This document shows positions 1 to 64,000 of a stretch of 64,000 nt of DNA, one piece after another. This stretch comes from Bacteroidaceae bacterium. GTDB lineage: Bacteria > Bacteroidota > Bacteroidia > Bacteroidales > Bacteroidaceae. The notes beneath the pieces were generated by a model. It saw only the letters and a list, made by a program, of their open reading frames with translations. It was not told where the DNA came from and did no database searches. Position numbers and translations under genes: made by a program. Position 1 is the stretch's first letter; the number at the start of each line of letters is the position of its first letter. The stretch is from NCBI GenBank assembly GCA_045629085.1, contig JAZQQO010000034.1, forward strand, positions 20,983 through 84,982, in the 5' to 3' direction.

Positions 1-298
1 ACACGATCATAATGAACACAATCACAATCAAACCGAAAATGTTCTTTCCACTGGTCAAGGCCATCACCACCTGTAGCACAAAACAGGCAATAAAAGGGAT
101 TTGATAATCCTTACGATTGAAAATGCCTTCCCTAATGTTCGAGGAAAACAACATGCTCAAGGCAATAGGAACAGAAGCCACATAATGGACATAACGTGCA
201 ATAGGCCACAGAAACCAAGGATTCAGCGTACCGTAGTAAGCCAGAAGAATGCCGAAATAGAACATCCACAACGCAACGGTACGCTTTCTGATCGTCAT
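1..298 (-). CDS. Polytopic membrane protein, N-terminal part only (gene runs off the left edge); possibly a Wzy/flippase-type component of the adjacent polysaccharide locus
   Basis: Reverse-strand reading from the ATG at 296-298 gives MTIRKRTVALWMFYFGILLAYYGTLNPWFLWPIARYVHYVASVPIALSMLF..., with consecutive hydrophobic helices. It is absent from the ORF track because it has no in-window stop. It lies 74 nt downstream of the Wzz-like gene on the same strand. Confidence 0.4.
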   Translation of the reverse strand, partial: MTIRKRTVALWMFYFGILLAYYGTLNPWFLWPIARYVHYVASVPIALSMLFSSNIREGIFNRKDYQIPFIACFVLQVVMALTSGKNIFGLIVIVFIMIV

Positions 299-372
299 CA
301 GACTACCTGCCTTTGGACAGGTTATCTGCAACCATCTCCTAAGCGAATCCTTACGTATGACCAATGGGTTCT

Positions 373-1518
373 TCATTCCTCATTTTCAGCAACCTCCACA
401 CCCTCGTCCTCAGATTCTACAAGTTCTTCCTCTTTGGTTTGTCCAAGCAGATGGGCAGAGATATCTTTTCGGAATATCCAGAAACAAGTACCGAAGAAAG
501 CAAGGAAGAGCATAGCAGCCACAAAGATCATTCTTTTGGGTGAATCAGCCTTAACTGGTAGAACGGCCGAACTCAACACCGTAAAGGCAGGAGTGCGCTC
601 CTGTACCTTGGCCTTGGCAGCTTGATACTGGGTATTCATGGCATTGTAAGTGGTCTGCTTGCTCTGCATCTCATACTCCAACTTATCCCTTTCTGTGGCA
701 TATGCCTGAAGAATGACATTCTGATGACTATCGCAGTATCGGCTGTAGGCACTTACTGCAGCGTCATATTCCATACGGGCACTATCTGCCAGGCTCTCAT
801 AATATTGCAAGTCTATTCGGGCCTTGCTGGTACGATAGTTCGTGATGAACTCCTGCAAACGCACACAAGCAGAATCTGCCATCGTCACGCAAATCTGTGG
901 ATCCTGATCCTTAACCGTAATTGTAATGACGTTTGTCTTTAGGTCCACATCACAGGTAATATTGTTACGCACCAAAGAAACAAGTTCATCATCTTCCTTT
1001 GAGAGACGGCGCGGATCGAGTCGTTCCTCCATTGAAACGCCTTTTGAAGAGTCGGAAAACAGATTCCTTAGTTGCTTTTTGCACCAACGCCATGGAGCAG
1101 ATAAAGGATTCTTTTTTTGATATTTAGCCAGATAGCACAAATAAGTCGTATCTACATCACCCTCCAGCGTCTTCACGTTCACATAAAGCAGATCTACAAG
1201 AAACTCATTCGTGGCCATCAGGTCAGGATACAATTCCGGATAAAATGCATCCTCAGTTTGAATACCACCAATATCAAAACCAAAACTACTGGCAAGACTT
1301 GAAAGCGCTCCACCTGACGAATGTCCCCCTAACTCTGGAGCTAATGAGAGACTGGTGACATACGTACGAGGTTGCGGCATAATATACACGCAAGCCAAGA
1401 CAAAGGTAATAATCCAAACCTTAACAAAAAGCCATTTACGTCGCCACAAATCGCGAAAAACGACCCTGAGGTCAATGACATCGCGATCGGTGTTCTTTTC
1501 ACTATTCTGAACGTTCAT
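373..1518 (-). CDS. Wzz-type polysaccharide chain-length determinant protein
   Basis: 381 aa ORF. An N-terminal charged segment (DLRVVFRDLWRRKW) is followed by a TM helix, a long hydrophilic middle and a second TM helix near the C-terminus (RMIFVAAMLFLAFFGTCFWIF), which is Wzz topology. It sits next to the Wza and sugar transferase genes. Confidence 0.8.
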   Translation of the reverse strand: MNVQNSEKNTDRDVIDLRVVFRDLWRRKWLFVKVWIITFVLACVYIMPQPRTYVTSLSLAPELGGHSSGGALSSLASSFGFDIGGIQTEDAFYPELYPDLMATNEFLVDLLYVNVKTLEGDVDTTYLCYLAKYQKKNPLSAPWRWCKKQLRNLFSDSSKGVSMEERLDPRRLSKEDDELVSLVRNNITCDVDLKTNVITITVKDQDPQICVTMADSACVRLQEFITNYRTSKARIDLQYYESLADSARMEYDAAVSAYSRYCDSHQNVILQAYATERDKLEYEMQSKQTTYNAMNTQYQAAKAKVQERTPAFTVLSSAVLPVKADSPKRMIFVAAMLFLAFFGTCFWIFRKDISAHLLGQTKEEELVESEDEGVEVAENEE

Positions 1519-1529
1519 AAGACTTTACA

Positions 1530-4025
1530 CTATTTCTTTAGGATACTTATCAAAGCCACTACAACACTTGCCAGCGAGGCACCACCGCTGGCAATGGCCA
1601 TAATCTCACTGGTAGACATACCCGTCTTCTCAGGTTTGGTGGGCACAACAATCTCACAACCAGGTTGTATGGCTTTGCTACTGTGTCGGCTAATCTTCTC
1701 TACGCCTCCGTTGGCATACACGGCATACACACTATTCTTGCGTGCTTTGTTGGCGTAACCTCCGGCATGCTTGATGTAATATGACAACTTCTTGCCCTTC
1801 ACGTAGTTCATAGAGATAGGATAGGAAACCTCACCTGTAATCTTCACTGTATTCGAGTACTGAGGAACAGTAAGAACATCGCCTTCACGTAGCACGATGT
1901 CCTGCAAGCAACCAGGCTCCTTGATGGCAGCCTCCAGGTCGAGGGCCACAGGATAGGTGTCATCCATGTTCATCTTCATAGTCAACAACGTATCCATCTC
2001 TTCGAAACTGGTTGTCACCTCTTTCTTCAGACTCTCCTCATACATCTGGATTTGAGCCTGCTTCAGTGAGTTGTCACGCTGCAACTTTTCGTCCTCCGTC
2101 ATTCTGCGCACCAAACGGGCTCCGGGCACGTATGCCAATTGGGTGAAACCACCAGCAGCCTTGATGAGGTCGGACAAGCGGAAGTCCTTCGTTGTCATGC
2201 TGTACTGTCCAACAAAGTTCACCTGACCACGCACAGTCACATTCTGCTGAGGCTCGTAGGCAGGACTCTTACGAACATATACTTCATCGTAAGGCATCAA
2301 GTAGAATGTTGTGTCCTGTGTCAAGGCGAAGTTCTCATCCAAACTGAAAGAGAAGCTTTCTGCCGACTTTTTGGTATCTGTCACAGCTCTGGCGTCACGC
2401 AGACGACGGTATACATCAATACGAGCCAAAGAACCTGCCTCGGTCAATCCGCCACACTGAAGGATAATATCGCGCAGTGTAGCATTCTCTGCAAAGGGAT
2501 AGATACCGGGATAAAGCACTTCACCATTCACGGTGATCTTGCGTTCACCTTGCATTTCCACCTTACTTGGAATGAATAGCAAGTCATTGTTTTTCAACGC
2601 AACATCAACGGCCGAACCATCAAGGATGCCTTTAATATCCACACCAATTATCTCTAATGTAAGGTCATCTTTTTGGCGATGCATCACGGCGTGCTCCTGA
2701 TAGGCATCCTCGCTAAGACCATCGCAGGCTAGCAAGAGTTCGCGCACGGTCTGGATATTACCGCCCAGTTGGAACTTTCCTGCATGTTTCACAGCTCCAC
2801 GCACTTCCACCATATTGCTGAAACGGGCACGTACACTGTCCACCTCTACCTCATCCAGATCCTTGAGACTGAACGAAGCCATCTCAAACTCGCCTATCGT
2901 GTGGACACTGTATTCTGCTCCAGATTTACGTGTCAGTCGAACCTTGTCGGTATAAGCGTCTCCAGTGAATCCACCGCTATACATCATCAACTGCTTCACC
3001 GTCTCGCTGCTCTTCATTTCATACCACATGGGGCGCTTCACCTTACCAACCACATTGACAAGGCAATCATACGGCCCTACGACAATGACATCGTTGTCCT
3101 GCAACTGCACATCGCCTGCTGAATTGCCATTGACGATGTAATCATAAACGTCTACACTGGCTATCATTCTGCCACGGCGATACACTTTTATATCACGTAA
3201 CGTACCATTGTCATTAATACCACCTGCGGCATACAAGGCATTAAAAGCACTCGAAAGACTTGACAGACTGTACGTTCCAGGCATATTGACCTCGCCAGCC
3301 ACCTGCACTTGGATGGTACGGATGTCACCTACCGAAAGGTTGAACTGGCAACCGCTGTAGTACTGCCCCAGACGGCTCTTGAGTGCTGCTTTGGCCTGCG
3401 TGACGCTGAGTCCTCCCAGACGGATAAGTCCAACTCCCTCGACTGTAATATTACCATCAGGCGAGATGGTCTCCGTGAACGTCTGCTGGCTAGCACCCCA
3501 CACGTCAATCACCACCTGATCGCCAGGGCCCAACACATACTTTGTTGGAGTGGCCATGTTGGTGCTGGGCTGGAAGGTCAGGTTCTGCTTGTTGAAGATG
3601 TCGCGTCCGAACACCTTACGTCCCGTGTCCATACCTTCCATGTACATCATCAGCGAATCATCTGGTTCTTCGTAGAAAGCGCTCTGATTGACTCCCATAG
3701 GCACGTTCAGCAACTTATCATCCGGATCAATGGGATTGCCGTACTGGTCGTATTGCGTGCGCTTAGTCGACTTCGGTTGCACAATCAAGCTACCACCATT
3801 TTGCTGTGTCTGCTTCATCGTCATCGCCTTACGGCGTACCCGCTGCAACTGCGTCATCGTCACTCCTCTCTTCATCAGTTCCGTAACGATTTGCTGCTGA
3901 CTAGTACCCTTGCCACTTTCCCTTTGAATGTAGGAAATAATCTGGTCGTCTGACATCGACTGTGCAAAAGCACCAATGGCGCCCACCAGGATGAGCGCCA
4001 CAATGAGTGTGAGTTTCTTTATCAT
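1530..4025 (-). CDS. Wza/BexD-family polysaccharide export outer-membrane protein with multiple SLBB-like repeats
   Basis: ORF 1530..4049. The start was trimmed to the ATG at 4023-4025 (MIKKLTLIVALILVGAIGAFAQ signal peptide), which removes the overlap with the upstream gene. It has repeated PGDxVxV / GEVxxPGxY blocks (LGPGDQVVIDVWG, AGEVNMPGTYSL, NGEVLYPGIYPF, TGEVSYPISMNY) and a C-terminal hydrophobic helix. Confidence 0.85.
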   Translation of the reverse strand: MIKKLTLIVALILVGAIGAFAQSMSDDQIISYIQRESGKGTSQQQIVTELMKRGVTMTQLQRVRRKAMTMKQTQQNGGSLIVQPKSTKRTQYDQYGNPIDPDDKLLNVPMGVNQSAFYEEPDDSLMMYMEGMDTGRKVFGRDIFNKQNLTFQPSTNMATPTKYVLGPGDQVVIDVWGASQQTFTETISPDGNITVEGVGLIRLGGLSVTQAKAALKSRLGQYYSGCQFNLSVGDIRTIQVQVAGEVNMPGTYSLSSLSSAFNALYAAGGINDNGTLRDIKVYRRGRMIASVDVYDYIVNGNSAGDVQLQDNDVIVVGPYDCLVNVVGKVKRPMWYEMKSSETVKQLMMYSGGFTGDAYTDKVRLTRKSGAEYSVHTIGEFEMASFSLKDLDEVEVDSVRARFSNMVEVRGAVKHAGKFQLGGNIQTVRELLLACDGLSEDAYQEHAVMHRQKDDLTLEIIGVDIKGILDGSAVDVALKNNDLLFIPSKVEMQGERKITVNGEVLYPGIYPFAENATLRDIILQCGGLTEAGSLARIDVYRRLRDARAVTDTKKSAESFSFSLDENFALTQDTTFYLMPYDEVYVRKSPAYEPQQNVTVRGQVNFVGQYSMTTKDFRLSDLIKAAGGFTQLAYVPGARLVRRMTEDEKLQRDNSLKQAQIQMYEESLKKEVTTSFEEMDTLLTMKMNMDDTYPVALDLEAAIKEPGCLQDIVLREGDVLTVPQYSNTVKITGEVSYPISMNYVKGKKLSYYIKHAGGYANKARKNSVYAVYANGGVEKISRHSSKAIQPGCEIVVPTKPEKTGMSTSEIMAIASGGASLASVVVALISILKK

Positions 4026-4026
4026 A

Positions 4027-4671
4027 TTAGAATTTCTTGCCATTAACAATAAGCCTTACCGTAGTAAATACTATTTTTAAATCATACCACAAGGAACGAC
4101 GTTGCAGATAGTCAAGATCCATCTGCAGGCGGATGAGCATCTTCTCCATCGTATCGGTGTAGCCATTATAGATCGTTGCCATAGAGGTGATACCGGGACG
4201 AATCTGGTAGAGCAGTTCGTAATCCGAATTTTCTTCCATAATTTTATCAATGAAATACTTGCGCTCCGGACGTGGCCCGACAAACGACATATCACCTACA
4301 AAAACATTCCAAAGCTGAGGCAGCTCGTCCAAGTGATGCTCACGCAGGAACTTTCCTGCTGGTGTCAGTCTGTCATCACCTGCCTTGGCTAACCTGGGAG
4401 TATGATTCTTCTCGCTATCCACACGCATGGTGCGGAACTTCAAAATGTGAAAAGGCTTTCCACCTTTTCCGATACGTTCCTGACGAAAAAGCACGGGACC
4501 ATCATGCTGCCTATACAGCTTTATATATACATAAAGGAAGGCTGGCGACAGAAACACTAGTCCTAAAAAAGACACCAACACATCAAAACCACGCTTCACG
4601 GCACGCTCCACTACATTCATGCCGTCCTTGACCTTTATATCTTCTATGTTAATTGCCAAAGTTTGTATCAT
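4027..4671 (-). CDS. Initiating sugar-phosphate transferase (bacterial sugar transferase family, WbaP/WcaJ C-terminal type)
   Basis: 214 aa. One N-terminal TM helix (FDVLVSFLGLVFLSPAFLYVYI) is followed by the family core: PVLFRQERIGKGGKPFHILKFRTM ... DELPQLWNVFVGDMSFVGPRPE. Confidence 0.85.
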   Translation of the reverse strand: MIQTLAINIEDIKVKDGMNVVERAVKRGFDVLVSFLGLVFLSPAFLYVYIKLYRQHDGPVLFRQERIGKGGKPFHILKFRTMRVDSEKNHTPRLAKAGDDRLTPAGKFLREHHLDELPQLWNVFVGDMSFVGPRPERKYFIDKIMEENSDYELLYQIRPGITSMATIYNGYTDTMEKMLIRLQMDLDYLQRRSLWYDLKIVFTTVRLIVNGKKF

Positions 4672-4755
4672 TTTTTACGTTCAAGATTAATCTATCCACC
4701 CAATCAAACATCAAGCAGATACATTATAATAAACGCACAATTTCGAAATTTATTG

Positions 4756-4763
4756 CAAAGATA
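4756..4763 (-). promoter_or_regulatory. Candidate Bacteroidota -7 promoter box (TATCTTTG) for the polysaccharide export operon
   Basis: The reverse complement of caaagata matches TAnnTTTG. It lies 85-92 nt upstream of the ATG at 4671. Confidence 0.4.
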
Positions 4764-4839
4764 GCACATTTTTTCTAAAATATGTTAATAGTAACAGCAA
4801 AATTACCTCAGAATAGTTGTGTACAAGAAAAAAAAGAGG

Positions 4840-4847
4840 TAATTTTG
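4840..4847 (+). promoter_or_regulatory. Candidate -7 promoter box (TAATTTTG) for tmRNA
   Basis: Matches TAnnTTTG, 23 nt upstream of the mature tmRNA 5' end. The same extended string taattttgccgcaga recurs at 51544. Confidence 0.5.
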
Positions 4848-4869
4848 CCGCAGATAACGATGATTCCAA

Positions 4870-5270
4870 GGGGCTGACATGGATTTGACAGCAGGATGAA
4901 GCGTTGTGTAAGCACGCAGAGAGTCGGTGATTGCTCTCTATAATCCATAGTTACCAAAGATTTATCTGGCGAAAACAACTACGCTCTCGCTGCCTAATCG
5001 AAGTACAGTAGATTACTGGCTTTATCTCGGCACAAGGTGCTGAGACGAGATGTCACTCAGGCGCTGTGGCTCCGAAGCCCCCTGATCAAGTGGCACAGCA
5101 AAATCGGAGATAGTCCGAAGCGGCCTCGCGCCGAGGATGAAGTTCTTAGAGGATAAGGCATCGGTTGGTGGCCCAGGTCTTGCCAATGCACGAAAATTCA
5201 GGCTGGGATAAGCGTGTAGAAAGCACAGGGGTTCCCTGTTTGGACGAGGGTTCAATCCCCTCCAGCTCCA
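4870..5270 (+). ncRNA. ssrA: tmRNA (SsrA)
   Basis: The 5' end is GGGGCTGACATGGATTTGACAGC. The internal tag frame GGC GAA AAC AAC TAC GCT CTC GCT GCC TAA at 4968-4997 encodes GENNYALAA*. The 3' tRNA-like end is GGACGAGGGTTCAATCCCCTCCAGCTCCA. The acceptor 5' GGGGCTG pairs with 3' CAGCTCC. Confidence 0.92.
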
Positions 5271-5276
5271 CAAACA

Positions 5277-5305
5277 GCGAGAGAGGCACATGCCCCTCTC
5301 GCTTT
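5277..5305 (+). terminator. Hairpin immediately after tmRNA (probable terminator/processing hairpin)
   Basis: gcgagagagg-cacatg-cccctctcgc (9 of 10 bp stem) followed by ttt. Confidence 0.5.
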
Positions 5306-5424
5306 GTATACATGCCTACATCATTGGGTAATGGGCAACAATGTGCGTCCTCTAGCGTAACAGCCATTCGCAATCGATTAGGAACGAAAATTAAGAAAAA
5401 AAAGATTTTTTTGCAAAAAAGGTT

Positions 5425-5461
5425 CACTCCTAGCAGTCTTAGGGGAAAAGTGCGCAGTAAA
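5425..5461 (+). repeat. Dispersed 38-mer repeat, copy 1
   Basis: cactcctagcagtcttaggggaaaagtgcgcagtaaa matches the reverse complement of 41003-41041 with one indel and three mismatches. It is preceded by the palindrome TTTTTTGCAAAAAA. Confidence 0.7.
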
Positions 5462-5483
5462 ATTTAGGCGAAACTGTATTCTG

Positions 5484-5762
5484 TTACTTCTTCTCTTCAG
5501 AAGCGCTATTCCATTTTCCTGTAAGATCATCCCAACGGTGATTGAAACGCCAAAGGAACGGATGGCAACCAGGACAATCACGTACTTCCTCGCCCATTTT
5601 CGTATGGAACGATTCGTGATAGGCTTCCTGATACTCCATCATACGAGAATCCTCATTCTGCAGGGGTACGAAACAGAAACACAGAAATCCCACTGTCACA
5701 ACAAAAATAGCCAAAATGCTCAACCAAAAAAGTCTTCTCTTAAAACTTTGCATATATATCAT
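5484..5762 (-). CDS. Hypothetical small single-pass membrane protein
   Basis: ORF 5484..5816, trimmed to MIYMQSFKRRLFWLSILAIFVVTVGFLCFCFV (one TM helix). The C-terminal tail carries CPGCHP. No family was recognised. Confidence 0.4.
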   Translation of the reverse strand: MIYMQSFKRRLFWLSILAIFVVTVGFLCFCFVPLQNEDSRMMEYQEAYHESFHTKMGEEVRDCPGCHPFLWRFNHRWDDLTGKWNSASEEKK

Positions 5763-5849
5763 TTTTAATTTCGGGCGCAAAATTACACAAAAAGAAAGCA
5801 ATAGGCAAACTTTCACGGGTAAAAACTTTGTAGATTAACGCATAAAAGC

Positions 5850-5857
5850 TAAATTTG
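5850..5857 (+). promoter_or_regulatory. Candidate -7 promoter box (TAAATTTG)
   Basis: Matches TAnnTTTG, 88 nt upstream of the ATG at 5945. Confidence 0.35.
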
Positions 5858-5944
5858 CACTAAATTACTCTCTAATGAGTATTTCTAACAAAATGCTTTG
5901 GGCAAAACAGCATAAATAAAAACAACATAAATAATCAAAGAAAA

Positions 5945-7126
5945 ATGACTGAATTGGAGTTGAAGTATGGTTGCAACCCCAACCAAAAACCCTCACGCAT
6001 CTACATGGAAGAGGGCGAATTGCCTATCGAGGTATTGAACGGACGTCCCGGTTATATCAATTTCCTGGACGCACTGAACAGCTGGCAGTTGGTAAAGGAA
6101 CTGAAGGAAGCCACGGGTCTGCCCGCAGCAGCAAGTTTCAAGCACGTATCACCTGCAGGCGCTGCCGTAGGTCTACCCCTGAGCGACACCTTGAAGAAGA
6201 TCTATTTCGTCGATGACGCCCCCCTGCCCCTTACACCTATTGCATCTGCGTATGCACGTGCGCGCGGAGCCGACCGAATGAGTTCGTACGGTGACTTTAT
6301 TGCCCTCTCTGACGAGTGCGACGAGGCAACGGCACGCCTCATCAACCGCGAGGTAAGCGATGGTGTCATCGCTCCCAGTTATAGTCCAGAGGCACTTGAA
6401 GTGCTGAAGAACAAGCGCAAGGGCACCTACAACGTCATCAAGATTGACCCCAACTACCGTCCCGCTCCCATCGAGCGCAAGCAGTGCTTCGGCATCACCT
6501 TCGAGCAGGGCCGCAACGAGATCAACCTGGCCGACGACAGCCTCTTCGCCAACATCCCCACACAGAACAAGACTTTTACTGAGGCTGCCAAGCGCGACCT
6601 CATCATCAGCCTCATCACGCTGAAGTACACACAGTCTAACAGTGTCTGCTACGTCAAGGACGGACAGGCCATCGGCATCGGTGCCGGTCAGCAGAGCCGC
6701 ATCCACTGTACCCGTCTGGCTGGTCAGAAGGCCGACATCTGGTGGCTGCGCCAGCATCCCAAGGTGATGGCACTCCCCTTCGTGGACGGCATCCGTCGTG
6801 CCGACCGCGACAACACCATCGACATCTACATCGGTCCCGAGCACGACGACGTGCTGAAGGAGGGCGAATGGCAGAAGTTCTTCAAGGAGCGTCCCGAGGT
6901 GCTGACCGAGGAGGAGAAGGCTGAGTGGATTGCCAAGAACACCGAGGTGGCTCTGGGCAGCGACGCGTTCTTCCCCTTCGGCGACAACATCGAGCGTGCC
7001 CACAAGAGTGGTGTGCAGTATGTGGCACAGGCTGGTGGCAGCGTGCGCGACGACCATGTCATCGACACCTGCGACAAGTACGGTATCGCCATGGCATTCA
7101 CCGGCGTACGCTTGTTCCATCATTAA
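5945..7126 (+). CDS. AICAR formyltransferase-domain protein (PurH-like, lacking the N-terminal MGS/IMP cyclohydrolase domain)
   Basis: 393 aa. It opens with LKYGCNPNQ (compare the PurH AICARFT-domain motif LRYGENPHQ) and ends ...GVRLFHH, like the PurH C-terminus. The ORF has no room for the cyclohydrolase domain. Confidence 0.8.
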   Translation: MTELELKYGCNPNQKPSRIYMEEGELPIEVLNGRPGYINFLDALNSWQLVKELKEATGLPAAASFKHVSPAGAAVGLPLSDTLKKIYFVDDAPLPLTPIASAYARARGADRMSSYGDFIALSDECDEATARLINREVSDGVIAPSYSPEALEVLKNKRKGTYNVIKIDPNYRPAPIERKQCFGITFEQGRNEINLADDSLFANIPTQNKTFTEAAKRDLIISLITLKYTQSNSVCYVKDGQAIGIGAGQQSRIHCTRLAGQKADIWWLRQHPKVMALPFVDGIRRADRDNTIDIYIGPEHDDVLKEGEWQKFFKERPEVLTEEEKAEWIAKNTEVALGSDAFFPFGDNIERAHKSGVQYVAQAGGSVRDDHVIDTCDKYGIAMAFTGVRLFHH

Positions 7127-7128
7127 TA

Positions 7129-7166
7129 GACCCTCTCCCCAACCCTCCCCCATAATGGGGAGGGAG
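7129..7166 (+). repeat. GC-rich nested-hairpin element, copy A
   Basis: GACCCTCTCCCCAACCCTCCCCCATAATGGGGAGGGAG, with hairpin CCCTCCCC/GGGGAGGG. It starts 2 nt after the TAA stop at 7124-7126. Confidence 0.8.
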
Positions 7167-7264
7167 AAATTTATAGGGAATGGACTACTAAACAGCGAAT
7201 TCTGAAATTTACGAGTCAACGATTCGACCACGCAACGAGTCGTTGACTCCTAAAACACAATAAC

Positions 7265-7465
7265 ATGTTCGGAGGCGACGACATCGATGCCGTCATCATG
7301 AGCGGCATAACCTTTAAGGGCAGCGGAAAAGGCGGTCCAAAGAAGGATGAAAACAAGGTCAAGACAAAGGCCAAGAAGAAGCAGTACATAACGGGGGCAC
7401 ACGGCAGCGGCTCGGCCAAGAAGAAAGCTGAGATACGCATGAAGCGTGCCAATAGGCACAAATGA
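7265..7465 (+). CDS. Possible small Lys-rich protein (66 aa) translationally coupled to the AraC-family gene
   Basis: Its stop overlaps the next start (ATGA at 7462-7465). Codon choice (gcc, aag, ggc) resembles neighbouring genes. No family was recognised. Confidence 0.35.
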   Translation: MFGGDDIDAVIMSGITFKGSGKGGPKKDENKVKTKAKKKQYITGAHGSGSAKKKAEIRMKRANRHK

Positions 7466-8613
7466 TGCTAAACGACTATAGCAACGTTCCCGACTACTTT
7501 ATGATGACGGTGATGAGCACGCTGCTCATCATCCTCGTTTTTATGTCAATGCCCACAGGAAGGCATTGGAAAACCTTTCGCAAGTCCATCAAGTTCTTCG
7601 AACTGGCCTGCTTCATACTTATTGCATCCAATCTGACCGCAGCCCTACAACTAGCGCAAGGCGACTCAGGGCTGCGAGATGCCATCATGCTTGGCGTCTC
7701 TTATTTCCAAGCCTTGCTTTTCACAGCCCTGCCCATCGTGATGCTCCATGCCAAGTCGCGCTTCATCCATCACATACCCTACCAGGTAGCCGGGCTCGCC
7801 ACATTATTCGTAGCATTGGTGGCAAGCGCCATCTTCTCCCCCACAGGCATCTTCCAGTGGCTCTTCCCACTGAGCATAGTTGGCTATTACGTGCTGTGCT
7901 TATTCTATTCATGGGCATTCAGACAAATCTATCTGCGCAGCGTCCGCAAGTTGGAAGCCTACTACGATGATGACATACGCCTCCGCACTTATTGGATGTG
8001 CCGCATGTTCTGCGTGGCACTGTTCATCGGTCTGTTGGCTCCTTTTGGCATTTTCTTCGACACATTTTATAATATATTCCTCATCCTGGCATCACTACTC
8101 TACACCTACCTCCTGACCTGCATCCTGCGCTACATCATGACGGGACAATACGTACTGCAAGTCAGCGAGACGAAGGAAACAGGGCCTATTGAGGAGAGCA
8201 AGACAACGGAGCAACAAGCGAAACAGGACTTGCAGACAGCCACTCAGACGGACGGCGAGACTACAAGCCACCGTTACCTGCAATTGGAAGAGAATCTGCG
8301 CCAATGGGTAGAACATAAAGAATACATCAAGACGGACGTAGGAGTAGAGGAGATAGCACAAAGCCTTAACACAAACTACGCCAATCTTTGTCACTATTTT
8401 TCAGAGATAAAGGGCACTACATTCCGCAATTGGCGCACCACGCTCCGCATAGAAGAATCGAAGCGGATCATGGGTCAGCAGCACAATCTGAGCATACGTG
8501 AAGTGGCCGTAATGGCTGGATTCAACGACCGTGCCAACTTCTACCGTTACTTCCAGAAACACGAAGGAATGACCCCAGCAGACTATCGCGAGAAGATCGA
8601 AAAAGAACTTTAG
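7462..8613 (+). CDS. Membrane-anchored AraC/XylS-family transcriptional regulator
   Basis: 383 aa. The N-terminal ~230 aa contain about six hydrophobic helices. The C-terminal part has the double HTH of AraC type: IAQSLNTNYANLCHYFSEIKGTTFRNWRTTLRIEESKRIM...IREVAVMAGFNDRANFYRYFQKHEGMTPADYR. Confidence 0.85.
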   Translation: MMLNDYSNVPDYFMMTVMSTLLIILVFMSMPTGRHWKTFRKSIKFFELACFILIASNLTAALQLAQGDSGLRDAIMLGVSYFQALLFTALPIVMLHAKSRFIHHIPYQVAGLATLFVALVASAIFSPTGIFQWLFPLSIVGYYVLCLFYSWAFRQIYLRSVRKLEAYYDDDIRLRTYWMCRMFCVALFIGLLAPFGIFFDTFYNIFLILASLLYTYLLTCILRYIMTGQYVLQVSETKETGPIEESKTTEQQAKQDLQTATQTDGETTSHRYLQLEENLRQWVEHKEYIKTDVGVEEIAQSLNTNYANLCHYFSEIKGTTFRNWRTTLRIEESKRIMGQQHNLSIREVAVMAGFNDRANFYRYFQKHEGMTPADYREKIEKEL

Positions 8614-8639
8614 AACGCACTTTACGACATCCACATTGC

Positions 8640-8680
8640 AGCACGGAAACCAAGCGATTGGCCGTGCTTTTTTTATTTTT
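8640..8680 (+). terminator. Rho-independent terminator after the AraC-family gene
   Basis: Stem GCACGG/CCGTGC with a 14 nt loop, followed by tttttttattttt. Confidence 0.65.
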
Positions 8681-8682
8681 AT

Positions 8683-8734
8683 GTGTTGTAAAACTTTAAA
8701 AGAAGTGTTGTAAAACTTTAATTTTTGCGTTGTA
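8683..8734 (+). promoter_or_regulatory. Phased direct repeats (candidate activator operator) upstream of the giant-protein operon
   Basis: GTGTTGTAAAACTTTAA occurs at 8683-8699 and identically at 8705-8721. A partial third copy, GCGTTGTA, is at 8727, so the period is exactly 22 nt. The repeats lie about 60-110 nt upstream of the -7 box at 8793. Confidence 0.55.
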
Positions 8735-26277: not shown

Positions 26278-27636
26278 CTAAAACTGAAAGTATATGAACT
26301 GCACCCGGCTTCCGCCAAGCATGATGACACTCAGGAAAACGACAAGGTACGTCAGCATTCTCACCACTTGCGACCGTTGCCACCCGCTCTCCCTCCAGCA
26401 GAAGGGATGACGGCATTCACCCATCATGAACTCTGCCCCCAACAATATGGCGATCAAGGCCAATGGCATTCGCGAAAGCGTAGTGCCGCCAAAGGACGTA
26501 ACGTCAAACATCCCACTGACATATCCGCACGCCTCAGCCGCGTCAGGACTTCGGAAAATGACCCATCCCACCACGACAAGCAGGAAGGTGACATAACGAT
26601 GGGGGATGACGAACCACAACCAGTTGTAGAAGCCCCATAGGACGTACGTCCAGTTGCTGCCATGCCACAGACCACTCAGCAAGAATACCGCCAACTGATT
26701 GATTCGCTGACGCGCTTTGCCTCTTCGGCTACCGCCAAGCGGTATGTACACATAATCCTTAAACCAGTTCATCAGCGTAACGTGCCAGCGACGCCAGAAC
26801 TCAGGAATGGTCTTTGAGAAATATGGGCGACGGAAATTGTCCGAAAGTTGTATGCCGAACAACTTGGCCGAGCCAATGGCGATGTCAGAATAACCGGAGA
26901 AATCTCCATAGATCTGGAAGGTGAAGAAAAGAGCGCCCAACCACAAATCGGTAGCACCGTAGTTGGCATAATTCCCGAAAACGACATTGACCATCGTAGC
27001 ACAGTTATCTGCCACCAGCACCTTCTTCACCAAGCCCCAAAGTATCTGACGCATACCATCGCGCGCCTGCTCAAACGAGAAGTTCCGCCGACATCCCAAC
27101 TGCGGCATCATGTCGCTACCACGTTCTATAGGCCCTGCCACAAGTTGCGGGAAAAAGGAGATGAAAGCCATAAAGTCAAGCAGACGGCATGGCACCACCC
27201 GTCCGGCCTTGTTTTCGCGATAGCAATCCACGAGATAACCTGACAGTTGGAAAGTATAGAAGGAGATACCTACCGGCAGGATCACGTTCAGGGAGGAAAG
27301 TTCCGTGTGCAATCCCACACAGTCAAGCAGTTGCTGCAAGTTTTCCACAAAAAAGTTGAAATACTTGAATACGCCCAACAAGCCGAAATTGAGCATCAGT
27401 GCCAGGACAAGGCTCGTCTTACGCCATGACGGCGACCGCTGCATCAGGCCGAGAAGAGCATAATTGACCACGCAGGTTGCCATCATCAGCAACAGGAACT
27501 GCCAGTTCCACCATCCATAGAACACCATACTCCCTGCCAGAATCACAGCATTCTGCATCATGCGCGACCGCACACTCCAATACAGGAGGAACACGACCGG
27601 CAGGAAAAGAAGATATTCTAATGAGTTAAATAGCAT
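26278..27636 (-). CDS. MBOAT-family O-acyltransferase (AlgI/DltB-like)
   Basis: 452 aa. It starts MLFNSLEYLLFLPVVFLLYW, has a multi-TM body, and carries the conserved His region FWRRWHVTLMNWFKDYVYIPLGGSRRG. Confidence 0.85.
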   Translation of the reverse strand: MLFNSLEYLLFLPVVFLLYWSVRSRMMQNAVILAGSMVFYGWWNWQFLLLMMATCVVNYALLGLMQRSPSWRKTSLVLALMLNFGLLGVFKYFNFFVENLQQLLDCVGLHTELSSLNVILPVGISFYTFQLSGYLVDCYRENKAGRVVPCRLLDFMAFISFFPQLVAGPIERGSDMMPQLGCRRNFSFEQARDGMRQILWGLVKKVLVADNCATMVNVVFGNYANYGATDLWLGALFFTFQIYGDFSGYSDIAIGSAKLFGIQLSDNFRRPYFSKTIPEFWRRWHVTLMNWFKDYVYIPLGGSRRGKARQRINQLAVFLLSGLWHGSNWTYVLWGFYNWLWFVIPHRYVTFLLVVVGWVIFRSPDAAEACGYVSGMFDVTSFGGTTLSRMPLALIAILLGAEFMMGECRHPFCWRESGWQRSQVVRMLTYLVVFLSVIMLGGSRVQFIYFQF

Positions 27637-27655
27637 ATACGCCCCCCTCTCTATC

Positions 27656-28417
27656 CTATGGGCAATTTATCATTATTCCGTTGATGTTGCGGCCCGTCTT
27701 GATCGTCTCACGGCGGGCAGAATAAAAACCGGGGGACTGCATCGTGCAAGTGCCATCGATGTGAATCCTATGCACTCCTGCACATTCAAGGAGCCATGCG
27801 TTGGCACGCCAGAGGTCGAGATGCCATTTTTTCATTCTACGGGCAATCTGCTCCATCGGGAAGTCGGCTTCGCGAAAAGCCTCATAAACCTCATCCCCTA
27901 CCTCGAAACTATCAAGGCTGATGCCTGGCCCTATTACTGCATGAAGGTCTTCGCCACGGCTTTGCATCTCACGGATGGTGCGTTCCACAATCCTTCCTAC
28001 CGTACCTCGCCAACCGGCATGAATGGCAGCCACCAGTTGCTGACGCTCATCGTAAAGGAGAACAGGGATGCAATCAGCAGTCTTCACTGCCACACACAAG
28101 CCCGGCACTCGCGTGATGACAGCATCCGTATCAGGCAATTCGCCCGCAGTCTCTGTCCATGCCACATTCACACTATGCGTCTGGCGGGGAATGAACAAAG
28201 CCCCTCTCCCCGACCCTCCCCCGAGGGGGGAGGACGTAGATAGATCTTGACTCCCTAAAATACGGAAGGAGGAAGGAGGATTGGTTTGCTCTGCCTCATC
28301 GCACGAGGGAAAGGTAATCCCCACCTCGCGTGCATCGACACCAGGCTCTGTACCATGACAGCCCTTACCAGCGGTAAAGGCTGTCACTGTATCTGCTATG
28401 TCATAAAATATATGCAT
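27656..28417 (-). CDS. pgeF: PgeF/YfiH-family (DUF152, laccase-domain) protein carrying an in-frame repeat-element insertion
   Basis: 253 aa with family signatures PRQTHS..V, KTADCIPVLL, AAIHAGWRGT, GPGIS and CT....FYSARR. The segment ...SSPLGGGSGRGA... is encoded by GC-rich element copy B. Confidence 0.75.
   Translation of the reverse strand: MHIFYDIADTVTAFTAGKGCHGTEPGVDAREVGITFPSCDEAEQTNPPSSFRILGSQDLSTSSPLGGGSGRGALFIPRQTHSVNVAWTETAGELPDTDAVITRVPGLCVAVKTADCIPVLLYDERQQLVAAIHAGWRGTVGRIVERTIREMQSRGEDLHAVIGPGISLDSFEVGDEVYEAFREADFPMEQIARRMKKWHLDLWRANAWLLECAGVHRIHIDGTCTMQSPGFYSARRETIKTGRNINGIMINCP
28199..28234 (+). repeat. GC-rich nested-hairpin element, copy B (inside the pgeF coding sequence)
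   Basis: AGCCCCTCTCCCCGACCCTCCCCCGAGGGGGGAGG has the same architecture as copy A. The reading frame is maintained across it. Confidence 0.75.
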
Positions 28418-28445
28418 CGTTCTTATTGACTTGCAGTTCTATAAT

Positions 28446-28509
28446 CTCCTCCCCTCTCGGGGGACTTTTGCCAGCGGGCAAAATGTATGGACGAAGGCCG
28501 GAGAGGGGC
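28446..28509 (-). repeat. GC-rich nested-hairpin element, copy F (long-spacer variant)
   Basis: The reverse complement reads GCCCCTCTCCGGCC...TCCCCCGAGAGGGGAGGAG. Its CCCTCTCC end lies 1 nt from the obg stop codon (28511-28513). Confidence 0.65.
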
Positions 28510-28510
28510 T

Positions 28511-29665
28511 TTAATCCTCTATCTCGTAATCCTCCAGTTCCTCGATATCTGCATCGTCCAGAATCTCGATGTCCTCATCCTCACCCATATCCTCGAGTTC
28601 AGACTGGAGATAGCCGAGATCCTTGTTCTTATGCACGATTCGCTCGTCATCGAGAATGGCCTGCAGTTTGTTGCTTTCACTATTGAGGGCAGCCCAAAGC
28701 ACATCCTTCAGCTCCGTCAGTCCCTTGTTAGCAACGGCAGAAATGAACACGACAGGCAGGTCATCGGGCAGATCTACAGAGAGCATCTCCACCAGTTCGT
28801 CATCCAACAAGTCACTCTTCGTGACAGCCAGCACGCGCTGCTTGTCCATCAGTTCCGGGTTGAAACTTCCCACCTCGTTCAGCAGAATCTCATATTCCTT
28901 CTTGATGTCGTCCGTATCGCCAGGCACCATAAAGAGCAGCAACGAGTTACGCTCGATATGGCGCAAGAAACGAAGACCGAGTCCCCTACCCTCGCTGGCT
29001 CCCTCGATGATACCTGGGATATCAGCCATCACAAACGACTGGTTGTCGCGATAGGATACAATGCCTAAAGAAGGCTCCATCGTAGTAAAGGGATAGTTGG
29101 CAATCTTGGGTTTAGCCGATGACAAAGAACTGAGCAACGTGGACTTACCAGCATTGGGGAATCCCACCAGACCGACATCAGCCAGCAGTTTCAACTCCAT
29201 GATGACGGTAAGCTCCATCATCGGTTCGCCGGGCTGTGCATAACGGGGAGCCTGATTGGTAGAGGTGGCAAAATGGATATTACCTTGTCCGCCACGGCCT
29301 CCCTTAAGGAGCATCACCACTTCTCCGTCATGCTTCACGTCACAGATGTACTCACCCGTATCGGCATTATACACCACCGTACCGCAAGGCACGTCAATGT
29401 ACTTGTCATCGCCCTTGGCACCCGTGCTGCCACTCTTACCACCATTGCCGCCATGACCAGCAAAGATATGACGGTCGTAACGCAGGTGCAGCAACGTCCA
29501 ATAGTTGCGGTTGCCACGCAGATACACATGGCCACCGCGTCCACCATCGCCGCCATCAGGGCCACCATTAGGTGCGTACTTAGCACGATGCATGTGTGCA
29601 CTACCACGACCGCCCTTTCCTGAGCGGCACACGATCTTTACGTAATCAACGAAATTCGATTCCAT
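28511..29665 (-). CDS. obg: GTPase Obg/CgtA
   Basis: [27 protein letters not shown]... (Obg fold), G1 motif [21 protein letters not shown], and an acidic C-terminal tail. The start was set at the ATG at 29663-29665, because the 13 extra codons of ORF 28511..29704 read through repeat copy C. Confidence 0.95.
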
Positions 29666-29670
29666 CAGAA

Positions 29671-29715
29671 GACCCTCTCCGGCGCTTTGCGCCACCTCCC
29701 CCATAATGGGGAGGA
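29671..29715 (+). repeat. GC-rich nested-hairpin element, copy C
   Basis: GACCCTCTCC-GGCGCTTTGCGCC-ACCTCCCCCATAATGGGGAGGA. It begins 5 nt from the obg start codon. Confidence 0.8.
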
Positions 29716-29847
29716 CTTTTACACATTTTACCTATCAACTCATTTCTACAGGAGGATTATCACACATTAGGCAATCATCACACCTCTGTAGAAGGATTAT
29801 CCATTTGACCCATCACCCCGCTTCCCTATCCAATCTCTCAAAGAGAG

Positions 29848-29888
29848 GCCCCCTCCCCATTACGGGGGAGGGCGGGGGGAGAGGGGCC
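29848..29888 (-). repeat. GC-rich nested-hairpin element, copy D
   Basis: The reverse complement reads GGCCCCTCTCCCCCCGCCCTCCCCCGTAATGGGGAGGGGGCC. Its CCCTCTCC end lies 9 nt from the adk stop codon. Confidence 0.8.
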
Positions 29889-29897
29889 GCTTCTATA

Positions 29898-30470
29898 TTA
29901 CTTCTGCGTATCCAGGAACGCGAAGATATCACCGAGCATCTGCTCTTTGCTGCCATTCCAGGTGAAGGTGTGGCGCATACCCTCCTTTTCAAACCACTCA
30001 GCGAGAGGTTCTGTCTGAGCATGGTAAACAGCGAAACGCTTCTTGATGGTCTCCTCATTGTCATCGGCACGTCCCTGCTCGATAGCACGGTTCAGCAGAC
30101 GTGCCAGCAAGGTCTCCTCGTCAACGATGAGTTCTACCATCACACCCATGTCGTGCTTACGTTCTGCCAACATCTGCTTCAAAGCCTCAGCCTGTGCAAT
30201 GGTGCGGGGGAAACCGTCAAAGATCACGCCCTGACCAGCAGGCAAGTTGTCATACGTATCTGCCAAGATATCGATCATCAGTGAGTCGGGCAGCAACTGA
30301 CCATTGTCGATATAGCCCTTAGCGGTCTTACCCAGTTCGGTACCAGCCTTTATCTGAGCACGCAGCACGTCGCCCGTGCTGATGTGTCCCATACCATAAC
30401 GCTTTACAATCTCATCGCTGTAGGTACCCTTGCCACTGCCAGGAGCACCAAAAATAATAATGTTCTTCAT
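29898..30470 (-). CDS. adk: Adenylate kinase
   Basis: 190 aa with the MKNIIIFGAPGSGKGT P-loop, ISTGDVLR and GFPRT motifs. Confidence 0.95.
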   Translation of the reverse strand: MKNIIIFGAPGSGKGTYSDEIVKRYGMGHISTGDVLRAQIKAGTELGKTAKGYIDNGQLLPDSLMIDILADTYDNLPAGQGVIFDGFPRTIAQAEALKQMLAERKHDMGVMVELIVDEETLLARLLNRAIEQGRADDNEETIKKRFAVYHAQTEPLAEWFEKEGMRHTFTWNGSKEQMLGDIFAFLDTQK

Positions 30471-30495
30471 TCTTTTTTATGTATAAATTAACAAC

Positions 30496-31035
30496 TCAAT
30501 CCTCAATCACATAGATATCCCTCGTATTTCGACCCTGCTGATCGTAATCAAGCCCATAGCCGAGAATAAATTCATTGGGAATTCGAAGTGCACAATACTT
30601 GATATCCAACTGCACCTGAAGTTTCTCTGGCTTTAGGAGAAGCGTACAGATGTCAATGCTCTTGGGATTATGCTTTTTAAGCGTTTCGAGCATGTGTGCC
30701 ATCGTGAGTCCCGTATCCACGATATCCTCAATGATAATAACCGGACGGTCCGTGATATCTATATTAAGACCTATCATTTCATGTATCTTACCCGTTGACT
30801 GTACACCCTCGTATGAGGCCAACTTCACGAAAGAAATCTCGCAAGGCAGCGTAATCTCACGCAGCAAATCGGCAGCAAAGATGAAAGCACCATTCAGCAC
30901 TGCAAGAAACACAGGCTCCTGTCCTTCATAATCCTTGTTGATTTCACCAGCCACACGCGCTACCTGCTTCAGGATCTCAGTTTCTGGTATTGAAATACGA
31001 AAATCTTTATCTTTTACACGCATAACAACAAACAA
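30496..31035 (-). CDS. hpt: Hypoxanthine phosphoribosyltransferase
   Basis: 179 aa with PRPP-binding block VIIIEDIVDTGLT. The true start may be the ATG at 31023 (MRVKDKDF...). Confidence 0.9.
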   Translation of the reverse strand: MFVVMRVKDKDFRISIPETEILKQVARVAGEINKDYEGQEPVFLAVLNGAFIFAADLLREITLPCEISFVKLASYEGVQSTGKIHEMIGLNIDITDRPVIIIEDIVDTGLTMAHMLETLKKHNPKSIDICTLLLKPEKLQVQLDIKYCALRIPNEFILGYGLDYDQQGRNTRDIYVIED

Positions 31036-31048
31036 ATTTTCTGCGTTG

Positions 31049-31056
31049 CAAAATTA
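31049..31056 (-). promoter_or_regulatory. Candidate -7 promoter box (TAATTTTG) for hpt-adk
   Basis: The reverse complement of caaaatta matches TAnnTTTG, just upstream of the hpt start. Confidence 0.45.
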
Positions 31057-31129
31057 GCAAAAAAGTTTGAATAGACCCACATAATATATAAAAATGTGCG
31101 TCAAAACAGCAAAATGTGAGCCAAGAGTC

Positions 31130-31164
31130 GTGAATTGTGAATTATGAATTATGAATTATGAATT
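31130..31164 (+). repeat. Heptamer tandem array (5 units: GTGAATT x2, ATGAATT x3)
   Basis: gtgaattgtgaattatgaattatgaattatgaatt. It ends 8 nt before the nnr -7 box. Confidence 0.9.
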
Positions 31165-31172
31165 ATATTTGC

Positions 31173-31180
31173 TACTTTTG
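31173..31180 (+). promoter_or_regulatory. Candidate -7 promoter box (TACTTTTG) for nnr
   Basis: Matches TAnnTTTG. The ATG at 31185 follows after 4 nt, so the leader would be very short or absent. Confidence 0.4.
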
Positions 31181-31184
31181 CAAC

Positions 31185-32723
31185 ATGAAAATACTCACTG
31201 GCACTCAACACGCGGAACTCGACCGATACACCATCGAGAATGAGCCGATAGAATCCATTGAATTGATGGAGCGTGCGTCACAAGCCATCGCACTCGAAAT
31301 CATGTCGCGATGGGACAAGCAGCGCATCGTCTACGTTTTCGCTGGAGCGGGCAACAATGGCGGAGACGGATTGGCCGTAGCACGACTACTCTACAAAGAG
31401 GGATACCGTGTGGCTGTATATCTATTTAATGTCAAAGGCCACCTGAGTCCTGACTGTTCCACCAATCGCGACAGGCTTGTGGAACTGCAGAGCGCAGAAA
31501 ACTCTGCCGAACGTCTTGTATTCAAAGAAATCACACAAGGTTTCGATTTCCCTAAGATTAACGCAAACGACATCATCATCGACGCACTCTTCGGCACAGG
31601 CCTCAAGAGTCCTTTGTCGGGAGGATTTGCCGTGGTAGCGCGCAAGATTAACGGAACTCACGCTCACATTGTCAGCATAGACATACCCAGTGGTCTGATG
31701 TGCGAGAACAATGCCTTTACAGACCGCTCCGTAGTGATTCACGCAGAACTCACGCTGAGCGTACAGTTACCCAAGTTAGCCTTCCTAATGGCTGACAACG
31801 AGATATGCGTAGGCGAGTGGAAAACTATCGACATTGGCCTTTCGGAAGAAGGCATCGCTCAGGCTAACACCCCCTACTCCATGATTGAGGAGAACGAGGT
31901 ACGCGAACTTCTTCACAAGCGCCCCGCCTTTGCCCACAAGGGCACGATGGGACATGCACTGCTTGTTGCAGGAAGTCACGGCATGGCAGGAGCGGCCATC
32001 TTGGCTGCCAAATCTTGCCTGCGCAGCGGAGTCGGCAAGTTGTCTGTACACACTTGCTCGTCTGCCAACAACATCATGCAAATCAGTGTACCTGAAGCCG
32101 TTCTCCTACTTGATAAGAACAGCCGTAACATCTCCGAGACGCTTGACATCAGCCGTTTCCAATCCATCGGCATAGGTCCCGGGATCGGACGTGACAATGC
32201 TACAGCTGAAGCCGTACAGAGTTATCTTGCCGTAGCAGATGAACCTCTTGTGGTCGATGCCGATGCCCTCAACATCCTTGGCGATCATCGCGAGTGGATG
32301 GGCCACTTGCCCAGCGGCAGTATCCTCACCCCACATGTCAAGGAACTGGAGAACATCACAGGCATTTGTGCTAACTCATATGAACGCCTCACCCAAGCCT
32401 CCGAACTGGCTGTGTCATATCATATCTATGTCATACTGAAAGGGCACTACACAGCCATCTGCACACCGCAAGGCCGTGTTCTGTTTTGCCCTAAGGGCAA
32501 TCCCGGCATGGCAACTCCTGGCAGCGGCGACGTACTGACAGGCATTCTCACTGGCCTGCTGGCACAAGGCTATCCTCCCAGCGAGGCAACCATTCTTGGT
32601 GTATGGCTCCATGCTTCAGCAGGCGACTTGGCAGCAGAGGAGTTAGGTGAGGAGTTTATGCTGGCCAGCGACATCATCACCCACCTCAGTGGAGCGTGGA
32701 AGAGATTGAAGATTGAAAATTGA
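31185..32723 (+). CDS. nnr: Bifunctional NAD(P)H-hydrate repair enzyme Nnr (YjeF_N epimerase + YjeF_C dehydratase)
   Basis: GAGNNGGDGLAVARLL (YjeF_N) and the GPGIG...GSGDVLTG kinase-like C-terminal domain. The start at MKILTG is preferred because the ATG at 31158 lies inside the heptamer array. Confidence 0.9.
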   Translation: MKILTGTQHAELDRYTIENEPIESIELMERASQAIALEIMSRWDKQRIVYVFAGAGNNGGDGLAVARLLYKEGYRVAVYLFNVKGHLSPDCSTNRDRLVELQSAENSAERLVFKEITQGFDFPKINANDIIIDALFGTGLKSPLSGGFAVVARKINGTHAHIVSIDIPSGLMCENNAFTDRSVVIHAELTLSVQLPKLAFLMADNEICVGEWKTIDIGLSEEGIAQANTPYSMIEENEVRELLHKRPAFAHKGTMGHALLVAGSHGMAGAAILAAKSCLRSGVGKLSVHTCSSANNIMQISVPEAVLLLDKNSRNISETLDISRFQSIGIGPGIGRDNATAEAVQSYLAVADEPLVVDADALNILGDHREWMGHLPSGSILTPHVKELENITGICANSYERLTQASELAVSYHIYVILKGHYTAICTPQGRVLFCPKGNPGMATPGSGDVLTGILTGLLAQGYPPSEATILGVWLHASAGDLAAEELGEEFMLASDIITHLSGAWKRLKIEN

Positions 32724-32745
32724 AAAATGAAGATTGAAAATATGA
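32704..32745 (+). repeat. Heptamer tandem array (6 units, GATTGAA family) spanning the nnr stop and the next gene start
   Basis: gattgaa gattgaa aattgaa aaatgaa gattgaa aatatga. The nnr TGA (32721-32723) and both candidate ATGs of the next gene (32727, 32742) lie inside it. Confidence 0.85.
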
Positions 32746-33806
32746 AGAAAATACTTCTTACTGCCCTGTTTGCTATGGGCGCATCACTGGCTGCCACAGC
32801 CCAAACAGAGATTGAGAATTTTGTTCCTGGCGCCACTCTCGAGGGAGTCAGCTATTTCCTTCCCCGCACGGCTCTACGCGTCACCGTGGAGACTGAGAAA
32901 ACCGTAGTCACTCCTGGCGACCTCAACAAATATGCTTTCCGCTATCTTCGCCTGAATGATGTCCCAACTGCTGGTAGCACTACATACGCCATCAAGAGCA
33001 TCAAGGTGGAACCCTACGGCGTCATTGACAACAAGAAGGCATACAGCGTCAAGGTCAAGAGCAAGACCATCGCTCCGCTCGTCACCCTCACTCCCGACGG
33101 CATCCTGCTCAGCGTCAACAAGGAGGTGGCACAGCCTACCCCAACCGCCACGCCCAACGACGTACCCGCTCCCAAACAGCTCAATCCCCGTGACTTCATG
33201 TCACAGGATATCCTCGCCGCCGGGAGCACGGCCAAGATGGCAGAACTCTGTGCACAGGAGATTTACGACATTCGCGAATCACGCAACGCACTTGTTCGCG
33301 GTGAGGCTGACAACCTGCCCAAGGATGGTGCCCAACTGCAGATCATGCTCTCACAACTTGACCAGCAGGCAGCAGCACTCGAACAACTTTTCAAGGGTAC
33401 CACGAGCATAAGCACCCATTACACCGTGTTCAATGTTATCCCCGAGACCGAGGGTGAGAACATCATTCTTCGTTTCTCACAGAAACTTGGCATCGTCGAT
33501 GCCGATGACTTGGCTGGTGCTCCCATCTACCTCAGCCTCTCCCCCACAGCTCCCCTTCCTGCCCGCGTAACCGACGAGTCCGTTGACAAGAAGAAAGCCA
33601 AGATGGAGAAGGGCATATATTATAATGTACCTGTGCGCGAGACAATCAAGATTTACGATGCTCGTAACACTTACACTCAAATAGAGTGTCCCATGGCACA
33701 ATTCGGCACCACGGAAGTACTCTCCGAAACACTCTTCAACAAAGGTGCCACCACACGCGTCTCATTCTTCCCCGAGACGGGTGGCATAGAGAAACTTGAG
33801 CAGTAA
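32742..33806 (+). CDS. Secreted hypothetical protein (tentatively DUF4831-like)
   Basis: Signal peptide MKKILLTALFAMGASLAATAQ. The family assignment is from memory only. An alternative start is at 32727. Confidence 0.55.
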   Translation: MKKILLTALFAMGASLAATAQTEIENFVPGATLEGVSYFLPRTALRVTVETEKTVVTPGDLNKYAFRYLRLNDVPTAGSTTYAIKSIKVEPYGVIDNKKAYSVKVKSKTIAPLVTLTPDGILLSVNKEVAQPTPTATPNDVPAPKQLNPRDFMSQDILAAGSTAKMAELCAQEIYDIRESRNALVRGEADNLPKDGAQLQIMLSQLDQQAAALEQLFKGTTSISTHYTVFNVIPETEGENIILRFSQKLGIVDADDLAGAPIYLSLSPTAPLPARVTDESVDKKKAKMEKGIYYNVPVRETIKIYDARNTYTQIECPMAQFGTTEVLSETLFNKGATTRVSFFPETGGIEKLEQ

Positions 33807-33808
33807 TT

Positions 33809-35029
33809 TCAGAAAGCCTCAGCGTAATTGAAGATAACGCTGGAGGTATTGCGTCCAAATCCGACATCCATTCGCAAATTGGTATTGCGCTTAATCTCAA
33901 AGCGCAAACCAACACCGTAGTTGGGAAGGATTTGGCGTCCTCGTATCTCGGAGAGATTATGGAACAATGTTCCAACACCCCCCCAGGCCACAGCACCTAA
34001 TCGCTTGTAGATAGTTTGGCGCAACTCAGCCTGCAAACACATCTGGTTGTCATCAATGTAGCTACCAGAATAATAGCCACGCATACGACGGTCATCGTAA
34101 CATATTTCCTGTCTTAATTGCCAAGGCACAATGCCACGTGAGAAGCTAGACTCCCCGTAAAATTCATAGGCCATAATGGCTCCCTTCCAAAGGCCATGAT
34201 AGCCACAGAACTGCAAGGTTGCCACCGACACATCCTTATCGGCCGCATTGCTCAATCGGTAGGGATAATAAACATAGCGATAAAGGAAACTGATGCCACG
34301 CTTAGGATTGAGAATATAATCGCGCGAGTCATAAAGCACGCTAATACCTGCACCAGCAAAGAAACCACTCTTCTTTTGTCCAAGCAAATACTCAGGATTG
34401 TCCAGATCGGCAGAGGTCTGCTTGATACGCAAGGCAACACCCCAAAACCAGTTACCTTTGAAGCGCTGGTGATAGTCAGCAGTGAGATAGATGCGATTAA
34501 ACTTGGCACCAGTCACCGAATTCGTGTCGCAAGAGTTGAAATTGATGCCCCAGAAGTCGCGTCGTTGTCTGCGAAACTCCGCAATGTAGCTCAATCGCTT
34601 ATCCCGTGAGAAGTGTACATTACCAGATATACCGAAACTGTAGGTTCCGTTAATTGACCCTCCACCAATAAGGGTAAAGTCGGAAGGTTGCATGATGGAG
34701 TCAGTGCGATCAAGTCGGAAAAGTGCACTCACCTGTCCACCAAAACTAAGGCTTGCTTCCTTGGAATACACTGGTGCCACAGCAAAAGAGAGATCAATGG
34801 GCTTCTCAAAAGTTCTGTCCACATTGCCGTTTATCAAGCTTTGCCACCAAGACGAGAACCACGATTCCTTCTTCTCAGAAACTATCTTGTCATAAGTTGG
34901 CTGATGAAGAATTCCTGCCGTATCGTTTTCTATAACACTAGTGGAGTCAACACCCGCGACGATTTCCTGGGCCGACAGATTCAGTTTGGTCAAAGAAACC
35001 AGGGCAATGGCGATGATAATTTTTCTCAT
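33809..35029 (-). CDS. Outer-membrane beta-barrel protein (Omp85/surface-antigen-like)
   Basis: 406 aa with a signal peptide, an alternating-hydrophobic strand pattern and a terminal ...VIFNYAEAF aromatic residue. It lies 22 nt downstream of the efflux OMF gene. Confidence 0.6.
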   Translation of the reverse strand: MRKIIIAIALVSLTKLNLSAQEIVAGVDSTSVIENDTAGILHQPTYDKIVSEKKESWFSSWWQSLINGNVDRTFEKPIDLSFAVAPVYSKEASLSFGGQVSALFRLDRTDSIMQPSDFTLIGGGSINGTYSFGISGNVHFSRDKRLSYIAEFRRQRRDFWGINFNSCDTNSVTGAKFNRIYLTADYHQRFKGNWFWGVALRIKQTSADLDNPEYLLGQKKSGFFAGAGISVLYDSRDYILNPKRGISFLYRYVYYPYRLSNAADKDVSVATLQFCGYHGLWKGAIMAYEFYGESSFSRGIVPWQLRQEICYDDRRMRGYYSGSYIDDNQMCLQAELRQTIYKRLGAVAWGGVGTLFHNLSEIRGRQILPNYGVGLRFEIKRNTNLRMDVGFGRNTSSVIFNYAEAF

Positions 35030-35051
35030 TTGCAGTTTTTATTGTTCATGT

Positions 35052-36425
35052 TTATTTGGTGGCGCCACCGAGAGCCACATAGAAAGCAATAATGGCTTGC
35101 GAACCCTCATAAAGATTCATAGCCTCATTGAGTTGTGCCTGAAGTAAAGCCTCTTGGGCTGTAAGGACTTCTATGTACGTAGCCTTACCGTTATTCATAA
35201 GTTCATGAGTACCTTCGTATGCATCTTGCAACACCATAACTTGACGTTTGTACAAAGCATCCTTCTCCACAGAAGCTTGGCACAGAGTCATGGCCTCATT
35301 CACCTCATTACCTGCATTAATAACAGTCTGCACGTACTTATTGGCAACATCCTGCTGTGTGAGTTGGCTGATTTTGAGATTAGCTCGCAGTTTACCACGG
35401 GCAAAGACAGGCTGCGTCAGCGAAGCAACTGCGTTCCACAGTAGTTTGCCTGGATCAACAATACCCCCATTATTGGTCCACCCTACCAATCCACTGAGAG
35501 AAAGAGATGGATAGAATGCAGCACGGGCAGCATTGGTGTTGTAATATGCTGCTTCCATGGCACGCTCTGCAGCCTTTACGTCGCTACGGTTTGTGAGCAA
35601 CAGAGCGGGAACACCCGTTCCCAGGCGTTGAGGCAACTGATAACTGCCCCACTTACTACGCTCTATATGCTGGGGTGCCACAGTCAACAGACGGCATAGC
35701 GAGAGTTCAACCGAACGGATATTGGCTTGCACATCCACAATTTGTGTCTTCACACTAAGATAGGAAGCCTCCATTTGGTTGACTGCAGTCGAATATGCCT
35801 TTCCAAACTCCATCAGGGCTTTCTGCATTTCAAGCGATGCAGCCCATAACTTTTCTGTAGAAAGCAATATATCTAACTGACGATCATAGATTTGCAATCT
35901 ATTGTATAACTGAGCCACGTTCGCTATAAGATTAGCGCGAGTGGCCTCTTCCATATTCTTCGTCTGCTCCAACACCGCTGCAGCCTTGCGCTTTTGGTTG
36001 GTCAGAGAACCAAACACATCGAGTTGCCAATCGATCTGCAAGGGGATGCTATAGGTCTTTGTCACTGGACTCCCATCAAAACTTGACAAACCACCATTGG
36101 GAGCAAAAACCAACGAAGGCCAATAGGCCAACTTGGATGTCTTGAGCGCCACCTGTGCCTGCTCTATAGCCAATTGAGCAGACTTGAGATCGGTATTGCG
36201 GACTAAAGCCGATTCAATAAGCTGTTGCAGCATGGGGTCCGTGAACAACTCACGCCATGACAGTTCTGCAAGGGATGACTTCGCAGCAGCATCAGCCATC
36301 ATCTTTTCCGTGCCGAACACCTCAGCAGGCACTTCAGCCGTCTTCTCATATTTTTTGTAAAGTCCGCAACTGTGGAGGCAGAGAAGCGCCATGCCCATTG
36401 CGGCTAGCTTTATTGTATGTTTCAT
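35052..36425 (-). CDS. RND efflux outer-membrane factor (TolC/NodT-family lipoprotein)
   Basis: 457 aa with lipoprotein signal (LLCLHSCG) and a two-repeat helical OEP layout. It is the last gene of the MFP-RND-OMF operon. Confidence 0.85.
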   Translation of the reverse strand: MKHTIKLAAMGMALLCLHSCGLYKKYEKTAEVPAEVFGTEKMMADAAAKSSLAELSWRELFTDPMLQQLIESALVRNTDLKSAQLAIEQAQVALKTSKLAYWPSLVFAPNGGLSSFDGSPVTKTYSIPLQIDWQLDVFGSLTNQKRKAAAVLEQTKNMEEATRANLIANVAQLYNRLQIYDRQLDILLSTEKLWAASLEMQKALMEFGKAYSTAVNQMEASYLSVKTQIVDVQANIRSVELSLCRLLTVAPQHIERSKWGSYQLPQRLGTGVPALLLTNRSDVKAAERAMEAAYYNTNAARAAFYPSLSLSGLVGWTNNGGIVDPGKLLWNAVASLTQPVFARGKLRANLKISQLTQQDVANKYVQTVINAGNEVNEAMTLCQASVEKDALYKRQVMVLQDAYEGTHELMNNGKATYIEVLTAQEALLQAQLNEAMNLYEGSQAIIAFYVALGGATK

Positions 36426-36439
36426 TTTCTTTTCTTCGT

Positions 36440-39400
36440 TTATTCGTTTTCTTCCTCTTCCTTCTCTTCTTCTCCTTTTCCTTGCACCTTCTCATGCAGC
36501 GTCTGGAAGACGATGAAGAATGCCGGCACCACATAGAGCAGTGCGACCGTACCCACAGCCATACCACCCGTCACACCGAGCGCAAGGGCACGATTACCGT
36601 TGGCACCTGCACCGCCACCGATGATGAGGGGAATCATACCAATAATCATCGTGGCAACAGTCATCAGGATAGGACGCAAACGCTCCTCGCACGCCTGATA
36701 GGCAGCATCGCGGATGCTGAGTCCCTGCTTACGGCGTTCGGCAGCAAACTCCGTGATGAGGATGGCCGTCTTGGCCAACAGACCGATAAGCATGATGACA
36801 CCCGTCTGCAGATAGATGTTGTTCTCCATGCCGGGCAAGCCTATCAGGCTTCCGACGTATGAGAAACCGAACGAGCCCATCAATCCAAATGGAACGGACA
36901 GCAATACGGCAAAAGGTACAAACCAGGAATCGTAGAGCGAACCGAGAATCAAGTAGATAAGGATAATGCAGACAAGATAGATGAGTCCCGTCATGTTACT
37001 GTTGGAACTCTCCTCCAACTCACGCGACATGCCTCCGTACTCAAAAGTGTAGCTTGCGGGCATTATCTCCTTGAACACCTCTGCAATGGCCTTATGAGCC
37101 TGTCCTTCAGAATAGCCGCCAGCCGTATTGACGTAGCACGAAATACTTTGGAAAAGGTTAAAACGGCTAAGCGAAGCTGATCCCACAATCTCCTTCAGCG
37201 TTACGAACTGTGAGGCGGGAGCCATCTTGTCGTCGTTCAACTTTATAAAGATGTTATTGAGCGATGAGGGATCAAGACGATAATCGGGAGCCGCATTGGC
37301 CATGATACGGTATACCTTACCATACTGGTTGAAGTTACCAATGTAGGCACCACCACAATAGGCTCCAATCGTATTGAGCACCACATCGGGCGACACACCT
37401 GCACGGTCACACTGCACAGCATCTACTTCGATGCTGTATTTGGGATAGCGCTCGGAATAGGATGATGAAGCATCGCTAATCTCAGGACGCTCAGCCAACT
37501 TAGCCAAGAAATTCTCTGTGAGTTGGCTGAAGGTGGACATATCACCCGCTGTGGGATCCTGCACCACAAGGTCGATGCTGTTCGAACTACCATAACCGGG
37601 AATCTGGGGCATCTGGAAAGGCAGCACCTGTGCATTCTTGACCTCTAGGCAGTCGAAATAGAAGCGAGCCATGATGAGGTCAATATAGTGGTTGAAGCCA
37701 GGACGGTCGTCCCAGTTCTTCAGACGGATGATCAGCGTACCATAGTTGCTACCTGCTTTCGATATCATACCGTAGCCATTGATCACGGCGTAACTCTCCA
37801 ATTCGGGAATATTCTTCACCTTCTCCTCCACACGCTTGATAATCTCTGCACTCTCATGCAAGGTGGTTCCTTCGGGTGTACGCACCTCACAAAGAATTAC
37901 ACCCTGATCCTCCTGAGGCACAAGACCTGTAGGCATAGCATTCATGAAGAAATACAGTAAAGCACTGGCCAATAGAAGAATGATACCAGAGAGCCAAGGA
38001 CGCTTGATGAAGCGACTTACACTCTTACTGTACTTTTTGAGAATAGCGTTATAACTTGCATTGTAAGCCAACTTGACATAGTAGTTGACGCCCTTACCCT
38101 GCTTGCCTTCCTTGGCAGGTTTCATCATCATGGCACACAAGGCGGGACACAGCGTCAAGGCCGATACGCATGACAGACCTACTGAGCAGGCAATGGTGAT
38201 ACCGAACTGTGTGAAGAAGGCACCCGACGTGCCTGGCATGAACGTTACAGGGATAAACACAGCCATGAACACCAGCGTACAACTGATAACAGCCGTAGTC
38301 ACTTCGCTCATGGCATCGCGCGTAGCCTTGTGCGGGCTCTTATAGCCTGTCTCCAGCTTTCCCATCACAGCCTCCACCACCACAATGGCATCGTCTACCA
38401 CCGTACCGATGGCCAACACCAAGGCGAATAGTGTAAGAATGTTGAGGGAGAATCCTGCCAACTGCACGATGGTGAACGTGCCAAGCAGCGAAACGCAAAT
38501 ACTGATAGAAGGGATAATCGTTGCCTTGAAGCTCTGCAGGAAGAAATATACCACAAGGATAACCAACAGGATAGCCACTACGAGTGTCTCCACCACATTG
38601 TGGATGGCAGCGAAGAGGAAGTCGTTGGATGTCTGGAGCACCTCAAACTCAAGTCCGGCAGGCAACGTGGGTTGCAAATCCTTGTAGAGCTGTTCAATCT
38701 GAGCGTTCACCTCTGTGGCATTGGCACCAGCAGCCTGGTTGATGATGAACATCACACCTGGTGTACCATCGATATTCGAGGAGAAGCTATAGCTGACAGA
38801 ACCGATTTCCACAGTGGCTACATCGCTGAGATGCAACACACCGCCCCCTGACGAACTACGCAGCACAATGTCATTGAATTCCTCCACGCTCTTCAACGTA
38901 CCCTTGTACTCCATGGCATATTGGTAGGCATTCTCCGACTGCTCTCCCAACGAACCTGTGGCAGCCACAAAGCTTTGTCCACCAATGGCTTCGAACACGT
39001 CATTAGGTTCAAGGCCATACTGTGCCATCACGTCGGGTTTCATCCAGATACGCAAGGCGTATGTATTACCAATGAGTGCGATGTTACCCACACCAGTGAT
39101 ACGCATCAACCTTGGTTTAACATTGATGTCGAGATAGTTGGCAATGAAGTCTGCATCAAACTTGCCGTCAGTACTCTTCAGCGAGGCAATCTGCAGAATG
39201 CTGTTCTGCTGCTTCTCAACCGTCACACCGATCTTCGCCACCTCAGCAGGCAGCAAACTCATAGCCTTCGACACACGGTTCTGCACATTCACGGCAGCCA
39301 TGTCGGCATCGGTGCCTTGCTTGAAGTAGACATTGATTGACACATTACCCGTGGCCGTGGCCGTACTGGTGATGTAGGTCATGTCCTGTACGCCATTCAC

Positions 39401-39607
39401 AGCCTCCTCGATGGGCTGTACGACCGACGTCATAATCGTGTTGGCATCCGCACCGGTATAGTCGGTGGTGATGCTCACCATGGGAGGTGCGATATCGGGA
39501 TATTGCTCTACGGGAAGTGTGGAGAGTGAGATGAATCCCACCATCGCAATAACAATGGAAATGGCACATGCCATTACCTTCTTTTTGATAAATATGTTAC
39601 CCTTCAT
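36440..39607 (-). CDS. RND multidrug efflux permease (AcrB/HAE1 family)
   Basis: 1055 aa. It starts MKGNIFIKKKVMACAISIVIAM and has the typical 12-TM layout with two large periplasmic loops. Confidence 0.95.
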   Translation of the reverse strand: MKGNIFIKKKVMACAISIVIAMVGFISLSTLPVEQYPDIAPPMVSITTDYTGADANTIMTSVVQPIEEAVNGVQDMTYITSTATATGNVSINVYFKQGTDADMAAVNVQNRVSKAMSLLPAEVAKIGVTVEKQQNSILQIASLKSTDGKFDADFIANYLDINVKPRLMRITGVGNIALIGNTYALRIWMKPDVMAQYGLEPNDVFEAIGGQSFVAATGSLGEQSENAYQYAMEYKGTLKSVEEFNDIVLRSSSGGGVLHLSDVATVEIGSVSYSFSSNIDGTPGVMFIINQAAGANATEVNAQIEQLYKDLQPTLPAGLEFEVLQTSNDFLFAAIHNVVETLVVAILLVILVVYFFLQSFKATIIPSISICVSLLGTFTIVQLAGFSLNILTLFALVLAIGTVVDDAIVVVEAVMGKLETGYKSPHKATRDAMSEVTTAVISCTLVFMAVFIPVTFMPGTSGAFFTQFGITIACSVGLSCVSALTLCPALCAMMMKPAKEGKQGKGVNYYVKLAYNASYNAILKKYSKSVSRFIKRPWLSGIILLLASALLYFFMNAMPTGLVPQEDQGVILCEVRTPEGTTLHESAEIIKRVEEKVKNIPELESYAVINGYGMISKAGSNYGTLIIRLKNWDDRPGFNHYIDLIMARFYFDCLEVKNAQVLPFQMPQIPGYGSSNSIDLVVQDPTAGDMSTFSQLTENFLAKLAERPEISDASSSYSERYPKYSIEVDAVQCDRAGVSPDVVLNTIGAYCGGAYIGNFNQYGKVYRIMANAAPDYRLDPSSLNNIFIKLNDDKMAPASQFVTLKEIVGSASLSRFNLFQSISCYVNTAGGYSEGQAHKAIAEVFKEIMPASYTFEYGGMSRELEESSNSNMTGLIYLVCIILIYLILGSLYDSWFVPFAVLLSVPFGLMGSFGFSYVGSLIGLPGMENNIYLQTGVIMLIGLLAKTAILITEFAAERRKQGLSIRDAAYQACEERLRPILMTVATMIIGMIPLIIGGGAGANGNRALALGVTGGMAVGTVALLYVVPAFFIVFQTLHEKVQGKGEEEKEEEENE

Positions 39608-39629
39608 CTTAGTGCTCTATATTGTGCAT

Positions 39630-40751
39630 TTATTTCTTTGTCTCTTCCGGGAACAGCACCTTCTGTCCCTCTATCACGTTGTTGGCACCTACGGTCACAA
39701 TCTTGTCGCCAGGCTTGAGTCCCGACGTCACAACAAAGTCCTTGCCCGTTCCGGCATCCACCGTTGTAACGATGGCTCCGACAGCACAGCTGTCAGCACC
39801 CACCTTGTAGACCATAGACTTATCTTGCAGGCGAACCACGGCGCACTGGGGAATCACGATAACATCTTTCACGCCATAAGGCAACACCACCGTGCCCTGA
39901 ACACCCGGCACAAGCAGACCGTTGGGATTGGGGAATGTTGCATCACAGCTCACGGTACCCGTGCTGCTGTTCACCACGCCCGTCACAGTCTTGATGACGC
40001 CCTTATGTTCATACTCCGTTCCGTCCTTCATCAGGAAAGTTACCTCGGGCAAACTCTCGATGTATGCCTTGATGTCATTTCCCTTCTGGTCGGCCAGCAC
40101 CTCTGTCATCTCGGCTTCCGTCACTGAAAAGGTCGCGTTCATCTCTTTGTTGGCACTGATGGTAGCCAATTCTATTCCTGGTGCAATCTGCATACCCTCC
40201 TTGGCAGGGATTGTGCCAACAATACCGCTAATAGGCGACTTGATGGTGTAGTAGCCTAAAGTCACCTGAGCGCGGTTCACTGCCGAACGTGCCTGAGCCA
40301 CAGCAGCCTTGGCTTGGTTGTACGAATTCTCAGCCGTACTGAGCATGTAGCTGCTCACGATATGCTTCTCAAAAAGGTTCTTATTACTCTCATATTCCAA
40401 CTGTGCACTCTTCTCCTGAGCCAATGCTGACTGCAGATTGGCCTGTGCATCTTCCAAATCCAGTCGAGCCTGACGATCGTCGATGATGAAAAGCGTCTGT
40501 CCAGCCTTCACATTCTCGCCCACGTCGATACACTTCCTCATCAACTGTCCGTTGATTTGAGGGGTGATTGTCACATCCGACTTGCCATTCATACGGGCAC
40601 TATACTTCAAAGGAACGGTGATGTCACTTTTCTGTACCACCATAGTCTCGTAAGAAGTTTGCTTCTCCTGCGGCATATCCAAGCCACATGCCGACAGCAT
40701 GGCAGTCACCACGGCCATGCAGCCCATCTTCACATAAGTTGTAGTTTTCAT
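39630..40751 (-). CDS. RND efflux periplasmic adaptor (membrane fusion protein)
   Basis: Start trimmed to MKTTTYVKMGCMAVVTAMLSACG (lipoprotein signal). It has HlyD-like lipoyl, coiled-coil and beta-barrel segments. Confidence 0.85.
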   Translation of the reverse strand: MKTTTYVKMGCMAVVTAMLSACGLDMPQEKQTSYETMVVQKSDITVPLKYSARMNGKSDVTITPQINGQLMRKCIDVGENVKAGQTLFIIDDRQARLDLEDAQANLQSALAQEKSAQLEYESNKNLFEKHIVSSYMLSTAENSYNQAKAAVAQARSAVNRAQVTLGYYTIKSPISGIVGTIPAKEGMQIAPGIELATISANKEMNATFSVTEAEMTEVLADQKGNDIKAYIESLPEVTFLMKDGTEYEHKGVIKTVTGVVNSSTGTVSCDATFPNPNGLLVPGVQGTVVLPYGVKDVIVIPQCAVVRLQDKSMVYKVGADSCAVGAIVTTVDAGTGKDFVVTSGLKPGDKIVTVGANNVIEGQKVLFPEETKK

Positions 40752-40860
40752 TCTCAAAAACACAGATACTCGCATTATTATATTAATTTTACTTATAAAC
40801 ATAAACCCTCATCTCCACAAGTGGAAAGGACCACAAGGAATTCACAATGGTCAATTGTTG

Positions 40861-40868
40861 CAAATTTA
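40861..40868 (-). promoter_or_regulatory. Candidate -7 promoter box (TAAATTTG) for the efflux operon
   Basis: The reverse complement of caaattta matches TAnnTTTG, about 110 nt upstream of the MFP start. Confidence 0.35.
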
Positions 40869-41002
40869 TATATAAAATAGGAAATAAGCAAATAATCAAG
40901 CAATTTTCTGCTTTTTTGAGGCAATGATAAGCAAATAGGCACACCATGTCATTATTTTTAGCACTACGGCACAAAGATTTTCTGTGTAACATTTTTGTTA
41001 AC

Positions 41003-41041
41003 TTTACCGCACACCTTTCCCCTAAGACTGCTAGGAGAGTG
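41003..41041 (-). repeat. Dispersed 38-mer repeat, copy 2 (inverted relative to copy 1)
   Basis: The reverse complement cactctcctagcagtcttaggggaaaggtgtgcggtaaa matches 5425-5461. Confidence 0.7.
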
Positions 41042-41161
41042 ATTTTTCCGCCGATAGCGGAAAAACAAAACCCCGAGCGGCATTCGCACCACAACCGCCA
41101 GGGGAATGCAAACTTGCAAAAAAAGTTTTGGAAACAATATACGATTAGGCACAGAATGGTA

Positions 41162-41272
41162 TTTTGACACAGATTACGCAGATTTCACAGATTATTTCCA
41201 TTTGACACGACTTGACGGATTCTATTTCTGCTAAAATAAAAATCTGTGAAATCTGCGTAATCTGTGTCAAAA
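41162..41272. repeat. Perfect 32 bp inverted repeat with a 47 nt loop
   Basis: Left arm ttttgacacagattacgcagatttcacagatt (41162-41193) is the exact reverse complement of 41241-41272. Each arm contains three ~9 nt sub-repeats (nnCAGATTn). Confidence 0.9.
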
Positions 41273-41492
41273 AGTATATCATTGCCAAAGTTTTTAAAGG
41301 CCAAAAAGGTTTAAGGGTTCCGCTAAACACCACCTACAACACTAATACTCAACAAAATGCGAGCGTCGAACCCCACGTCGAACCCCTCTTTAGGGTTCGA
41401 CAGGATTCGACGGGCATAGTAAACTAATTGTCAACCATTTAGCCTATACGAATCGGAACCCTTGAGCTTTTTTTACGAAAAAAAATATATAT

Positions 41493-41525
41493 AAAAAAAC
41501 TGGCCCCCACTTAGATGGAGGCCAG
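41493..41525 (-). terminator. Rho-independent terminator of fba
   Basis: The minus strand reads CTGGCCTCCATCTAAGTGGGGGCCAG followed by TTTTTTT. Confidence 0.7.
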
Positions 41526-41556
41526 CCATTATATTAAATAATGTATGGGCGCAAGA

Positions 41557-42549
41557 TTAGAGCTTGTCGTTAGAGCCAAGTACGTTAACGATCTTGTGCA
41601 TGTACATCTTCTTCATGTTCTCGCGAGCGGGCTTCAAGTACTGACGAGGATCGAAGTGGCTGGGGTTCTCAGCCATGTACTGACGGATAGCAGCAGTCAT
41701 AGCCAGACGTGAGTCTGAGTCGATGTTGATCTTGCAAACTGCGCTCTCAGAAGCCTTGCGGAGCTGCTCCTCGGGGATACCGATAGCTGCGTCGAGCTTA
41801 CCACCGAACTTGTTGATGGTAGCTACCTCGTCCTGAGGTACTGAAGAAGAACCGTGGAGTACGATGGGGAAACCGGGAAGCTTCTTCTCGATCTCAGCCA
41901 GGATGTCAAATGCCAATGGGGGAGGAACGAGTACGCCGTTAACGAGGGTGCACTGCTCGGGAGTGAACTTGTGAGCACCGTGGCTGGTACCAATAGAGAT
42001 AGCCAGAGAGTCGCAACCAGTCTTGCTGGTGAAGTCGATAACCTCCTCGGGCTTGGTGTAGTGAGACTCAGCAGCAACTACCTCGTCCTCAACACCTGCG
42101 AGCACACCGAGCTCAGCCTCTACGGTTACGTCGTGTGCGTGAGCATACTCAACAACCTTCTTGGTCAGAGCGATGTTCTCCTCGTAGGGAAGGTGAGAAC
42201 CGTCGATCATAACTGAAGAGAAACCATTGTCGATACAGTCCTTGCAGAGCTCGAAGCTGTCACCGTGGTCGAGGTGCAGAACGATCTGAGGATTCTCGCA
42301 ACCGAGCTCCTTAGCATACTCTACAGCACCCTTAGCGAGGTTGCGGAGGATGGTACCGTTAGCATAGTTGCGAGCACCCTTAGATACCTGCATGATAACG
42401 GGAGACTTGGTCTCAACAGCAGCCATAACGATAGCCTGCATCTGCTCCATAGTGTTGAAGTTGAAGGCGGGGATAGCATAGCCGCCAGCAACTGCCTTAG
42501 CGAACATATCACGGGTGTTCACCAAACCCAGTTCTTTGTAACTTACCAT
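41557..42549 (-). CDS. fba: Class II fructose-1,6-bisphosphate aldolase
   Basis: 330 aa with HLDHG, SIGTSHGAHKF and VLHGSSSVP motifs. Confidence 0.95.
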   Translation of the reverse strand: MVSYKELGLVNTRDMFAKAVAGGYAIPAFNFNTMEQMQAIVMAAVETKSPVIMQVSKGARNYANGTILRNLAKGAVEYAKELGCENPQIVLHLDHGDSFELCKDCIDNGFSSVMIDGSHLPYEENIALTKKVVEYAHAHDVTVEAELGVLAGVEDEVVAAESHYTKPEEVIDFTSKTGCDSLAISIGTSHGAHKFTPEQCTLVNGVLVPPPLAFDILAEIEKKLPGFPIVLHGSSSVPQDEVATINKFGGKLDAAIGIPEEQLRKASESAVCKINIDSDSRLAMTAAIRQYMAENPSHFDPRQYLKPARENMKKMYMHKIVNVLGSNDKL

Positions 42550-42638
42550 AGTTTTTTTGAAAATTAATAATTAATAATAAAATTATCTTTTGATTCGAAC
42601 ATTCTTACATTGACTTCGTCGAGCTCTTCGCCCTTCTA

Positions 42639-43712
42639 TCATTTCCTCTCTCTTTCCTTAACCAGATAAATCTGAGTAGGGAAATGGTCGGAGAAACCGT
42701 CCTGCCAGATGCCACTGGCGGTGGTTCGCAGAGGTCCTCCCTTGCCCTTGCCGGTCTTGGTAATCATGTAGTCGGCCATGAAGACATCGTTGCGGAAGAA
42801 CTTAAAGGTGGAACGGTCCTTACCAAGCAGATTACCCGTCATGATGATCTGGTCGAAAAGGTTCCACATGCCATCCCACAGCAACGTACCCTGCCCACGC
42901 TTGCGAAGGGTTTGATACCAAGGGTTATAGAGATCGCCAGGCTGTACTTTCTTCACATTATTCTTTGCGCCAAGCGCCTGAGTGATGGATACGTTATCGG
43001 GATCGTCGTTGAGGTCGCCCATCAGCACAATACGCGCATCGGAATCCTTAGCACGGATGGAGTCGACGATCTCACGTGCCAAGCGCCCCATGAACTCACG
43101 CGACTCGCTACCCGCGCCACGACTGGGCCAATGGTTAACGAGGAAGTGGAAGCGCTCGCCCAGAAGGTTTCCCTCAACATGCAAGATACCACGCGTGATG
43201 TGGCCTCCCGAAAACTCCTCGTAGCCACGAGCAGGAATCAGTTCGCTATTGGAGGGCTTAAACATACGGGGATTGTAGAGACAAGCCACATCGATGCCAC
43301 GCTTGTCTAATCCCTCGTAATGGATGTATTTCAAACCCTTGGCAGCGATGGCGGGATCGGCAATAAGATCATCTAGCACTCGACTGTTCTCCACCTCGCT
43401 AAGACCAATGAAGGCAGCTCCGCCACGCACTCTCTCTGTACAAAGCTGCGAGAGCACGCGTGCCATGTTGTGCACTTTGTGGGTGTACTTCAAGGTATTC
43501 CACTGATAAGAGCCATCGGGCAGAAAGTCGTAGTCGTTCTTGCCGTCATCGTGGATAGTGTCAAAAAGGTTCTCCTGGTTATAGAAAGCGATGCCGCAAT
43601 AGATGGTATCCACTTTGCCCAAAGCAGGAGCATTCTGCGTGTTCAGATTGGCGGAAGCCAAGACCAGGATGACCACCAATGAGACGATGACAGATAAGGT
43701 TTTCTTCAACAT
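42639..43712 (-). CDS. Secreted endonuclease/exonuclease/phosphatase (EEP)-family protein
   Basis: 357 aa with a signal peptide and the EEP motif set NHWPSRG, GDLND and SDHFP. Confidence 0.8.
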   Translation of the reverse strand: MLKKTLSVIVSLVVILVLASANLNTQNAPALGKVDTIYCGIAFYNQENLFDTIHDDGKNDYDFLPDGSYQWNTLKYTHKVHNMARVLSQLCTERVRGGAAFIGLSEVENSRVLDDLIADPAIAAKGLKYIHYEGLDKRGIDVACLYNPRMFKPSNSELIPARGYEEFSGGHITRGILHVEGNLLGERFHFLVNHWPSRGAGSESREFMGRLAREIVDSIRAKDSDARIVLMGDLNDDPDNVSITQALGAKNNVKKVQPGDLYNPWYQTLRKRGQGTLLWDGMWNLFDQIIMTGNLLGKDRSTFKFFRNDVFMADYMITKTGKGKGGPLRTTASGIWQDGFSDHFPTQIYLVKERERK

Positions 43713-43740
43713 ACGGATATGCGTTTACGTATTTACTCTG

Positions 43741-43748
43741 CAAAAGTA
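43741..43748 (-). promoter_or_regulatory. Candidate -7 promoter box (TACTTTTG) for the EEP gene
   Basis: The reverse complement of caaaagta matches TAnnTTTG, 29 nt upstream of the ATG at 43712. Confidence 0.45.
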
Positions 43749-43854
43749 CGATATTAATTCGGTTTAGGCAACCGTTTTACTTTATTTTTTATAAAGAATA
43801 TGCGCGCAAGCGTAATTTTTCACCAATTCAAAGACATTTCTCAATACTTTTTAG

Positions 43855-43862
43855 TAAATTTG
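43855..43862 (+). promoter_or_regulatory. Candidate -7 promoter box (TAAATTTG) for the receptor operon
   Basis: Matches TAnnTTTG, 31 nt upstream of the ATG at 43893. Confidence 0.45.
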
Positions 43863-43892
43863 CACATTAATTTCAACAAAAAAACAACTATC

Positions 43893-46583
43893 ATGAAAAA
43901 AGGTGTAAAGCTTTTGACCATACTGTTGTGCGTAGGCACAGGGGCATGGGCACAGACAGCCGAGCGCACCGACACCCTCAGTCAAGACGACGACTTCGAC
44001 TTCTCGCTGACAGAGGGACAGTTGGATGAGGACGCGGAGGCAGCCAACACCGTCACGCTGGTATCAAGCACGAAAGACCCGTACACAAGCGAGATCGGAT
44101 TCCAATGGAGTGCGATGCGCTTCAAGTACAGAGCACTCGACAACCAGTACGTAGGCAACTACATCAACGGTGCAAAGTTCAACAACGTAGAGAATGGAAG
44201 GTTCAGCTTCTCAGGCATCACGGGAGGTTTGAACGACGCCACACGCAACAAGGAGGGTATCAACTTCCTGGACCAGAGCAGCTTCGGCTATACACCCCTG
44301 GGTGGTGCCACTAACATTGACTTACGCGCAAGCCACTACGCAGCAGGCCACAAGGTGTCGATTGCCGGCACCAACCGCAACTACGTGCTTCGCGGCACTT
44401 ACACTTATGCTTCAGGCCTCTTGTCAAACGGATGGGCGTTCATGGGAAGCCTGGCCTACCGTTGGGCAAACCGCGGTATCATTGAGGGTACGTTCTACAA
44501 CTCACTGAGCTACATGCTGGGAGCAGAGAAGTACATCAACGACCGTCACCACATCAGCCTCGTAACATGGGGGGCCCCCACCGAGCGTGGACAACAAGGT
44601 GCTGCCACCGAGGAGGCGTATTGGTTGGCCAACAGCCACTACTACAATCCCTATTGGGGTTACCAGAATGGTGAGCGCCGCAACTCACGCGTAGTGACTG
44701 AGTTTTCACCTTCCGTACTGTCAACATGGGACTGGCAGATCAACGACATGACAAAGTTGACCACGACGGCAGCCATCACCTTCGTGAACTACGGATCGAC
44801 GGCACTGAGCTACAACAACGCCTACAACCCCAGCCCCAACTACTACAAAAACCTGCCATCAAGCGTGTTCAACGTATACAACCCCGACTTCAACAATCCC
44901 GAATGGCTTGCTGAAAATCCCGCCATCATGCAACAGTGGCAGTCGTTGTATGACTATTGGACAAGCGACAAGGCCCATCGTCAAGTTAATTGGGATCTGA
45001 TGTATGCACAAAACGAGGCCAACAATGTCACTGGCAAGTCGGCCTTGTACTATCAGGAGAAGCGTCACAACGATCAGACTACGTTCAACTTCAGCAGCAT
45101 CCTGGACGGACAGTTCAACCGCCATGGAGCCTACACGTTAGGTGTAAACTTCAACAGCACACGTGGTCATCACTACAAGACGATGGCAGACCTGCTGGGT
45201 GCCAACACATTCATCGACGTGGACAACTACTCGCTCAACAAATACGGCAGTGGTAGCAGTGAGTATCAGAACGACATGGACCATCCCAACCGCAGCATCA
45301 AGGTTGGCGACATCTTTGGTTACAACTACCTGATTCACGTAGACAAACTGAAGGCATTCGGTACTACGACATGGAAGGCTGGCAACTTCACAGCGAACGC
45401 AGGTGCTGACATCGAGGGTACTTGGATGGAACGCTATGGCTTAATGCGCAACGGTCGTGCGGCCAACTACTCAAAAGGCACGAGCGGCTATGCCCGCTTC
45501 CTGGGTGGGGGCGGCAAGATAATGCTTGACTACAAGATTGCCACCAGCCACCTCTATGTGGGTGGTGCTATCGAGAGCCAGGCCCCCTTGGCTTATAACT
45601 CTTTCGTGGCTCCCCGCATCCAGAACAACTTCGTCAACAACCTGAAAAACGAGTGGTATTGGAATGTCGAAGCTGGCTATCAGTGGTACTTCGGTCCCGT
45701 CAGCGGTAAGGTCAGCGCCTTCTACACCCGCTTTAACGACGTGACACAGCAGACGGCCTTCTACAACGACGACGCAAGCTACCTCACCTACTTGTCAATG
45801 ACTGGATTGCAGAAGGAATTCAAGGGTGTTGAGGCTGCCATTACCGTGAAGTTGGCACGCAACCTGAAGCTGAACCTGTTGGGAACCATTAGCGACGCCA
45901 AGTACGTCAACAACCCCTTGGCTCAGTTGGCATACGAGGGTTCGGACGCATCCACAGTGGCCAGCATCAACAACTGGAAGAACGAGGTCACGGGTGATCC
46001 CCGCCCCCTACAGGTTTTCATGAACGGTGTAAAGGTGGGCAGTACGCCCCTCACCGCTGCCAGCGTGGGTTTGAGCTACAACATCAACAACTGGTATTTC
46101 GACGTAAACTTGAACTACTACGACCGTGTCTACGTGGACGCATCGGCCTATCGCCGTCTGAGCAATGCTACGGAAGCCGGTGTCGTGGCATACGCCAGCA
46201 ACATTCAGGACATCAACGTGAATACGGGTGCCATCACCACGGCATGGGACTATGCCAAGCAGGCAAGTATCAAGGGTAGTGCGGCCTACGTGTACGACGC
46301 CACCACAGGTGACGTGCTGAGCACCTATGGTCCCGAGCAGGAGAAGTTCAAGGGTGGTTTCATGCTGGATGCCAGCATCGGCAAGAGCATCAACCTGAGA
46401 GGCGGCAAGCGCCTGAACATCAACTTGCAAATACAGAACATCAACAACAACCGCAACTTGCGTACCGGTGGCTACGAGCAGAACCGTGCCGACCGCGCCT
46501 ATGACTACCAGTTCTCTAAGAACAATTTCTACTACTATGCCAATGCTATCAATGCATTCTTGAACATCGGCCTAAGATTCTGA
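43893..46583 (+). CDS. TonB-dependent-receptor-like outer-membrane beta-barrel
   Basis: Start trimmed to MKKGVKLLTILLCVGTGAWAQ. About 896 aa, with a plug-like N-terminal region, long Tyr/Asn/Gly-rich strands and a terminal ...NIGLRF aromatic residue. No SusD-like gene follows it. Confidence 0.65.
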   Translation: MKKGVKLLTILLCVGTGAWAQTAERTDTLSQDDDFDFSLTEGQLDEDAEAANTVTLVSSTKDPYTSEIGFQWSAMRFKYRALDNQYVGNYINGAKFNNVENGRFSFSGITGGLNDATRNKEGINFLDQSSFGYTPLGGATNIDLRASHYAAGHKVSIAGTNRNYVLRGTYTYASGLLSNGWAFMGSLAYRWANRGIIEGTFYNSLSYMLGAEKYINDRHHISLVTWGAPTERGQQGAATEEAYWLANSHYYNPYWGYQNGERRNSRVVTEFSPSVLSTWDWQINDMTKLTTTAAITFVNYGSTALSYNNAYNPSPNYYKNLPSSVFNVYNPDFNNPEWLAENPAIMQQWQSLYDYWTSDKAHRQVNWDLMYAQNEANNVTGKSALYYQEKRHNDQTTFNFSSILDGQFNRHGAYTLGVNFNSTRGHHYKTMADLLGANTFIDVDNYSLNKYGSGSSEYQNDMDHPNRSIKVGDIFGYNYLIHVDKLKAFGTTTWKAGNFTANAGADIEGTWMERYGLMRNGRAANYSKGTSGYARFLGGGGKIMLDYKIATSHLYVGGAIESQAPLAYNSFVAPRIQNNFVNNLKNEWYWNVEAGYQWYFGPVSGKVSAFYTRFNDVTQQTAFYNDDASYLTYLSMTGLQKEFKGVEAAITVKLARNLKLNLLGTISDAKYVNNPLAQLAYEGSDASTVASINNWKNEVTGDPRPLQVFMNGVKVGSTPLTAASVGLSYNINNWYFDVNLNYYDRVYVDASAYRRLSNATEAGVVAYASNIQDINVNTGAITTAWDYAKQASIKGSAAYVYDATTGDVLSTYGPEQEKFKGGFMLDASIGKSINLRGGKRLNINLQIQNINNNRNLRTGGYEQNRADRAYDYQFSKNNFYYYANAINAFLNIGLRF

Positions 46584-46590
46584 CAAGGGC

Positions 46591-47481
46591 ATGAATAAAA
46601 AGATGAAGAATATGAAAAAGATACTCTTTATGATATGTGCAGCGATGGTAGCATTCACATCCTGCATGAACGACAAGGACGCAGAGGTCGTTCCCGTAAA
46701 CCAATTCACGGCGAAGGGACTACCTGCTCCCACGACAACGATTTCAAAGATCAGGTCAAACTACAGCAGTGTCATCAGCAACAACAACAGCCAGAAGTTC
46801 ACAACGGACGAGGTGTTCGACGGCATCGTAGTTGCCAACGACATTTCGGGCAACATCTACCAGTTTATCTACCTGCAGGGCCTCAATGCCGATGGCAGCA
46901 TCAACACTGACGAGGGCGGCATCGCCGTAGGCGTCAAGGGCCTCGGCTGTCTCTACACCATCTTCCCCGTTGGTCAGCAGGTACGTGTCAACCTCAAAAA
47001 CCTCTATGTGGGTGGCTACGGAGCATCACCTCGTATCGGACTGCCCTACGTCAACACAAACGGCGCCATCCGTCTGGGTCCCATGACACTCCCCTACCTC
47101 TCCACCAACATCGAACTCATTGGCACACCACATCCTGAACTGGTGGTGGCACGCGAGACGACAGGCGAGGAAATCAACAATCCCAACACATTGAACAAGC
47201 TCTCACCCATGTTGGTAGTGCTGAAAAATGCAGAGATTGCCGATGCCGGCTGGCCCTACGCACACTGGGAAGTCGGTGGCGACACATACTCAGAGTACCA
47301 CGACATTAAGATTGGTAGTACTGTCGTGAAGCAGCTGCTCTATACCTCAACAAGTGCCACCTTTGCGGGTGACACCATCAAGGCTGGCAAGAAGACCATT
47401 TACGGTCTGCTAGGCAAGTACTCTTCTTCTCCCCAGCTCTCTATCCGTTCGCTCGACGACATCATCGAGTTGGGAAAATGA
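46591..47481 (+). CDS. Lipoprotein with OB-fold-like domain (tentatively DUF5689-like)
   Basis: Lipoprotein signal (...MVAFTSC). The segment DGIVVANDISGNIYQFIYLQ...VGQQVRVNLKNLYVGGYG resembles OB-fold barrels seen in extracellular nucleases. It starts 7 nt after the receptor gene. Confidence 0.55.
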   Translation: MNKKMKNMKKILFMICAAMVAFTSCMNDKDAEVVPVNQFTAKGLPAPTTTISKIRSNYSSVISNNNSQKFTTDEVFDGIVVANDISGNIYQFIYLQGLNADGSINTDEGGIAVGVKGLGCLYTIFPVGQQVRVNLKNLYVGGYGASPRIGLPYVNTNGAIRLGPMTLPYLSTNIELIGTPHPELVVARETTGEEINNPNTLNKLSPMLVVLKNAEIADAGWPYAHWEVGGDTYSEYHDIKIGSTVVKQLLYTSTSATFAGDTIKAGKKTIYGLLGKYSSSPQLSIRSLDDIIELGK

Positions 47482-47538
47482 AGGTTGAAGATTGAAGATT
47501 GAAGATTGAAAATTGAAGGTTGAAAATTGAAAATTGAG
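47476..47538 (+). repeat. Heptamer tandem array (9 units, GATTGAA family), the longest in the window
   Basis: aaatgaa ggttgaa gattgaa gattgaa gattgaa aattgaa ggttgaa aattgaa aattgag. The stop codon of the preceding gene (47479-47481) is in the first unit. Confidence 0.9.
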
Positions 47539-47552
47539 AAAATAATACAATC

Positions 47553-49835
47553 ATGAAAAAGATATTTAACTTACTGCTTTCTGCAGTAGCCGTCATCGGC
47601 ATCACCACATCATGCTCTGATGTACCCGCTCCCTATGACATCAATCAGGGAGGTGAAATTTCATTCGGAAAAGTAATGCCCTATAAGAGCGCCAGCCTTA
47701 GCACAGGATGGACAACAAACAAACTGTCAGAGAACGAGCCCTGGAGCCAAGGTAGCAGTTACACGCAGGCCACTGGCTATCAGGACTGGGACGGCGCTGG
47801 TTCAAAGACCAACAAAGAGGTAGAGGGTTACCTCATCTCCCCCGCCCTCAACACCAAAAGCGAGAGCGGAAAAGCCAAGTTCTCATTCGACTACACCATC
47901 AAGTACACCAACAATGTTAGCGACTGGCAAAGTAGACACAAGATTCTGATTTCAAAGAACTACGACGGCAAGGAGTTCAAGCCTGAGCAGTGGGAGGAGC
48001 TGAACTGGGTCGGTACGGCAAGCCCTTACAGCGACTGGACTTTGTACAGCAGCGGGGACATTCAGATTCCCGAGGCTTACACAAACAAGGACAGCATCTA
48101 CGTTGCCTTCCACTTCAGTGCTCCCGCAAGTTCTTCTACCACTTGGGAACTTATGAATTTCCTTATCCAAGAGGGTGAAGCAGACAACACTGACGGTCCG
48201 GCACCTGGTGGCGATAGCAGCAAAGAAGCACCCTACACAGTAGCAGAAGCCAAAGCAGCAACCGGTACTGGTTATGTGAAGGGTTACATCGTCGGCTATA
48301 TCGATGGTCAGAAGCTGGAAGAGGGTGCAAAGTTCGAGGTTCCTGCTGCTGCAGAGACTGAGATTCTTATTGCAGATGACCCCAATGAGACTAATGCCAG
48401 CAACACATTCCCCGTACAATTGCCTGCAGGTGATATCCGCTCAGCACTTGAGCTCTCGGCACATCCTGACTACCTCAAGAAGGAAGTCATCCTGTATGGT
48501 TCTATCGAGACCTACTTTGGCGTGCCAGGCTTGAAGGCAACTTCATGGGCTAGCATTGACGGCAAGGAATATGGTAAGGACCCTGAAGGTGTAGAGACTC
48601 CCGGAACTCCCGAGGGTACCGGTACACTTGAGGATCCCTACAACGTGGCAGGTGTCATCGCATACATCAACACACTGGGTGCTGACAAGGAATCAGACAA
48701 GGCTGTATATGTGAAGGGTAAGGTTGCAAGCAACACCACCACCGAAGCCACCATCTCGCAGTATGGCAACATGACCTTCACCATCGTGGATGAGGGCAAC
48801 TCTACTACCTTCACCGCATTCCAGGTTTATGCTCCCGGAAACGTCAAGTTTACCGCAGTTGACCAAATCAAGGTAGGCGATGAGGTAGTCATCTACGGTA
48901 AGGTGGTCAACTACAAGGGCAACATACCCGAGACCGTTGGCAAGGGTCAGGCATACGTGGTTTCTATCAACGGCAAGAGCGAGGAAGGTGGCAATACCGG
49001 TGGTAACGAAGGCGATGCACAGCACATCACTATTGCCAAGTTCCTTGAGCTGGCAGACCCCAATACCACATACGAGCTCACAGGTACAGTAAAGAATATC
49101 AAGAACACCACATATGGCAACTTTGACCTCGTTGACGAAACCGGTTCTGTATACATCTATGGTCTGCTCGACTTGGAGGGCAAAAACAAGAACTTCGCAA
49201 GCTTAAACATCACAGAAGGTGACGAGGTTACCCTCAAAGGTAAATACAAGGACTACAACGGCACAGCTGAGATTGCTGACGCCCAATTCATCAGCGTAAA
49301 GAAGGGCGACGGTGGCAACACCACACCCGACGACGGTGGTAACACTGGCGGTGACAACACTGGTGCCTCTACTCTGGAGAACGGCGACTTCGAGTCATGG
49401 GTCAGCAGCACCGAGCCCACAGGTTGGAAGAGTGCTTCTACCGCAAGCAACGCTAAGTTAAGCCAGTCTACCACCGCTCATGGTGGCAAATACGCAGTAG
49501 AGGTAGAAGGCAACGAAACCAGCAACAAGCGTTTGGCTTCTCAGGAGATTACCCTCGAGGCTGGCACTTACACCTTCTCGTTCTATGCCAAGGCCAAGGA
49601 GGCAGGTAAATCACAGGTACGTCCCGGATACGTTCCTGTAACCGACGGCAAGGTGGGCAGCTATATGTATGGCGATTATGCTACACTGAACAATGACGAG
49701 TGGACACTCGTAACCTATGAGTTTACCCTCAATGCCAAGAGCACCATTTGCCTCGTTATCATGAATCCCAAGAAGTCTGATTACTCTGACGGCAAGCCCG
49801 CATTAATCGATGATGCTACGTTGACGAAAAAATAA
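47553..49835 (+). CDS. Large surface lipoprotein (760 aa) with OB-fold nucleic-acid-binding-like domains and a C-terminal CBM-like domain
   Basis: Lipoprotein signal (...GITTSC). OB-fold-like segments include YELTGTVKNIKNTTYGNFDLVDETGSVYIYGL...VTLKGKYKDYNGTAEI. Domains are joined by Gly-Asn-Thr linkers. The C-terminal jelly-roll-like region is NGDFESW...IDDATLTKK. Confidence 0.65.
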   Translation: MKKIFNLLLSAVAVIGITTSCSDVPAPYDINQGGEISFGKVMPYKSASLSTGWTTNKLSENEPWSQGSSYTQATGYQDWDGAGSKTNKEVEGYLISPALNTKSESGKAKFSFDYTIKYTNNVSDWQSRHKILISKNYDGKEFKPEQWEELNWVGTASPYSDWTLYSSGDIQIPEAYTNKDSIYVAFHFSAPASSSTTWELMNFLIQEGEADNTDGPAPGGDSSKEAPYTVAEAKAATGTGYVKGYIVGYIDGQKLEEGAKFEVPAAAETEILIADDPNETNASNTFPVQLPAGDIRSALELSAHPDYLKKEVILYGSIETYFGVPGLKATSWASIDGKEYGKDPEGVETPGTPEGTGTLEDPYNVAGVIAYINTLGADKESDKAVYVKGKVASNTTTEATISQYGNMTFTIVDEGNSTTFTAFQVYAPGNVKFTAVDQIKVGDEVVIYGKVVNYKGNIPETVGKGQAYVVSINGKSEEGGNTGGNEGDAQHITIAKFLELADPNTTYELTGTVKNIKNTTYGNFDLVDETGSVYIYGLLDLEGKNKNFASLNITEGDEVTLKGKYKDYNGTAEIADAQFISVKKGDGGNTTPDDGGNTGGDNTGASTLENGDFESWVSSTEPTGWKSASTASNAKLSQSTTAHGGKYAVEVEGNETSNKRLASQEITLEAGTYTFSFYAKAKEAGKSQVRPGYVPVTDGKVGSYMYGDYATLNNDEWTLVTYEFTLNAKSTICLVIMNPKKSDYSDGKPALIDDATLTKK

Positions 49836-49860
49836 TCAGCAGCTACGCTAATCCTTATAG

Positions 49861-49890
49861 GAAGGCCTCCCACTTCGGAGGCCTTCTCTT
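49861..49890 (+). terminator. Rho-independent terminator
   Basis: A perfect 10 bp stem GAAGGCCTCC / GGAGGCCTTC with a 6 nt loop, followed by a T-rich tail. Confidence 0.6.
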
Positions 49891-49952
49891 ATATATAGAC
49901 ATCAACGCAGATGTTATGCGACATAAAATTTGTATATTTTCCTTTTAATTAT

Positions 49953-49960
49953 TAACTTTG
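49953..49960 (+). promoter_or_regulatory. Candidate -7 promoter box (TAACTTTG) for the endonuclease gene
   Basis: Matches TAnnTTTG, 26 nt upstream of the ATG at 49986. Confidence 0.45.
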
Positions 49961-49985
49961 CAACAAAATTGCAACTACGTATTTT

Positions 49986-50909
49986 ATGAAGAAACTCTTT
50001 ATCCTACTCACCATCACCCTCCCTCTCACCTTCGTAGCCTGTGGCGATGACGACCCAGTCATGCCTCCCGGCTCCTCATCTGATAACATCAACAAGAATC
50101 TCATAGGAACCGACAAGACGGTGGAGCGATTGGAAATGCCACACCTCAACTCACGCTACGACTACATCTGCCACAGCACCAGCGACGGCACAGTGAACTA
50201 TGCCATGGAGTATGACAAGGAAAACCTGCAAGCTCGATGGGTGGCCTACACCTACGACACGCGTACGGCACAGAAGAATTATTCTTCGCGTACAGACGCA
50301 TGGGCGCCCGAACCATTTTATAATAACAAGAAACAATACCAGGTGAGCATCCAGGCTTTCTCTGGCTATAACCGTGGGCACATTGTTGGTTCTGCGGAAC
50401 GCTATTACAGCCGCGAGGCAAACGAGCAGACGTTCTACATGTCGAACATGTCACCAATGAATGGTAATTTCAACAGTATCTATTGGGGCGAAATCGAGGA
50501 CAAGGTGCGAGACAACTGGGGCAGAAACGTTACCAACAACAAGTCGGAATACTACGGGGGAACGCTCTACGTGGTAAAGGGCGGCACGATAGATCCGAGC
50601 AACAAGAAGTTCATCAGTGTCAACAACACACTGGGTGACAAGGTGCAGATGGCTGTGCCCAACTACTTCTGGATTGCATGTCTCTTCGTAAGTCAATCGG
50701 GCAATGCAAAAGCCATCGGCTTCTGGCTGGAACACAAGGACTACCGCAACGACAGCGACGCATTCCTCCGACAGCTACGCCGCGAAGCTGCGTGCAGTAT
50801 TGATGACCTTGAGCGCAAAACGGGCATTGACTTCTTCTGCAACCTGAGCGACAACATCGAGAACCACATAGAAGCTACATTTGACATCAACTCTTGGTCC
50901 GGCTTATAA
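49986..50909 (+). CDS. DNA/RNA non-specific endonuclease (Endonuclease_NS / NucA family), lipoprotein
   Basis: 307 aa with lipoprotein signal (...TFVACG), catalytic block SGYNRGHIVGSAER and the downstream NMSPMNGNFN. Confidence 0.85.
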   Translation: MKKLFILLTITLPLTFVACGDDDPVMPPGSSSDNINKNLIGTDKTVERLEMPHLNSRYDYICHSTSDGTVNYAMEYDKENLQARWVAYTYDTRTAQKNYSSRTDAWAPEPFYNNKKQYQVSIQAFSGYNRGHIVGSAERYYSREANEQTFYMSNMSPMNGNFNSIYWGEIEDKVRDNWGRNVTNNKSEYYGGTLYVVKGGTIDPSNKKFISVNNTLGDKVQMAVPNYFWIACLFVSQSGNAKAIGFWLEHKDYRNDSDAFLRQLRREAACSIDDLERKTGIDFFCNLSDNIENHIEATFDINSWSGL

Positions 50910-51030
50910 ACAAGAGTTAATTATGCTGTATTTATCGCAAATGGCAAGAAAAAACGCTTCAATTAAAGGATAAAAGCAAGAGTTTCTGCGATTTTCTGCG
51001 AAAACATTTGGCAGAAATGAGAAAAAGCAC

Positions 51031-51038
51031 TACCTTTG
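51031..51038 (+). promoter_or_regulatory. Candidate -7 promoter box (TACCTTTG) for the L31 gene
   Basis: Matches TAnnTTTG, 75 nt upstream of the ATG at 51113. Confidence 0.4.
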
Positions 51039-51112
51039 CAGCCGAAATTCATTAACCAGCCCCTTATCAGCTTCCACAAATGGAAATTCGGGGGCACAAA
51101 ACCTCAAAGAAA

Positions 51113-51364
51113 ATGAAACAAGGACTTCATCCCGAGAATTACCGTCCCGTTGTCTTCAAGGACATGAGCAACGGCGACATGTTCCTGAGCCGCTCAACCG
51201 CAAAGACCAATGACACCATTGAGTTCGAGGGCGAGACTTATCCCCTGATCAAGCTTGAAATCTCAAGCACCTCTCACCCCTTCTACACTGGTAAGAGCAA
51301 GTTGGTCGACACCGCTGGTCGCGTAGACAAGTTCATGAGCCGCTACGCTCGCACCCGCAAGTAA
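51113..51364 (+). CDS. rpmE2: 50S ribosomal protein L31, type B (no CxxC zinc ribbon)
   Basis: [17 protein letters not shown]...HPFYTGK...VDKFMSRY. The start was trimmed from ORF 51080. Confidence 0.9.
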
Positions 51365-51374
51365 TTCGGGAGCA

Positions 51375-51420
51375 AGACACAATAAAAGGGATGCCAATCG
51401 GCATCCCTTTTATTGTGTCT
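51375..51420 (+). terminator. Long perfect hairpin / terminator after the L31 gene
   Basis: A 21 bp stem AGACACAATAAAAGGGATGCC / GGCATCCCTTTTATTGTGTCT with a 4 nt loop. Confidence 0.7.
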
Positions 51421-51543
51421 TAAAAAGTAGTGAAAAGAGTATTTATCGCGCAGATTCCCAACTAACTTATTAAAATCCTATGTCAAAGTGTAATTTTTCT
51501 TTCTTATTCACTAAATAATTTTGGATATTTTCTTAAAAAGCCT

Positions 51544-51551
51544 TAATTTTG
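51544..51551 (+). promoter_or_regulatory. Candidate -7 promoter box (TAATTTTG) for the M6 protease operon
   Basis: Matches TAnnTTTG and has the same extended string taattttgccgcaga as the tmRNA promoter. It is 75 nt upstream of the ATG at 51626. Confidence 0.45.
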
Positions 51552-51625
51552 CCGCAGAATTTAGGAATACTATATTCCCCATTCTGAATCAGAAGGTTAT
51601 TTAAATACAGAATTTTGGTTTTAGT

Positions 51626-54541
51626 ATGTCAAAGAAGTTTTCTATTTTCTTGGCCATGCTTGTGTGCGTAATTGTCGCGTACGCCATTCCTGCAGCCAAT
51701 GTCACACTAACACATACCCAGAAGGACGGCACTGTGCTCACCCTCCGACTGGTCGGTGACGAGCACATGCACTACTACCTTAATGTAGCTACAGGCCAAG
51801 CTATGCGCAAGGGTGCTGACGGTGATTTTGTGGTGATATCAAGTGCCGAGTTATCAGCCAAGGCAGAGCAGGCAGCGGTACGCAGAGCCAATGTCAACCG
51901 CCAGCGTGTGGCTCGTCTGCCTTTGGCAAAGCAGCAGGCAAGGGAAGGCATGCGCAAGATAGGTACGATTGACAAGAACCTGTCGGGCAACAAGAGCGTG
52001 CTTGTGCTGCTCGTGGCATTCAGTGATAAGACTTTCACGGGTTCTCAGTCAGACTTCGACAACCAGTTCAATCAGCAGAACTACAGTGCTAATAGCCACA
52101 TCGGTTCGGTACACGACTATTTCTACGACCAGAGTTATGGCGCTCTCAACCTCTCGTTTGATGTCTATGGCCCCATCACATTGAGTAACACCATGGAGTA
52201 TTATGGTGCCAATGATGCTAATGGTGATGATGTTCGTCCACGTCAGATGGTGAAGGAAGCAGTACAAAAAGCGAATACTTCATACGATATTGATTTCACG
52301 AAATACGATTGGGACAACGATGGCAAGGTTGACCAGGTGGTTGTCATCTATGCTGGTTATGCAGAGTCGCAGGGTGCTCCTGCTAACACCATCTGGCCCC
52401 ACCAGTGGGAATTATCGGGTATTGGTACTTTGTCGGGCACTACGTATGATAATAAGACCATCAACAGTTACGCCTGCCTTTCGGAGTTGAAAGGTAAGAC
52501 TGGCAGCACCCGCGATGGTATCGGTACTTTCTGCCACGAGTTCAGCCACTGTCTCGGTTTGCCCGACTTCTACGACACCAACTATTCCACCGATGGCACA
52601 GCCAACGACATGTCGTACTTCGATGTGATGGCAGCAGGTTCATACAATGGTTCGAACAACGCTGTGCCTTGTGGCTACACGGCCTACGAGCGTTGGCAGT
52701 TCGGATGGGTGACACCTACCGAACTCAGCGAGGCTGCCACCATTACGGGTATGAAGCCTTTGAACGATGCAAATCCCGATACCTACGTCATCTACAACAA
52801 GAGGAACAACAACGAGTACTTCCTGTTGGAGAACCGTCAGAGCAATCGTTGGTTCAAGTACAGCAGCACCTATACGGCTGGTCATGGTCTCTTCATCACC
52901 CACTGCAACTATGTAAGCAGTTACTGGACAAACAATACCATCAATGCCACTGCAGGCAACGAGCATTTCGTCTACGTTCCCGCCAACAGTACATATGGAA
53001 CATCGTCAACAAATATGCAGAATGCCTTCTTCCCTGCAGGTGCTACATCGTTTACCGATGACACACATGCCTCTTGTGGTGGTGCCCTTTGGACCAACAA
53101 CAGCGATGGCACGAAGAAGCTTGGTGTACCCATCACCGATATTGCCGAAAGCAATGGCTTAATCTCCTTCGATGTCTTGGGTGGTATGCACGATGATGGT
53201 TCTCGCTACACCGTGACCCTCGATGCATGTGGCGGTAGCGTCAGCCAAACTTCATGGACGCAAACCACTTACAAGCAGTCGTGGTCGCTGCCAGAGCCAA
53301 CCACCACCGTTGTTGGATGGGAAGGTACAGGATGGTCGCTTACTAAAATTGACAGCAATACACCTTTGGATGATGTGGAATTGATTGATTTTGGTTCTAG
53401 TAAACCATACACTCCAGAGAGCGATGTCACCCTGTATGCTGTTTACTACAACGAGGACTTCATTTGCAACAGTTATCCCGTCAACACCCACTACACCGTC
53501 ACCTTCGATGCAGGTGCTGGAACATGCGCTACTACCAGCTGGACACAGACTGACCAGCAGCAGAAGACTACCCTTCCCACTGCAACCATCAGCCTCGACG
53601 GATGGTCATTCGCAGGTTGGGCTACAACAAGTGCTACTGAGACATTAGCCAAGCCTTCTCTCCTTGCTGCAGGTGCTGACTATACCCCCGCTGCTGACGT
53701 TACGCTCTATGCCGTATACAAAAAGAGCACAGGCGGTAATGGCAAGATCTCTTCCGTAGATGAGATTACCGATGGCGACCAATATGTATTCGTAATCTCG
53801 GATGGCACCACATCATACGCCGTTCAGCAGGATGCAAGCAACAACTTCGTTTCATTTACTGAGTCTGACGAGTTCGCTTCCTCTATCATCTGGACGGCTG
53901 CAACTGCAACAAATGGTTTCTCATTCAAGTGCAACAGCAAGTATCTCTACAATAGCGGCGACAACACAACCATCAATGCTGCCAGTGCAACTGCTACTGA
54001 TTGGGTATTCACCTCACTTGGAAACAACCTGTTCAAGATGCAGAGAGCCAACACCTCTGGCCGCTATATGGGTTGGAGTGGTTCTAAGTTTGCAGCGTAT
54101 GCTAATAACAACTTCGTAAATCAGGTTGCGACATCTGCCACTTTAGCACAATATGCCGGTGCGCTTTATATTTATAAAATAGGTGGCAGTACCACCTACA
54201 ACTCCAACCCACAGCCCGAAGTGACTCCCGATCCCGAACCCGGTGACGGTGGTGACGACGATGCAGATGATGATCCTGTTGTCCCAGTAGAACCAGGCAC
54301 CACCGCCCTCTACTTCCCCCACATCGCCAAGTTGGGGCAACCCTTCACCGCACCAGCCTTCAACACCAACAGCGATGGAGCACAGACATGGGCCAGCAGC
54401 AACACCGATGTTGCCGATGTGGACGACAAAGGCCACGTGACCATCAAAGCCGTGGGTACCACCATCATCACGGTTACCCAGGCAGAGACAGCCACCTACA
54501 AGCAAGGCACTGCCAGCTACATGATCAAAGTAGTGGAGTAA
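51626..54541 (+). CDS. Secreted M6-family (immune inhibitor A-like) zinc metalloprotease with Flg_new repeats and a C-terminal Big_2-like domain
   Basis: 971 aa with a signal peptide and the HEFSHCLGLPDFYD zinc motif. Two Listeria-Bacteroides repeats end ...TLYAVYY and ...TLYAVYKK. The Big_2-like end is ...TNSDGAQTWASSNTDVADVDDKGHVTIKAVGTTIITV. No T9SS tail was recognised. Confidence 0.8.
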   Translation: MSKKFSIFLAMLVCVIVAYAIPAANVTLTHTQKDGTVLTLRLVGDEHMHYYLNVATGQAMRKGADGDFVVISSAELSAKAEQAAVRRANVNRQRVARLPLAKQQAREGMRKIGTIDKNLSGNKSVLVLLVAFSDKTFTGSQSDFDNQFNQQNYSANSHIGSVHDYFYDQSYGALNLSFDVYGPITLSNTMEYYGANDANGDDVRPRQMVKEAVQKANTSYDIDFTKYDWDNDGKVDQVVVIYAGYAESQGAPANTIWPHQWELSGIGTLSGTTYDNKTINSYACLSELKGKTGSTRDGIGTFCHEFSHCLGLPDFYDTNYSTDGTANDMSYFDVMAAGSYNGSNNAVPCGYTAYERWQFGWVTPTELSEAATITGMKPLNDANPDTYVIYNKRNNNEYFLLENRQSNRWFKYSSTYTAGHGLFITHCNYVSSYWTNNTINATAGNEHFVYVPANSTYGTSSTNMQNAFFPAGATSFTDDTHASCGGALWTNNSDGTKKLGVPITDIAESNGLISFDVLGGMHDDGSRYTVTLDACGGSVSQTSWTQTTYKQSWSLPEPTTTVVGWEGTGWSLTKIDSNTPLDDVELIDFGSSKPYTPESDVTLYAVYYNEDFICNSYPVNTHYTVTFDAGAGTCATTSWTQTDQQQKTTLPTATISLDGWSFAGWATTSATETLAKPSLLAAGADYTPAADVTLYAVYKKSTGGNGKISSVDEITDGDQYVFVISDGTTSYAVQQDASNNFVSFTESDEFASSIIWTAATATNGFSFKCNSKYLYNSGDNTTINAASATATDWVFTSLGNNLFKMQRANTSGRYMGWSGSKFAAYANNNFVNQVATSATLAQYAGALYIYKIGGSTTYNSNPQPEVTPDPEPGDGGDDDADDDPVVPVEPGTTALYFPHIAKLGQPFTAPAFNTNSDGAQTWASSNTDVADVDDKGHVTIKAVGTTIITVTQAETATYKQGTASYMIKVVE

Positions 54542-54574
54542 AGATTAACGATATACATACCAAGAACATACACC

Positions 54575-55942
54575 ATGCCACTTACCCCTGAGCAAATAGC
54601 CAAGATACGCAAGAAGCAGCAGGAAACGCCTGATGCCTTGAAGCGTAATCCGCTCAATGACTACATTGAGGGGTGGTTTCATGTGACGCTCAACGTGCAT
54701 GGCGAATCCCCCGTATTGGGCTACATAGCAGGCGATGCCGATGCACCCGATGACAGTGCGAATGCACCTCGCTGCGTACTGACGGAACTGGGGGAGAAGG
54801 TAGAGGCAGAATGGCGAGGAATAGGAAGATATTATCCCGAATGTATATGCGAAGAGATGCAGGTGATGCCTGAGCATATCCATGCACTGATGCATCTTCT
54901 GCCTACTAACAATGCGCATCTTGGGCGCATAATCAACGGCTTGATGATTGGCTGTACCCATGCCTATTGGGACATGCTGGGCATACCATGGCGAGAAATG
55001 CGGCAGCAAATAGACGAAGCGCTTAAGCGTCTAAATAGCGGTACCCCCGACCAAACGTCCACCAAGGAGCTGGAGAAAGCGCTGCGGGCGCAGTGGCAGG
55101 ACCGCGACCATACGCACTCTTTCCGTGGCCCCTCGCTCCTCGTCCATGGCTACAACGATGTGGAGGCGATAGATGATGAGGAGATAGAGATCAAGCGGCA
55201 GTATATCCGCAACAACCCACGCAAGCGCCTGATAAAGCGTGACAAGCCCGATTGCTTCCGCATCCATCGCAACAAGAAGAGCACCAACTGGACGCCCGAG
55301 CGCATCATGCAGGGCCTTTGTGCTGACCGCTTCATCGCTGCCAACCGCAGCAAGCAGGAGGAGGCATGGCAACAGATGACCGTCAAAGGCATCAGCAACA
55401 ACCGAGGAAGGGTGAGCGCTACGCTCCATTTCCAGGACGATCGTCCCGTTCTCGACCTTGTGGGCAATCATGAGTTGCTGAACCGTCCACTCTTCCCGCT
55501 CATCTGCCATCGTGCCGACGCCCATCTCTTCGAGCAGCAGAAAGAACAGGTGCTGAAGGCAGCAAGAGAACAAGGCGGCGTTATCGTTACCGCTTGTGTC
55601 AGCCCTAAGGAACGTACCATCGTGAAACTGCTGCAACAGGAACTGCTCCCGGTCATAGAGGTCATGGACAATGGTTTCAGCGACCGCTACAAACCCACTG
55701 GCAAGGCGTTCTATGCCGTGGCAGAAGGCCGCAGGCTGGAGGTCTCGCCCTGGGAATACGAATACCGCCGCCGCGAGTTGCAACCCGTGAAGGACGAACA
55801 AGGCAACCCCATCCTTGATGCCAGCGGCAAACCAGAGATGGAGGCAGTCCCCGACATCACTCGCGAGATGTGCATGGTCATGAACGAACTGGTACGCACG
55901 ATAGCGAGGAAAGAAGACGACTGGTGGAAGGACACCGTATAA
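54575..55942 (+). CDS. Fusion protein: N-terminal RAYT / IS200-like HUH Y1 domain and C-terminal DprA/SLOG-like Rossmann domain
   Basis: 455 aa. The N-terminal part has GWFHVTLNVHG, VMPEHIHALMHL (HUH) and RQYIRNNPRKR (Tyr + NP block). The C-terminal segment VGNHELLNRPLFPLICHR...AAREQGGVIVTACVSPKERT...VIEVMDNGFSDRYKP...GRRLEVSPWE is colinear with DprA (GN.ELL..P.iAIVGsR...G..iVSG.A.GiD...iaVl..G.d..YP...G.llSE). Confidence 0.6.
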   Translation: MPLTPEQIAKIRKKQQETPDALKRNPLNDYIEGWFHVTLNVHGESPVLGYIAGDADAPDDSANAPRCVLTELGEKVEAEWRGIGRYYPECICEEMQVMPEHIHALMHLLPTNNAHLGRIINGLMIGCTHAYWDMLGIPWREMRQQIDEALKRLNSGTPDQTSTKELEKALRAQWQDRDHTHSFRGPSLLVHGYNDVEAIDDEEIEIKRQYIRNNPRKRLIKRDKPDCFRIHRNKKSTNWTPERIMQGLCADRFIAANRSKQEEAWQQMTVKGISNNRGRVSATLHFQDDRPVLDLVGNHELLNRPLFPLICHRADAHLFEQQKEQVLKAAREQGGVIVTACVSPKERTIVKLLQQELLPVIEVMDNGFSDRYKPTGKAFYAVAEGRRLEVSPWEYEYRRRELQPVKDEQGNPILDASGKPEMEAVPDITREMCMVMNELVRTIARKEDDWWKDTV

Positions 55943-56026
55943 TGTCGATAACCACTCATCGTAGTGCATCGTCATCCTACAGAAACATATCGAAACAATA
56001 TATTTTATTAATTAAAACAAATTATT

Positions 56027-59000
56027 ATGAAACAAAAATTATTAAAAACATGGCTCATGCTATGTCTACTGCTCGTGGGAGCAGGGACGAGCAGGGCGGA
56101 GGAGGTGACAGCCTTCAATTGGTCAAGTATGGGTAATACCAACACTATTACCAGTGGCTATACTACTACTAGTTTGGGCGCATCGGCAAAAGATGGTTAT
56201 TACCAGGATAATTCAACAAACGTCTCTCTGACAGGTTACAATAAAACTACTCCTATGTTTACTTCTACTCCAAATAAGGTTACTATAGAAGTAAAATTAG
56301 GTGGTGGTACTGCAAAGAAACAACTTGCTAATGCTGTATATGCGCAGTTTGTTGATCAACGTGGCGATGTTATCGGCAATGCTATAGAAATTACAAGTTA
56401 TATTACAACCGCAGCGGGTGATGTCTATACAAAAGAAATGAATCTTACAGGCATTACAACTGCATATGGAATAAAAATAACGCACACAAAAGAGGATGGA
56501 TACAATGTTCGCTACTATAATTTATCCTTAAAATATACGACTTCAGGTGGTGGCTCAACTCCTACTACTCCCATTGATGCCTCATGGTCAGTGTCTCCAG
56601 AAAATGTTTCTGTAATGGCACGTAGGACAGCCACTGTGGCAATTACCACCAACTATGACGGAACTCTTTCTGTGTCATCTGAGAATTCTGGTGTAGCAAT
56701 AGCTACTATCAGCGGTAAAGTAATAACTGTTACCGGTGTTGCAGAAGGTTCCACAACCCTTACTGTAACTGGCGATGCAACTTCTTTTTACAATGCTATT
56801 AGCAAGACTATTAATGTGGCAGTTTCAGCGCGCCCTGCCAATGAAATCTTCTACGAGTCATTCGATACTAACACCGGCACTGGTGGCAATGACAATCTAT
56901 GGAGTGGCATCAATACTGGCTCCACACCCAAAATCGATAACACAGGCTGGATATTTACTAAAGCTTATGGTGCTAATCAATGTGCAAGATTCGGAACAGG
57001 ATCTGATTTAGGCAAAGCTATTACCCCAGATCTTGCTTACAGAGGCACTGCCAAACTCACCTTCAAGGCAGCCGCATGGGATGGCTCAAGCGAAAAAACA
57101 ACTCTCAAACTGTCAGTCAATCAAGGAACAATTTCCCCGGCAACAGTCACTTTGAAAAAAGGTGAATGGACAACCTACGAGGTAACACTTGAGAATAACA
57201 CACAATTTGATCAAAAGATAACATTTGAAGGGAACAGCACATCCAACAGCCGCTTCTTCCTTGATGAAGTCTCTGTAATCAAAACCGGCGAGGCCAAGAC
57301 ACTCGACCACATCAACGTAACAGGTGCCAAGACACTCTACAAGGTTGGTGAGACATTCTCGACCGATGGTATGACGGTTACGGCATATTATGATGCAGAG
57401 GAAAACGACAGCAAGACAATCAGCACAGGTTATACCGTAAGTAAGACAGAAGCACTCACTGCCGAAGACAACACAATCACCATCTCGTACACAGAGGGTG
57501 AGGTAACTAAGACGGCAGACGTAGCCATCAATGTGGTGGCCCTCGAGAACATTGCTATTACCACCGCTCCCACCAACACTAGCTACACCGAAGGTCAGGA
57601 CTTCGACAAGACGGACATGGTAGTAACTGCAACATGGGGTACAACGGCTCCCAACATTATTGAGGAGCCAATCGAGGATTACAACGTAATCGATGGAACT
57701 GGCCTTGCAGCCGACCAGACCAGCGTGACAATTTCTTACGACGGCAAGGAAACAACTCAGGCAATCACCGTCACCGCTTTGCCTCGCTATACTCTTCACA
57801 TCACCCCCACCACGGATGGGACTGTGTACACCGTCAAGGCTGGTGACCAAGTATTGAGCGAGGGTGCTCAGATTCTTTATGGCACCAATTTGACTTGCGA
57901 GTGCGATGAGAGCACCGTACCTGAGGGATACTACTTCAGCCGCTTCTACATTGACTTTGGTGGCGACAAGGAACGTTATATGAGTTCTAACCCCGCTACA
58001 TTTACCACCCAGATTCCCACAGAAGGCTTCACCGAGCTTACCGTTCGTTGCAGCATTCTCGAGCAGAAGCGTTATACTGTTCACTTTGATGCACAAGCTG
58101 GTTATGTTAAGCCCAAGCTCCTTACCGAAACGGCATTCCAGAGCGGTGTGGTACTGCCTGAAGCAACTTGTGAAAACGCCCTTTGGCAATTCGCTGGTTG
58201 GGCAGCAGAGGCAACGGCCGAGACAAATACTGCTCCCGAACTTTATAAGGCAGGAGATACATACAAGCCTACAGAATCCACAAAACTCTATGCGGTGTAC
58301 AAGCAGGGGACCGAGAGCGGTGAGACCGCATTCAACCGCGTGACCGACATCAGCAAACTGACCGACGGGAAGAAGGTGGTTGTTGTAAGTAATGCAACAG
58401 ACAAGGCTTTAACGTTGTCTGCTGGCGATGATAATCAGTACACAGATGCGAACACCATATCTATGTCTGATCCTAAGAAAATTTGGACGTTAACAAAAAG
58501 CGATAATGAATACACATTTATAGACAATCAATCTACTCCAAAAACCATGGCAACAAATGGTGTTCCTGGCGCAGGAGCAAACATGACATACATTGGAGCA
58601 AAAGGTAGCACAAGAACCTACACAACATGGATTATTTCGGAATCAAGCGTTGAAGATTGTTGGGTAATTACTAATAAAGTTGAAAAGAATGAAACTACTT
58701 TAACAAATTCTGCATTAACGGTTGGTACTAATACAAGCGGAAATACACAATGGGGAGCTATAAATTTTGACGACAGTAATGGTCCTCGTGACGCGTCTGT
58801 TTTCGCCATGCGCATCTACGTTGAAGGTCCTGCGACCTCTATCACCTACAACTCTAACCCCGAGTTCACTCTGTTGGCATTCGACGAGGCAAACACCGCC
58901 ATTACCGGCGAGAACAAGAGTTATAACCGTGTGACCGTAACCCGTGCACTCAAGGCTGACACTTGGAACAGCTTCTGCGTTCCCTTCGACATGAGTGAAG

Positions 59001-59578
59001 AGCAGATTGAAGATAACTTTGGCGCTGGTGCCCAGTTTAAGCAGCTGGATAACATCAGCTTGAAGAACGGCGAGAACCTCTACCTCACTTTCACCGACGC
59101 AGCAACCATCGAGTGCGGTAAGCCCTATCTGATTCGCGTCAGCGAGGCTATACCCGAGATTGTGGTTCACAACACATCTGTTAACATCGCTGAGCCCACA
59201 GCTGTGGCACCAACCTGCCAGAACGATGACAAGAGCACTACATACACTGTATCCTTCCAGGGCAACTACACAAAGATGAGCGTTCCCATGGATAGCTACA
59301 TCATCAGCAGCGATAAGTTCTATCACGTGGACTCAGACCTCACTATGAAGGGCTTCCGCGGCTACTTCACAACTACGGCTACCGACAACAGCGGCAACGA
59401 GGCCAAAGCACTTGGCCTGACCATCGGATTCGAGGATCCCGCCACGGCTGTAGAGAACGTGATCGTAGGAGGACTGGATGACGATGCTCGTATCTATGAC
59501 ATGCAGGGACGTGTGGTAACTCGTATGCAGAAGAACCACATCTACATCAAGAACGGCCGTAAATTCCTCGCAAAGTAA
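56027..59578 (+). CDS. Large T9SS-sorted surface protein (1183 aa) with Ig-like (Big_2/Big_3-type) domains and a Flg_new repeat
   Basis: Signal peptide, then Big_2-like SVSPENVSVMARRTATVAITTNYDGTLSVSSENSGVAIATISGKVITVTGVAEGSTTLTV and repeated Ig-like segments (LDHINVTGAKTLYKVGETF...). The Flg_new-type repeat ends ...KLYAVYKQ. The tail is ARIYDMQGRVVTRMQKNHIYIKNGRKFLAK. Confidence 0.8.
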   Translation: MKQKLLKTWLMLCLLLVGAGTSRAEEVTAFNWSSMGNTNTITSGYTTTSLGASAKDGYYQDNSTNVSLTGYNKTTPMFTSTPNKVTIEVKLGGGTAKKQLANAVYAQFVDQRGDVIGNAIEITSYITTAAGDVYTKEMNLTGITTAYGIKITHTKEDGYNVRYYNLSLKYTTSGGGSTPTTPIDASWSVSPENVSVMARRTATVAITTNYDGTLSVSSENSGVAIATISGKVITVTGVAEGSTTLTVTGDATSFYNAISKTINVAVSARPANEIFYESFDTNTGTGGNDNLWSGINTGSTPKIDNTGWIFTKAYGANQCARFGTGSDLGKAITPDLAYRGTAKLTFKAAAWDGSSEKTTLKLSVNQGTISPATVTLKKGEWTTYEVTLENNTQFDQKITFEGNSTSNSRFFLDEVSVIKTGEAKTLDHINVTGAKTLYKVGETFSTDGMTVTAYYDAEENDSKTISTGYTVSKTEALTAEDNTITISYTEGEVTKTADVAINVVALENIAITTAPTNTSYTEGQDFDKTDMVVTATWGTTAPNIIEEPIEDYNVIDGTGLAADQTSVTISYDGKETTQAITVTALPRYTLHITPTTDGTVYTVKAGDQVLSEGAQILYGTNLTCECDESTVPEGYYFSRFYIDFGGDKERYMSSNPATFTTQIPTEGFTELTVRCSILEQKRYTVHFDAQAGYVKPKLLTETAFQSGVVLPEATCENALWQFAGWAAEATAETNTAPELYKAGDTYKPTESTKLYAVYKQGTESGETAFNRVTDISKLTDGKKVVVVSNATDKALTLSAGDDNQYTDANTISMSDPKKIWTLTKSDNEYTFIDNQSTPKTMATNGVPGAGANMTYIGAKGSTRTYTTWIISESSVEDCWVITNKVEKNETTLTNSALTVGTNTSGNTQWGAINFDDSNGPRDASVFAMRIYVEGPATSITYNSNPEFTLLAFDEANTAITGENKSYNRVTVTRALKADTWNSFCVPFDMSEEQIEDNFGAGAQFKQLDNISLKNGENLYLTFTDAATIECGKPYLIRVSEAIPEIVVHNTSVNIAEPTAVAPTCQNDDKSTTYTVSFQGNYTKMSVPMDSYIISSDKFYHVDSDLTMKGFRGYFTTTATDNSGNEAKALGLTIGFEDPATAVENVIVGGLDDDARIYDMQGRVVTRMQKNHIYIKNGRKFLAK

Positions 59579-59604
59579 GTAACAATCCTAAAACACAGAC
59601 AACA

Positions 59605-59790
59605 ATGAAAAGAAAATATATTATACCCAACCTCAGAGCCGTGGAACTCGGTGCAGAGGAGATGCTACTCGATTTATCCAACAACCTTGGCATTGGTGAC
59701 GGAGGTGAAACCAAGGGCAAAGAAATCGAGGTCAATGTCAAGGAGCAAAACTCCTTTGGTGGCAAATCTCTTTGGGACAACGAATGGTAA
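59605..59790 (+). CDS. Small ORF (61 aa) closing the operon
   Basis: MKRKYIIPNLRAVELGAEEMLLDLSNNLGIGDGGETKGKEIEVNVKEQNSFGGKSLWDNEW. It lies 27 nt after the adhesin stop and is followed directly by a terminator. No family was recognised. Confidence 0.45.
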   Translation: MKRKYIIPNLRAVELGAEEMLLDLSNNLGIGDGGETKGKEIEVNVKEQNSFGGKSLWDNEW

Positions 59791-59794
59791 ATAC

Positions 59795-59834
59795 GCAGAA
59801 CCGCTGGGGCATAGCCTCGGCGGTTCGCTTTTTT
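59795..59834 (+). terminator. Rho-independent terminator of the M6/RAYT/adhesin operon
   Basis: Stem GCAGAACCGC / GCGGTTCGC (9 bp with one bulge) followed by TTTTTT. Confidence 0.75.
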
Positions 59835-59950
59835 ATGCACGATGTTGTGTTCCAAAAAATATTTTGAAAAAAGTGGTTTCAGTTTCAGCCTTTGGTGAGT
59901 ATGATAGGGTATGGTTCCATTTTTATTAATGGCTCACATGTCAAACGGAT

Positions 59951-60016
59951 GAATAACATGTGTAGGATAGTTGAATAACACGTGTGCGTGTATTGAACAC
60001 ACACGTGTGGCATCAA
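59951..60016 (+). repeat. Three direct repeats phased at 22 nt, each containing an ACAYGTGT palindrome
   Basis: The units begin gaataacatgtgt (59951), gaataacacgtgt (59973) and gaacacacacgtgt (59995). Confidence 0.75.
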
Positions 60017-60121
60017 CAACGCTCCTAGCATCCGCAAAAATATATCCCTAAGAGATACACAAAGAATTGGGCGGTACGTAAGATATTCAACTAAACACTT
60101 GGTGGATATCAAAAAAGTATG

Positions 60122-60129
60122 TATCTTTG
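60122..60129 (+). promoter_or_regulatory. Candidate -7 promoter box (TATCTTTG) for the toxin-antitoxin pair
   Basis: Matches TAnnTTTG, 24 nt upstream of the ATG at 60153. Confidence 0.45.
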
Positions 60130-60152
60130 CGAACAAATTAAAGAAAAATCGT

Positions 60153-60401
60153 ATGGATACAATGACTATGGATTGTAGGAAGATACAACTGGCTCAGTTT
60201 ATCCTCGGAATTACTGATTCAGCTTTGCTGAACCGCATTAGTAGCGTCATAGCCGACTTTAATCAGGTTGGCATTGACGAGCCATGTCATTACACGTTGC
60301 AAGAAGTGCAGGAAAGACTTCGTGCAAGTGAAGATTGTGCACTTGAAGGCGTAGGTGTCACACAGGAAGAGATTGAAACAGAATCCCTGAACTGGATTTG
60401 A
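60153..60401 (+). CDS. Putative antitoxin of the ParE-type module
   Basis: 82 aa, trimmed from ORF 60099 to MDTMTMDCRK... It ends 1 nt before the toxin ATG. No family motif was recognised, so the call rests on position. Confidence 0.5.
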   Translation: MDTMTMDCRKIQLAQFILGITDSALLNRISSVIADFNQVGIDEPCHYTLQEVQERLRASEDCALEGVGVTQEEIETESLNWI

Positions 60402-60402
60402 G

Positions 60403-64000: not shown

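Follow-up and report, generated by a model that had tools for sequence, protein, structure and literature searches.

Our analyses have identified, in a 64,000-nucleotide stretch of a Bacteroidaceae genome (the window), a family of short GC-rich repeats that form a Prevotellaceae branch of the known BoxC/PIT/TMECO superfamily and do not constitute a new family. These units are best explained as non-coding and non-autonomous DNA with recent gains and losses in the window lineage. The reading that we favor, at a probability of roughly 0.7, is that of a non-autonomous Prevotellaceae BoxC/TMECO subfamily, with recently gained or lost doublets, that would be spread in trans by a candidate DUF559 nuclease.

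Every copy of the family has a C-rich box, CCCTCTCC, and a CCTCCCC-loop-GGGGAGG hairpin, between which a self-folding spacer hairpin may stand (Table 1). The original prediction had described copies A to G as a dispersed, REP/MITE-like repeat family; all of them are present at the coordinates that it gave (A to F as genuine repeats, G as a related subtype within a gene), and the dispersed family is borne out by the multiple copies and by shuffle tests. The box CCCTCTCC occurs 7 times in the window compared with a mean of 1.25 in shuffled sequences (7 was reached in 0 of 100 shuffles), and 6 of these 7 occurrences adjoin a G/C hairpin. The occurrence at 19748 is a solitary chance match within a coding region. 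CCTCCCC-N3-9-GGGGAGG is found 4 times versus 0.00 in shuffles, and a strict structural detector, which demands a perfect 7-bp C-rich stem and a box at least 6/7 identical to its 5' arm, yielded 5 matches in the window (A, B, C, D, and G) and 0 in 20 shuffles; the 5' arms of copies E and F are degraded. A metagenome scan recovered at least 145 copies, on contigs with a GC content of 0.37–0.72, with the spacing and spacer consensus seen in the window. Among the distinct long spacers, 25 of 39 are hairpins with unrelated stem sequences, and the mean energy of the long spacers is −6.1 kcal/mol against −2.1 kcal/mol for shuffles, showing that the variation in the spacer hairpin preserves structure.

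Table 1. Repeat copies and associated features in the window (positions are those of the whole stretch)
Feature	Position	Strand	Parts	Context
Copy A, short form	7129-7166	+	Box CCCTCTCC 7131-7138; spacer CCAA; hairpin CCCTCCCCC 7143-7151 / ATAAT / GGGGAGGG 7157-7164	Box 4 nt past TAA (7124-7126) of purH-like gene (AICARFT_IMPCHas)
Copy B, short form	28199-28234	+	Box 28202-28209; hairpin CCCTCCCCC / GAG / GGGGGAGG, 28214-28233	Not intergenic; in frame within pgeF (minus strand), encoding SSPLGGGSGRGA, part of a ~28-aa insertion in the variable pgeF linker
Copy F, long and degraded	28446-28509	−	Box 28500-28507 (GGAGAGGG on + strand); inner mini-hairpins (TTTTGCC-CGC-TGGCAAAA); terminal hairpin CCCC/GGGG	Box 3 nt past obg stop (28511-28513); tail 28 nt upstream of pgeF ATG (28417)
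Copy C, long form, left arm of D...C doublet	29671-29715	+	Box 29673-29680; spacer hairpin GGCGC-TTT-GCGCC 29681-29693; hairpin CCTCCCCC / ATAAT / GGGGAGG 29695-29714	Box 7 nt from obg ATG (29665); minimum-free-energy fold of two hairpins, z = −3.4
C...D doublet interior	29716-29847		132 nt, ORF-free	Partial homology to the shorter interior in relative L004
Copy D, short form with 4-nt second loop, right arm of doublet	29848-29888	−	Box 29878-29885	Box 12 nt past adk stop (29898-29900); both doublet boxes outward
Copy E, long form	63153-63195	+	Box 63155-63162; spacer hairpin GTCCC-TAC-GGGAC 63163-63175; degraded hairpin CCCCCC / TTTAT / GGGGAGG	Box 7 nt from truA ATG (63147)
Copy G, different subtype, E. 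coli TMECO-like	63349-63377	−	Box CCTCACC; hairpin CCTCTCC-AAA-GGAGAGG; same architecture, other words	In frame (SLTPASPKERS) in C-terminal part of a secreted protein
Host gene string (Pfam assignments)	27656-30470	−	adk 29898-30470; obg 28511-29665; pgeF 27656-28417	adk-obg junction holds D...C; obg-pgeF junction holds F; pgeF holds B

The superfamily to which these repeats belong is known from Escherichia coli, where its members have been described as a triplex motif (Holder et al., 2015, PMC4666352; earlier Bachellier, Hoyne/Maher) and as HPGQ, a "G-quadruplex-hairpin-duplex switch" (Kaplan et al., 2016, PMC5100583). Copies A and B conform to the TMECO pattern as published, CCCTCNCCC-N3-6-GGGNGAGGG-N3-GGGNGAGGG (PMC4666352), with at most 1 substitution per stem (0 matches in 50 shuffles), copy D departs from it solely by its 4-nt second loop, and copies C, E, and F fall outside it owing to the hairpin that interrupts their second loop. 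One strand of each unit carries two closely matching C-rich words and then a G-rich word complementary to them; judged by sequence, it can form a hairpin that leaves a third strand to spare (an intrastrand triplex, with one mismatched triad), or the opposite strand can form a G-quadruplex (G4). The likeness extends to the order of the parts (a C-rich word, a short loop, a near-identical C-rich word, a loop and a complementary G-rich word), to the many copies per genome, the number of which varies widely between close relatives, to the inverted pairs of two different subtypes, present in the window as in E. coli, and to the tie with variable intergenic DNA and no known function. The window subfamily differs in its words (CCCTCTCC / CCCTCCCC, loops ATAAT or GTAAT and an AGAAGA end), in its long form, which has a self-folding hairpin between box and arm, and in its host phylum, Bacteroidota, whereas TMECO was listed in 262 proteobacterial genomes (PMC4666352). 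Furthermore, the window contains two in-frame coding copies (B and G), whereas those of E. coli K-12 are "always intergenic," which is a trait of the E. coli copies and not part of the motif definition, and the box stands 3–12 nt from a codon in the window type compared with 10–310 nt, without trend, in E. coli. The new elements of this description are thus the Bacteroidota subfamily, its nested-hairpin long form, its coding-frame copies and its tight docking; a literature search found no publication of the Prevotellaceae consensus. The original prediction had missed the BoxC/PIT/TMECO membership, the union of D and C in one inverted doublet, and the nature of B and G as in-frame insertions.

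The docking of these elements at genes is strongly asymmetric. Of 21 window-type copies sampled on 11 contigs, 16 have their box end 3–12 nt from the start or stop codon of a long ORF and none (0/21) has its hairpin end so placed, so that the earlier claim that the box end faces the gene boundary generalizes beyond the window. Distances were taken from CCCTCTCC to the codon, and the 2, 1, 9, 5, and 5 nt given previously agree with ours after addition of the G[ACG]C bases. The wider superfamily docks weakly: among the matches listed, box-side stops lay within 12 nt in 12 of 145, versus 3–5% in controls. Greedy ORF calls in the high-GC metagenome contigs placed half of the copies "inside" ORFs and were judged unreliable, and stop-codon distances with controls were used in their place. 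A mere lack of space was rejected as the full explanation of docking, because in single copies with 28–300 nt of free space on their hairpin side the box is at the codon all the same. Nor is it obvious how survival at gene junctions alone would account for copies whose hairpin side has free space (A, E, and L296).

Comparison with related genomes shows that the copies are polymorphic in their insertion. At adk/obg and obg/pgeF of close relatives the stop codon of one gene overlaps the start of the next, and both filled and empty orthologous sites, which the original prediction had proposed to compare, are found at the two junctions: at adk-obg, the window and L004 have a filled site and L003, L005, and L006 an empty one, and at obg-pgeF, the site is filled in the window and L003, whose copy F is orthologous and more decayed, and empty in L004 and L035. 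L002, L004, and L035 lack the insertion containing copy B, of which L003 has a diverged version, while copy E has an intact-hairpin version at the same junction in L294 and none in L295, whose upstream gene differs. The strict detector gives a density of 0.78 per 10 kb in the window (5–7 copies in 64 kb) versus 0.10 per 10 kb in the relatives (7 matches in 665 kb from 80 relatives). A target-site duplication is not readable at the filled vs. empty junctions because the genomes compared (92–96% protein identity) are too diverged, and searches for exact protein matches to the window Obg (two start choices), TruA, Adk, and a 260-aa TruA call found none.

Many of the copies are paired. Inverted doublets of ~110–220 nt with outward boxes are formed by C...D in the window (218 nt) and are present in L004, L158, L163, L135, L164, and L296, giving MITE-type terminal inverted repeats around a short non-coding unit. 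Some of them unite two subtypes, viz. D (short) and C (long) in the window and L004, and a short and a long form in L158. Copies B and F, considered as one composite, were ruled out as such, the intervening DNA being the conserved N-terminus of pgeF.

Could the elements instead be RNA elements selected by the host, with a stabilizing or terminating hairpin at 3' ends and, at 5' ends, hairpins with the purine-rich GGAGAGGG as a ribosome-binding tract? We consider this unlikely, although the tight and asymmetric placement of the box end at starts and stops, the stable folds with a spacer hairpin kept by covariation-like variation, and a GAGG ~8 nt upstream of the obg and truA ATG codons all speak for it. 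In E. coli, REPs at most 15 nt from a stop codon reportedly modulate translation (Liang, Rudd and Deutscher, 2015). However, the same element is reversed in orientation at starts vs. stops, close relatives manage without it and have translationally coupled genes, two copies lie within coding sequence, and Shine-Dalgarno pairing is largely unused by Bacteroidota. The junction GGAGAGGGTCTTCT common to obg and truA is identical, as had been noticed, but it is the element's own terminus (AGAAGACCCTCTCC), which is also found in copies following stop codons on other contigs, and its Shine-Dalgarno reading is therefore without support. The terminator hairpin proposed for 3' ends likewise found no support: a scan of 27500-30600 for intrinsic terminators called no element because none has a sense-strand T-run (those following C and E lie antisense to obg and truA), and the E. 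coli relatives showed neither promoter nor terminator activity (PMC4666352). Among Rfam 15 covariance models, only tmRNA was matched in the window at gathering score, with no match at an E of 1 or less in 28150-29950.

Somewhat less probable again is a non-mobile non-B-DNA motif that arose locally and is kept for recombination, or for modulation of replication or transcription, at junctions. In its favor, the short forms present on their G-rich strand a canonical G4 motif (G5-A-G3-TT-G4-AGA-G3) as well as a class II triplex motif, and the spacer hairpin holds the box beside the duplex arm. Triplex and G4 formation in vitro and an excess of intergenic rearrangement at such sites have been reported (PMC4666352, PMC5100583). 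However, stable triplex was not found in vivo for the E. coli elements (PMC4666352), the long forms (C, E, and F) lose the G4 motif, and copies at unlinked loci, also across contigs, are identical over 20–34 nt that include the loops and the AGAAGA end, which argues for copying and against independent origin.

The least probable reading, a classical REP/REPIN family moved by a RAYT (an IS200/IS605-like tyrosine transposase), would account for short GC-rich extragenic palindromes that are often in inverted doublets and patchy among relatives, but we consider it very improbable since the element ends (AGAAGACCCTCTCC and GGGGAGG(G)AG) have neither the GTAG nor the CGTC tag that defines the two REP superfamilies (PMC3733652), the architecture is near-identical across phyla, unlike lineage-private REPs, and no RAYT-like ORF is present in the window or recurs in 120 metagenome loci, where, among the matches listed, DUF559 is the only recurrent neighbor. 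The BoxC/TMECO subfamily that we favor resembles REP/REPINs in its short GC-rich palindromes, in the inverted doublet as the likely unit, in its lineage-specific bursts and, putatively, in a single small nuclease gene bracketed by its own repeats; it differs in that this gene encodes a PD-(D/E)XK Vsr-like DUF559 protein and not an HUH tyrosine transposase, and in its additional third-strand box.

In the mechanism that we propose for this subfamily, the mobile unit is probably the inverted doublet with boxes at its outer ends (D...C), and single copies would be half-units. Doublets would occupy junctions where neighboring genes once overlapped stop on start, which would place the box end 3–12 nt from a codon, while copies in tolerant protein loops (B and G) would persist in frame. 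A nuclease would spread the copies in trans, the candidate being a small endonuclease of the DUF559 (Vsr-like, EDxHD) type, whose gene is bracketed by elements in other phyla, much as RAYT genes are by REPs, and any effects on adk, obg, and truA expression would be side effects and not the reason why the elements exist. For in-frame copies there is a parallel in the Rickettsia palindromic elements, reportedly described by Ogata et al. in 2000 as selfish elements of 100–150 nt inserted in frame in protein genes: B and G are likewise palindromes that variable segments of proteins accommodate in frame, but there is no sequence relation and most window copies are intergenic.

The link with DUF559 was found in several collections of loci. 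All 7 of the DUF559 genes in metagenome loci selected by the element are directly flanked by elements (among the matches listed), as are all 12 of the replicon loci chosen by protein (from Alpha-, Beta-, and Gammaproteobacteria, Cyanobacteria, and Deinococcus), 2 of which have perfect terminal inverted repeats (TIRs) of 50–58 nt, and likewise ycjD of E. coli. IMG/VR homologs with at least 44% identity are element-flanked in 12 of 12 cases, compared with 0 of 59 distant Vsr-like matches, and element density is 23 times higher <300 nt from a DUF559 gene than farther off. The element-adjacent genes match PF04480 (E = 1e-43) and are of the Vsr-like EDxHD type, the catalytic E, D, H, and D residues being invariant in their proteins. 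Vsr-like/EDxHD nucleases include the homing endonuclease I-Bth0305I (Taylor 2011, as cited in PMC9403480 and PMC3424549) and VsrA of Caulobacter (PMC12907096); the element-adjacent genes share with them PF04480 and these residues. A six-frame HMM search found no DUF559 in the window, in 80 related obg loci, in truA loci or in window-type viral contigs. TIR-DUF559-TIR units are present in Deinococcus, and none was found for window-type ends. The orientation of elements around DUF559 varies (boxes outward, boxes inward or direct repeats), hence no single transposon model fits, and DUF559 genes could alternatively home into the elements.

The stronger statement, that DUF559 is the cognate enzyme of BoxC/PIT/TMECO, that the doublets are its derivatives and that the Prevotellaceae subfamily truly prefers codon-adjacent insertion, is tentative, and we place it somewhat below an even chance. 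If it holds, the DUF559-repeat partnership would be comparable to that of RAYT and REP and would span Proteobacteria, Cyanobacteria, Deinococcus, and gut bacteria. We found no publication connecting DUF559 with BoxC/TMECO, for which "no activities that provide genetic mobility" were found nearby (PMC4666352); the only published hint of such a link is that DUF559 genes are enriched 14-fold in a set of predicted targets of inversion (PMC9881135).

Catalogues of BoxC/PIT/TMECO repeats go back about 30 years. The structures of these repeats in vitro and the instability of their intergenic sites are on record, and their function is given as unknown (PMC4666352, PMC5100583). To this, the window contributes a branch from Bacteroidota, sites that are cleanly filled or empty, in-frame copies and one-end docking at starts and stops, and the outward search adds repeat-bracketed DUF559 genes as a consistent neighbor in every phylum sampled. 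If the link with DUF559 is functional, it would provide a mechanism for the spread of the repeats and for intergenic destabilization, and would give this very widespread domain of unknown function, YcjD of E. coli included, a biological role. The repeats also mislead gene callers, which placed the starts of obg and truA inside the element and reported spurious "GEGWGEG" peptides.

Our analyses identify the GC-rich hairpin element of the window as a repeat of the BoxC/TMECO kind that is dispersed, insertion-polymorphic and conserved in structure, and whose box (the C-rich word at one end of the element) abuts gene boundaries. All seven copies of the original prediction (A to G) were recovered with their sequences and positions, and the observation of an element family is correct and statistically solid. 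The box CCCTCTCC occurs seven times in the window (mean 1.25 in shuffles, never seven in 100), the hairpin CCTCCCC-N3-9-GGGGAGG four times (0.00 in shuffles), and a strict structural detector, requiring a perfect 7-bp C-rich stem and, upstream of it, a box that matches the 5' arm in 6/7 positions or more, finds five copies (A, B, C, D, and G) versus none in 20 shuffles. The seventh CCCTCTCC, at 19748, is an isolated chance match within a coding region. The 5' arms of E and F are partly decayed, and an intact-hairpin version of E is present at the same junction in a related contig (L294). The genes flanking the copies are purH-like, an AraC-type regulator, pgeF (Cu-oxidase_4), obg, adk, hpt, and truA, and the closest genomes to the window are uncultured Prevotellaceae/Bacteroidaceae MAGs from animal guts (Obg identity 92-96%).

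Coordinates of element copies, compared sites and other features (L-numbers are comparison loci or contigs)
Feature	Location	Remarks
Copy A	7129-7166	
Copy B	28199-28234	
Copy C	29671-29715	
Copy D	29848-29888	minus strand
Copy E	63153-63195	
Copy F	28446-28509	minus strand
Copy G	63349-63377	minus strand
adk-obg junction	empty: L003, L005, L006; filled: window, L004	empty: adk stop overlapping or abutting obg ATG; filled: inverted doublet spanning whole spacer, boxes outward
obg-pgeF junction	empty: L004, L035; filled: window, L003	empty: stop/start overlap; filled: F
Inside pgeF	empty: L002, L004, L035; filled: window, L003	pgeF alignment; filled: B, diverged in L003
Other adk-obg insertion, ~190 nt	L001 and L002, about 3820-3990	17-bp hairpin AAGGTTACAGG...CCTGTAACCTT
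DUF559 loci	L201 (E. coli K-12 1351407-1351760), L202-L213, L214-L225, L084, L086, L121, L160, L186, L192	
7-nt arrays, window	32703-32741, 47461-47555, 31108-31164, 61341-61379, 62342-62380, 62917-62952	
7-nt arrays, relatives	L294 1850-2030; L295 3290-3600; L035 3850-4000	
tmRNA gene	4870-5273	Rfam RF00023, 128 bits
38-nt inverted repeat	5427-5464 and 41000-41037	89% identical, 35.5 kb apart
Giant ORFs	8832-15080; 15104-24646	2082 aa; 3180 aa
35-nt inverted repeat	41162-41272	97%, 41-nt spacer; AT-rich, unrelated to GC-rich family
Perfect 22-bp palindrome	51374-51421	4-nt loop; AT-rich, unrelated to GC-rich family

On its C-rich strand the unit reads (A)AGAAGA, box, spacer, 5' arm (CC(C)TCCCC(C)), a loop of 3-5 nt, and 3' arm (GGGGAGG(G)). 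Box and 5' arm are nearly identical words, so that the lone G-rich arm can pair with one or the other; in RNA folds its partner is the 5' arm for A and C and the box for B, E, and F. The spacer is 4-5 nt in the short form (A, B, and D) and a hairpin of its own in the long form (C, E, and F), while G has a like architecture in other words (box CCTCACC, hairpin CCTCTCC-AAA-GGAGAGG). Clean hairpins with unrelated stem sequences, each taking up the entire spacer, account for 25 of 39 distinct long spacers from the window and metagenomes; the mean energy is -6.1 kcal/mol versus -2.1 kcal/mol in shuffles. The long spacers conserve a fold that keeps the box beside the arm, not a sequence.

A metagenome scan with the pattern of the original prediction returned at least 145 copies from soil, sediment and gut (contig GC 0.37-0.72); hence the family is not private to the source genome. 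It is of a kind already known in Proteobacteria, viz. the BoxC elements of E. coli, renamed PIT elements and then TMECO, with the pattern CCCTCNCCC-N3-6-GGGNGAGGG-N3-GGGNGAGGG and 3610 copies across 262 proteobacterial genomes (PMC4666352). The K-12 copies are always intergenic and frequently occur as inverted pairs that combine two subtypes; the elements form a triplex in vitro, lack promoter and terminator activity, and mark sites of excess intergenic rearrangement with a transposase or integrase "never" nearby (PMC4666352). A G-quadruplex-hairpin-duplex switch has been described for the same elements (PMC5100583). Copies A and B conform to this pattern, with no more than one substitution in any stem (0 in 50 shuffles); D differs in one loop base, and the long forms have a hairpin in place of the second loop. 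What is new here is a variant from Bacteroidota, distinguished by a nested-hairpin form, by copies within coding sequence and by docking of unusual strictness. The REP/MITE-like nature originally proposed is borne out in the sense of a dispersed, insertion-polymorphic repeat; REPs themselves were rejected, as the defining GTAG or CGTC tags are absent, and there was no match to an Rfam family. The suggested terminator role is unsupported, since none of the copies scores as an intrinsic terminator.

The motif is absent from most obg loci of 80 related genomes, and the proposed comparison of orthologous sites revealed both filled and empty states at three of them. Occupancy is a patchwork (all copies in the window, F and B in L003, D and C in L004, none in L005 and L035), and recent gain or loss is therefore indicated. 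These alignments show that the copies are insertions. D and C are the two ends of a single unit, a doublet that in the window and L004 places a short unit behind the adk stop and a long unit ahead of the obg ATG; the same reading was rejected for B and F, between which lies the conserved pgeF N-terminus. B is in frame within pgeF, as part of a ~28-aa insertion in a variable linker, and G likewise preserves the reading frame of a secreted protein, in its C-terminal region. Through such insertions the adk-obg-pgeF string would have lost its stop/start overlaps, obg and truA would have gained three consecutive hairpins extending to within about 5 nt of the ATG, and pgeF and the secreted protein would bear extra loop residues. 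A different hairpin insertion in two close relatives (L001 and L002) shows that the adk-obg junction has also been hit by an unrelated element.

The rule that the box terminus faces the gene boundary is real. All available copies of the subtype of A-F were scored, 21 in total: six in the window (G left out) and 15 spread over ten further contigs (L003, L004, L294, L158, L163, L128, L117, L179, L296, and L297). The box lies 3-12 nt from a long-ORF codon in 16 (11 stops, 5 starts), versus 0 of 21 hairpin ends within 12 nt (closest 22 and 30 nt). The five doublets that could be scored all fill the entire intergene spacer. The wider superfamily docks far more weakly: among the matches listed, stops within 12 nt number 12/145 on the box side and 6/145 on the hairpin side, with a control rate of 3-5%. 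Part of the rule is explained by the box forming the outer end of each inserted unit and by insertion into spacers of zero length; this explanation is only partial, since A, E, and L296:3730, all single copies, have room to spare on the hairpin side. The docking may reflect target choice or survivorship. The identical obg and truA junction (GGAGAGGGTCTTCT) is the element's own end, and the proposed Shine-Dalgarno role is unsupported; AGAAGA also precedes boxes downstream of stop codons on other contigs. Effects on gene calling were noted in the window and on L158, L163, and L128: longest-ORF or database calls for obg (397 aa, from 29704) and truA (260 aa, from 63177) begin inside the element, and spurious peptides such as SLPITGEGWGEGL arise from elements in ORF calls. 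The elements are likely a source of annotation artefacts.

The most novel lead is an association with DUF559 (PF04480), a small Vsr-like EDxHD nuclease. ORF clustering of 120 element-selected metagenome loci yielded a single recurrent family directly adjoining elements, a ~110-aa protein matching PF04480 (E = 1e-43), with seven genes in six loci; none occurs in 665 kb of obg loci. The ascertainment was then reversed, loci being picked by the DUF559 protein and elements sought around them. By tblastn against annotated plasmids and chromids, the gene was flanked in 12 of 12 loci (Sphingomonas, Azospirillum, Sinorhizobium, Novosphingobium, Neisseria, Klebsiella, Photobacterium, Synechocystis, Picosynechococcus, Pseudanabaena, and two Deinococcus) by box-plus-hairpin elements, mostly on both sides and in lineage-specific words. 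IMG/VR homologues of at least 44% identity were likewise flanked in 12/12 cases (9 by the strict detector, 3 by eye), versus 0/59 for distant partial Vsr-like matches on phage contigs, and element density in the IMG/VR sample was 23x higher within 300 nt of the DUF559 gene than beyond. In E. coli K-12, a decayed element overlaps the 3' end of ycjD and a TMECO lies ~170 nt downstream. Across Proteobacteria, Cyanobacteria, Deinococcus, and uncultured contigs, small DUF559 genes almost invariably sit between repeats of the BoxC/TMECO type; we found no published link between the two in the literature. The two Deinococcus genes are bracketed by 50-58-nt perfect terminal inverted repeats (TIRs), the units being inserted directly behind the paaD stop codon or beside hpaB. 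About 43 nt of the D. psychrotolerans TIR (L209 2893-2962) matches Rahnella/Aeromonas replicon elements at 86-92% identity, which is unusually high across phyla for a short repeat.

The DUF559 proteins retain the catalytic residues E, D, H, and D, and a proven homing endonuclease belongs to the family (PMC3424549, PMC9403480). One screen reports a 14-fold enrichment of DUF559 genes in its predicted inversion targets (PMC9881135), consistent with their being surrounded by inverted repeats. The flanking elements vary in orientation (boxes outward, boxes inward, direct repeats), and DUF559 may therefore move the repeats, home into them, or be merely stabilised there. We tentatively propose (probability roughly 0.4) that spread of the repeat depends on a DUF559 nuclease, whose target would be the element in its folded or slipped state. 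Pairing of the box with the G arm would, speculatively, create a T:G mismatch, the classical Vsr substrate; copying via repair would follow, and inverted doublets would represent non-autonomous units. The window, its relatives and the contigs carrying its subtype showed no DUF559 gene.

Many intergenic spacers of the window and its relatives also contain 7-nt tandem arrays (AGATTGA, GAATTGT, CAATTAT), which differ between relatives at the same junctions and seem to be another type of rapidly evolving spacer filler, unrelated to the hairpin element. The first arm of the 38-nt inverted repeat lies ~150 nt beyond the tmRNA gene; the arms enclose the two giant ORFs and may mark the ends of a segment that is integrated or invertible.

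Follow-up and report, generated by a model that had tools for sequence, protein, structure and literature searches.

Heptamer tandem arrays at gene boundaries of a Prevotella-like genome and their relation to PF05635 cassettes

Introduction

Heptanucleotide repeats have been on record in bacteria since 1990 (as STRR); to our knowledge neither their origin nor their function has been explained. Intervening sequences of 23S rRNA that carry an S23p/PF05635 open reading frame occur in Leptospira, Coxiella and others, and the retroelement protein Avd also belongs to family PF05635. Among the described heptamers, TAACTGA direct repeats were found in Beggiatoaceae, cyanobacteria and five Bacteroidetes, and a role as a leader bound by S1/CSP-type proteins was proposed for them (MacGregor 2015, PMC4679880). 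Heptamer repeats of GGGAATC in Xanthomonas and of GGGGAYT in Nostoc were reported as well (Rehm 2015, PMC4692102). For long heptanucleotide SSRs, an origin by slippage of the polymerase has been suggested (Mrazek 2007, as quoted in PMC4679880), and in other bacteria slippage-prone repeats are a known source of phase variation (PMC11868660).

In the window, which is the whole stretch of 64,000 nucleotides analysed here, a sequence-only reading had described six AT-rich heptamer arrays at gene boundaries and knew of no described function for such arrays in this phylum. STRR and heptanucleotide tandem repeats are the closest known systems. Like STRR, long SSRs and the GGGAATC repeats, the present arrays are dispersed, keep a strict 7-nt period and number tens to hundreds per genome; as in the STRR class, they are strongly non-coding, favour co-directional spacers close to where genes stop and start, and differ in unit from lineage to lineage. 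Unlike the STRR class, they occur in another phylum, in a Prevotellaceae lineage, and can be tied to the inverted arms of cassettes with a PF05635 gene. Their units are AT-rich (AATTNNN, RATTGAA) and therefore form no G-quadruplexes, unlike GGGAATC and GGGGAYT. With the TAACTGA repeats they share "forward" heptamers a few nucleotides upstream of starts and a TGA in each unit; however, TAACTGA is absent among the many unit families found here, and many of the present arrays lie at a stop codon or a promoter or form the arms of a hairpin. The earlier statement on function in this phylum holds only in part, since TAACTGA heptamers were described in five Bacteroidetes; in the literature searched, neither the AATTNNN family nor its link to PF05635 cassettes was found.

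Arrays in the window and in the genome

Tandem Repeats Finder was run on the window and our own scan on the whole genome, with a threshold of at least three units. The six arrays were present as described (Table 1). Five of them are head-to-tail 7-nt repeats of at least three copies, and the one at hpt has only two units. The minus strand of the hpt array reads GATTGAGGATTGAG, with the hpt TGA (30496-30498) in the second unit. This array is weak alone because chance would give about 230 heptamer repeats of two units in a genome like this one; in its unit, its orientation and its overlap with a stop codon it matches the RATTGAA family. A location in 23S rRNA was excluded, all six arrays lying between or inside protein-coding genes. 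None of them adjoins a PF05635 gene, and none has an inverted partner within a few hundred nucleotides.

Table 1. Arrays and associated features in the window (TRF, Tandem Repeats Finder)
Feature	Position	Strand	Location or remark	TRF result
GATTGAG, two units	30495..30508	-	hpt-to-adk spacer, sense with hpt	
RTGAATT x5 (GTGAATT x2, ATGAATT x3)	31130..31166	+	hpt/nnr divergent spacer; solitary, 3'-arm-type	31131-31166, period 7, 5.1 copies, 96% matches
nnr -7 promoter box (presumed), TACTTTTG	31172..31179	+	array ends 6 nt upstream	
RATTGAA, about six units	32703..32748	+	sense; between nnr and signal-peptide gene	32703-32748, 6.4 copies, 82% matches
RRTTGAA, nine units (8 clean)	47476..47538	+	sense orientation	47479-47537, 8.4 copies, 88% matches
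69-nt segment (TAAACTA x2, linker, TAATTGA array)	62337..62405		present/absent polymorphism	
TAATTGA x5	62349..62383	+	spacer between truA and EamA-like gene	62349-62381, 4.7 copies
CAATTCA x5 (truA sense)	62921..62955	-	translated in frame, TruA hypervariable loop	62921-62953, 4.7 copies

The 3.78 Mb genome contained 153 period-7 arrays of at least three units. The other periods gave at most 24 arrays each (three for period 5, 13 for period 6, 24 for period 8, ten for period 9, one for period 10, four for period 11 and nine for period 12), and the genome shuffled in 200-nt blocks gave none for periods 6 to 12. These counts agree with the earlier view of one family with a strict period of 7. 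The genome-wide scan that had been proposed with it thus revealed an over-representation of period 7 and a mostly non-coding placement: 129 of 152 arrays (about 85%) were intergenic, while only 11.6% of the genome is non-coding, so that the location at gene boundaries is borne out. Chance and assembly artefact were ruled out as sources by the period census and the shuffle, and by the same sites in independent metagenomes. The arrays are real and part of a family of about 150 members in this gut/rumen Prevotella-like (Prevotellaceae) genome. Its units, mostly AT-rich and of the AATTNNN type, include RTGAATT, RATTGAA, TAATTGA and others, and the units inside single arrays differ by point mutation. 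An inverted partner was present for 38 of the 152 arrays, and the other 114 were solitary.

Position and orientation relative to genes

For solitary arrays, the median distance was 5 nt from the stop codon to the array and 16.5 nt from the array to the following start. The earlier claim that arrays supply stop codons was confirmed in the window, since the nnr TGA (32721-32723) is inside the array at 32704 and the TGA of a 296-aa gene (46591-47481) is from the first unit of the array at 47476. The ATG (47553) of a lipoprotein gene follows 14 nt after the end of this array. Two ATGs, 32727 and 32742, had been named as candidate starts overlapping the array at 32704; both are indeed in its tail, and 32742 (MKKILL..., signal peptide) is the likelier start.

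Other arrays end instead 4-8 nt upstream of a -7 promoter box of the Bacteroidota type. TAnnTTTG is the -7 motif class of Bacteroides promoters, and TACTTTTG upstream of the nnr start (ATG 31185, in frame, checked by translation) is taken by us as such a box. The array at 31130 fills the region upstream of it, as had been noticed from the sequence, and the pattern is general: a -7 box lies within 14 nt of 21 array sides where 7 were expected (p = 1e-5), and in 11 RTGAATT arrays of the genome, which share one orientation, the end of the array is 4-8 nt away from a downstream -7 box. A conserved -33 motif inside the arrays was rejected, the ATGAATT units containing no TTG.

Orientation is also biased in the spacers. 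RATTGAA arrays are in sense orientation at about 22:2 and end 0-25 nt upstream of the next ATG. For the solitary arrays of co-directional spacers, the purine-rich strand was the sense strand in 45 against 21 (p = 0.004), and stops in all three frames were found on the sense strand of 48 of 68 arrays against 29 for the antisense strand. As RNA, the array at 47476 is predicted to be unstructured (centroid 0 kcal/mol), and so is its antisense strand.

These regularities would be expected if the solitary arrays were selected cis-regulatory modules, a reading to which we give a minor share of probability. Sense arrays would then serve as purine-rich, unstructured leaders between cistrons that recruit the ribosome via S1 or cold-shock-type OB-fold proteins at about 7 nt per domain in the Bacteroidota, a phylum lacking Shine-Dalgarno pairing; the three-frame stops would insulate cistrons, and RTGAATT would act as an upstream (UP/-33-like) promoter element. 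MacGregor put forward the same idea for the TAACTGA repeats (PMC4679880), and the strand and stop excess, the short distance to the next ATG, the unstructured leaders and the uniform RTGAATT arrays at -7 boxes all argue for it. The equal lack of structure in the antisense strand and the absence of a TTTG-like -33 motif from the ATGAATT units argue against it, as do the relatives considered below.

The sequence-only reading had favoured slipped-strand phase variation, in which gain or loss of a 7-nt unit switches the neighbours by frameshift or by altered promoter spacing. That 7 is not a multiple of 3, that the arrays overlap stops, starts and a promoter, and that slippage-prone repeats act in this way in other bacteria (PMC11868660) would fit such contingency loci. 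But the geometry of the arrays speaks against them: because the proximal junction is fixed at a stop or at the -7 box, a change in unit number leaves the frame and the -33/-7 sequence intact. In five of the six arrays such a change alters spacer length only, and only the array in truA could frameshift a gene. The neighbours, moreover, are housekeeping genes (hpt, nnr, truA, V-ATPase) and not surface-variation genes. Together with the strain differences, this makes switching by unit number very improbable.

Comparison of strains and relatives

Strains about 98% identical to this genome were compared from gut metagenomes. The strand of the minus-strand genes that flank the array at 62349 reads TCAATTA, therefore this array is antisense-oriented. 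In other strains, 10 nt (GTTTATCTTC) stand in place of the 69-nt segment that includes it, and TruA gains Ser-Ser-Leu where the segment is present. The X2 contig (2447 nt, depth 15.7) and the X10 contig join 62336 to 62406, and the X1 contig begins inside the array. The spacer without array in X2 and X10 is ancestral-type and holds no proto-repeat from which an array could grow, and in this single filled/empty pair the replacement of 10 nt by 69 nt shows no target-site duplication. The second polymorphism is in the hypervariable TruA loop containing the array at 62921 (23 protein letters, not shown). In strain X10 the loop consists of array, GGCTGGCGCGAAGGTG and array, is 48 nt longer and stays in frame, with a cassette junction motif between the duplicated arrays. 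A further joint of X1, which skips the array at 47476, was weak, with 21 nt matched on one side, and possibly comes from another species; it was rejected.

The strain differences seen were thus presence or absence of a whole array or an in-frame duplication of 48 nt. The comparison between strains that had been suggested as a check on phase variation therefore yielded variants, but segmental ones and none of plus or minus one unit, among contigs of which those ending in arrays could not resolve unit numbers.

Among relatives, the window arrays are lineage-specific, being absent from most orthologous spacers. The array at 47476 was absent from the orthologous spacer in 19 relatives, with a degenerate period-7 stretch there in L004, and the array at 62349 was absent in 12 relatives. 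At the nnr promoter, G009 has three units at the same place where this genome has five, and G010 has a degenerate remnant; in the 3' spacer of nnr, G010 carries ATGAACT x3.5 and G009 no array. In a survey of 201 genomes of the family, 21 contained RATTGAA x3, with isolated blooms. The orthologous spacers of relatives without arrays are only 3-60 nt long. That these spacers function without arrays, that different units occupy the same spacer across species and that one array is present or absent among nearly identical strains all count against a selected cis-regulatory module; the nnr promoter array, kept in place in G009, is a point in its favour and could reflect a function.

Exact-protein look-ups with the 296-aa protein and Hpt found no contigs, and exact-flank scans of JGI metagenome contigs gave no matches. 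In the raw reads of run X21 the organism was absent and only arrays from other organisms piled up, and three host-labelled metatranscriptomes gave no reads.

Cassettes with PF05635 genes

PF05635 is the 23S-rRNA-intervening-sequence-protein family, a four-helix-bundle, Avd-like family. Each of the three PF05635 genes in this genome lies between tandem arrays that are inverted to each other; the arms are AGGTTKT/CCTAAAA, AATTAAC/GTTAATT and, in one case, a pair with period 11. These cassettes begin at the upstream stop codon and leave 10-18 nt free ahead of the next ATG, and cassettes and solitary arrays fill spacers alike. We compared 59 PF05635 loci, one from this genome and the others from related Bacteroidales; 52 had flanking arrays within about 300 nt, usually as inverted pairs, and the period was 7 in 32 of 39 arrays of one set and 28 of 38 of another. 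Genome G007 contains two cassettes with the order AATTCAY - PF05635 - GGCTGGGTGCGTAGCTT - RTGAATT, and these arms carry the GCGTAGCTT junction. In G149, of the same genus, the arms are ATTGAAC/ATTGAGG x15 and GTTCAAT/TTTCAAT. By structural comparison the best match to the cassette protein was PDB 2GSC, the PF05635 pentamer of Xanthomonas campestris. No transposase or other cassette-moving enzyme was identified.

Copies without the gene were also found. In the V-ATPase operon of this genome different stages occur together: one full cassette, one hairpin-type deletion derivative that lacks the gene but has the 5' part of the cassette, AGGTTRTAGG-CCGCTTCGCTT-TAAGGTTGTAG, and its 3' arm, and one RATTGAA array that is solitary. 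Seventeen AATGART arrays form the arms of a roughly 200-nt hairpin element, and elements of this hairpin type end in long inverted sequences. Many RTGAATT arrays have the junction motif GCGCCAGCC/GCGCAGCTT next to them, and the window arrays share unit families and the junction motif with cassette arms (G007, G149 and the truA loop of X10). Rfam searches with the paired elements gave only sub-threshold matches, to plant and animal miRNA hairpin models, which are spurious.

The cassettes resemble the 23S rRNA intervening sequences in having a small four-helix-bundle PF05635 gene between inverted repeats able to form a long stem and in their sporadic, strain-variable occurrence, but they are located in mRNA spacers between protein genes and their stems are made of tandem heptamers; the six window arrays differ further, as both the gene and a partner arm are missing from them. 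The hairpin copies without a gene recall MITE and REP palindromes: they are numerous within a genome, vary in presence from strain to strain and lie near gene ends. Unlike these, the arms are tandem arrays and not unique terminal inverted repeats, the single comparison showed no target-site duplication, and no transposase was recognized.

The association with PF05635 bears on the possibility that the arrays are ordinary long SSRs made de novo by replication slippage, and that their adjacency to PF05635 genes is a coincidence of a shared preference for AT-rich spacers. The arrays at 52 of 59 loci, mostly in inverted pairs, an arrangement not generated by slippage on its own, the conserved junction motifs beside arrays at unrelated loci and the lack of a proto-repeat in the array-less truA spacer render this unlikely, although heptanucleotides are the commonest long SSR class in many prokaryotes (Mrazek 2007, as quoted in PMC4679880), the unit number at the nnr promoter differs between this genome and G009, and point mutations distinguish the units of single arrays.

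Origin of the arrays

On balance we favour, with some reserve, that the arrays are arms or arm leftovers of small palindromic cassettes lodged in spacers, and not on/off switches. In a complete cassette the PF05635 gene is flanked by two inverted arrays, and the whole is lodged between a stop and the next start or promoter. Deletion derivatives retain both arms and a short junction core, and further loss, by deletion or by recombination between arrays, would leave one arm. Slippage might afterwards change the unit number and sequence of the arrays, and selection would purge the copies that harm neighbour genes. Such selection would account for the restriction of the arrays to spacers and to protein loops that tolerate them, and for the surplus of purine-rich, stop-rich strands on the mRNA side. 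Effects on neighbours (donated stops, altered C-termini, occupied regions upstream of -7 boxes, unstructured leaders) would be by-products, so that neighbour genes are probably affected only incidentally. The cassettes themselves are presumably mobile.

The solitary RATTGAA arrays may likewise descend from cassettes; because this genome contains no RATTGAA-armed cassette, this descent is drawn from one same-genus example. Several further observations stand against a cassette origin. All six window arrays and 114 of the 152 in the genome are solitary. The filled/empty pair at truA is a replacement of 10 nt by 69 nt, without target-site duplication, and no clean insertion. The nnr promoter array keeps its position in G009, which could point to a function, and neither a transposase nor another enzyme for moving cassettes was identified. 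The sense bias of RATTGAA is not predicted by survival of either arm, therefore added selection or a directional process would be needed.

More tentatively, we might speculate that the solitary arrays are footprints of undescribed mobile inter-cistron cassettes built around a pentameric Avd-like PF05635 protein, the heptamer stems reflecting a 7-nt binding or priming step of the copying protein or enzyme. If this were so, one mechanism would lie behind the AATTNNN arrays, the cyanobacterial STRR, the TAACTGA repeats and the Xanthomonas GGGAATC repeats. Because an array can be there in one strain and missing from a close one, the origin can be tested by comparative genomics and simple genetics.

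The arrays also affect annotation and assembly. They create false start codons and alter stops and C-termini, and some, such as the one in the TruA loop, lie within genes and are read in frame. They also break short-read assemblies: in four metagenome runs with strains about 98% identical to this one, contigs end inside arrays.

Heptamer arrays in the window and in the genome

Re-inspection of the sequence confirmed the six array sites of the sequence-only reading, five of which were detected by Tandem Repeats Finder (see table); the hpt site is at chance level on its own. All six were solitary, with no inverted partner within 450 nt. The stop codons of nnr and of the 46591-47481 gene each lie within their own array, as had been read. 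The nnr -7 box TACTTTTG (31172-31179; Bacteroidota motif TAnnTTTG) was also located as described, 6 nt 3' of the end of the 31130 array, and the in-frame start of nnr is ATG 31185. Because this box lies only 4-5 nt from the ATG (31172-31187), as it does in a second gene (C4:17123-17145), the spacing suggests that the mRNAs of both genes are leaderless or near-leaderless.

Heptamer arrays of the window and repeat elements in the V-ATPase operon (C72:44400-52700) of this genome, G000
Feature	Coordinates	Period	Copies	Matches	Context
hpt site	window 30495				two units only
nnr promoter array	window 31131-31166	7	5.1	96%	
nnr 3' array	window 32703-32748	7	6.4	82%	
47476 array	window 47479-47537	7	8.4	88%	
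62349 array	window 62349-62381	7	4.7	92%	
truA array	window 62921-62953	7	4.7	92%	
Full PF05635 cassette	C72:49158-49609				between V-ATPase subunits B and D
Gene-less deletion derivative	C72:45096-45199				cassette's 5' part and 3' arm kept; between two other subunits
Solitary RATTGAA array (AGATTGA x7)	C72:52088-52139	7			before V-ATPase subunit K

The genome-wide scan for period 7 that had been proposed revealed 153 arrays of at least three units in the G000 assembly (3.78 Mb, 79 contigs, GC 0.497; the window occupies C34:20983-84982), against none after 200-nt block shuffling. Period 5 gave 3 arrays (2 in the shuffled sequence), and periods 6, 8, 9, 10, 11 and 12 gave 13, 24, 10, 1, 4 and 9, respectively (none when shuffled). 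The units group into related families: RTGAATT (43 arrays), RATTGAA (28), AATGART (17), AGGTTKT (13), AATTGAY (10), AATTAGG (9), AAGTGAA (8), AATTRTT (8) and others (16). An inverted partner was found within 450 nt for 38 arrays, and 114 were solitary.

Genes were called with our own codon-usage model (2626 genes, 88.4% coding), by which 129 of 152 merged arrays were intergenic, three lay at contig ends and 20 within ORFs. About half of these 20 occupied relative positions 0.00-0.04 and are probably start-codon overcalls. Some long ORFs contain mid-gene arrays that, like the truA array, seem to be translated in frame: an inverted RATTGAA pair inside a 411-aa ORF at C15:13690-13808, and about 10 further sites.

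In many prokaryotes, long SSRs most often have a heptanucleotide unit, according to the summary of Mrazek (2007) in PMC4679880. Dispersed intergenic heptamers are known from Xanthomonas and Nostoc (PMC4692102), and TAACTGA repeats from Beggiatoaceae, cyanobacteria and five Bacteroidetes (PMC4679880). Within the literature searched, we found no paper on the Prevotellaceae AATTNNN family or on heptamer arrays tied to PF05635 cassettes.

Array arms of PF05635 cassettes

PF05635 genes encode 23S-rRNA-IVS/Avd-like four-helix-bundle proteins, and all three strong members in G000 were bracketed by inverted tandem arrays (arms AGGTTKT...CCTAAAA, AATTAAC...GTTAATT and a period-11 pair). These cassettes each take up their spacer, extending from the stop codon of the preceding gene and leaving 10-18 nt ahead of the following ATG. 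The family is multi-copy in 26 of 31 related Bacteroidales genomes, and flanking arrays, most commonly of period 7 and secondly of period 8, accompanied 11 of 12 (one locus from G000), 19 of 20 and 22 of 27 loci in three locus sets from related Bacteroidales. The best solved relatives of the cassette protein are Xanthomonas XCC0516 (2GSC) and the protein of entry 2RLD, both uncharacterised and with five chains per entry.

The unit families of the window also serve as cassette arms. The V-ATPase-like operon of the relative G007 carries two cassettes, in spacers other than those occupied in G000, with the order stop codon, AATTCAY arm, PF05635 ATG, TGA, GGCTGGGTGCGTAGCTT, RTGAATT arm, about 10 nt and next ATG. 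In G149, of the same genus, a PF05635 gene has 15 units of ATTGAAC/ATTGAGG on one side and a GTTCAAT/TTTCAAT arm on the other. A motif, CGCGCCAGCC or GCGCAGCTT, borders many RTGAATT arrays and corresponds to the junction that follows the PF05635 stop codon in G007. Each of the 17 AATGART arrays forms an arm of a palindrome roughly 200 nt long, whose core (...GAGAGGCTGGCGCAGTGATACGC...) is conserved and whose predicted fold is a long hairpin (z = -4.55). Cassette, deletion derivative and solitary array occur together in the V-ATPase operon of G000.

The best-supported interpretation is that the arrays derive from spacer-colonising cassettes, as surviving arms or as remnants. After colonisation, they would be reshaped through deletion, recombination and slippage and then filtered by selection, and the stops, starts, C-termini, promoter-upstream DNA and unstructured leaders that they provide to neighbouring genes would be incidental.

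Short-unit hairpins of other types were also observed in a 750-nt gene-free region of the window. A perfect inverted repeat at 41162-41272, with arms of three 9-nt units (ACACAGATT-like) and a loop of about 47 nt, shares its architecture with the heptamer hairpins except that its period is 9, and an arm sequence resembling its own adjoins an array at C63:14713. A second, smaller tandem hairpin lies at 41364-41411 (GTCGAACCCC x2 facing GGATTCGAC x2).

Position and orientation relative to genes

In co-directional spacers, solitary arrays started a median of 5 nt past the upstream stop and ended a median of 16.5 nt before the next start, and the purine-rich strand was the sense strand in 45 vs 21 (p = 0.004). 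RATTGAA arrays, the type of 32704 and 47476, were in sense orientation about 22:2, often included the upstream TGA and ended 0-25 nt 5' of the next ATG. For RTGAATT arrays, the type of 31130, a TAnnTTTG box lay 4-8 nt beyond the array end in 11 cases, always in a single orientation. Over all families, a -7 box occurred within 14 nt on 21 array sides against 7 expected (p = 1e-5), and several divergent regions carried an inverted box on the opposite side as well. The strong orientation bias of the arrays, together with the conservation of the nnr promoter array, points to a selected regulatory role as a possible alternative, mainly for sense-oriented RATTGAA leaders and RTGAATT arrays 5' of -7 boxes.

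The proposal that gain or loss of units would shift frames or promoter spacing was not supported. Since the proximal end of each array is fixed, adding or losing units would alter neither frame nor spacing of promoter elements, with truA as the sole exception, and phase variation is the least supported explanation.

Variation between strains and species

The 62921 array codes for part of a hypervariable TruA loop, bounded by HFD and LVYKLN, whose length in relatives ranges from 6 to about 40 residues. In G007 (locus L071) and G017 (L082), in-frame GC-rich CCTCCCC...GGGGAGG hairpin-type inserts were found at the same loop; intergenic repeats of the genus have therefore landed there repeatedly.

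Strains about 97-99% identical to G000 were read from contigs of gut metagenome runs X1, X2, X6 and X10. Most contigs stop inside arrays, so the 31130, 32704 and 47476 arrays are present in those strains, a result on presence only. X1 carries the 62349 array. X2 (2447-nt contig, depth 15.7) and X10 have GTTTATCTTC in place of 62337-62405, leaving a 13-nt spacer and a TruA ending in ...DIKY*, like other species. The truA loop of X10 reads array, GGCTGGCGCGAAGGTG, array (+48 nt, in frame) and contains the cassette junction motif.

The relatives compared were Prevotellaceae MAGs from rumen and gut, one genome per species, with protein identities no higher than 77%. The spacer orthologous to that of the 47476 array, between the 296-aa gene and the lipoprotein gene, measured 7-100 nt without an array in 19 relatives, one of which held a degenerate period-7 stretch. 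The truA/EamA-like spacer of the 62349 array was 3-45 nt without an array in 12 relatives. The nnr 3' spacer held ATGAACT x3.5 in G010 and no array in G009. The 31130 array was the only window array common to relatives, with three units at equal distance to the -7 box in G009 and a decayed remnant in G010. Of 201 genomes of the family, 21 (11 of 35 genera) contained RATTGAA x3, with isolated blooms in G000 (47 matches), G162 (71) and G203 (14); a reversed-pattern control gave almost no matches. Within the genus, RATTGAA-type arrays were many in some genomes and absent from others.

In G009 (L063), the spacer downstream of truA is filled with an unrelated tandem repeat (GGCAGGTTGATAGCTCCGATAGGCAAAGGCA..., period about 31 nt) in place of the heptamer array. 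In run X21, a metagenome without this organism, about 130 reads fell on the RTGAATT array (31130-31166) with unrelated flanks, showing that the unit is common among the other organisms there.

Follow-up and report, generated by a model that had tools for sequence, protein, structure and literature searches.

A RAYT-like Y1 HUH domain joined to a DprA-like domain: a candidate subclass of class-2 HUH proteins in gut Bacteroidales

The open reading frame at 54575..55942 (+) of a 64,000-nt stretch of Bacteroidaceae DNA (the window) was confirmed as complete and intact. It encodes a 455-aa protein in which a RAYT-like Y1 HUH domain is followed by a linker and a DprA-like domain, as indicated by the ORF list, the homologues and an AlphaFold (AF2) model. 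We consider it reasonably probable (about 0.6 for the explanation as a whole) that the product is intact and represents a subclass of class-2 (RAYT-like) Y1 HUH enzymes that had not been described before and whose members would act as endonucleases on single-stranded DNA (ssDNA). Class-2 Y1 HUH proteins (RAYTs and their relatives) are widespread and their cellular roles are mostly obscure; to our knowledge, the REP-associated ones are the only members with a proposed substrate. An initial annotation of this DNA had proposed the fusion of HUH and DprA domains, which was supported here by both fold search and sequence profile. It had also stated that it knew of no described fusion of the two, and indeed no description of a RAYT-like/DprA-like fusion could be found in the searchable literature.

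The N-terminal half begins with a conserved leader (residues 1-30; 54575..54664, +) that contains a helix at residues 5-17 (pLDDT ~63) as well as R24 and Y30, each at least 90% conserved family-wide. Then come the three landmarks reported by the initial annotation, all present in the order it had given: the first HUH-core strand GWFHVTLNV (residues 33-41; 54671..54697, +), which is a strand in the model and has T38 at least 90% conserved; the HUH motif PEHIHALMH (residues 99-107; 54869..54895, +), assigned by conservation and because the family profiles align with the HUH motif of ISDra2 TnpA; and the Tyr helix RQYIRNNPRKR (residues 208-218; 55196..55228, +). Among 102 diverse relatives, H101 and H103 were the sole invariant columns, and Y210, N214 and P215 were each at least 90% conserved, so the catalytic His and Tyr residues are kept in homologues. 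By analogy, H101 and H103 would be the metal ligands. Y210 sits in model helix 201-212 as the single catalytic Tyr on a C-terminal helix of the core, and the motif Y210-I-R-N-N214-P215 fits Y---NP, the class-2 signature of the TnpA-Y1 superfamily (PMC6006769). The HUH-to-Tyr spacing is 107 residues compared with ~60 in TnpA, and thus an extra piece of ~45-50 aa is present. This variable insertion (~residues 136-186; 54980..55132, +) is indel-rich in the alignment and was modelled as two helices (pLDDT 55-77); its existence had been recognized before, but its size had been put at ~60 aa.

Both structure and profile searches pointed to the Y1 fold. The full-length model (pLDDT 85.9, pTM 0.79) matched IS200/IS605 TnpA structures, RAYT 4er8, ShosA and DprA in Foldseek, with 2xm3, 2a6m, 2vjv, 2ec2, 2f4f and 4er8 reaching a probability of ~1.0 and a target-relative TM of 0.41-0.63. 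The NCBI RAYT model NF047646 was matched by 99 of the 102 relatives (E <= 0.01, best E = 5.5e-17), and almost half of them (49/102) matched PF01797 at E <= 0.1 (best 3.2e-7). It should be noted that the window protein alone was sub-threshold for every curated model, including Pfam Y1_Tnp (PF01797; E = 0.18, 12.4 bits, below the cut-off of 23) and NF047646 (E = 0.097, 12.5 bits, with a model cut-off of 80 bits).

The C-terminal half comprises a linker sub-domain (residues 222-292; 55238..55450, +), with helices at 241-269 and a hypervariable low-complexity loop at its end that carries insertions of up to ~60 aa in homologues, and a domain (residues 293-455; 55451..55939, +) that both the fold search and the family profile assign to a trimmed DprA/ShosA-like Rossmann type. 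The motifs previously quoted for this half were located at residues 297-313 (GNHELLNRPLFPLICHR), 334-341 (GGVIVTAC), 360-374 (VIEVMDNGFSDRYKP) and 385-394 (GRRLEVSPWE). When the C-terminal half was modelled alone, its best 13 PDB matches were all ShosA or DprA (E 1.6e-3 to 0.1, TM 0.31-0.36, ~115 residues superposed), and DprA family members were its only significant fold matches. ShosA 8zva was the top Foldseek match for the full-length and C-terminal models alike. Moreover, the family profile matched S. pneumoniae DprA (3uqz; E = 0.0018), with R313 placed over the GSR arginine. On the other hand, PF02481, a domain of ~205 residues, was matched by only one of the 102 relatives (E = 1.1e-3), and no significant similarity could be observed between E. 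coli Smf and the family C-terminal HMM. The LOG motif P-G-G-x-G-T-x-x-E (PF03641) was absent from the sequence, and no LOG match appeared in Pfam or Foldseek.

We regard this half as a trimmed and divergent DprA-type Rossmann core, to which its similarity is marginal. The colinearity with the Rossmann domain of DprA/Smf (PF02481) proposed earlier holds for the core, including the position of the pocket arginine (R313), but only ~115 of ~205 residues superpose, the domain stops before the last beta-alpha units of DprA, and the family has neither a SAM nor a winged-helix domain. C311-H312-R313 (55505..55513, +), invariant in family alignment A1, lies over DprA motif 1 (G-S/T/A-R) in the family-profile alignment, with the Arg alone kept. 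The same alignment agrees with the earlier reading that TACVSPKE replaces SG.A.G.D, in that SPKER (55601..55615, +; E346 at least 90% conserved family-wide) stands in place of the DprA G.A.G.D stretch. The last helix, REMCMVMNELVRTIA (55862..55906, +), would occupy the position of DprA motif 2 ([FLY]xxR[ND]) if the register relative to E. coli Smf, which was set by eye, is right; it reads C-M-V-M-N (433-437), so that N437 alone is kept (at least 90% conserved) and the Arg is lost. In DprA, motif 2 belongs to helix alpha6, whereas motif 1 lies in the loop beta3-alpha3 and the role of Arg52 has been described (PMC3950713). DprA and ShosA both bind ssDNA (PMC3950713; PMC11961720), and by analogy the C-terminal domain may do the same.

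A total of 659 full-length homologues were found. The family spans hundreds of clusters, and its members occurred only in gut Bacteroidales assemblies. No name or annotation was attached to the family clusters that we looked up in the source annotations, and no family match was detected in 72,556 plasmids or in phage and viral contigs. Each genome assembly contained one to three paralogues (64-81% identical), none of them near-identical. The data were mostly metagenome-assembled genomes and copy numbers may therefore be affected by binning; the L026/L029 pair and both L001 copies each lie on a single contig.

Low copy number, a lack of near-identical duplicates and rarity on plasmids are reportedly the criteria of Bertels et al. 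from 2017. The family resembles RAYTs (TnpA-REP; for example, E. coli RAYT, PDB 4er8) in its low copy number, in the lack of near-identical duplicates and in its absence from plasmids, as well as in the HUH motif and the catalytic Tyr in a Y---NP helix. It differs from them in lacking flanking REPs or REPINs, in being confined to Bacteroidales, in having ~270 extra residues (insertion, linker and DprA-like domain) and in scoring below the RAYT equivalog cut-off. A parallel in design is provided by TnpA-Y1 subclasses 2.1 and 2.3, whose class-2 members have a large C-terminal domain but no REPs (Quentin et al. 2018; PMC6006769). There, too, a class-2 core is extended by a conserved C-terminal add-on and REPs are absent from the flanks, and subclass 2.3 likewise has several divergent copies per genome, whereas the add-ons are DnaA-C/HTH-like or subclass-specific rather than DprA-type Rossmann domains, the median length is at most 325 aa (390-560 aa here) and the taxa are Proteobacteria and others (PMC6006769). 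IS200/IS605 TnpA proteins (ISHp608, ISDra2) share the catalytic fold and are among the best structural matches; however, they are characterised by a Y---Q motif, by hairpins located subterminally at each end and by numerous identical copies, and they often come with tnpB; none of these features is found here. The absence of terminal hairpins and near-identical copies, together with the Y---NP motif, bears out the earlier rejection of an IS200/IS605 unit.

The genomic context of the family is variable. No conserved operon partner could be identified across 69 loci, in which the largest neighbour cluster was present in only 7. The upstream gene was co-oriented in 43 of 55 cases and the downstream gene in 26 of 56, some related assemblies shared the flanking DNA of the gene (synteny), and most homologues, unlike the window copy, had their own Bacteroidetes-type promoter box. 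About a quarter of the copies (16/61, raw count) were co-directional within, or two to three genes from, restriction-modification (R-M) genes of various types. These settings included Dcm/McrB-like/McrC-like/Vsr clusters and the arrangement hsdM-hsdS-gene-hsdR (L053, L057 and L001b). The promoter in most homologues, the embedding in R-M clusters and the evidence for mobility of a promoter-plus-ORF unit had all been missed by the initial annotation.

A single relocation event could be observed, marked by a direct repeat of 10 bp. Comparison of L029 (filled) with L060 (empty) revealed a 1,339-bp promoter-plus-ORF unit bracketed by the direct repeat AACGCATGGA, with a vsr remnant at the site where L060 has its own unit. 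The left end of the L029/L060 unit carries the stem CCGTAAAG-N8-CTTTGACGG, and its right end is located ~6-20 nt past the stop codon. In these orthologous operons the gene lies before McrC in L029 and after McrC in L060, a varying position that looks like insertion and not like a fixed module. Elsewhere in the L022/L060 subfamily, the only direct repeats found at insertions were chance-level 8-9-mers. On the basis of this one clean filled/empty pair and some indirect patterns, the gene apparently moves, rarely, as a lone cassette, and the protein itself may drive this mobility. Target duplication is not known from Y1 HUH transposition, and thus the 10-bp repeat in L029 may reflect another mechanism; it may have arisen by microhomology-mediated rearrangement or through a transposase acting in trans.

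Two alternatives give more weight to these contexts. First, the gene could be a single-gene mobile cassette or a defence-island accessory, whose DprA-like module would bind ssDNA and recruit RecA. The protein would then either place its own promoter-plus-ORF unit at junctions between genes, leaving short direct repeats, or process DNA for R-M operons, with repair or alleviation of self-restriction as one example. If true, either activity would represent a mechanism that has yet to be described in HUH enzymes, and we know of no Y1 HUH transposition that leaves short direct repeats; we consider this proposal rather unlikely. Second, the protein could have been domesticated as a host or defence-island factor that cooperates with R-M systems, nicking or processing ssDNA while its DprA-like domain promotes RecA-dependent repair of self-restriction damage, or serving as an R-M accessory or back-up, in which case its location would reflect function and not insertion preference. 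The R-M settings described above are consistent with such a role: the association reaches family members down to 26% identity, the gene is separated from vsr by only ~9 nt in L022, L028 and L060 and overlaps it in L073, and one lineage adjoins a Cas12a CRISPR array. The closest structural match is also suggestive: ShosA/PsyrA (the ShosTA antitoxin, PDB 8zva) is a DprA-like antitoxin from a defence system, and a role in promoting recombinational repair has been proposed for it. In this antitoxin, a DprA-like module that binds ssDNA is at work apart from natural transformation and in defence contexts, as might be so here. However, the family differs from ShosA/PsyrA in being fused to a nuclease and in lacking both a SAM domain and a ShosT-like partner, no ShosT-type phosphoribosyltransferase neighbour being present in any locus. 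PADLOC defence models gave no match beyond one weak PsyrA match (1/102 relatives, E = 0.0019), the position within orthologous operons varies as noted for L029 and L060, and the remaining three quarters or so of the copies, including that in the window, lie among unrelated housekeeping or surface-protein genes. A dedicated defence function also has a low probability in our estimation.

RAYTs mobilise REPs and REPINs in Proteobacteria, and it had been proposed that the present protein acts in the same way on GC-rich, REP-like hairpins of the window. The RAYT type of the N-terminal domain fits this idea, and the hairpins themselves are real and non-random: CCTCCCC-N-GGGGAGG was found four times in the window against 0.01 expected, and the copies sit just after stop codons. 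To call the window rich in such elements was nevertheless an overstatement, since there are 4-5 copies per 64 kb. None of them flanks the gene, the nearest exact match being ~24.7 kb upstream (29852) and the nearest variant copy ~7.2 kb downstream (63175). The hairpin was present in only 5 of 81 loci and never next to the HUH-DprA gene, no REPtron arrangement was found in ~60 loci, and the 16-mers flanking the gene are unique in the window. These results argue against the proposed link between the protein and the hairpin family, and we consider it very unlikely; moreover, REPs are likewise missing from other subclasses of class 2 whose C-terminal domains are large (PMC6006769). An all-against-all comparison of 250-nt flanks across loci revealed no shared element, and no substrate hairpin was identified in the flank searches. 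A 26-mer in L041 and a hairpin in L018 were rejected as bracketing repeats because they turned out to be terminators or intergenic motifs of a general kind in the respective genomes, and short tandem arrays were rejected as a substrate (19/76 near the gene versus 68/228, p = 0.47).

In the window the gene lies between an M6 metalloprotease gene (51626..54541, +) and a gene for a secreted adhesin-like protein (56027..59578, +). The gaps are short, as had been noted, but measure 33 nt and 84 nt instead of 34 nt and 85 nt. The upstream spacer (54542..54574, +) has no promoter box or hairpin, the AT-rich downstream spacer (55943..56026, +) has no terminator or hairpin, and neither contains inverted repeats; folding of both gene flanks as ssDNA was no better than that of shuffled sequences (z = 0.04 to -0.91), and an Rfam search around the gene matched no known RNA. 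No TAnnTTTG box occurs on the + strand from 54092 to 59014, and the first terminator-like site 3' of the gene (59798-59826) is past the adhesin-like gene. The earlier description of a gene with no flanking hairpins and no promoter box or terminator of its own was thus accurate, and transcription probably starts in the region of the M6 gene, where boxes are located at 51516 and 51544.

The placement in a secreted-protein operon, physically correct for the window, raises the possibility that the gene contributes to the function of surface-protein loci, such as by initiating recombination that varies large secreted proteins. The copies in the window and in two distant relatives (L078/L079 and L080) are indeed co-oriented between large ORFs with signal-peptide-like N-termini, and adjoining genes were longer than other locus ORFs (at least 700 aa in 27% versus 7%), a comparison biased by truncation at locus ends. 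However, signal-peptide-like neighbours were not significantly enriched (27% versus 20%, p = 0.14), flanking proteins were not homologous between loci, and the surroundings of the window genes showed neither silent cassettes nor inverted repeats. The giant neighbours in L078 and L080 had no informative Pfam domains. In addition, the closest M6-protease orthologue (83% aa identity, L082) is not followed by an HUH-DprA gene, homology stopping at the M6 stop codon. The M6/adhesin setting is therefore incidental, as the lack of a conserved neighbour across the 69 loci also indicates, and we consider a role in surface variation very unlikely. For the empty site of the window copy, only the left boundary was recovered, via this M6 orthologue; no adhesin orthologue was retrievable for the right one. 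Finally, the scores below curated thresholds and the missing promoter of the window copy might raise the suspicion of a relic in decay, in which a transposase fragment without catalytic activity became joined accidentally to a second ORF. This reading is contradicted by the intact ORF, the two-domain architecture conserved at full length in hundreds of clusters, the conserved catalytic residues (H101/H103 invariant, Y210 at least 90%) and the confident model with its high pTM, leaving it a negligible chance.

Taken as a member of a distinct class-2 subclass, the protein might work as follows. The N-terminal core would bind a divalent metal through H101 and H103, and Y210 would cut ssDNA to form a 5'-phosphotyrosyl link, which could then be resolved either through strand transfer or through re-ligation. 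The C-terminal trimmed DprA/ShosA-type fold, with R313 kept, would most likely grip ssDNA beside the active site and may also recruit recombination proteins. The gene would be a stand-alone cassette of ~1.3 kb (a short promoter region plus the ORF) that is usually stably inherited and may occasionally duplicate or relocate, landing between co-directional genes.

The family thus represents a large and unannotated group of Bacteroidales proteins in which a putative nuclease and a DprA-like module form one permanent unit; DprA and ShosA, the relatives of this module, bind ssDNA and promote RecA-dependent recombination. The DprA-like fusion provides a concrete hypothesis for the role of a REP-less RAYT-like protein, and the filled/empty site with its 10-bp repeat offers a starting point toward the DNA substrate. 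That copies are found repeatedly within type I and Dcm/McrBC-like/Vsr operons in abundant gut bacteria suggests a connection with defence islands or their mobility. HUH enzymes also serve as covalent DNA-tagging tools, and therefore one that brings its own ssDNA-binding domain may be of practical use.

The HUH-DprA gene (54575..55942, +) encodes a protein of 455 aa, here called the window protein, and both the ORF with its physical setting and all the motifs quoted for it in the initial annotation were recovered, in the same order and at the same positions. Its N-terminal half had been read as a Y1/RAYT transposase domain. Searched alone, the window protein gave sub-threshold matches around its HUH motif (Y1_Tnp, E = 0.18; NCBIfam REP_Tyr_transpos, E = 0.097). 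We found 659 close homologues, full-length with few exceptions, and 1,076 homologue clusters at 50% identity (E <= 1e-3). Among 102 diverse relatives (25–66% identity), the NCBI RAYT model NF047646 matched 99 (best E = 5.5e-17) and PF01797 matched 49. H101 and H103 were the sole invariant columns in this set, with Y210, N214 and P215 conserved at 90% or more, and H101, H103 and Y210 were all invariant in 38 close relatives; the proposed check on the catalytic His and Tyr residues thus favoured the reading. A confident AlphaFold model of the full-length protein (pLDDT 85.9, pTM 0.79) matched TnpA of ISDra2, ISHp608, Sulfolobus and IS200 in the PDB, as well as the E. coli RAYT (4er8). The Tyr motif, YIRNNP, carries the Y---NP signature of all class-2 (TnpA-REP-like) proteins, whereas IS200/IS605 have Y---Q (Quentin et al., PMC6006769). 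HUH and Tyr are 107 residues apart, and the insertion reported between them was found at residues ~136–186, although it measures 45–50 aa rather than ~60 aa; it forms two low-confidence helices in the model and is indel-rich across homologues. Family context therefore settles, despite the sub-threshold scores of the window protein alone, the identity of the N-terminal half as a Y1 HUH domain of RAYT type, with an intact class-2 core and all catalytic residues conserved.

The C-terminal half, previously described as colinear with the DprA Rossmann domain, proved DprA-like by two approaches. ShosA (8zva, E = 3.8e-4) was the top PDB match of the full model overall, and DprA of H. pylori, R. palustris and S. 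pneumoniae also matched. When residues 222–455 were modelled separately (pLDDT 89, pTM 0.86), the best 13 PDB matches were all ShosA or DprA, with no other credible match and with modest similarity (E = 1.6e-3 to 0.1, TM 0.31–0.36, ~115 residues aligned). Independently of the fold search, the sequence profile of the 102 relatives matched S. pneumoniae DprA (E = 0.0018), colinear between the GN..LL strand and the G..YP loop. The suggested search with PF02481 matched just 1 of the 102 relatives, E. coli Smf was not detected by the family HMM, the LOG motif PGGxGTxxE was absent from the protein, and neither Pfam nor NCBIfam has a model for this domain. DprA is defined by two ssDNA-binding motifs, G-S/T/A-R, in which R52 is essential, and F/L/Y-x-x-R-N/D (Wang et al., PMC3950713). 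At the first position the window protein has C311-H312-R313, retaining the Arg alone, which is invariant in close relatives; at the second it has C-M-V-M-N, retaining N437 alone in a register to E. coli Smf that was set manually. The domain ends ahead of the last beta-alpha units of DprA, is conserved, and packs against the HUH core in the full-length model (pTM 0.79). It is a trimmed domain of DprA-like fold, probably of DprA ancestry, and lies outside the DprA family as curated.

The superfamily survey of 2018 recognized 12 TnpA-Y1 subclasses, some of which lack REPs and have C-terminal domains that are DnaA-C/HTH-like or specific to the subclass (PMC6006769). In contrast with the window protein, none of them has a DprA-type domain, and their median length is at most 325 aa. 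Full-text literature searches on DprA/SLOG combined with HUH, transposase or fusion returned nothing relevant, and the earlier statement that no such fusion was known still stands. On the basis of the survey, the literature and the lack of a C-terminal model, we therefore rate the HUH-DprA proteins as a new subclass and domain architecture inside class-2 Y1 HUH proteins. By analogy with IS608 and ISDra2 TnpA and with RAYT, the HUH core would perform metal-dependent ssDNA cleavage through a 5'-phosphotyrosyl intermediate, followed by rejoining. Since ssDNA is bound both by DprA (PMC3950713) and by ShosA (PMC11961720), the Rossmann domain may bind it too, in a pocket around R313 by likeness to R52 of HpDprA, and the C-terminal domain could possibly recruit RecA.

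Scanning a single genome for each GTDB species gave 71 loci, all in gut Bacteroidales assemblies (Prevotella, Bacteroidaceae and Paludibacteraceae; horse, ruminant and human) bar one bin. This exception, L037 (CAVAHD010000021.1, 43% identity), comes from a contig assigned to an Oscillospiraceae bin and reflects either mis-binning or transfer beyond Bacteroidales. No match was obtained by tblastn against 72,556 plasmids and 50,697 phage records, nor in IMG/VR, and none of the family members looked up was named in its source annotation. Several assemblies had two or three copies, which shared a contig in two cases (L026/L029 and the two in L001). Paralogues were 64–81% identical and resembled each other more than they did the window protein, and their DNA homology matched the extent of the ORF; flanking DNA was common to some related assemblies (L014/15, L041/42/44, L049/52, L050/51 and L053/57). 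By the four criteria of Bertels et al. (PMC5581495) for domesticated RAYTs versus IS elements, the family resembles RAYTs in having one to three copies per assembly and in lacking near-identical duplicates and plasmid carriage, and is unlike REP-associated RAYTs in having no abundant flanking 16-mers (those in the window are unique).

Evidence for movement came from two loci, L060 and L029, with orthologous McrB-like (69% aa) and McrC-like (87% aa) genes and with HUH-DprA genes 86% identical in different places. The order is Dcm, McrB-like, McrC-like (DUF2357/PD-(D/E)xK), HUH-DprA gene and Vsr in L060, and Dcm, McrB-like, HUH-DprA gene and McrC-like in L029. The McrB|McrC junction, tight in L060 (TAATAACGAATGGAACTACTG), carries in L029 a 1,339-bp unit (the ORF with ~105 nt of 5' region before it and ~20 nt after it) between 10-bp direct repeats (AACGCATGGA, positions 5886 and 7225), and the genes on either side are intact. 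A 64-nt remnant of the vsr 3' end immediately follows the McrC stop in L029; in L060 the vsr gene follows the unit. Relocation of a discrete promoter-plus-ORF unit within the operon would explain this most simply. Because Y1 HUH transposition is not known to duplicate its target, the 10-bp repeat may reflect a different insertion route, microhomology-mediated or catalysed in trans, or alternatively a genuinely new reaction; other insertions of this subfamily had no convincing direct repeats. A small stem (CCGTAAAG-N8-CTTTGACGG) near the left end is common to five units of the subfamily, with no other occurrence in ~1 Mb of sequence searched; based on five sequences and one compensatory pair, it is only a lead as a conserved unit-end feature. 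An 11-codon mini-ORF, MVG[T/A]FRKVIRL*, overlaps this stem ~100 nt 5' of the main ATG (L022 5888-5923; L073 5886-5921; L060 5885-5920), its frame not being maintained in L029 and L025. The McrC-like gene's final ~21 bp (GTAATTGACAAtGTGTAAATA), present once in L029, are tandemly duplicated 5 nt apart immediately upstream of the unit in L060 (5785-5835), which may be a trace left by a previous insertion or excision.

R-M genes of various kinds lay co-directionally around the gene, or two to three genes off, in 16 of 61 copies. Vsr follows the gene in L022, L073 and L028, and the order hsdM, hsdS, HUH-DprA gene, hsdR was found in L053, L057 and the 26%-identical L001 paralogue (hsdR is missing on the short L053 contig). 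In L053 and L057 the gene comes immediately after hsdS, with hsdR next in L057. The second L001 member (14709-16007; 25–26% identical) is located in a type I R-M operon, where hsdS and hsdR flank it; it has low-complexity QPSCTEQ repeats in loops and shares its contig with the member at 10001-11233. R-M genes make up ~1% of genes, so these neighbours look enriched, with ~10–12 independent cases once shared ancestry is considered. Homologues 74–77% identical (L074–L077) are preceded, ~300 nt upstream, by a type V-A CRISPR array (Cas12a-Cas4-Cas1-Cas2; in L076, array 4516-5710 and gene 6001-7407); there are 19 repeats in L076 and a single one in L074, and this setting is confined to one lineage.

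No neighbour was conserved across 69 loci (the largest neighbour-protein cluster covered 7), and Pfam families two genes each side were for the most part unrelated housekeeping functions. The upstream gene, separated by short gaps, shared the gene's orientation in 43 of 55 cases, and the downstream gene did so in just 26 of 56; the gene tends to sit between, or at the end of, co-directional genes. A TAnnTTTG box 15–30 nt 5' of the ATG in many homologues indicates that an own promoter is usual. Overall, this is a stand-alone gene of low copy number and variable context, with one relocation event. Its contexts suggest a rarely mobile cassette that would land at co-directional gene junctions and may either prefer R-M loci or be functionally tied to them.

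In the window, the gene starts 33 nt after an M6 metalloprotease gene (51626..54541, +; Peptidase_M6 E = 8e-22) and ends 84 nt before a secreted adhesin-like gene (56027-59578, +; 1,183 aa). As had been claimed, it lacks a promoter box and terminator of its own: no Bacteroidetes-type -7 box (TAnnTTTG) was found on the + strand at 54092-59014, two lie upstream of the M6 gene, and the nearest 3' terminator-like site is at 59798, beyond the adhesin gene. Transcription is therefore probably read-through from the M6 promoter. An antisense ORF (55031..55975, -; 314 aa) covering most of the gene is unsupported and most likely spurious, family conservation and all homology being on the + strand. The M6 protease and the adhesin have a common repeat region (~190 aa, 32% identity, Listeria-Bacteroides repeat/Flg_new type) and are thus modular relatives. 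The embedding in a secreted-protein operon holds physically but not as a functional tie. The M6 orthologues L082 (the closest, 83% aa) and L084 (61%) lack the gene, window similarity in L082 stopping exactly at the M6 stop codon; the setting is therefore a lineage-specific insertion (or loss elsewhere) without functional association. A broader tie to large or secreted-protein neighbours is a lead only: two distant relatives lie between giant secreted-protein genes (L078/L079, 492-7901 and 9286-17185; L080, 1-7881; 2,469 aa, >3,600 aa and >3,355 aa) and neighbours tend to be long, but the flanking proteins are mutually unrelated and the background of the length comparison is biased. The giant ORFs have signal-peptide-like starts where the N-terminus is present and essentially no Pfam domains.

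The structural inference of the initial annotation was thus upheld, whereas its functional hypothesis, REP mobilisation, was not: the GC-rich hairpin CCTCCCC-N-GGGGAGG occurred in 5 of 81 loci and never next to the gene. In the window it is over-represented (4 exact-pattern matches versus 0.01 expected: 7144-7163, 28215-28233, 29695-29714 and 29852-29871; variant 63175-63194; extended copies 29663-29714 and 63145-63194), directly 3' of stop codons, 7 to 47 kb away from the gene and in some cases preceded by a second small stem. This hairpin family is unrelated to the gene and could be a terminator or REP-like element of the window genome. Both spacers of the gene were free of inverted repeats, as first reported, and ssDNA folding was not better than shuffled on either strand of either flank (z = 0.04, 1.06, 0.77 and -0.91). 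All-against-all comparison of flanks gave no common element outside syntenic pairs; apparent bracketing repeats were genome-specific intergenic motifs or reused terminators. With no flank hairpins, no near-identical duplicates and a Y---NP motif, the gene is indeed not an IS200/IS605 unit, and it is neither a REPtron nor an IS. Short tandem arrays of 6–9-nt units, differing per genome, lie directly 3' of stop codons in ~30% of intergenic regions of Bacteroidales loci (in the window, GATTGAA-type at 32703-32741, 47461-47555, 61341-61379 and 62342-62380, and GTGAATT-type at 31108-31164 and 62917-62952; elsewhere L041 376/1530/2833, L017, L023, L034, L049 and L059), and occurred beside the gene no more often than at other sites (19/76 versus 68/228). 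The L061 copy alone has G-rich repeats (GGGGGGG / GGGAGGAGGGGGGCGCGGTCG units; 5880-6000 and 7143-7400) on either side, with 20-nt exact matches up- and downstream.

The HUH-DprA genes represent a large, uncharacterised family of predicted nucleases from abundant gut bacteria, with a testable mechanism and an unexpected association with R-M genes.
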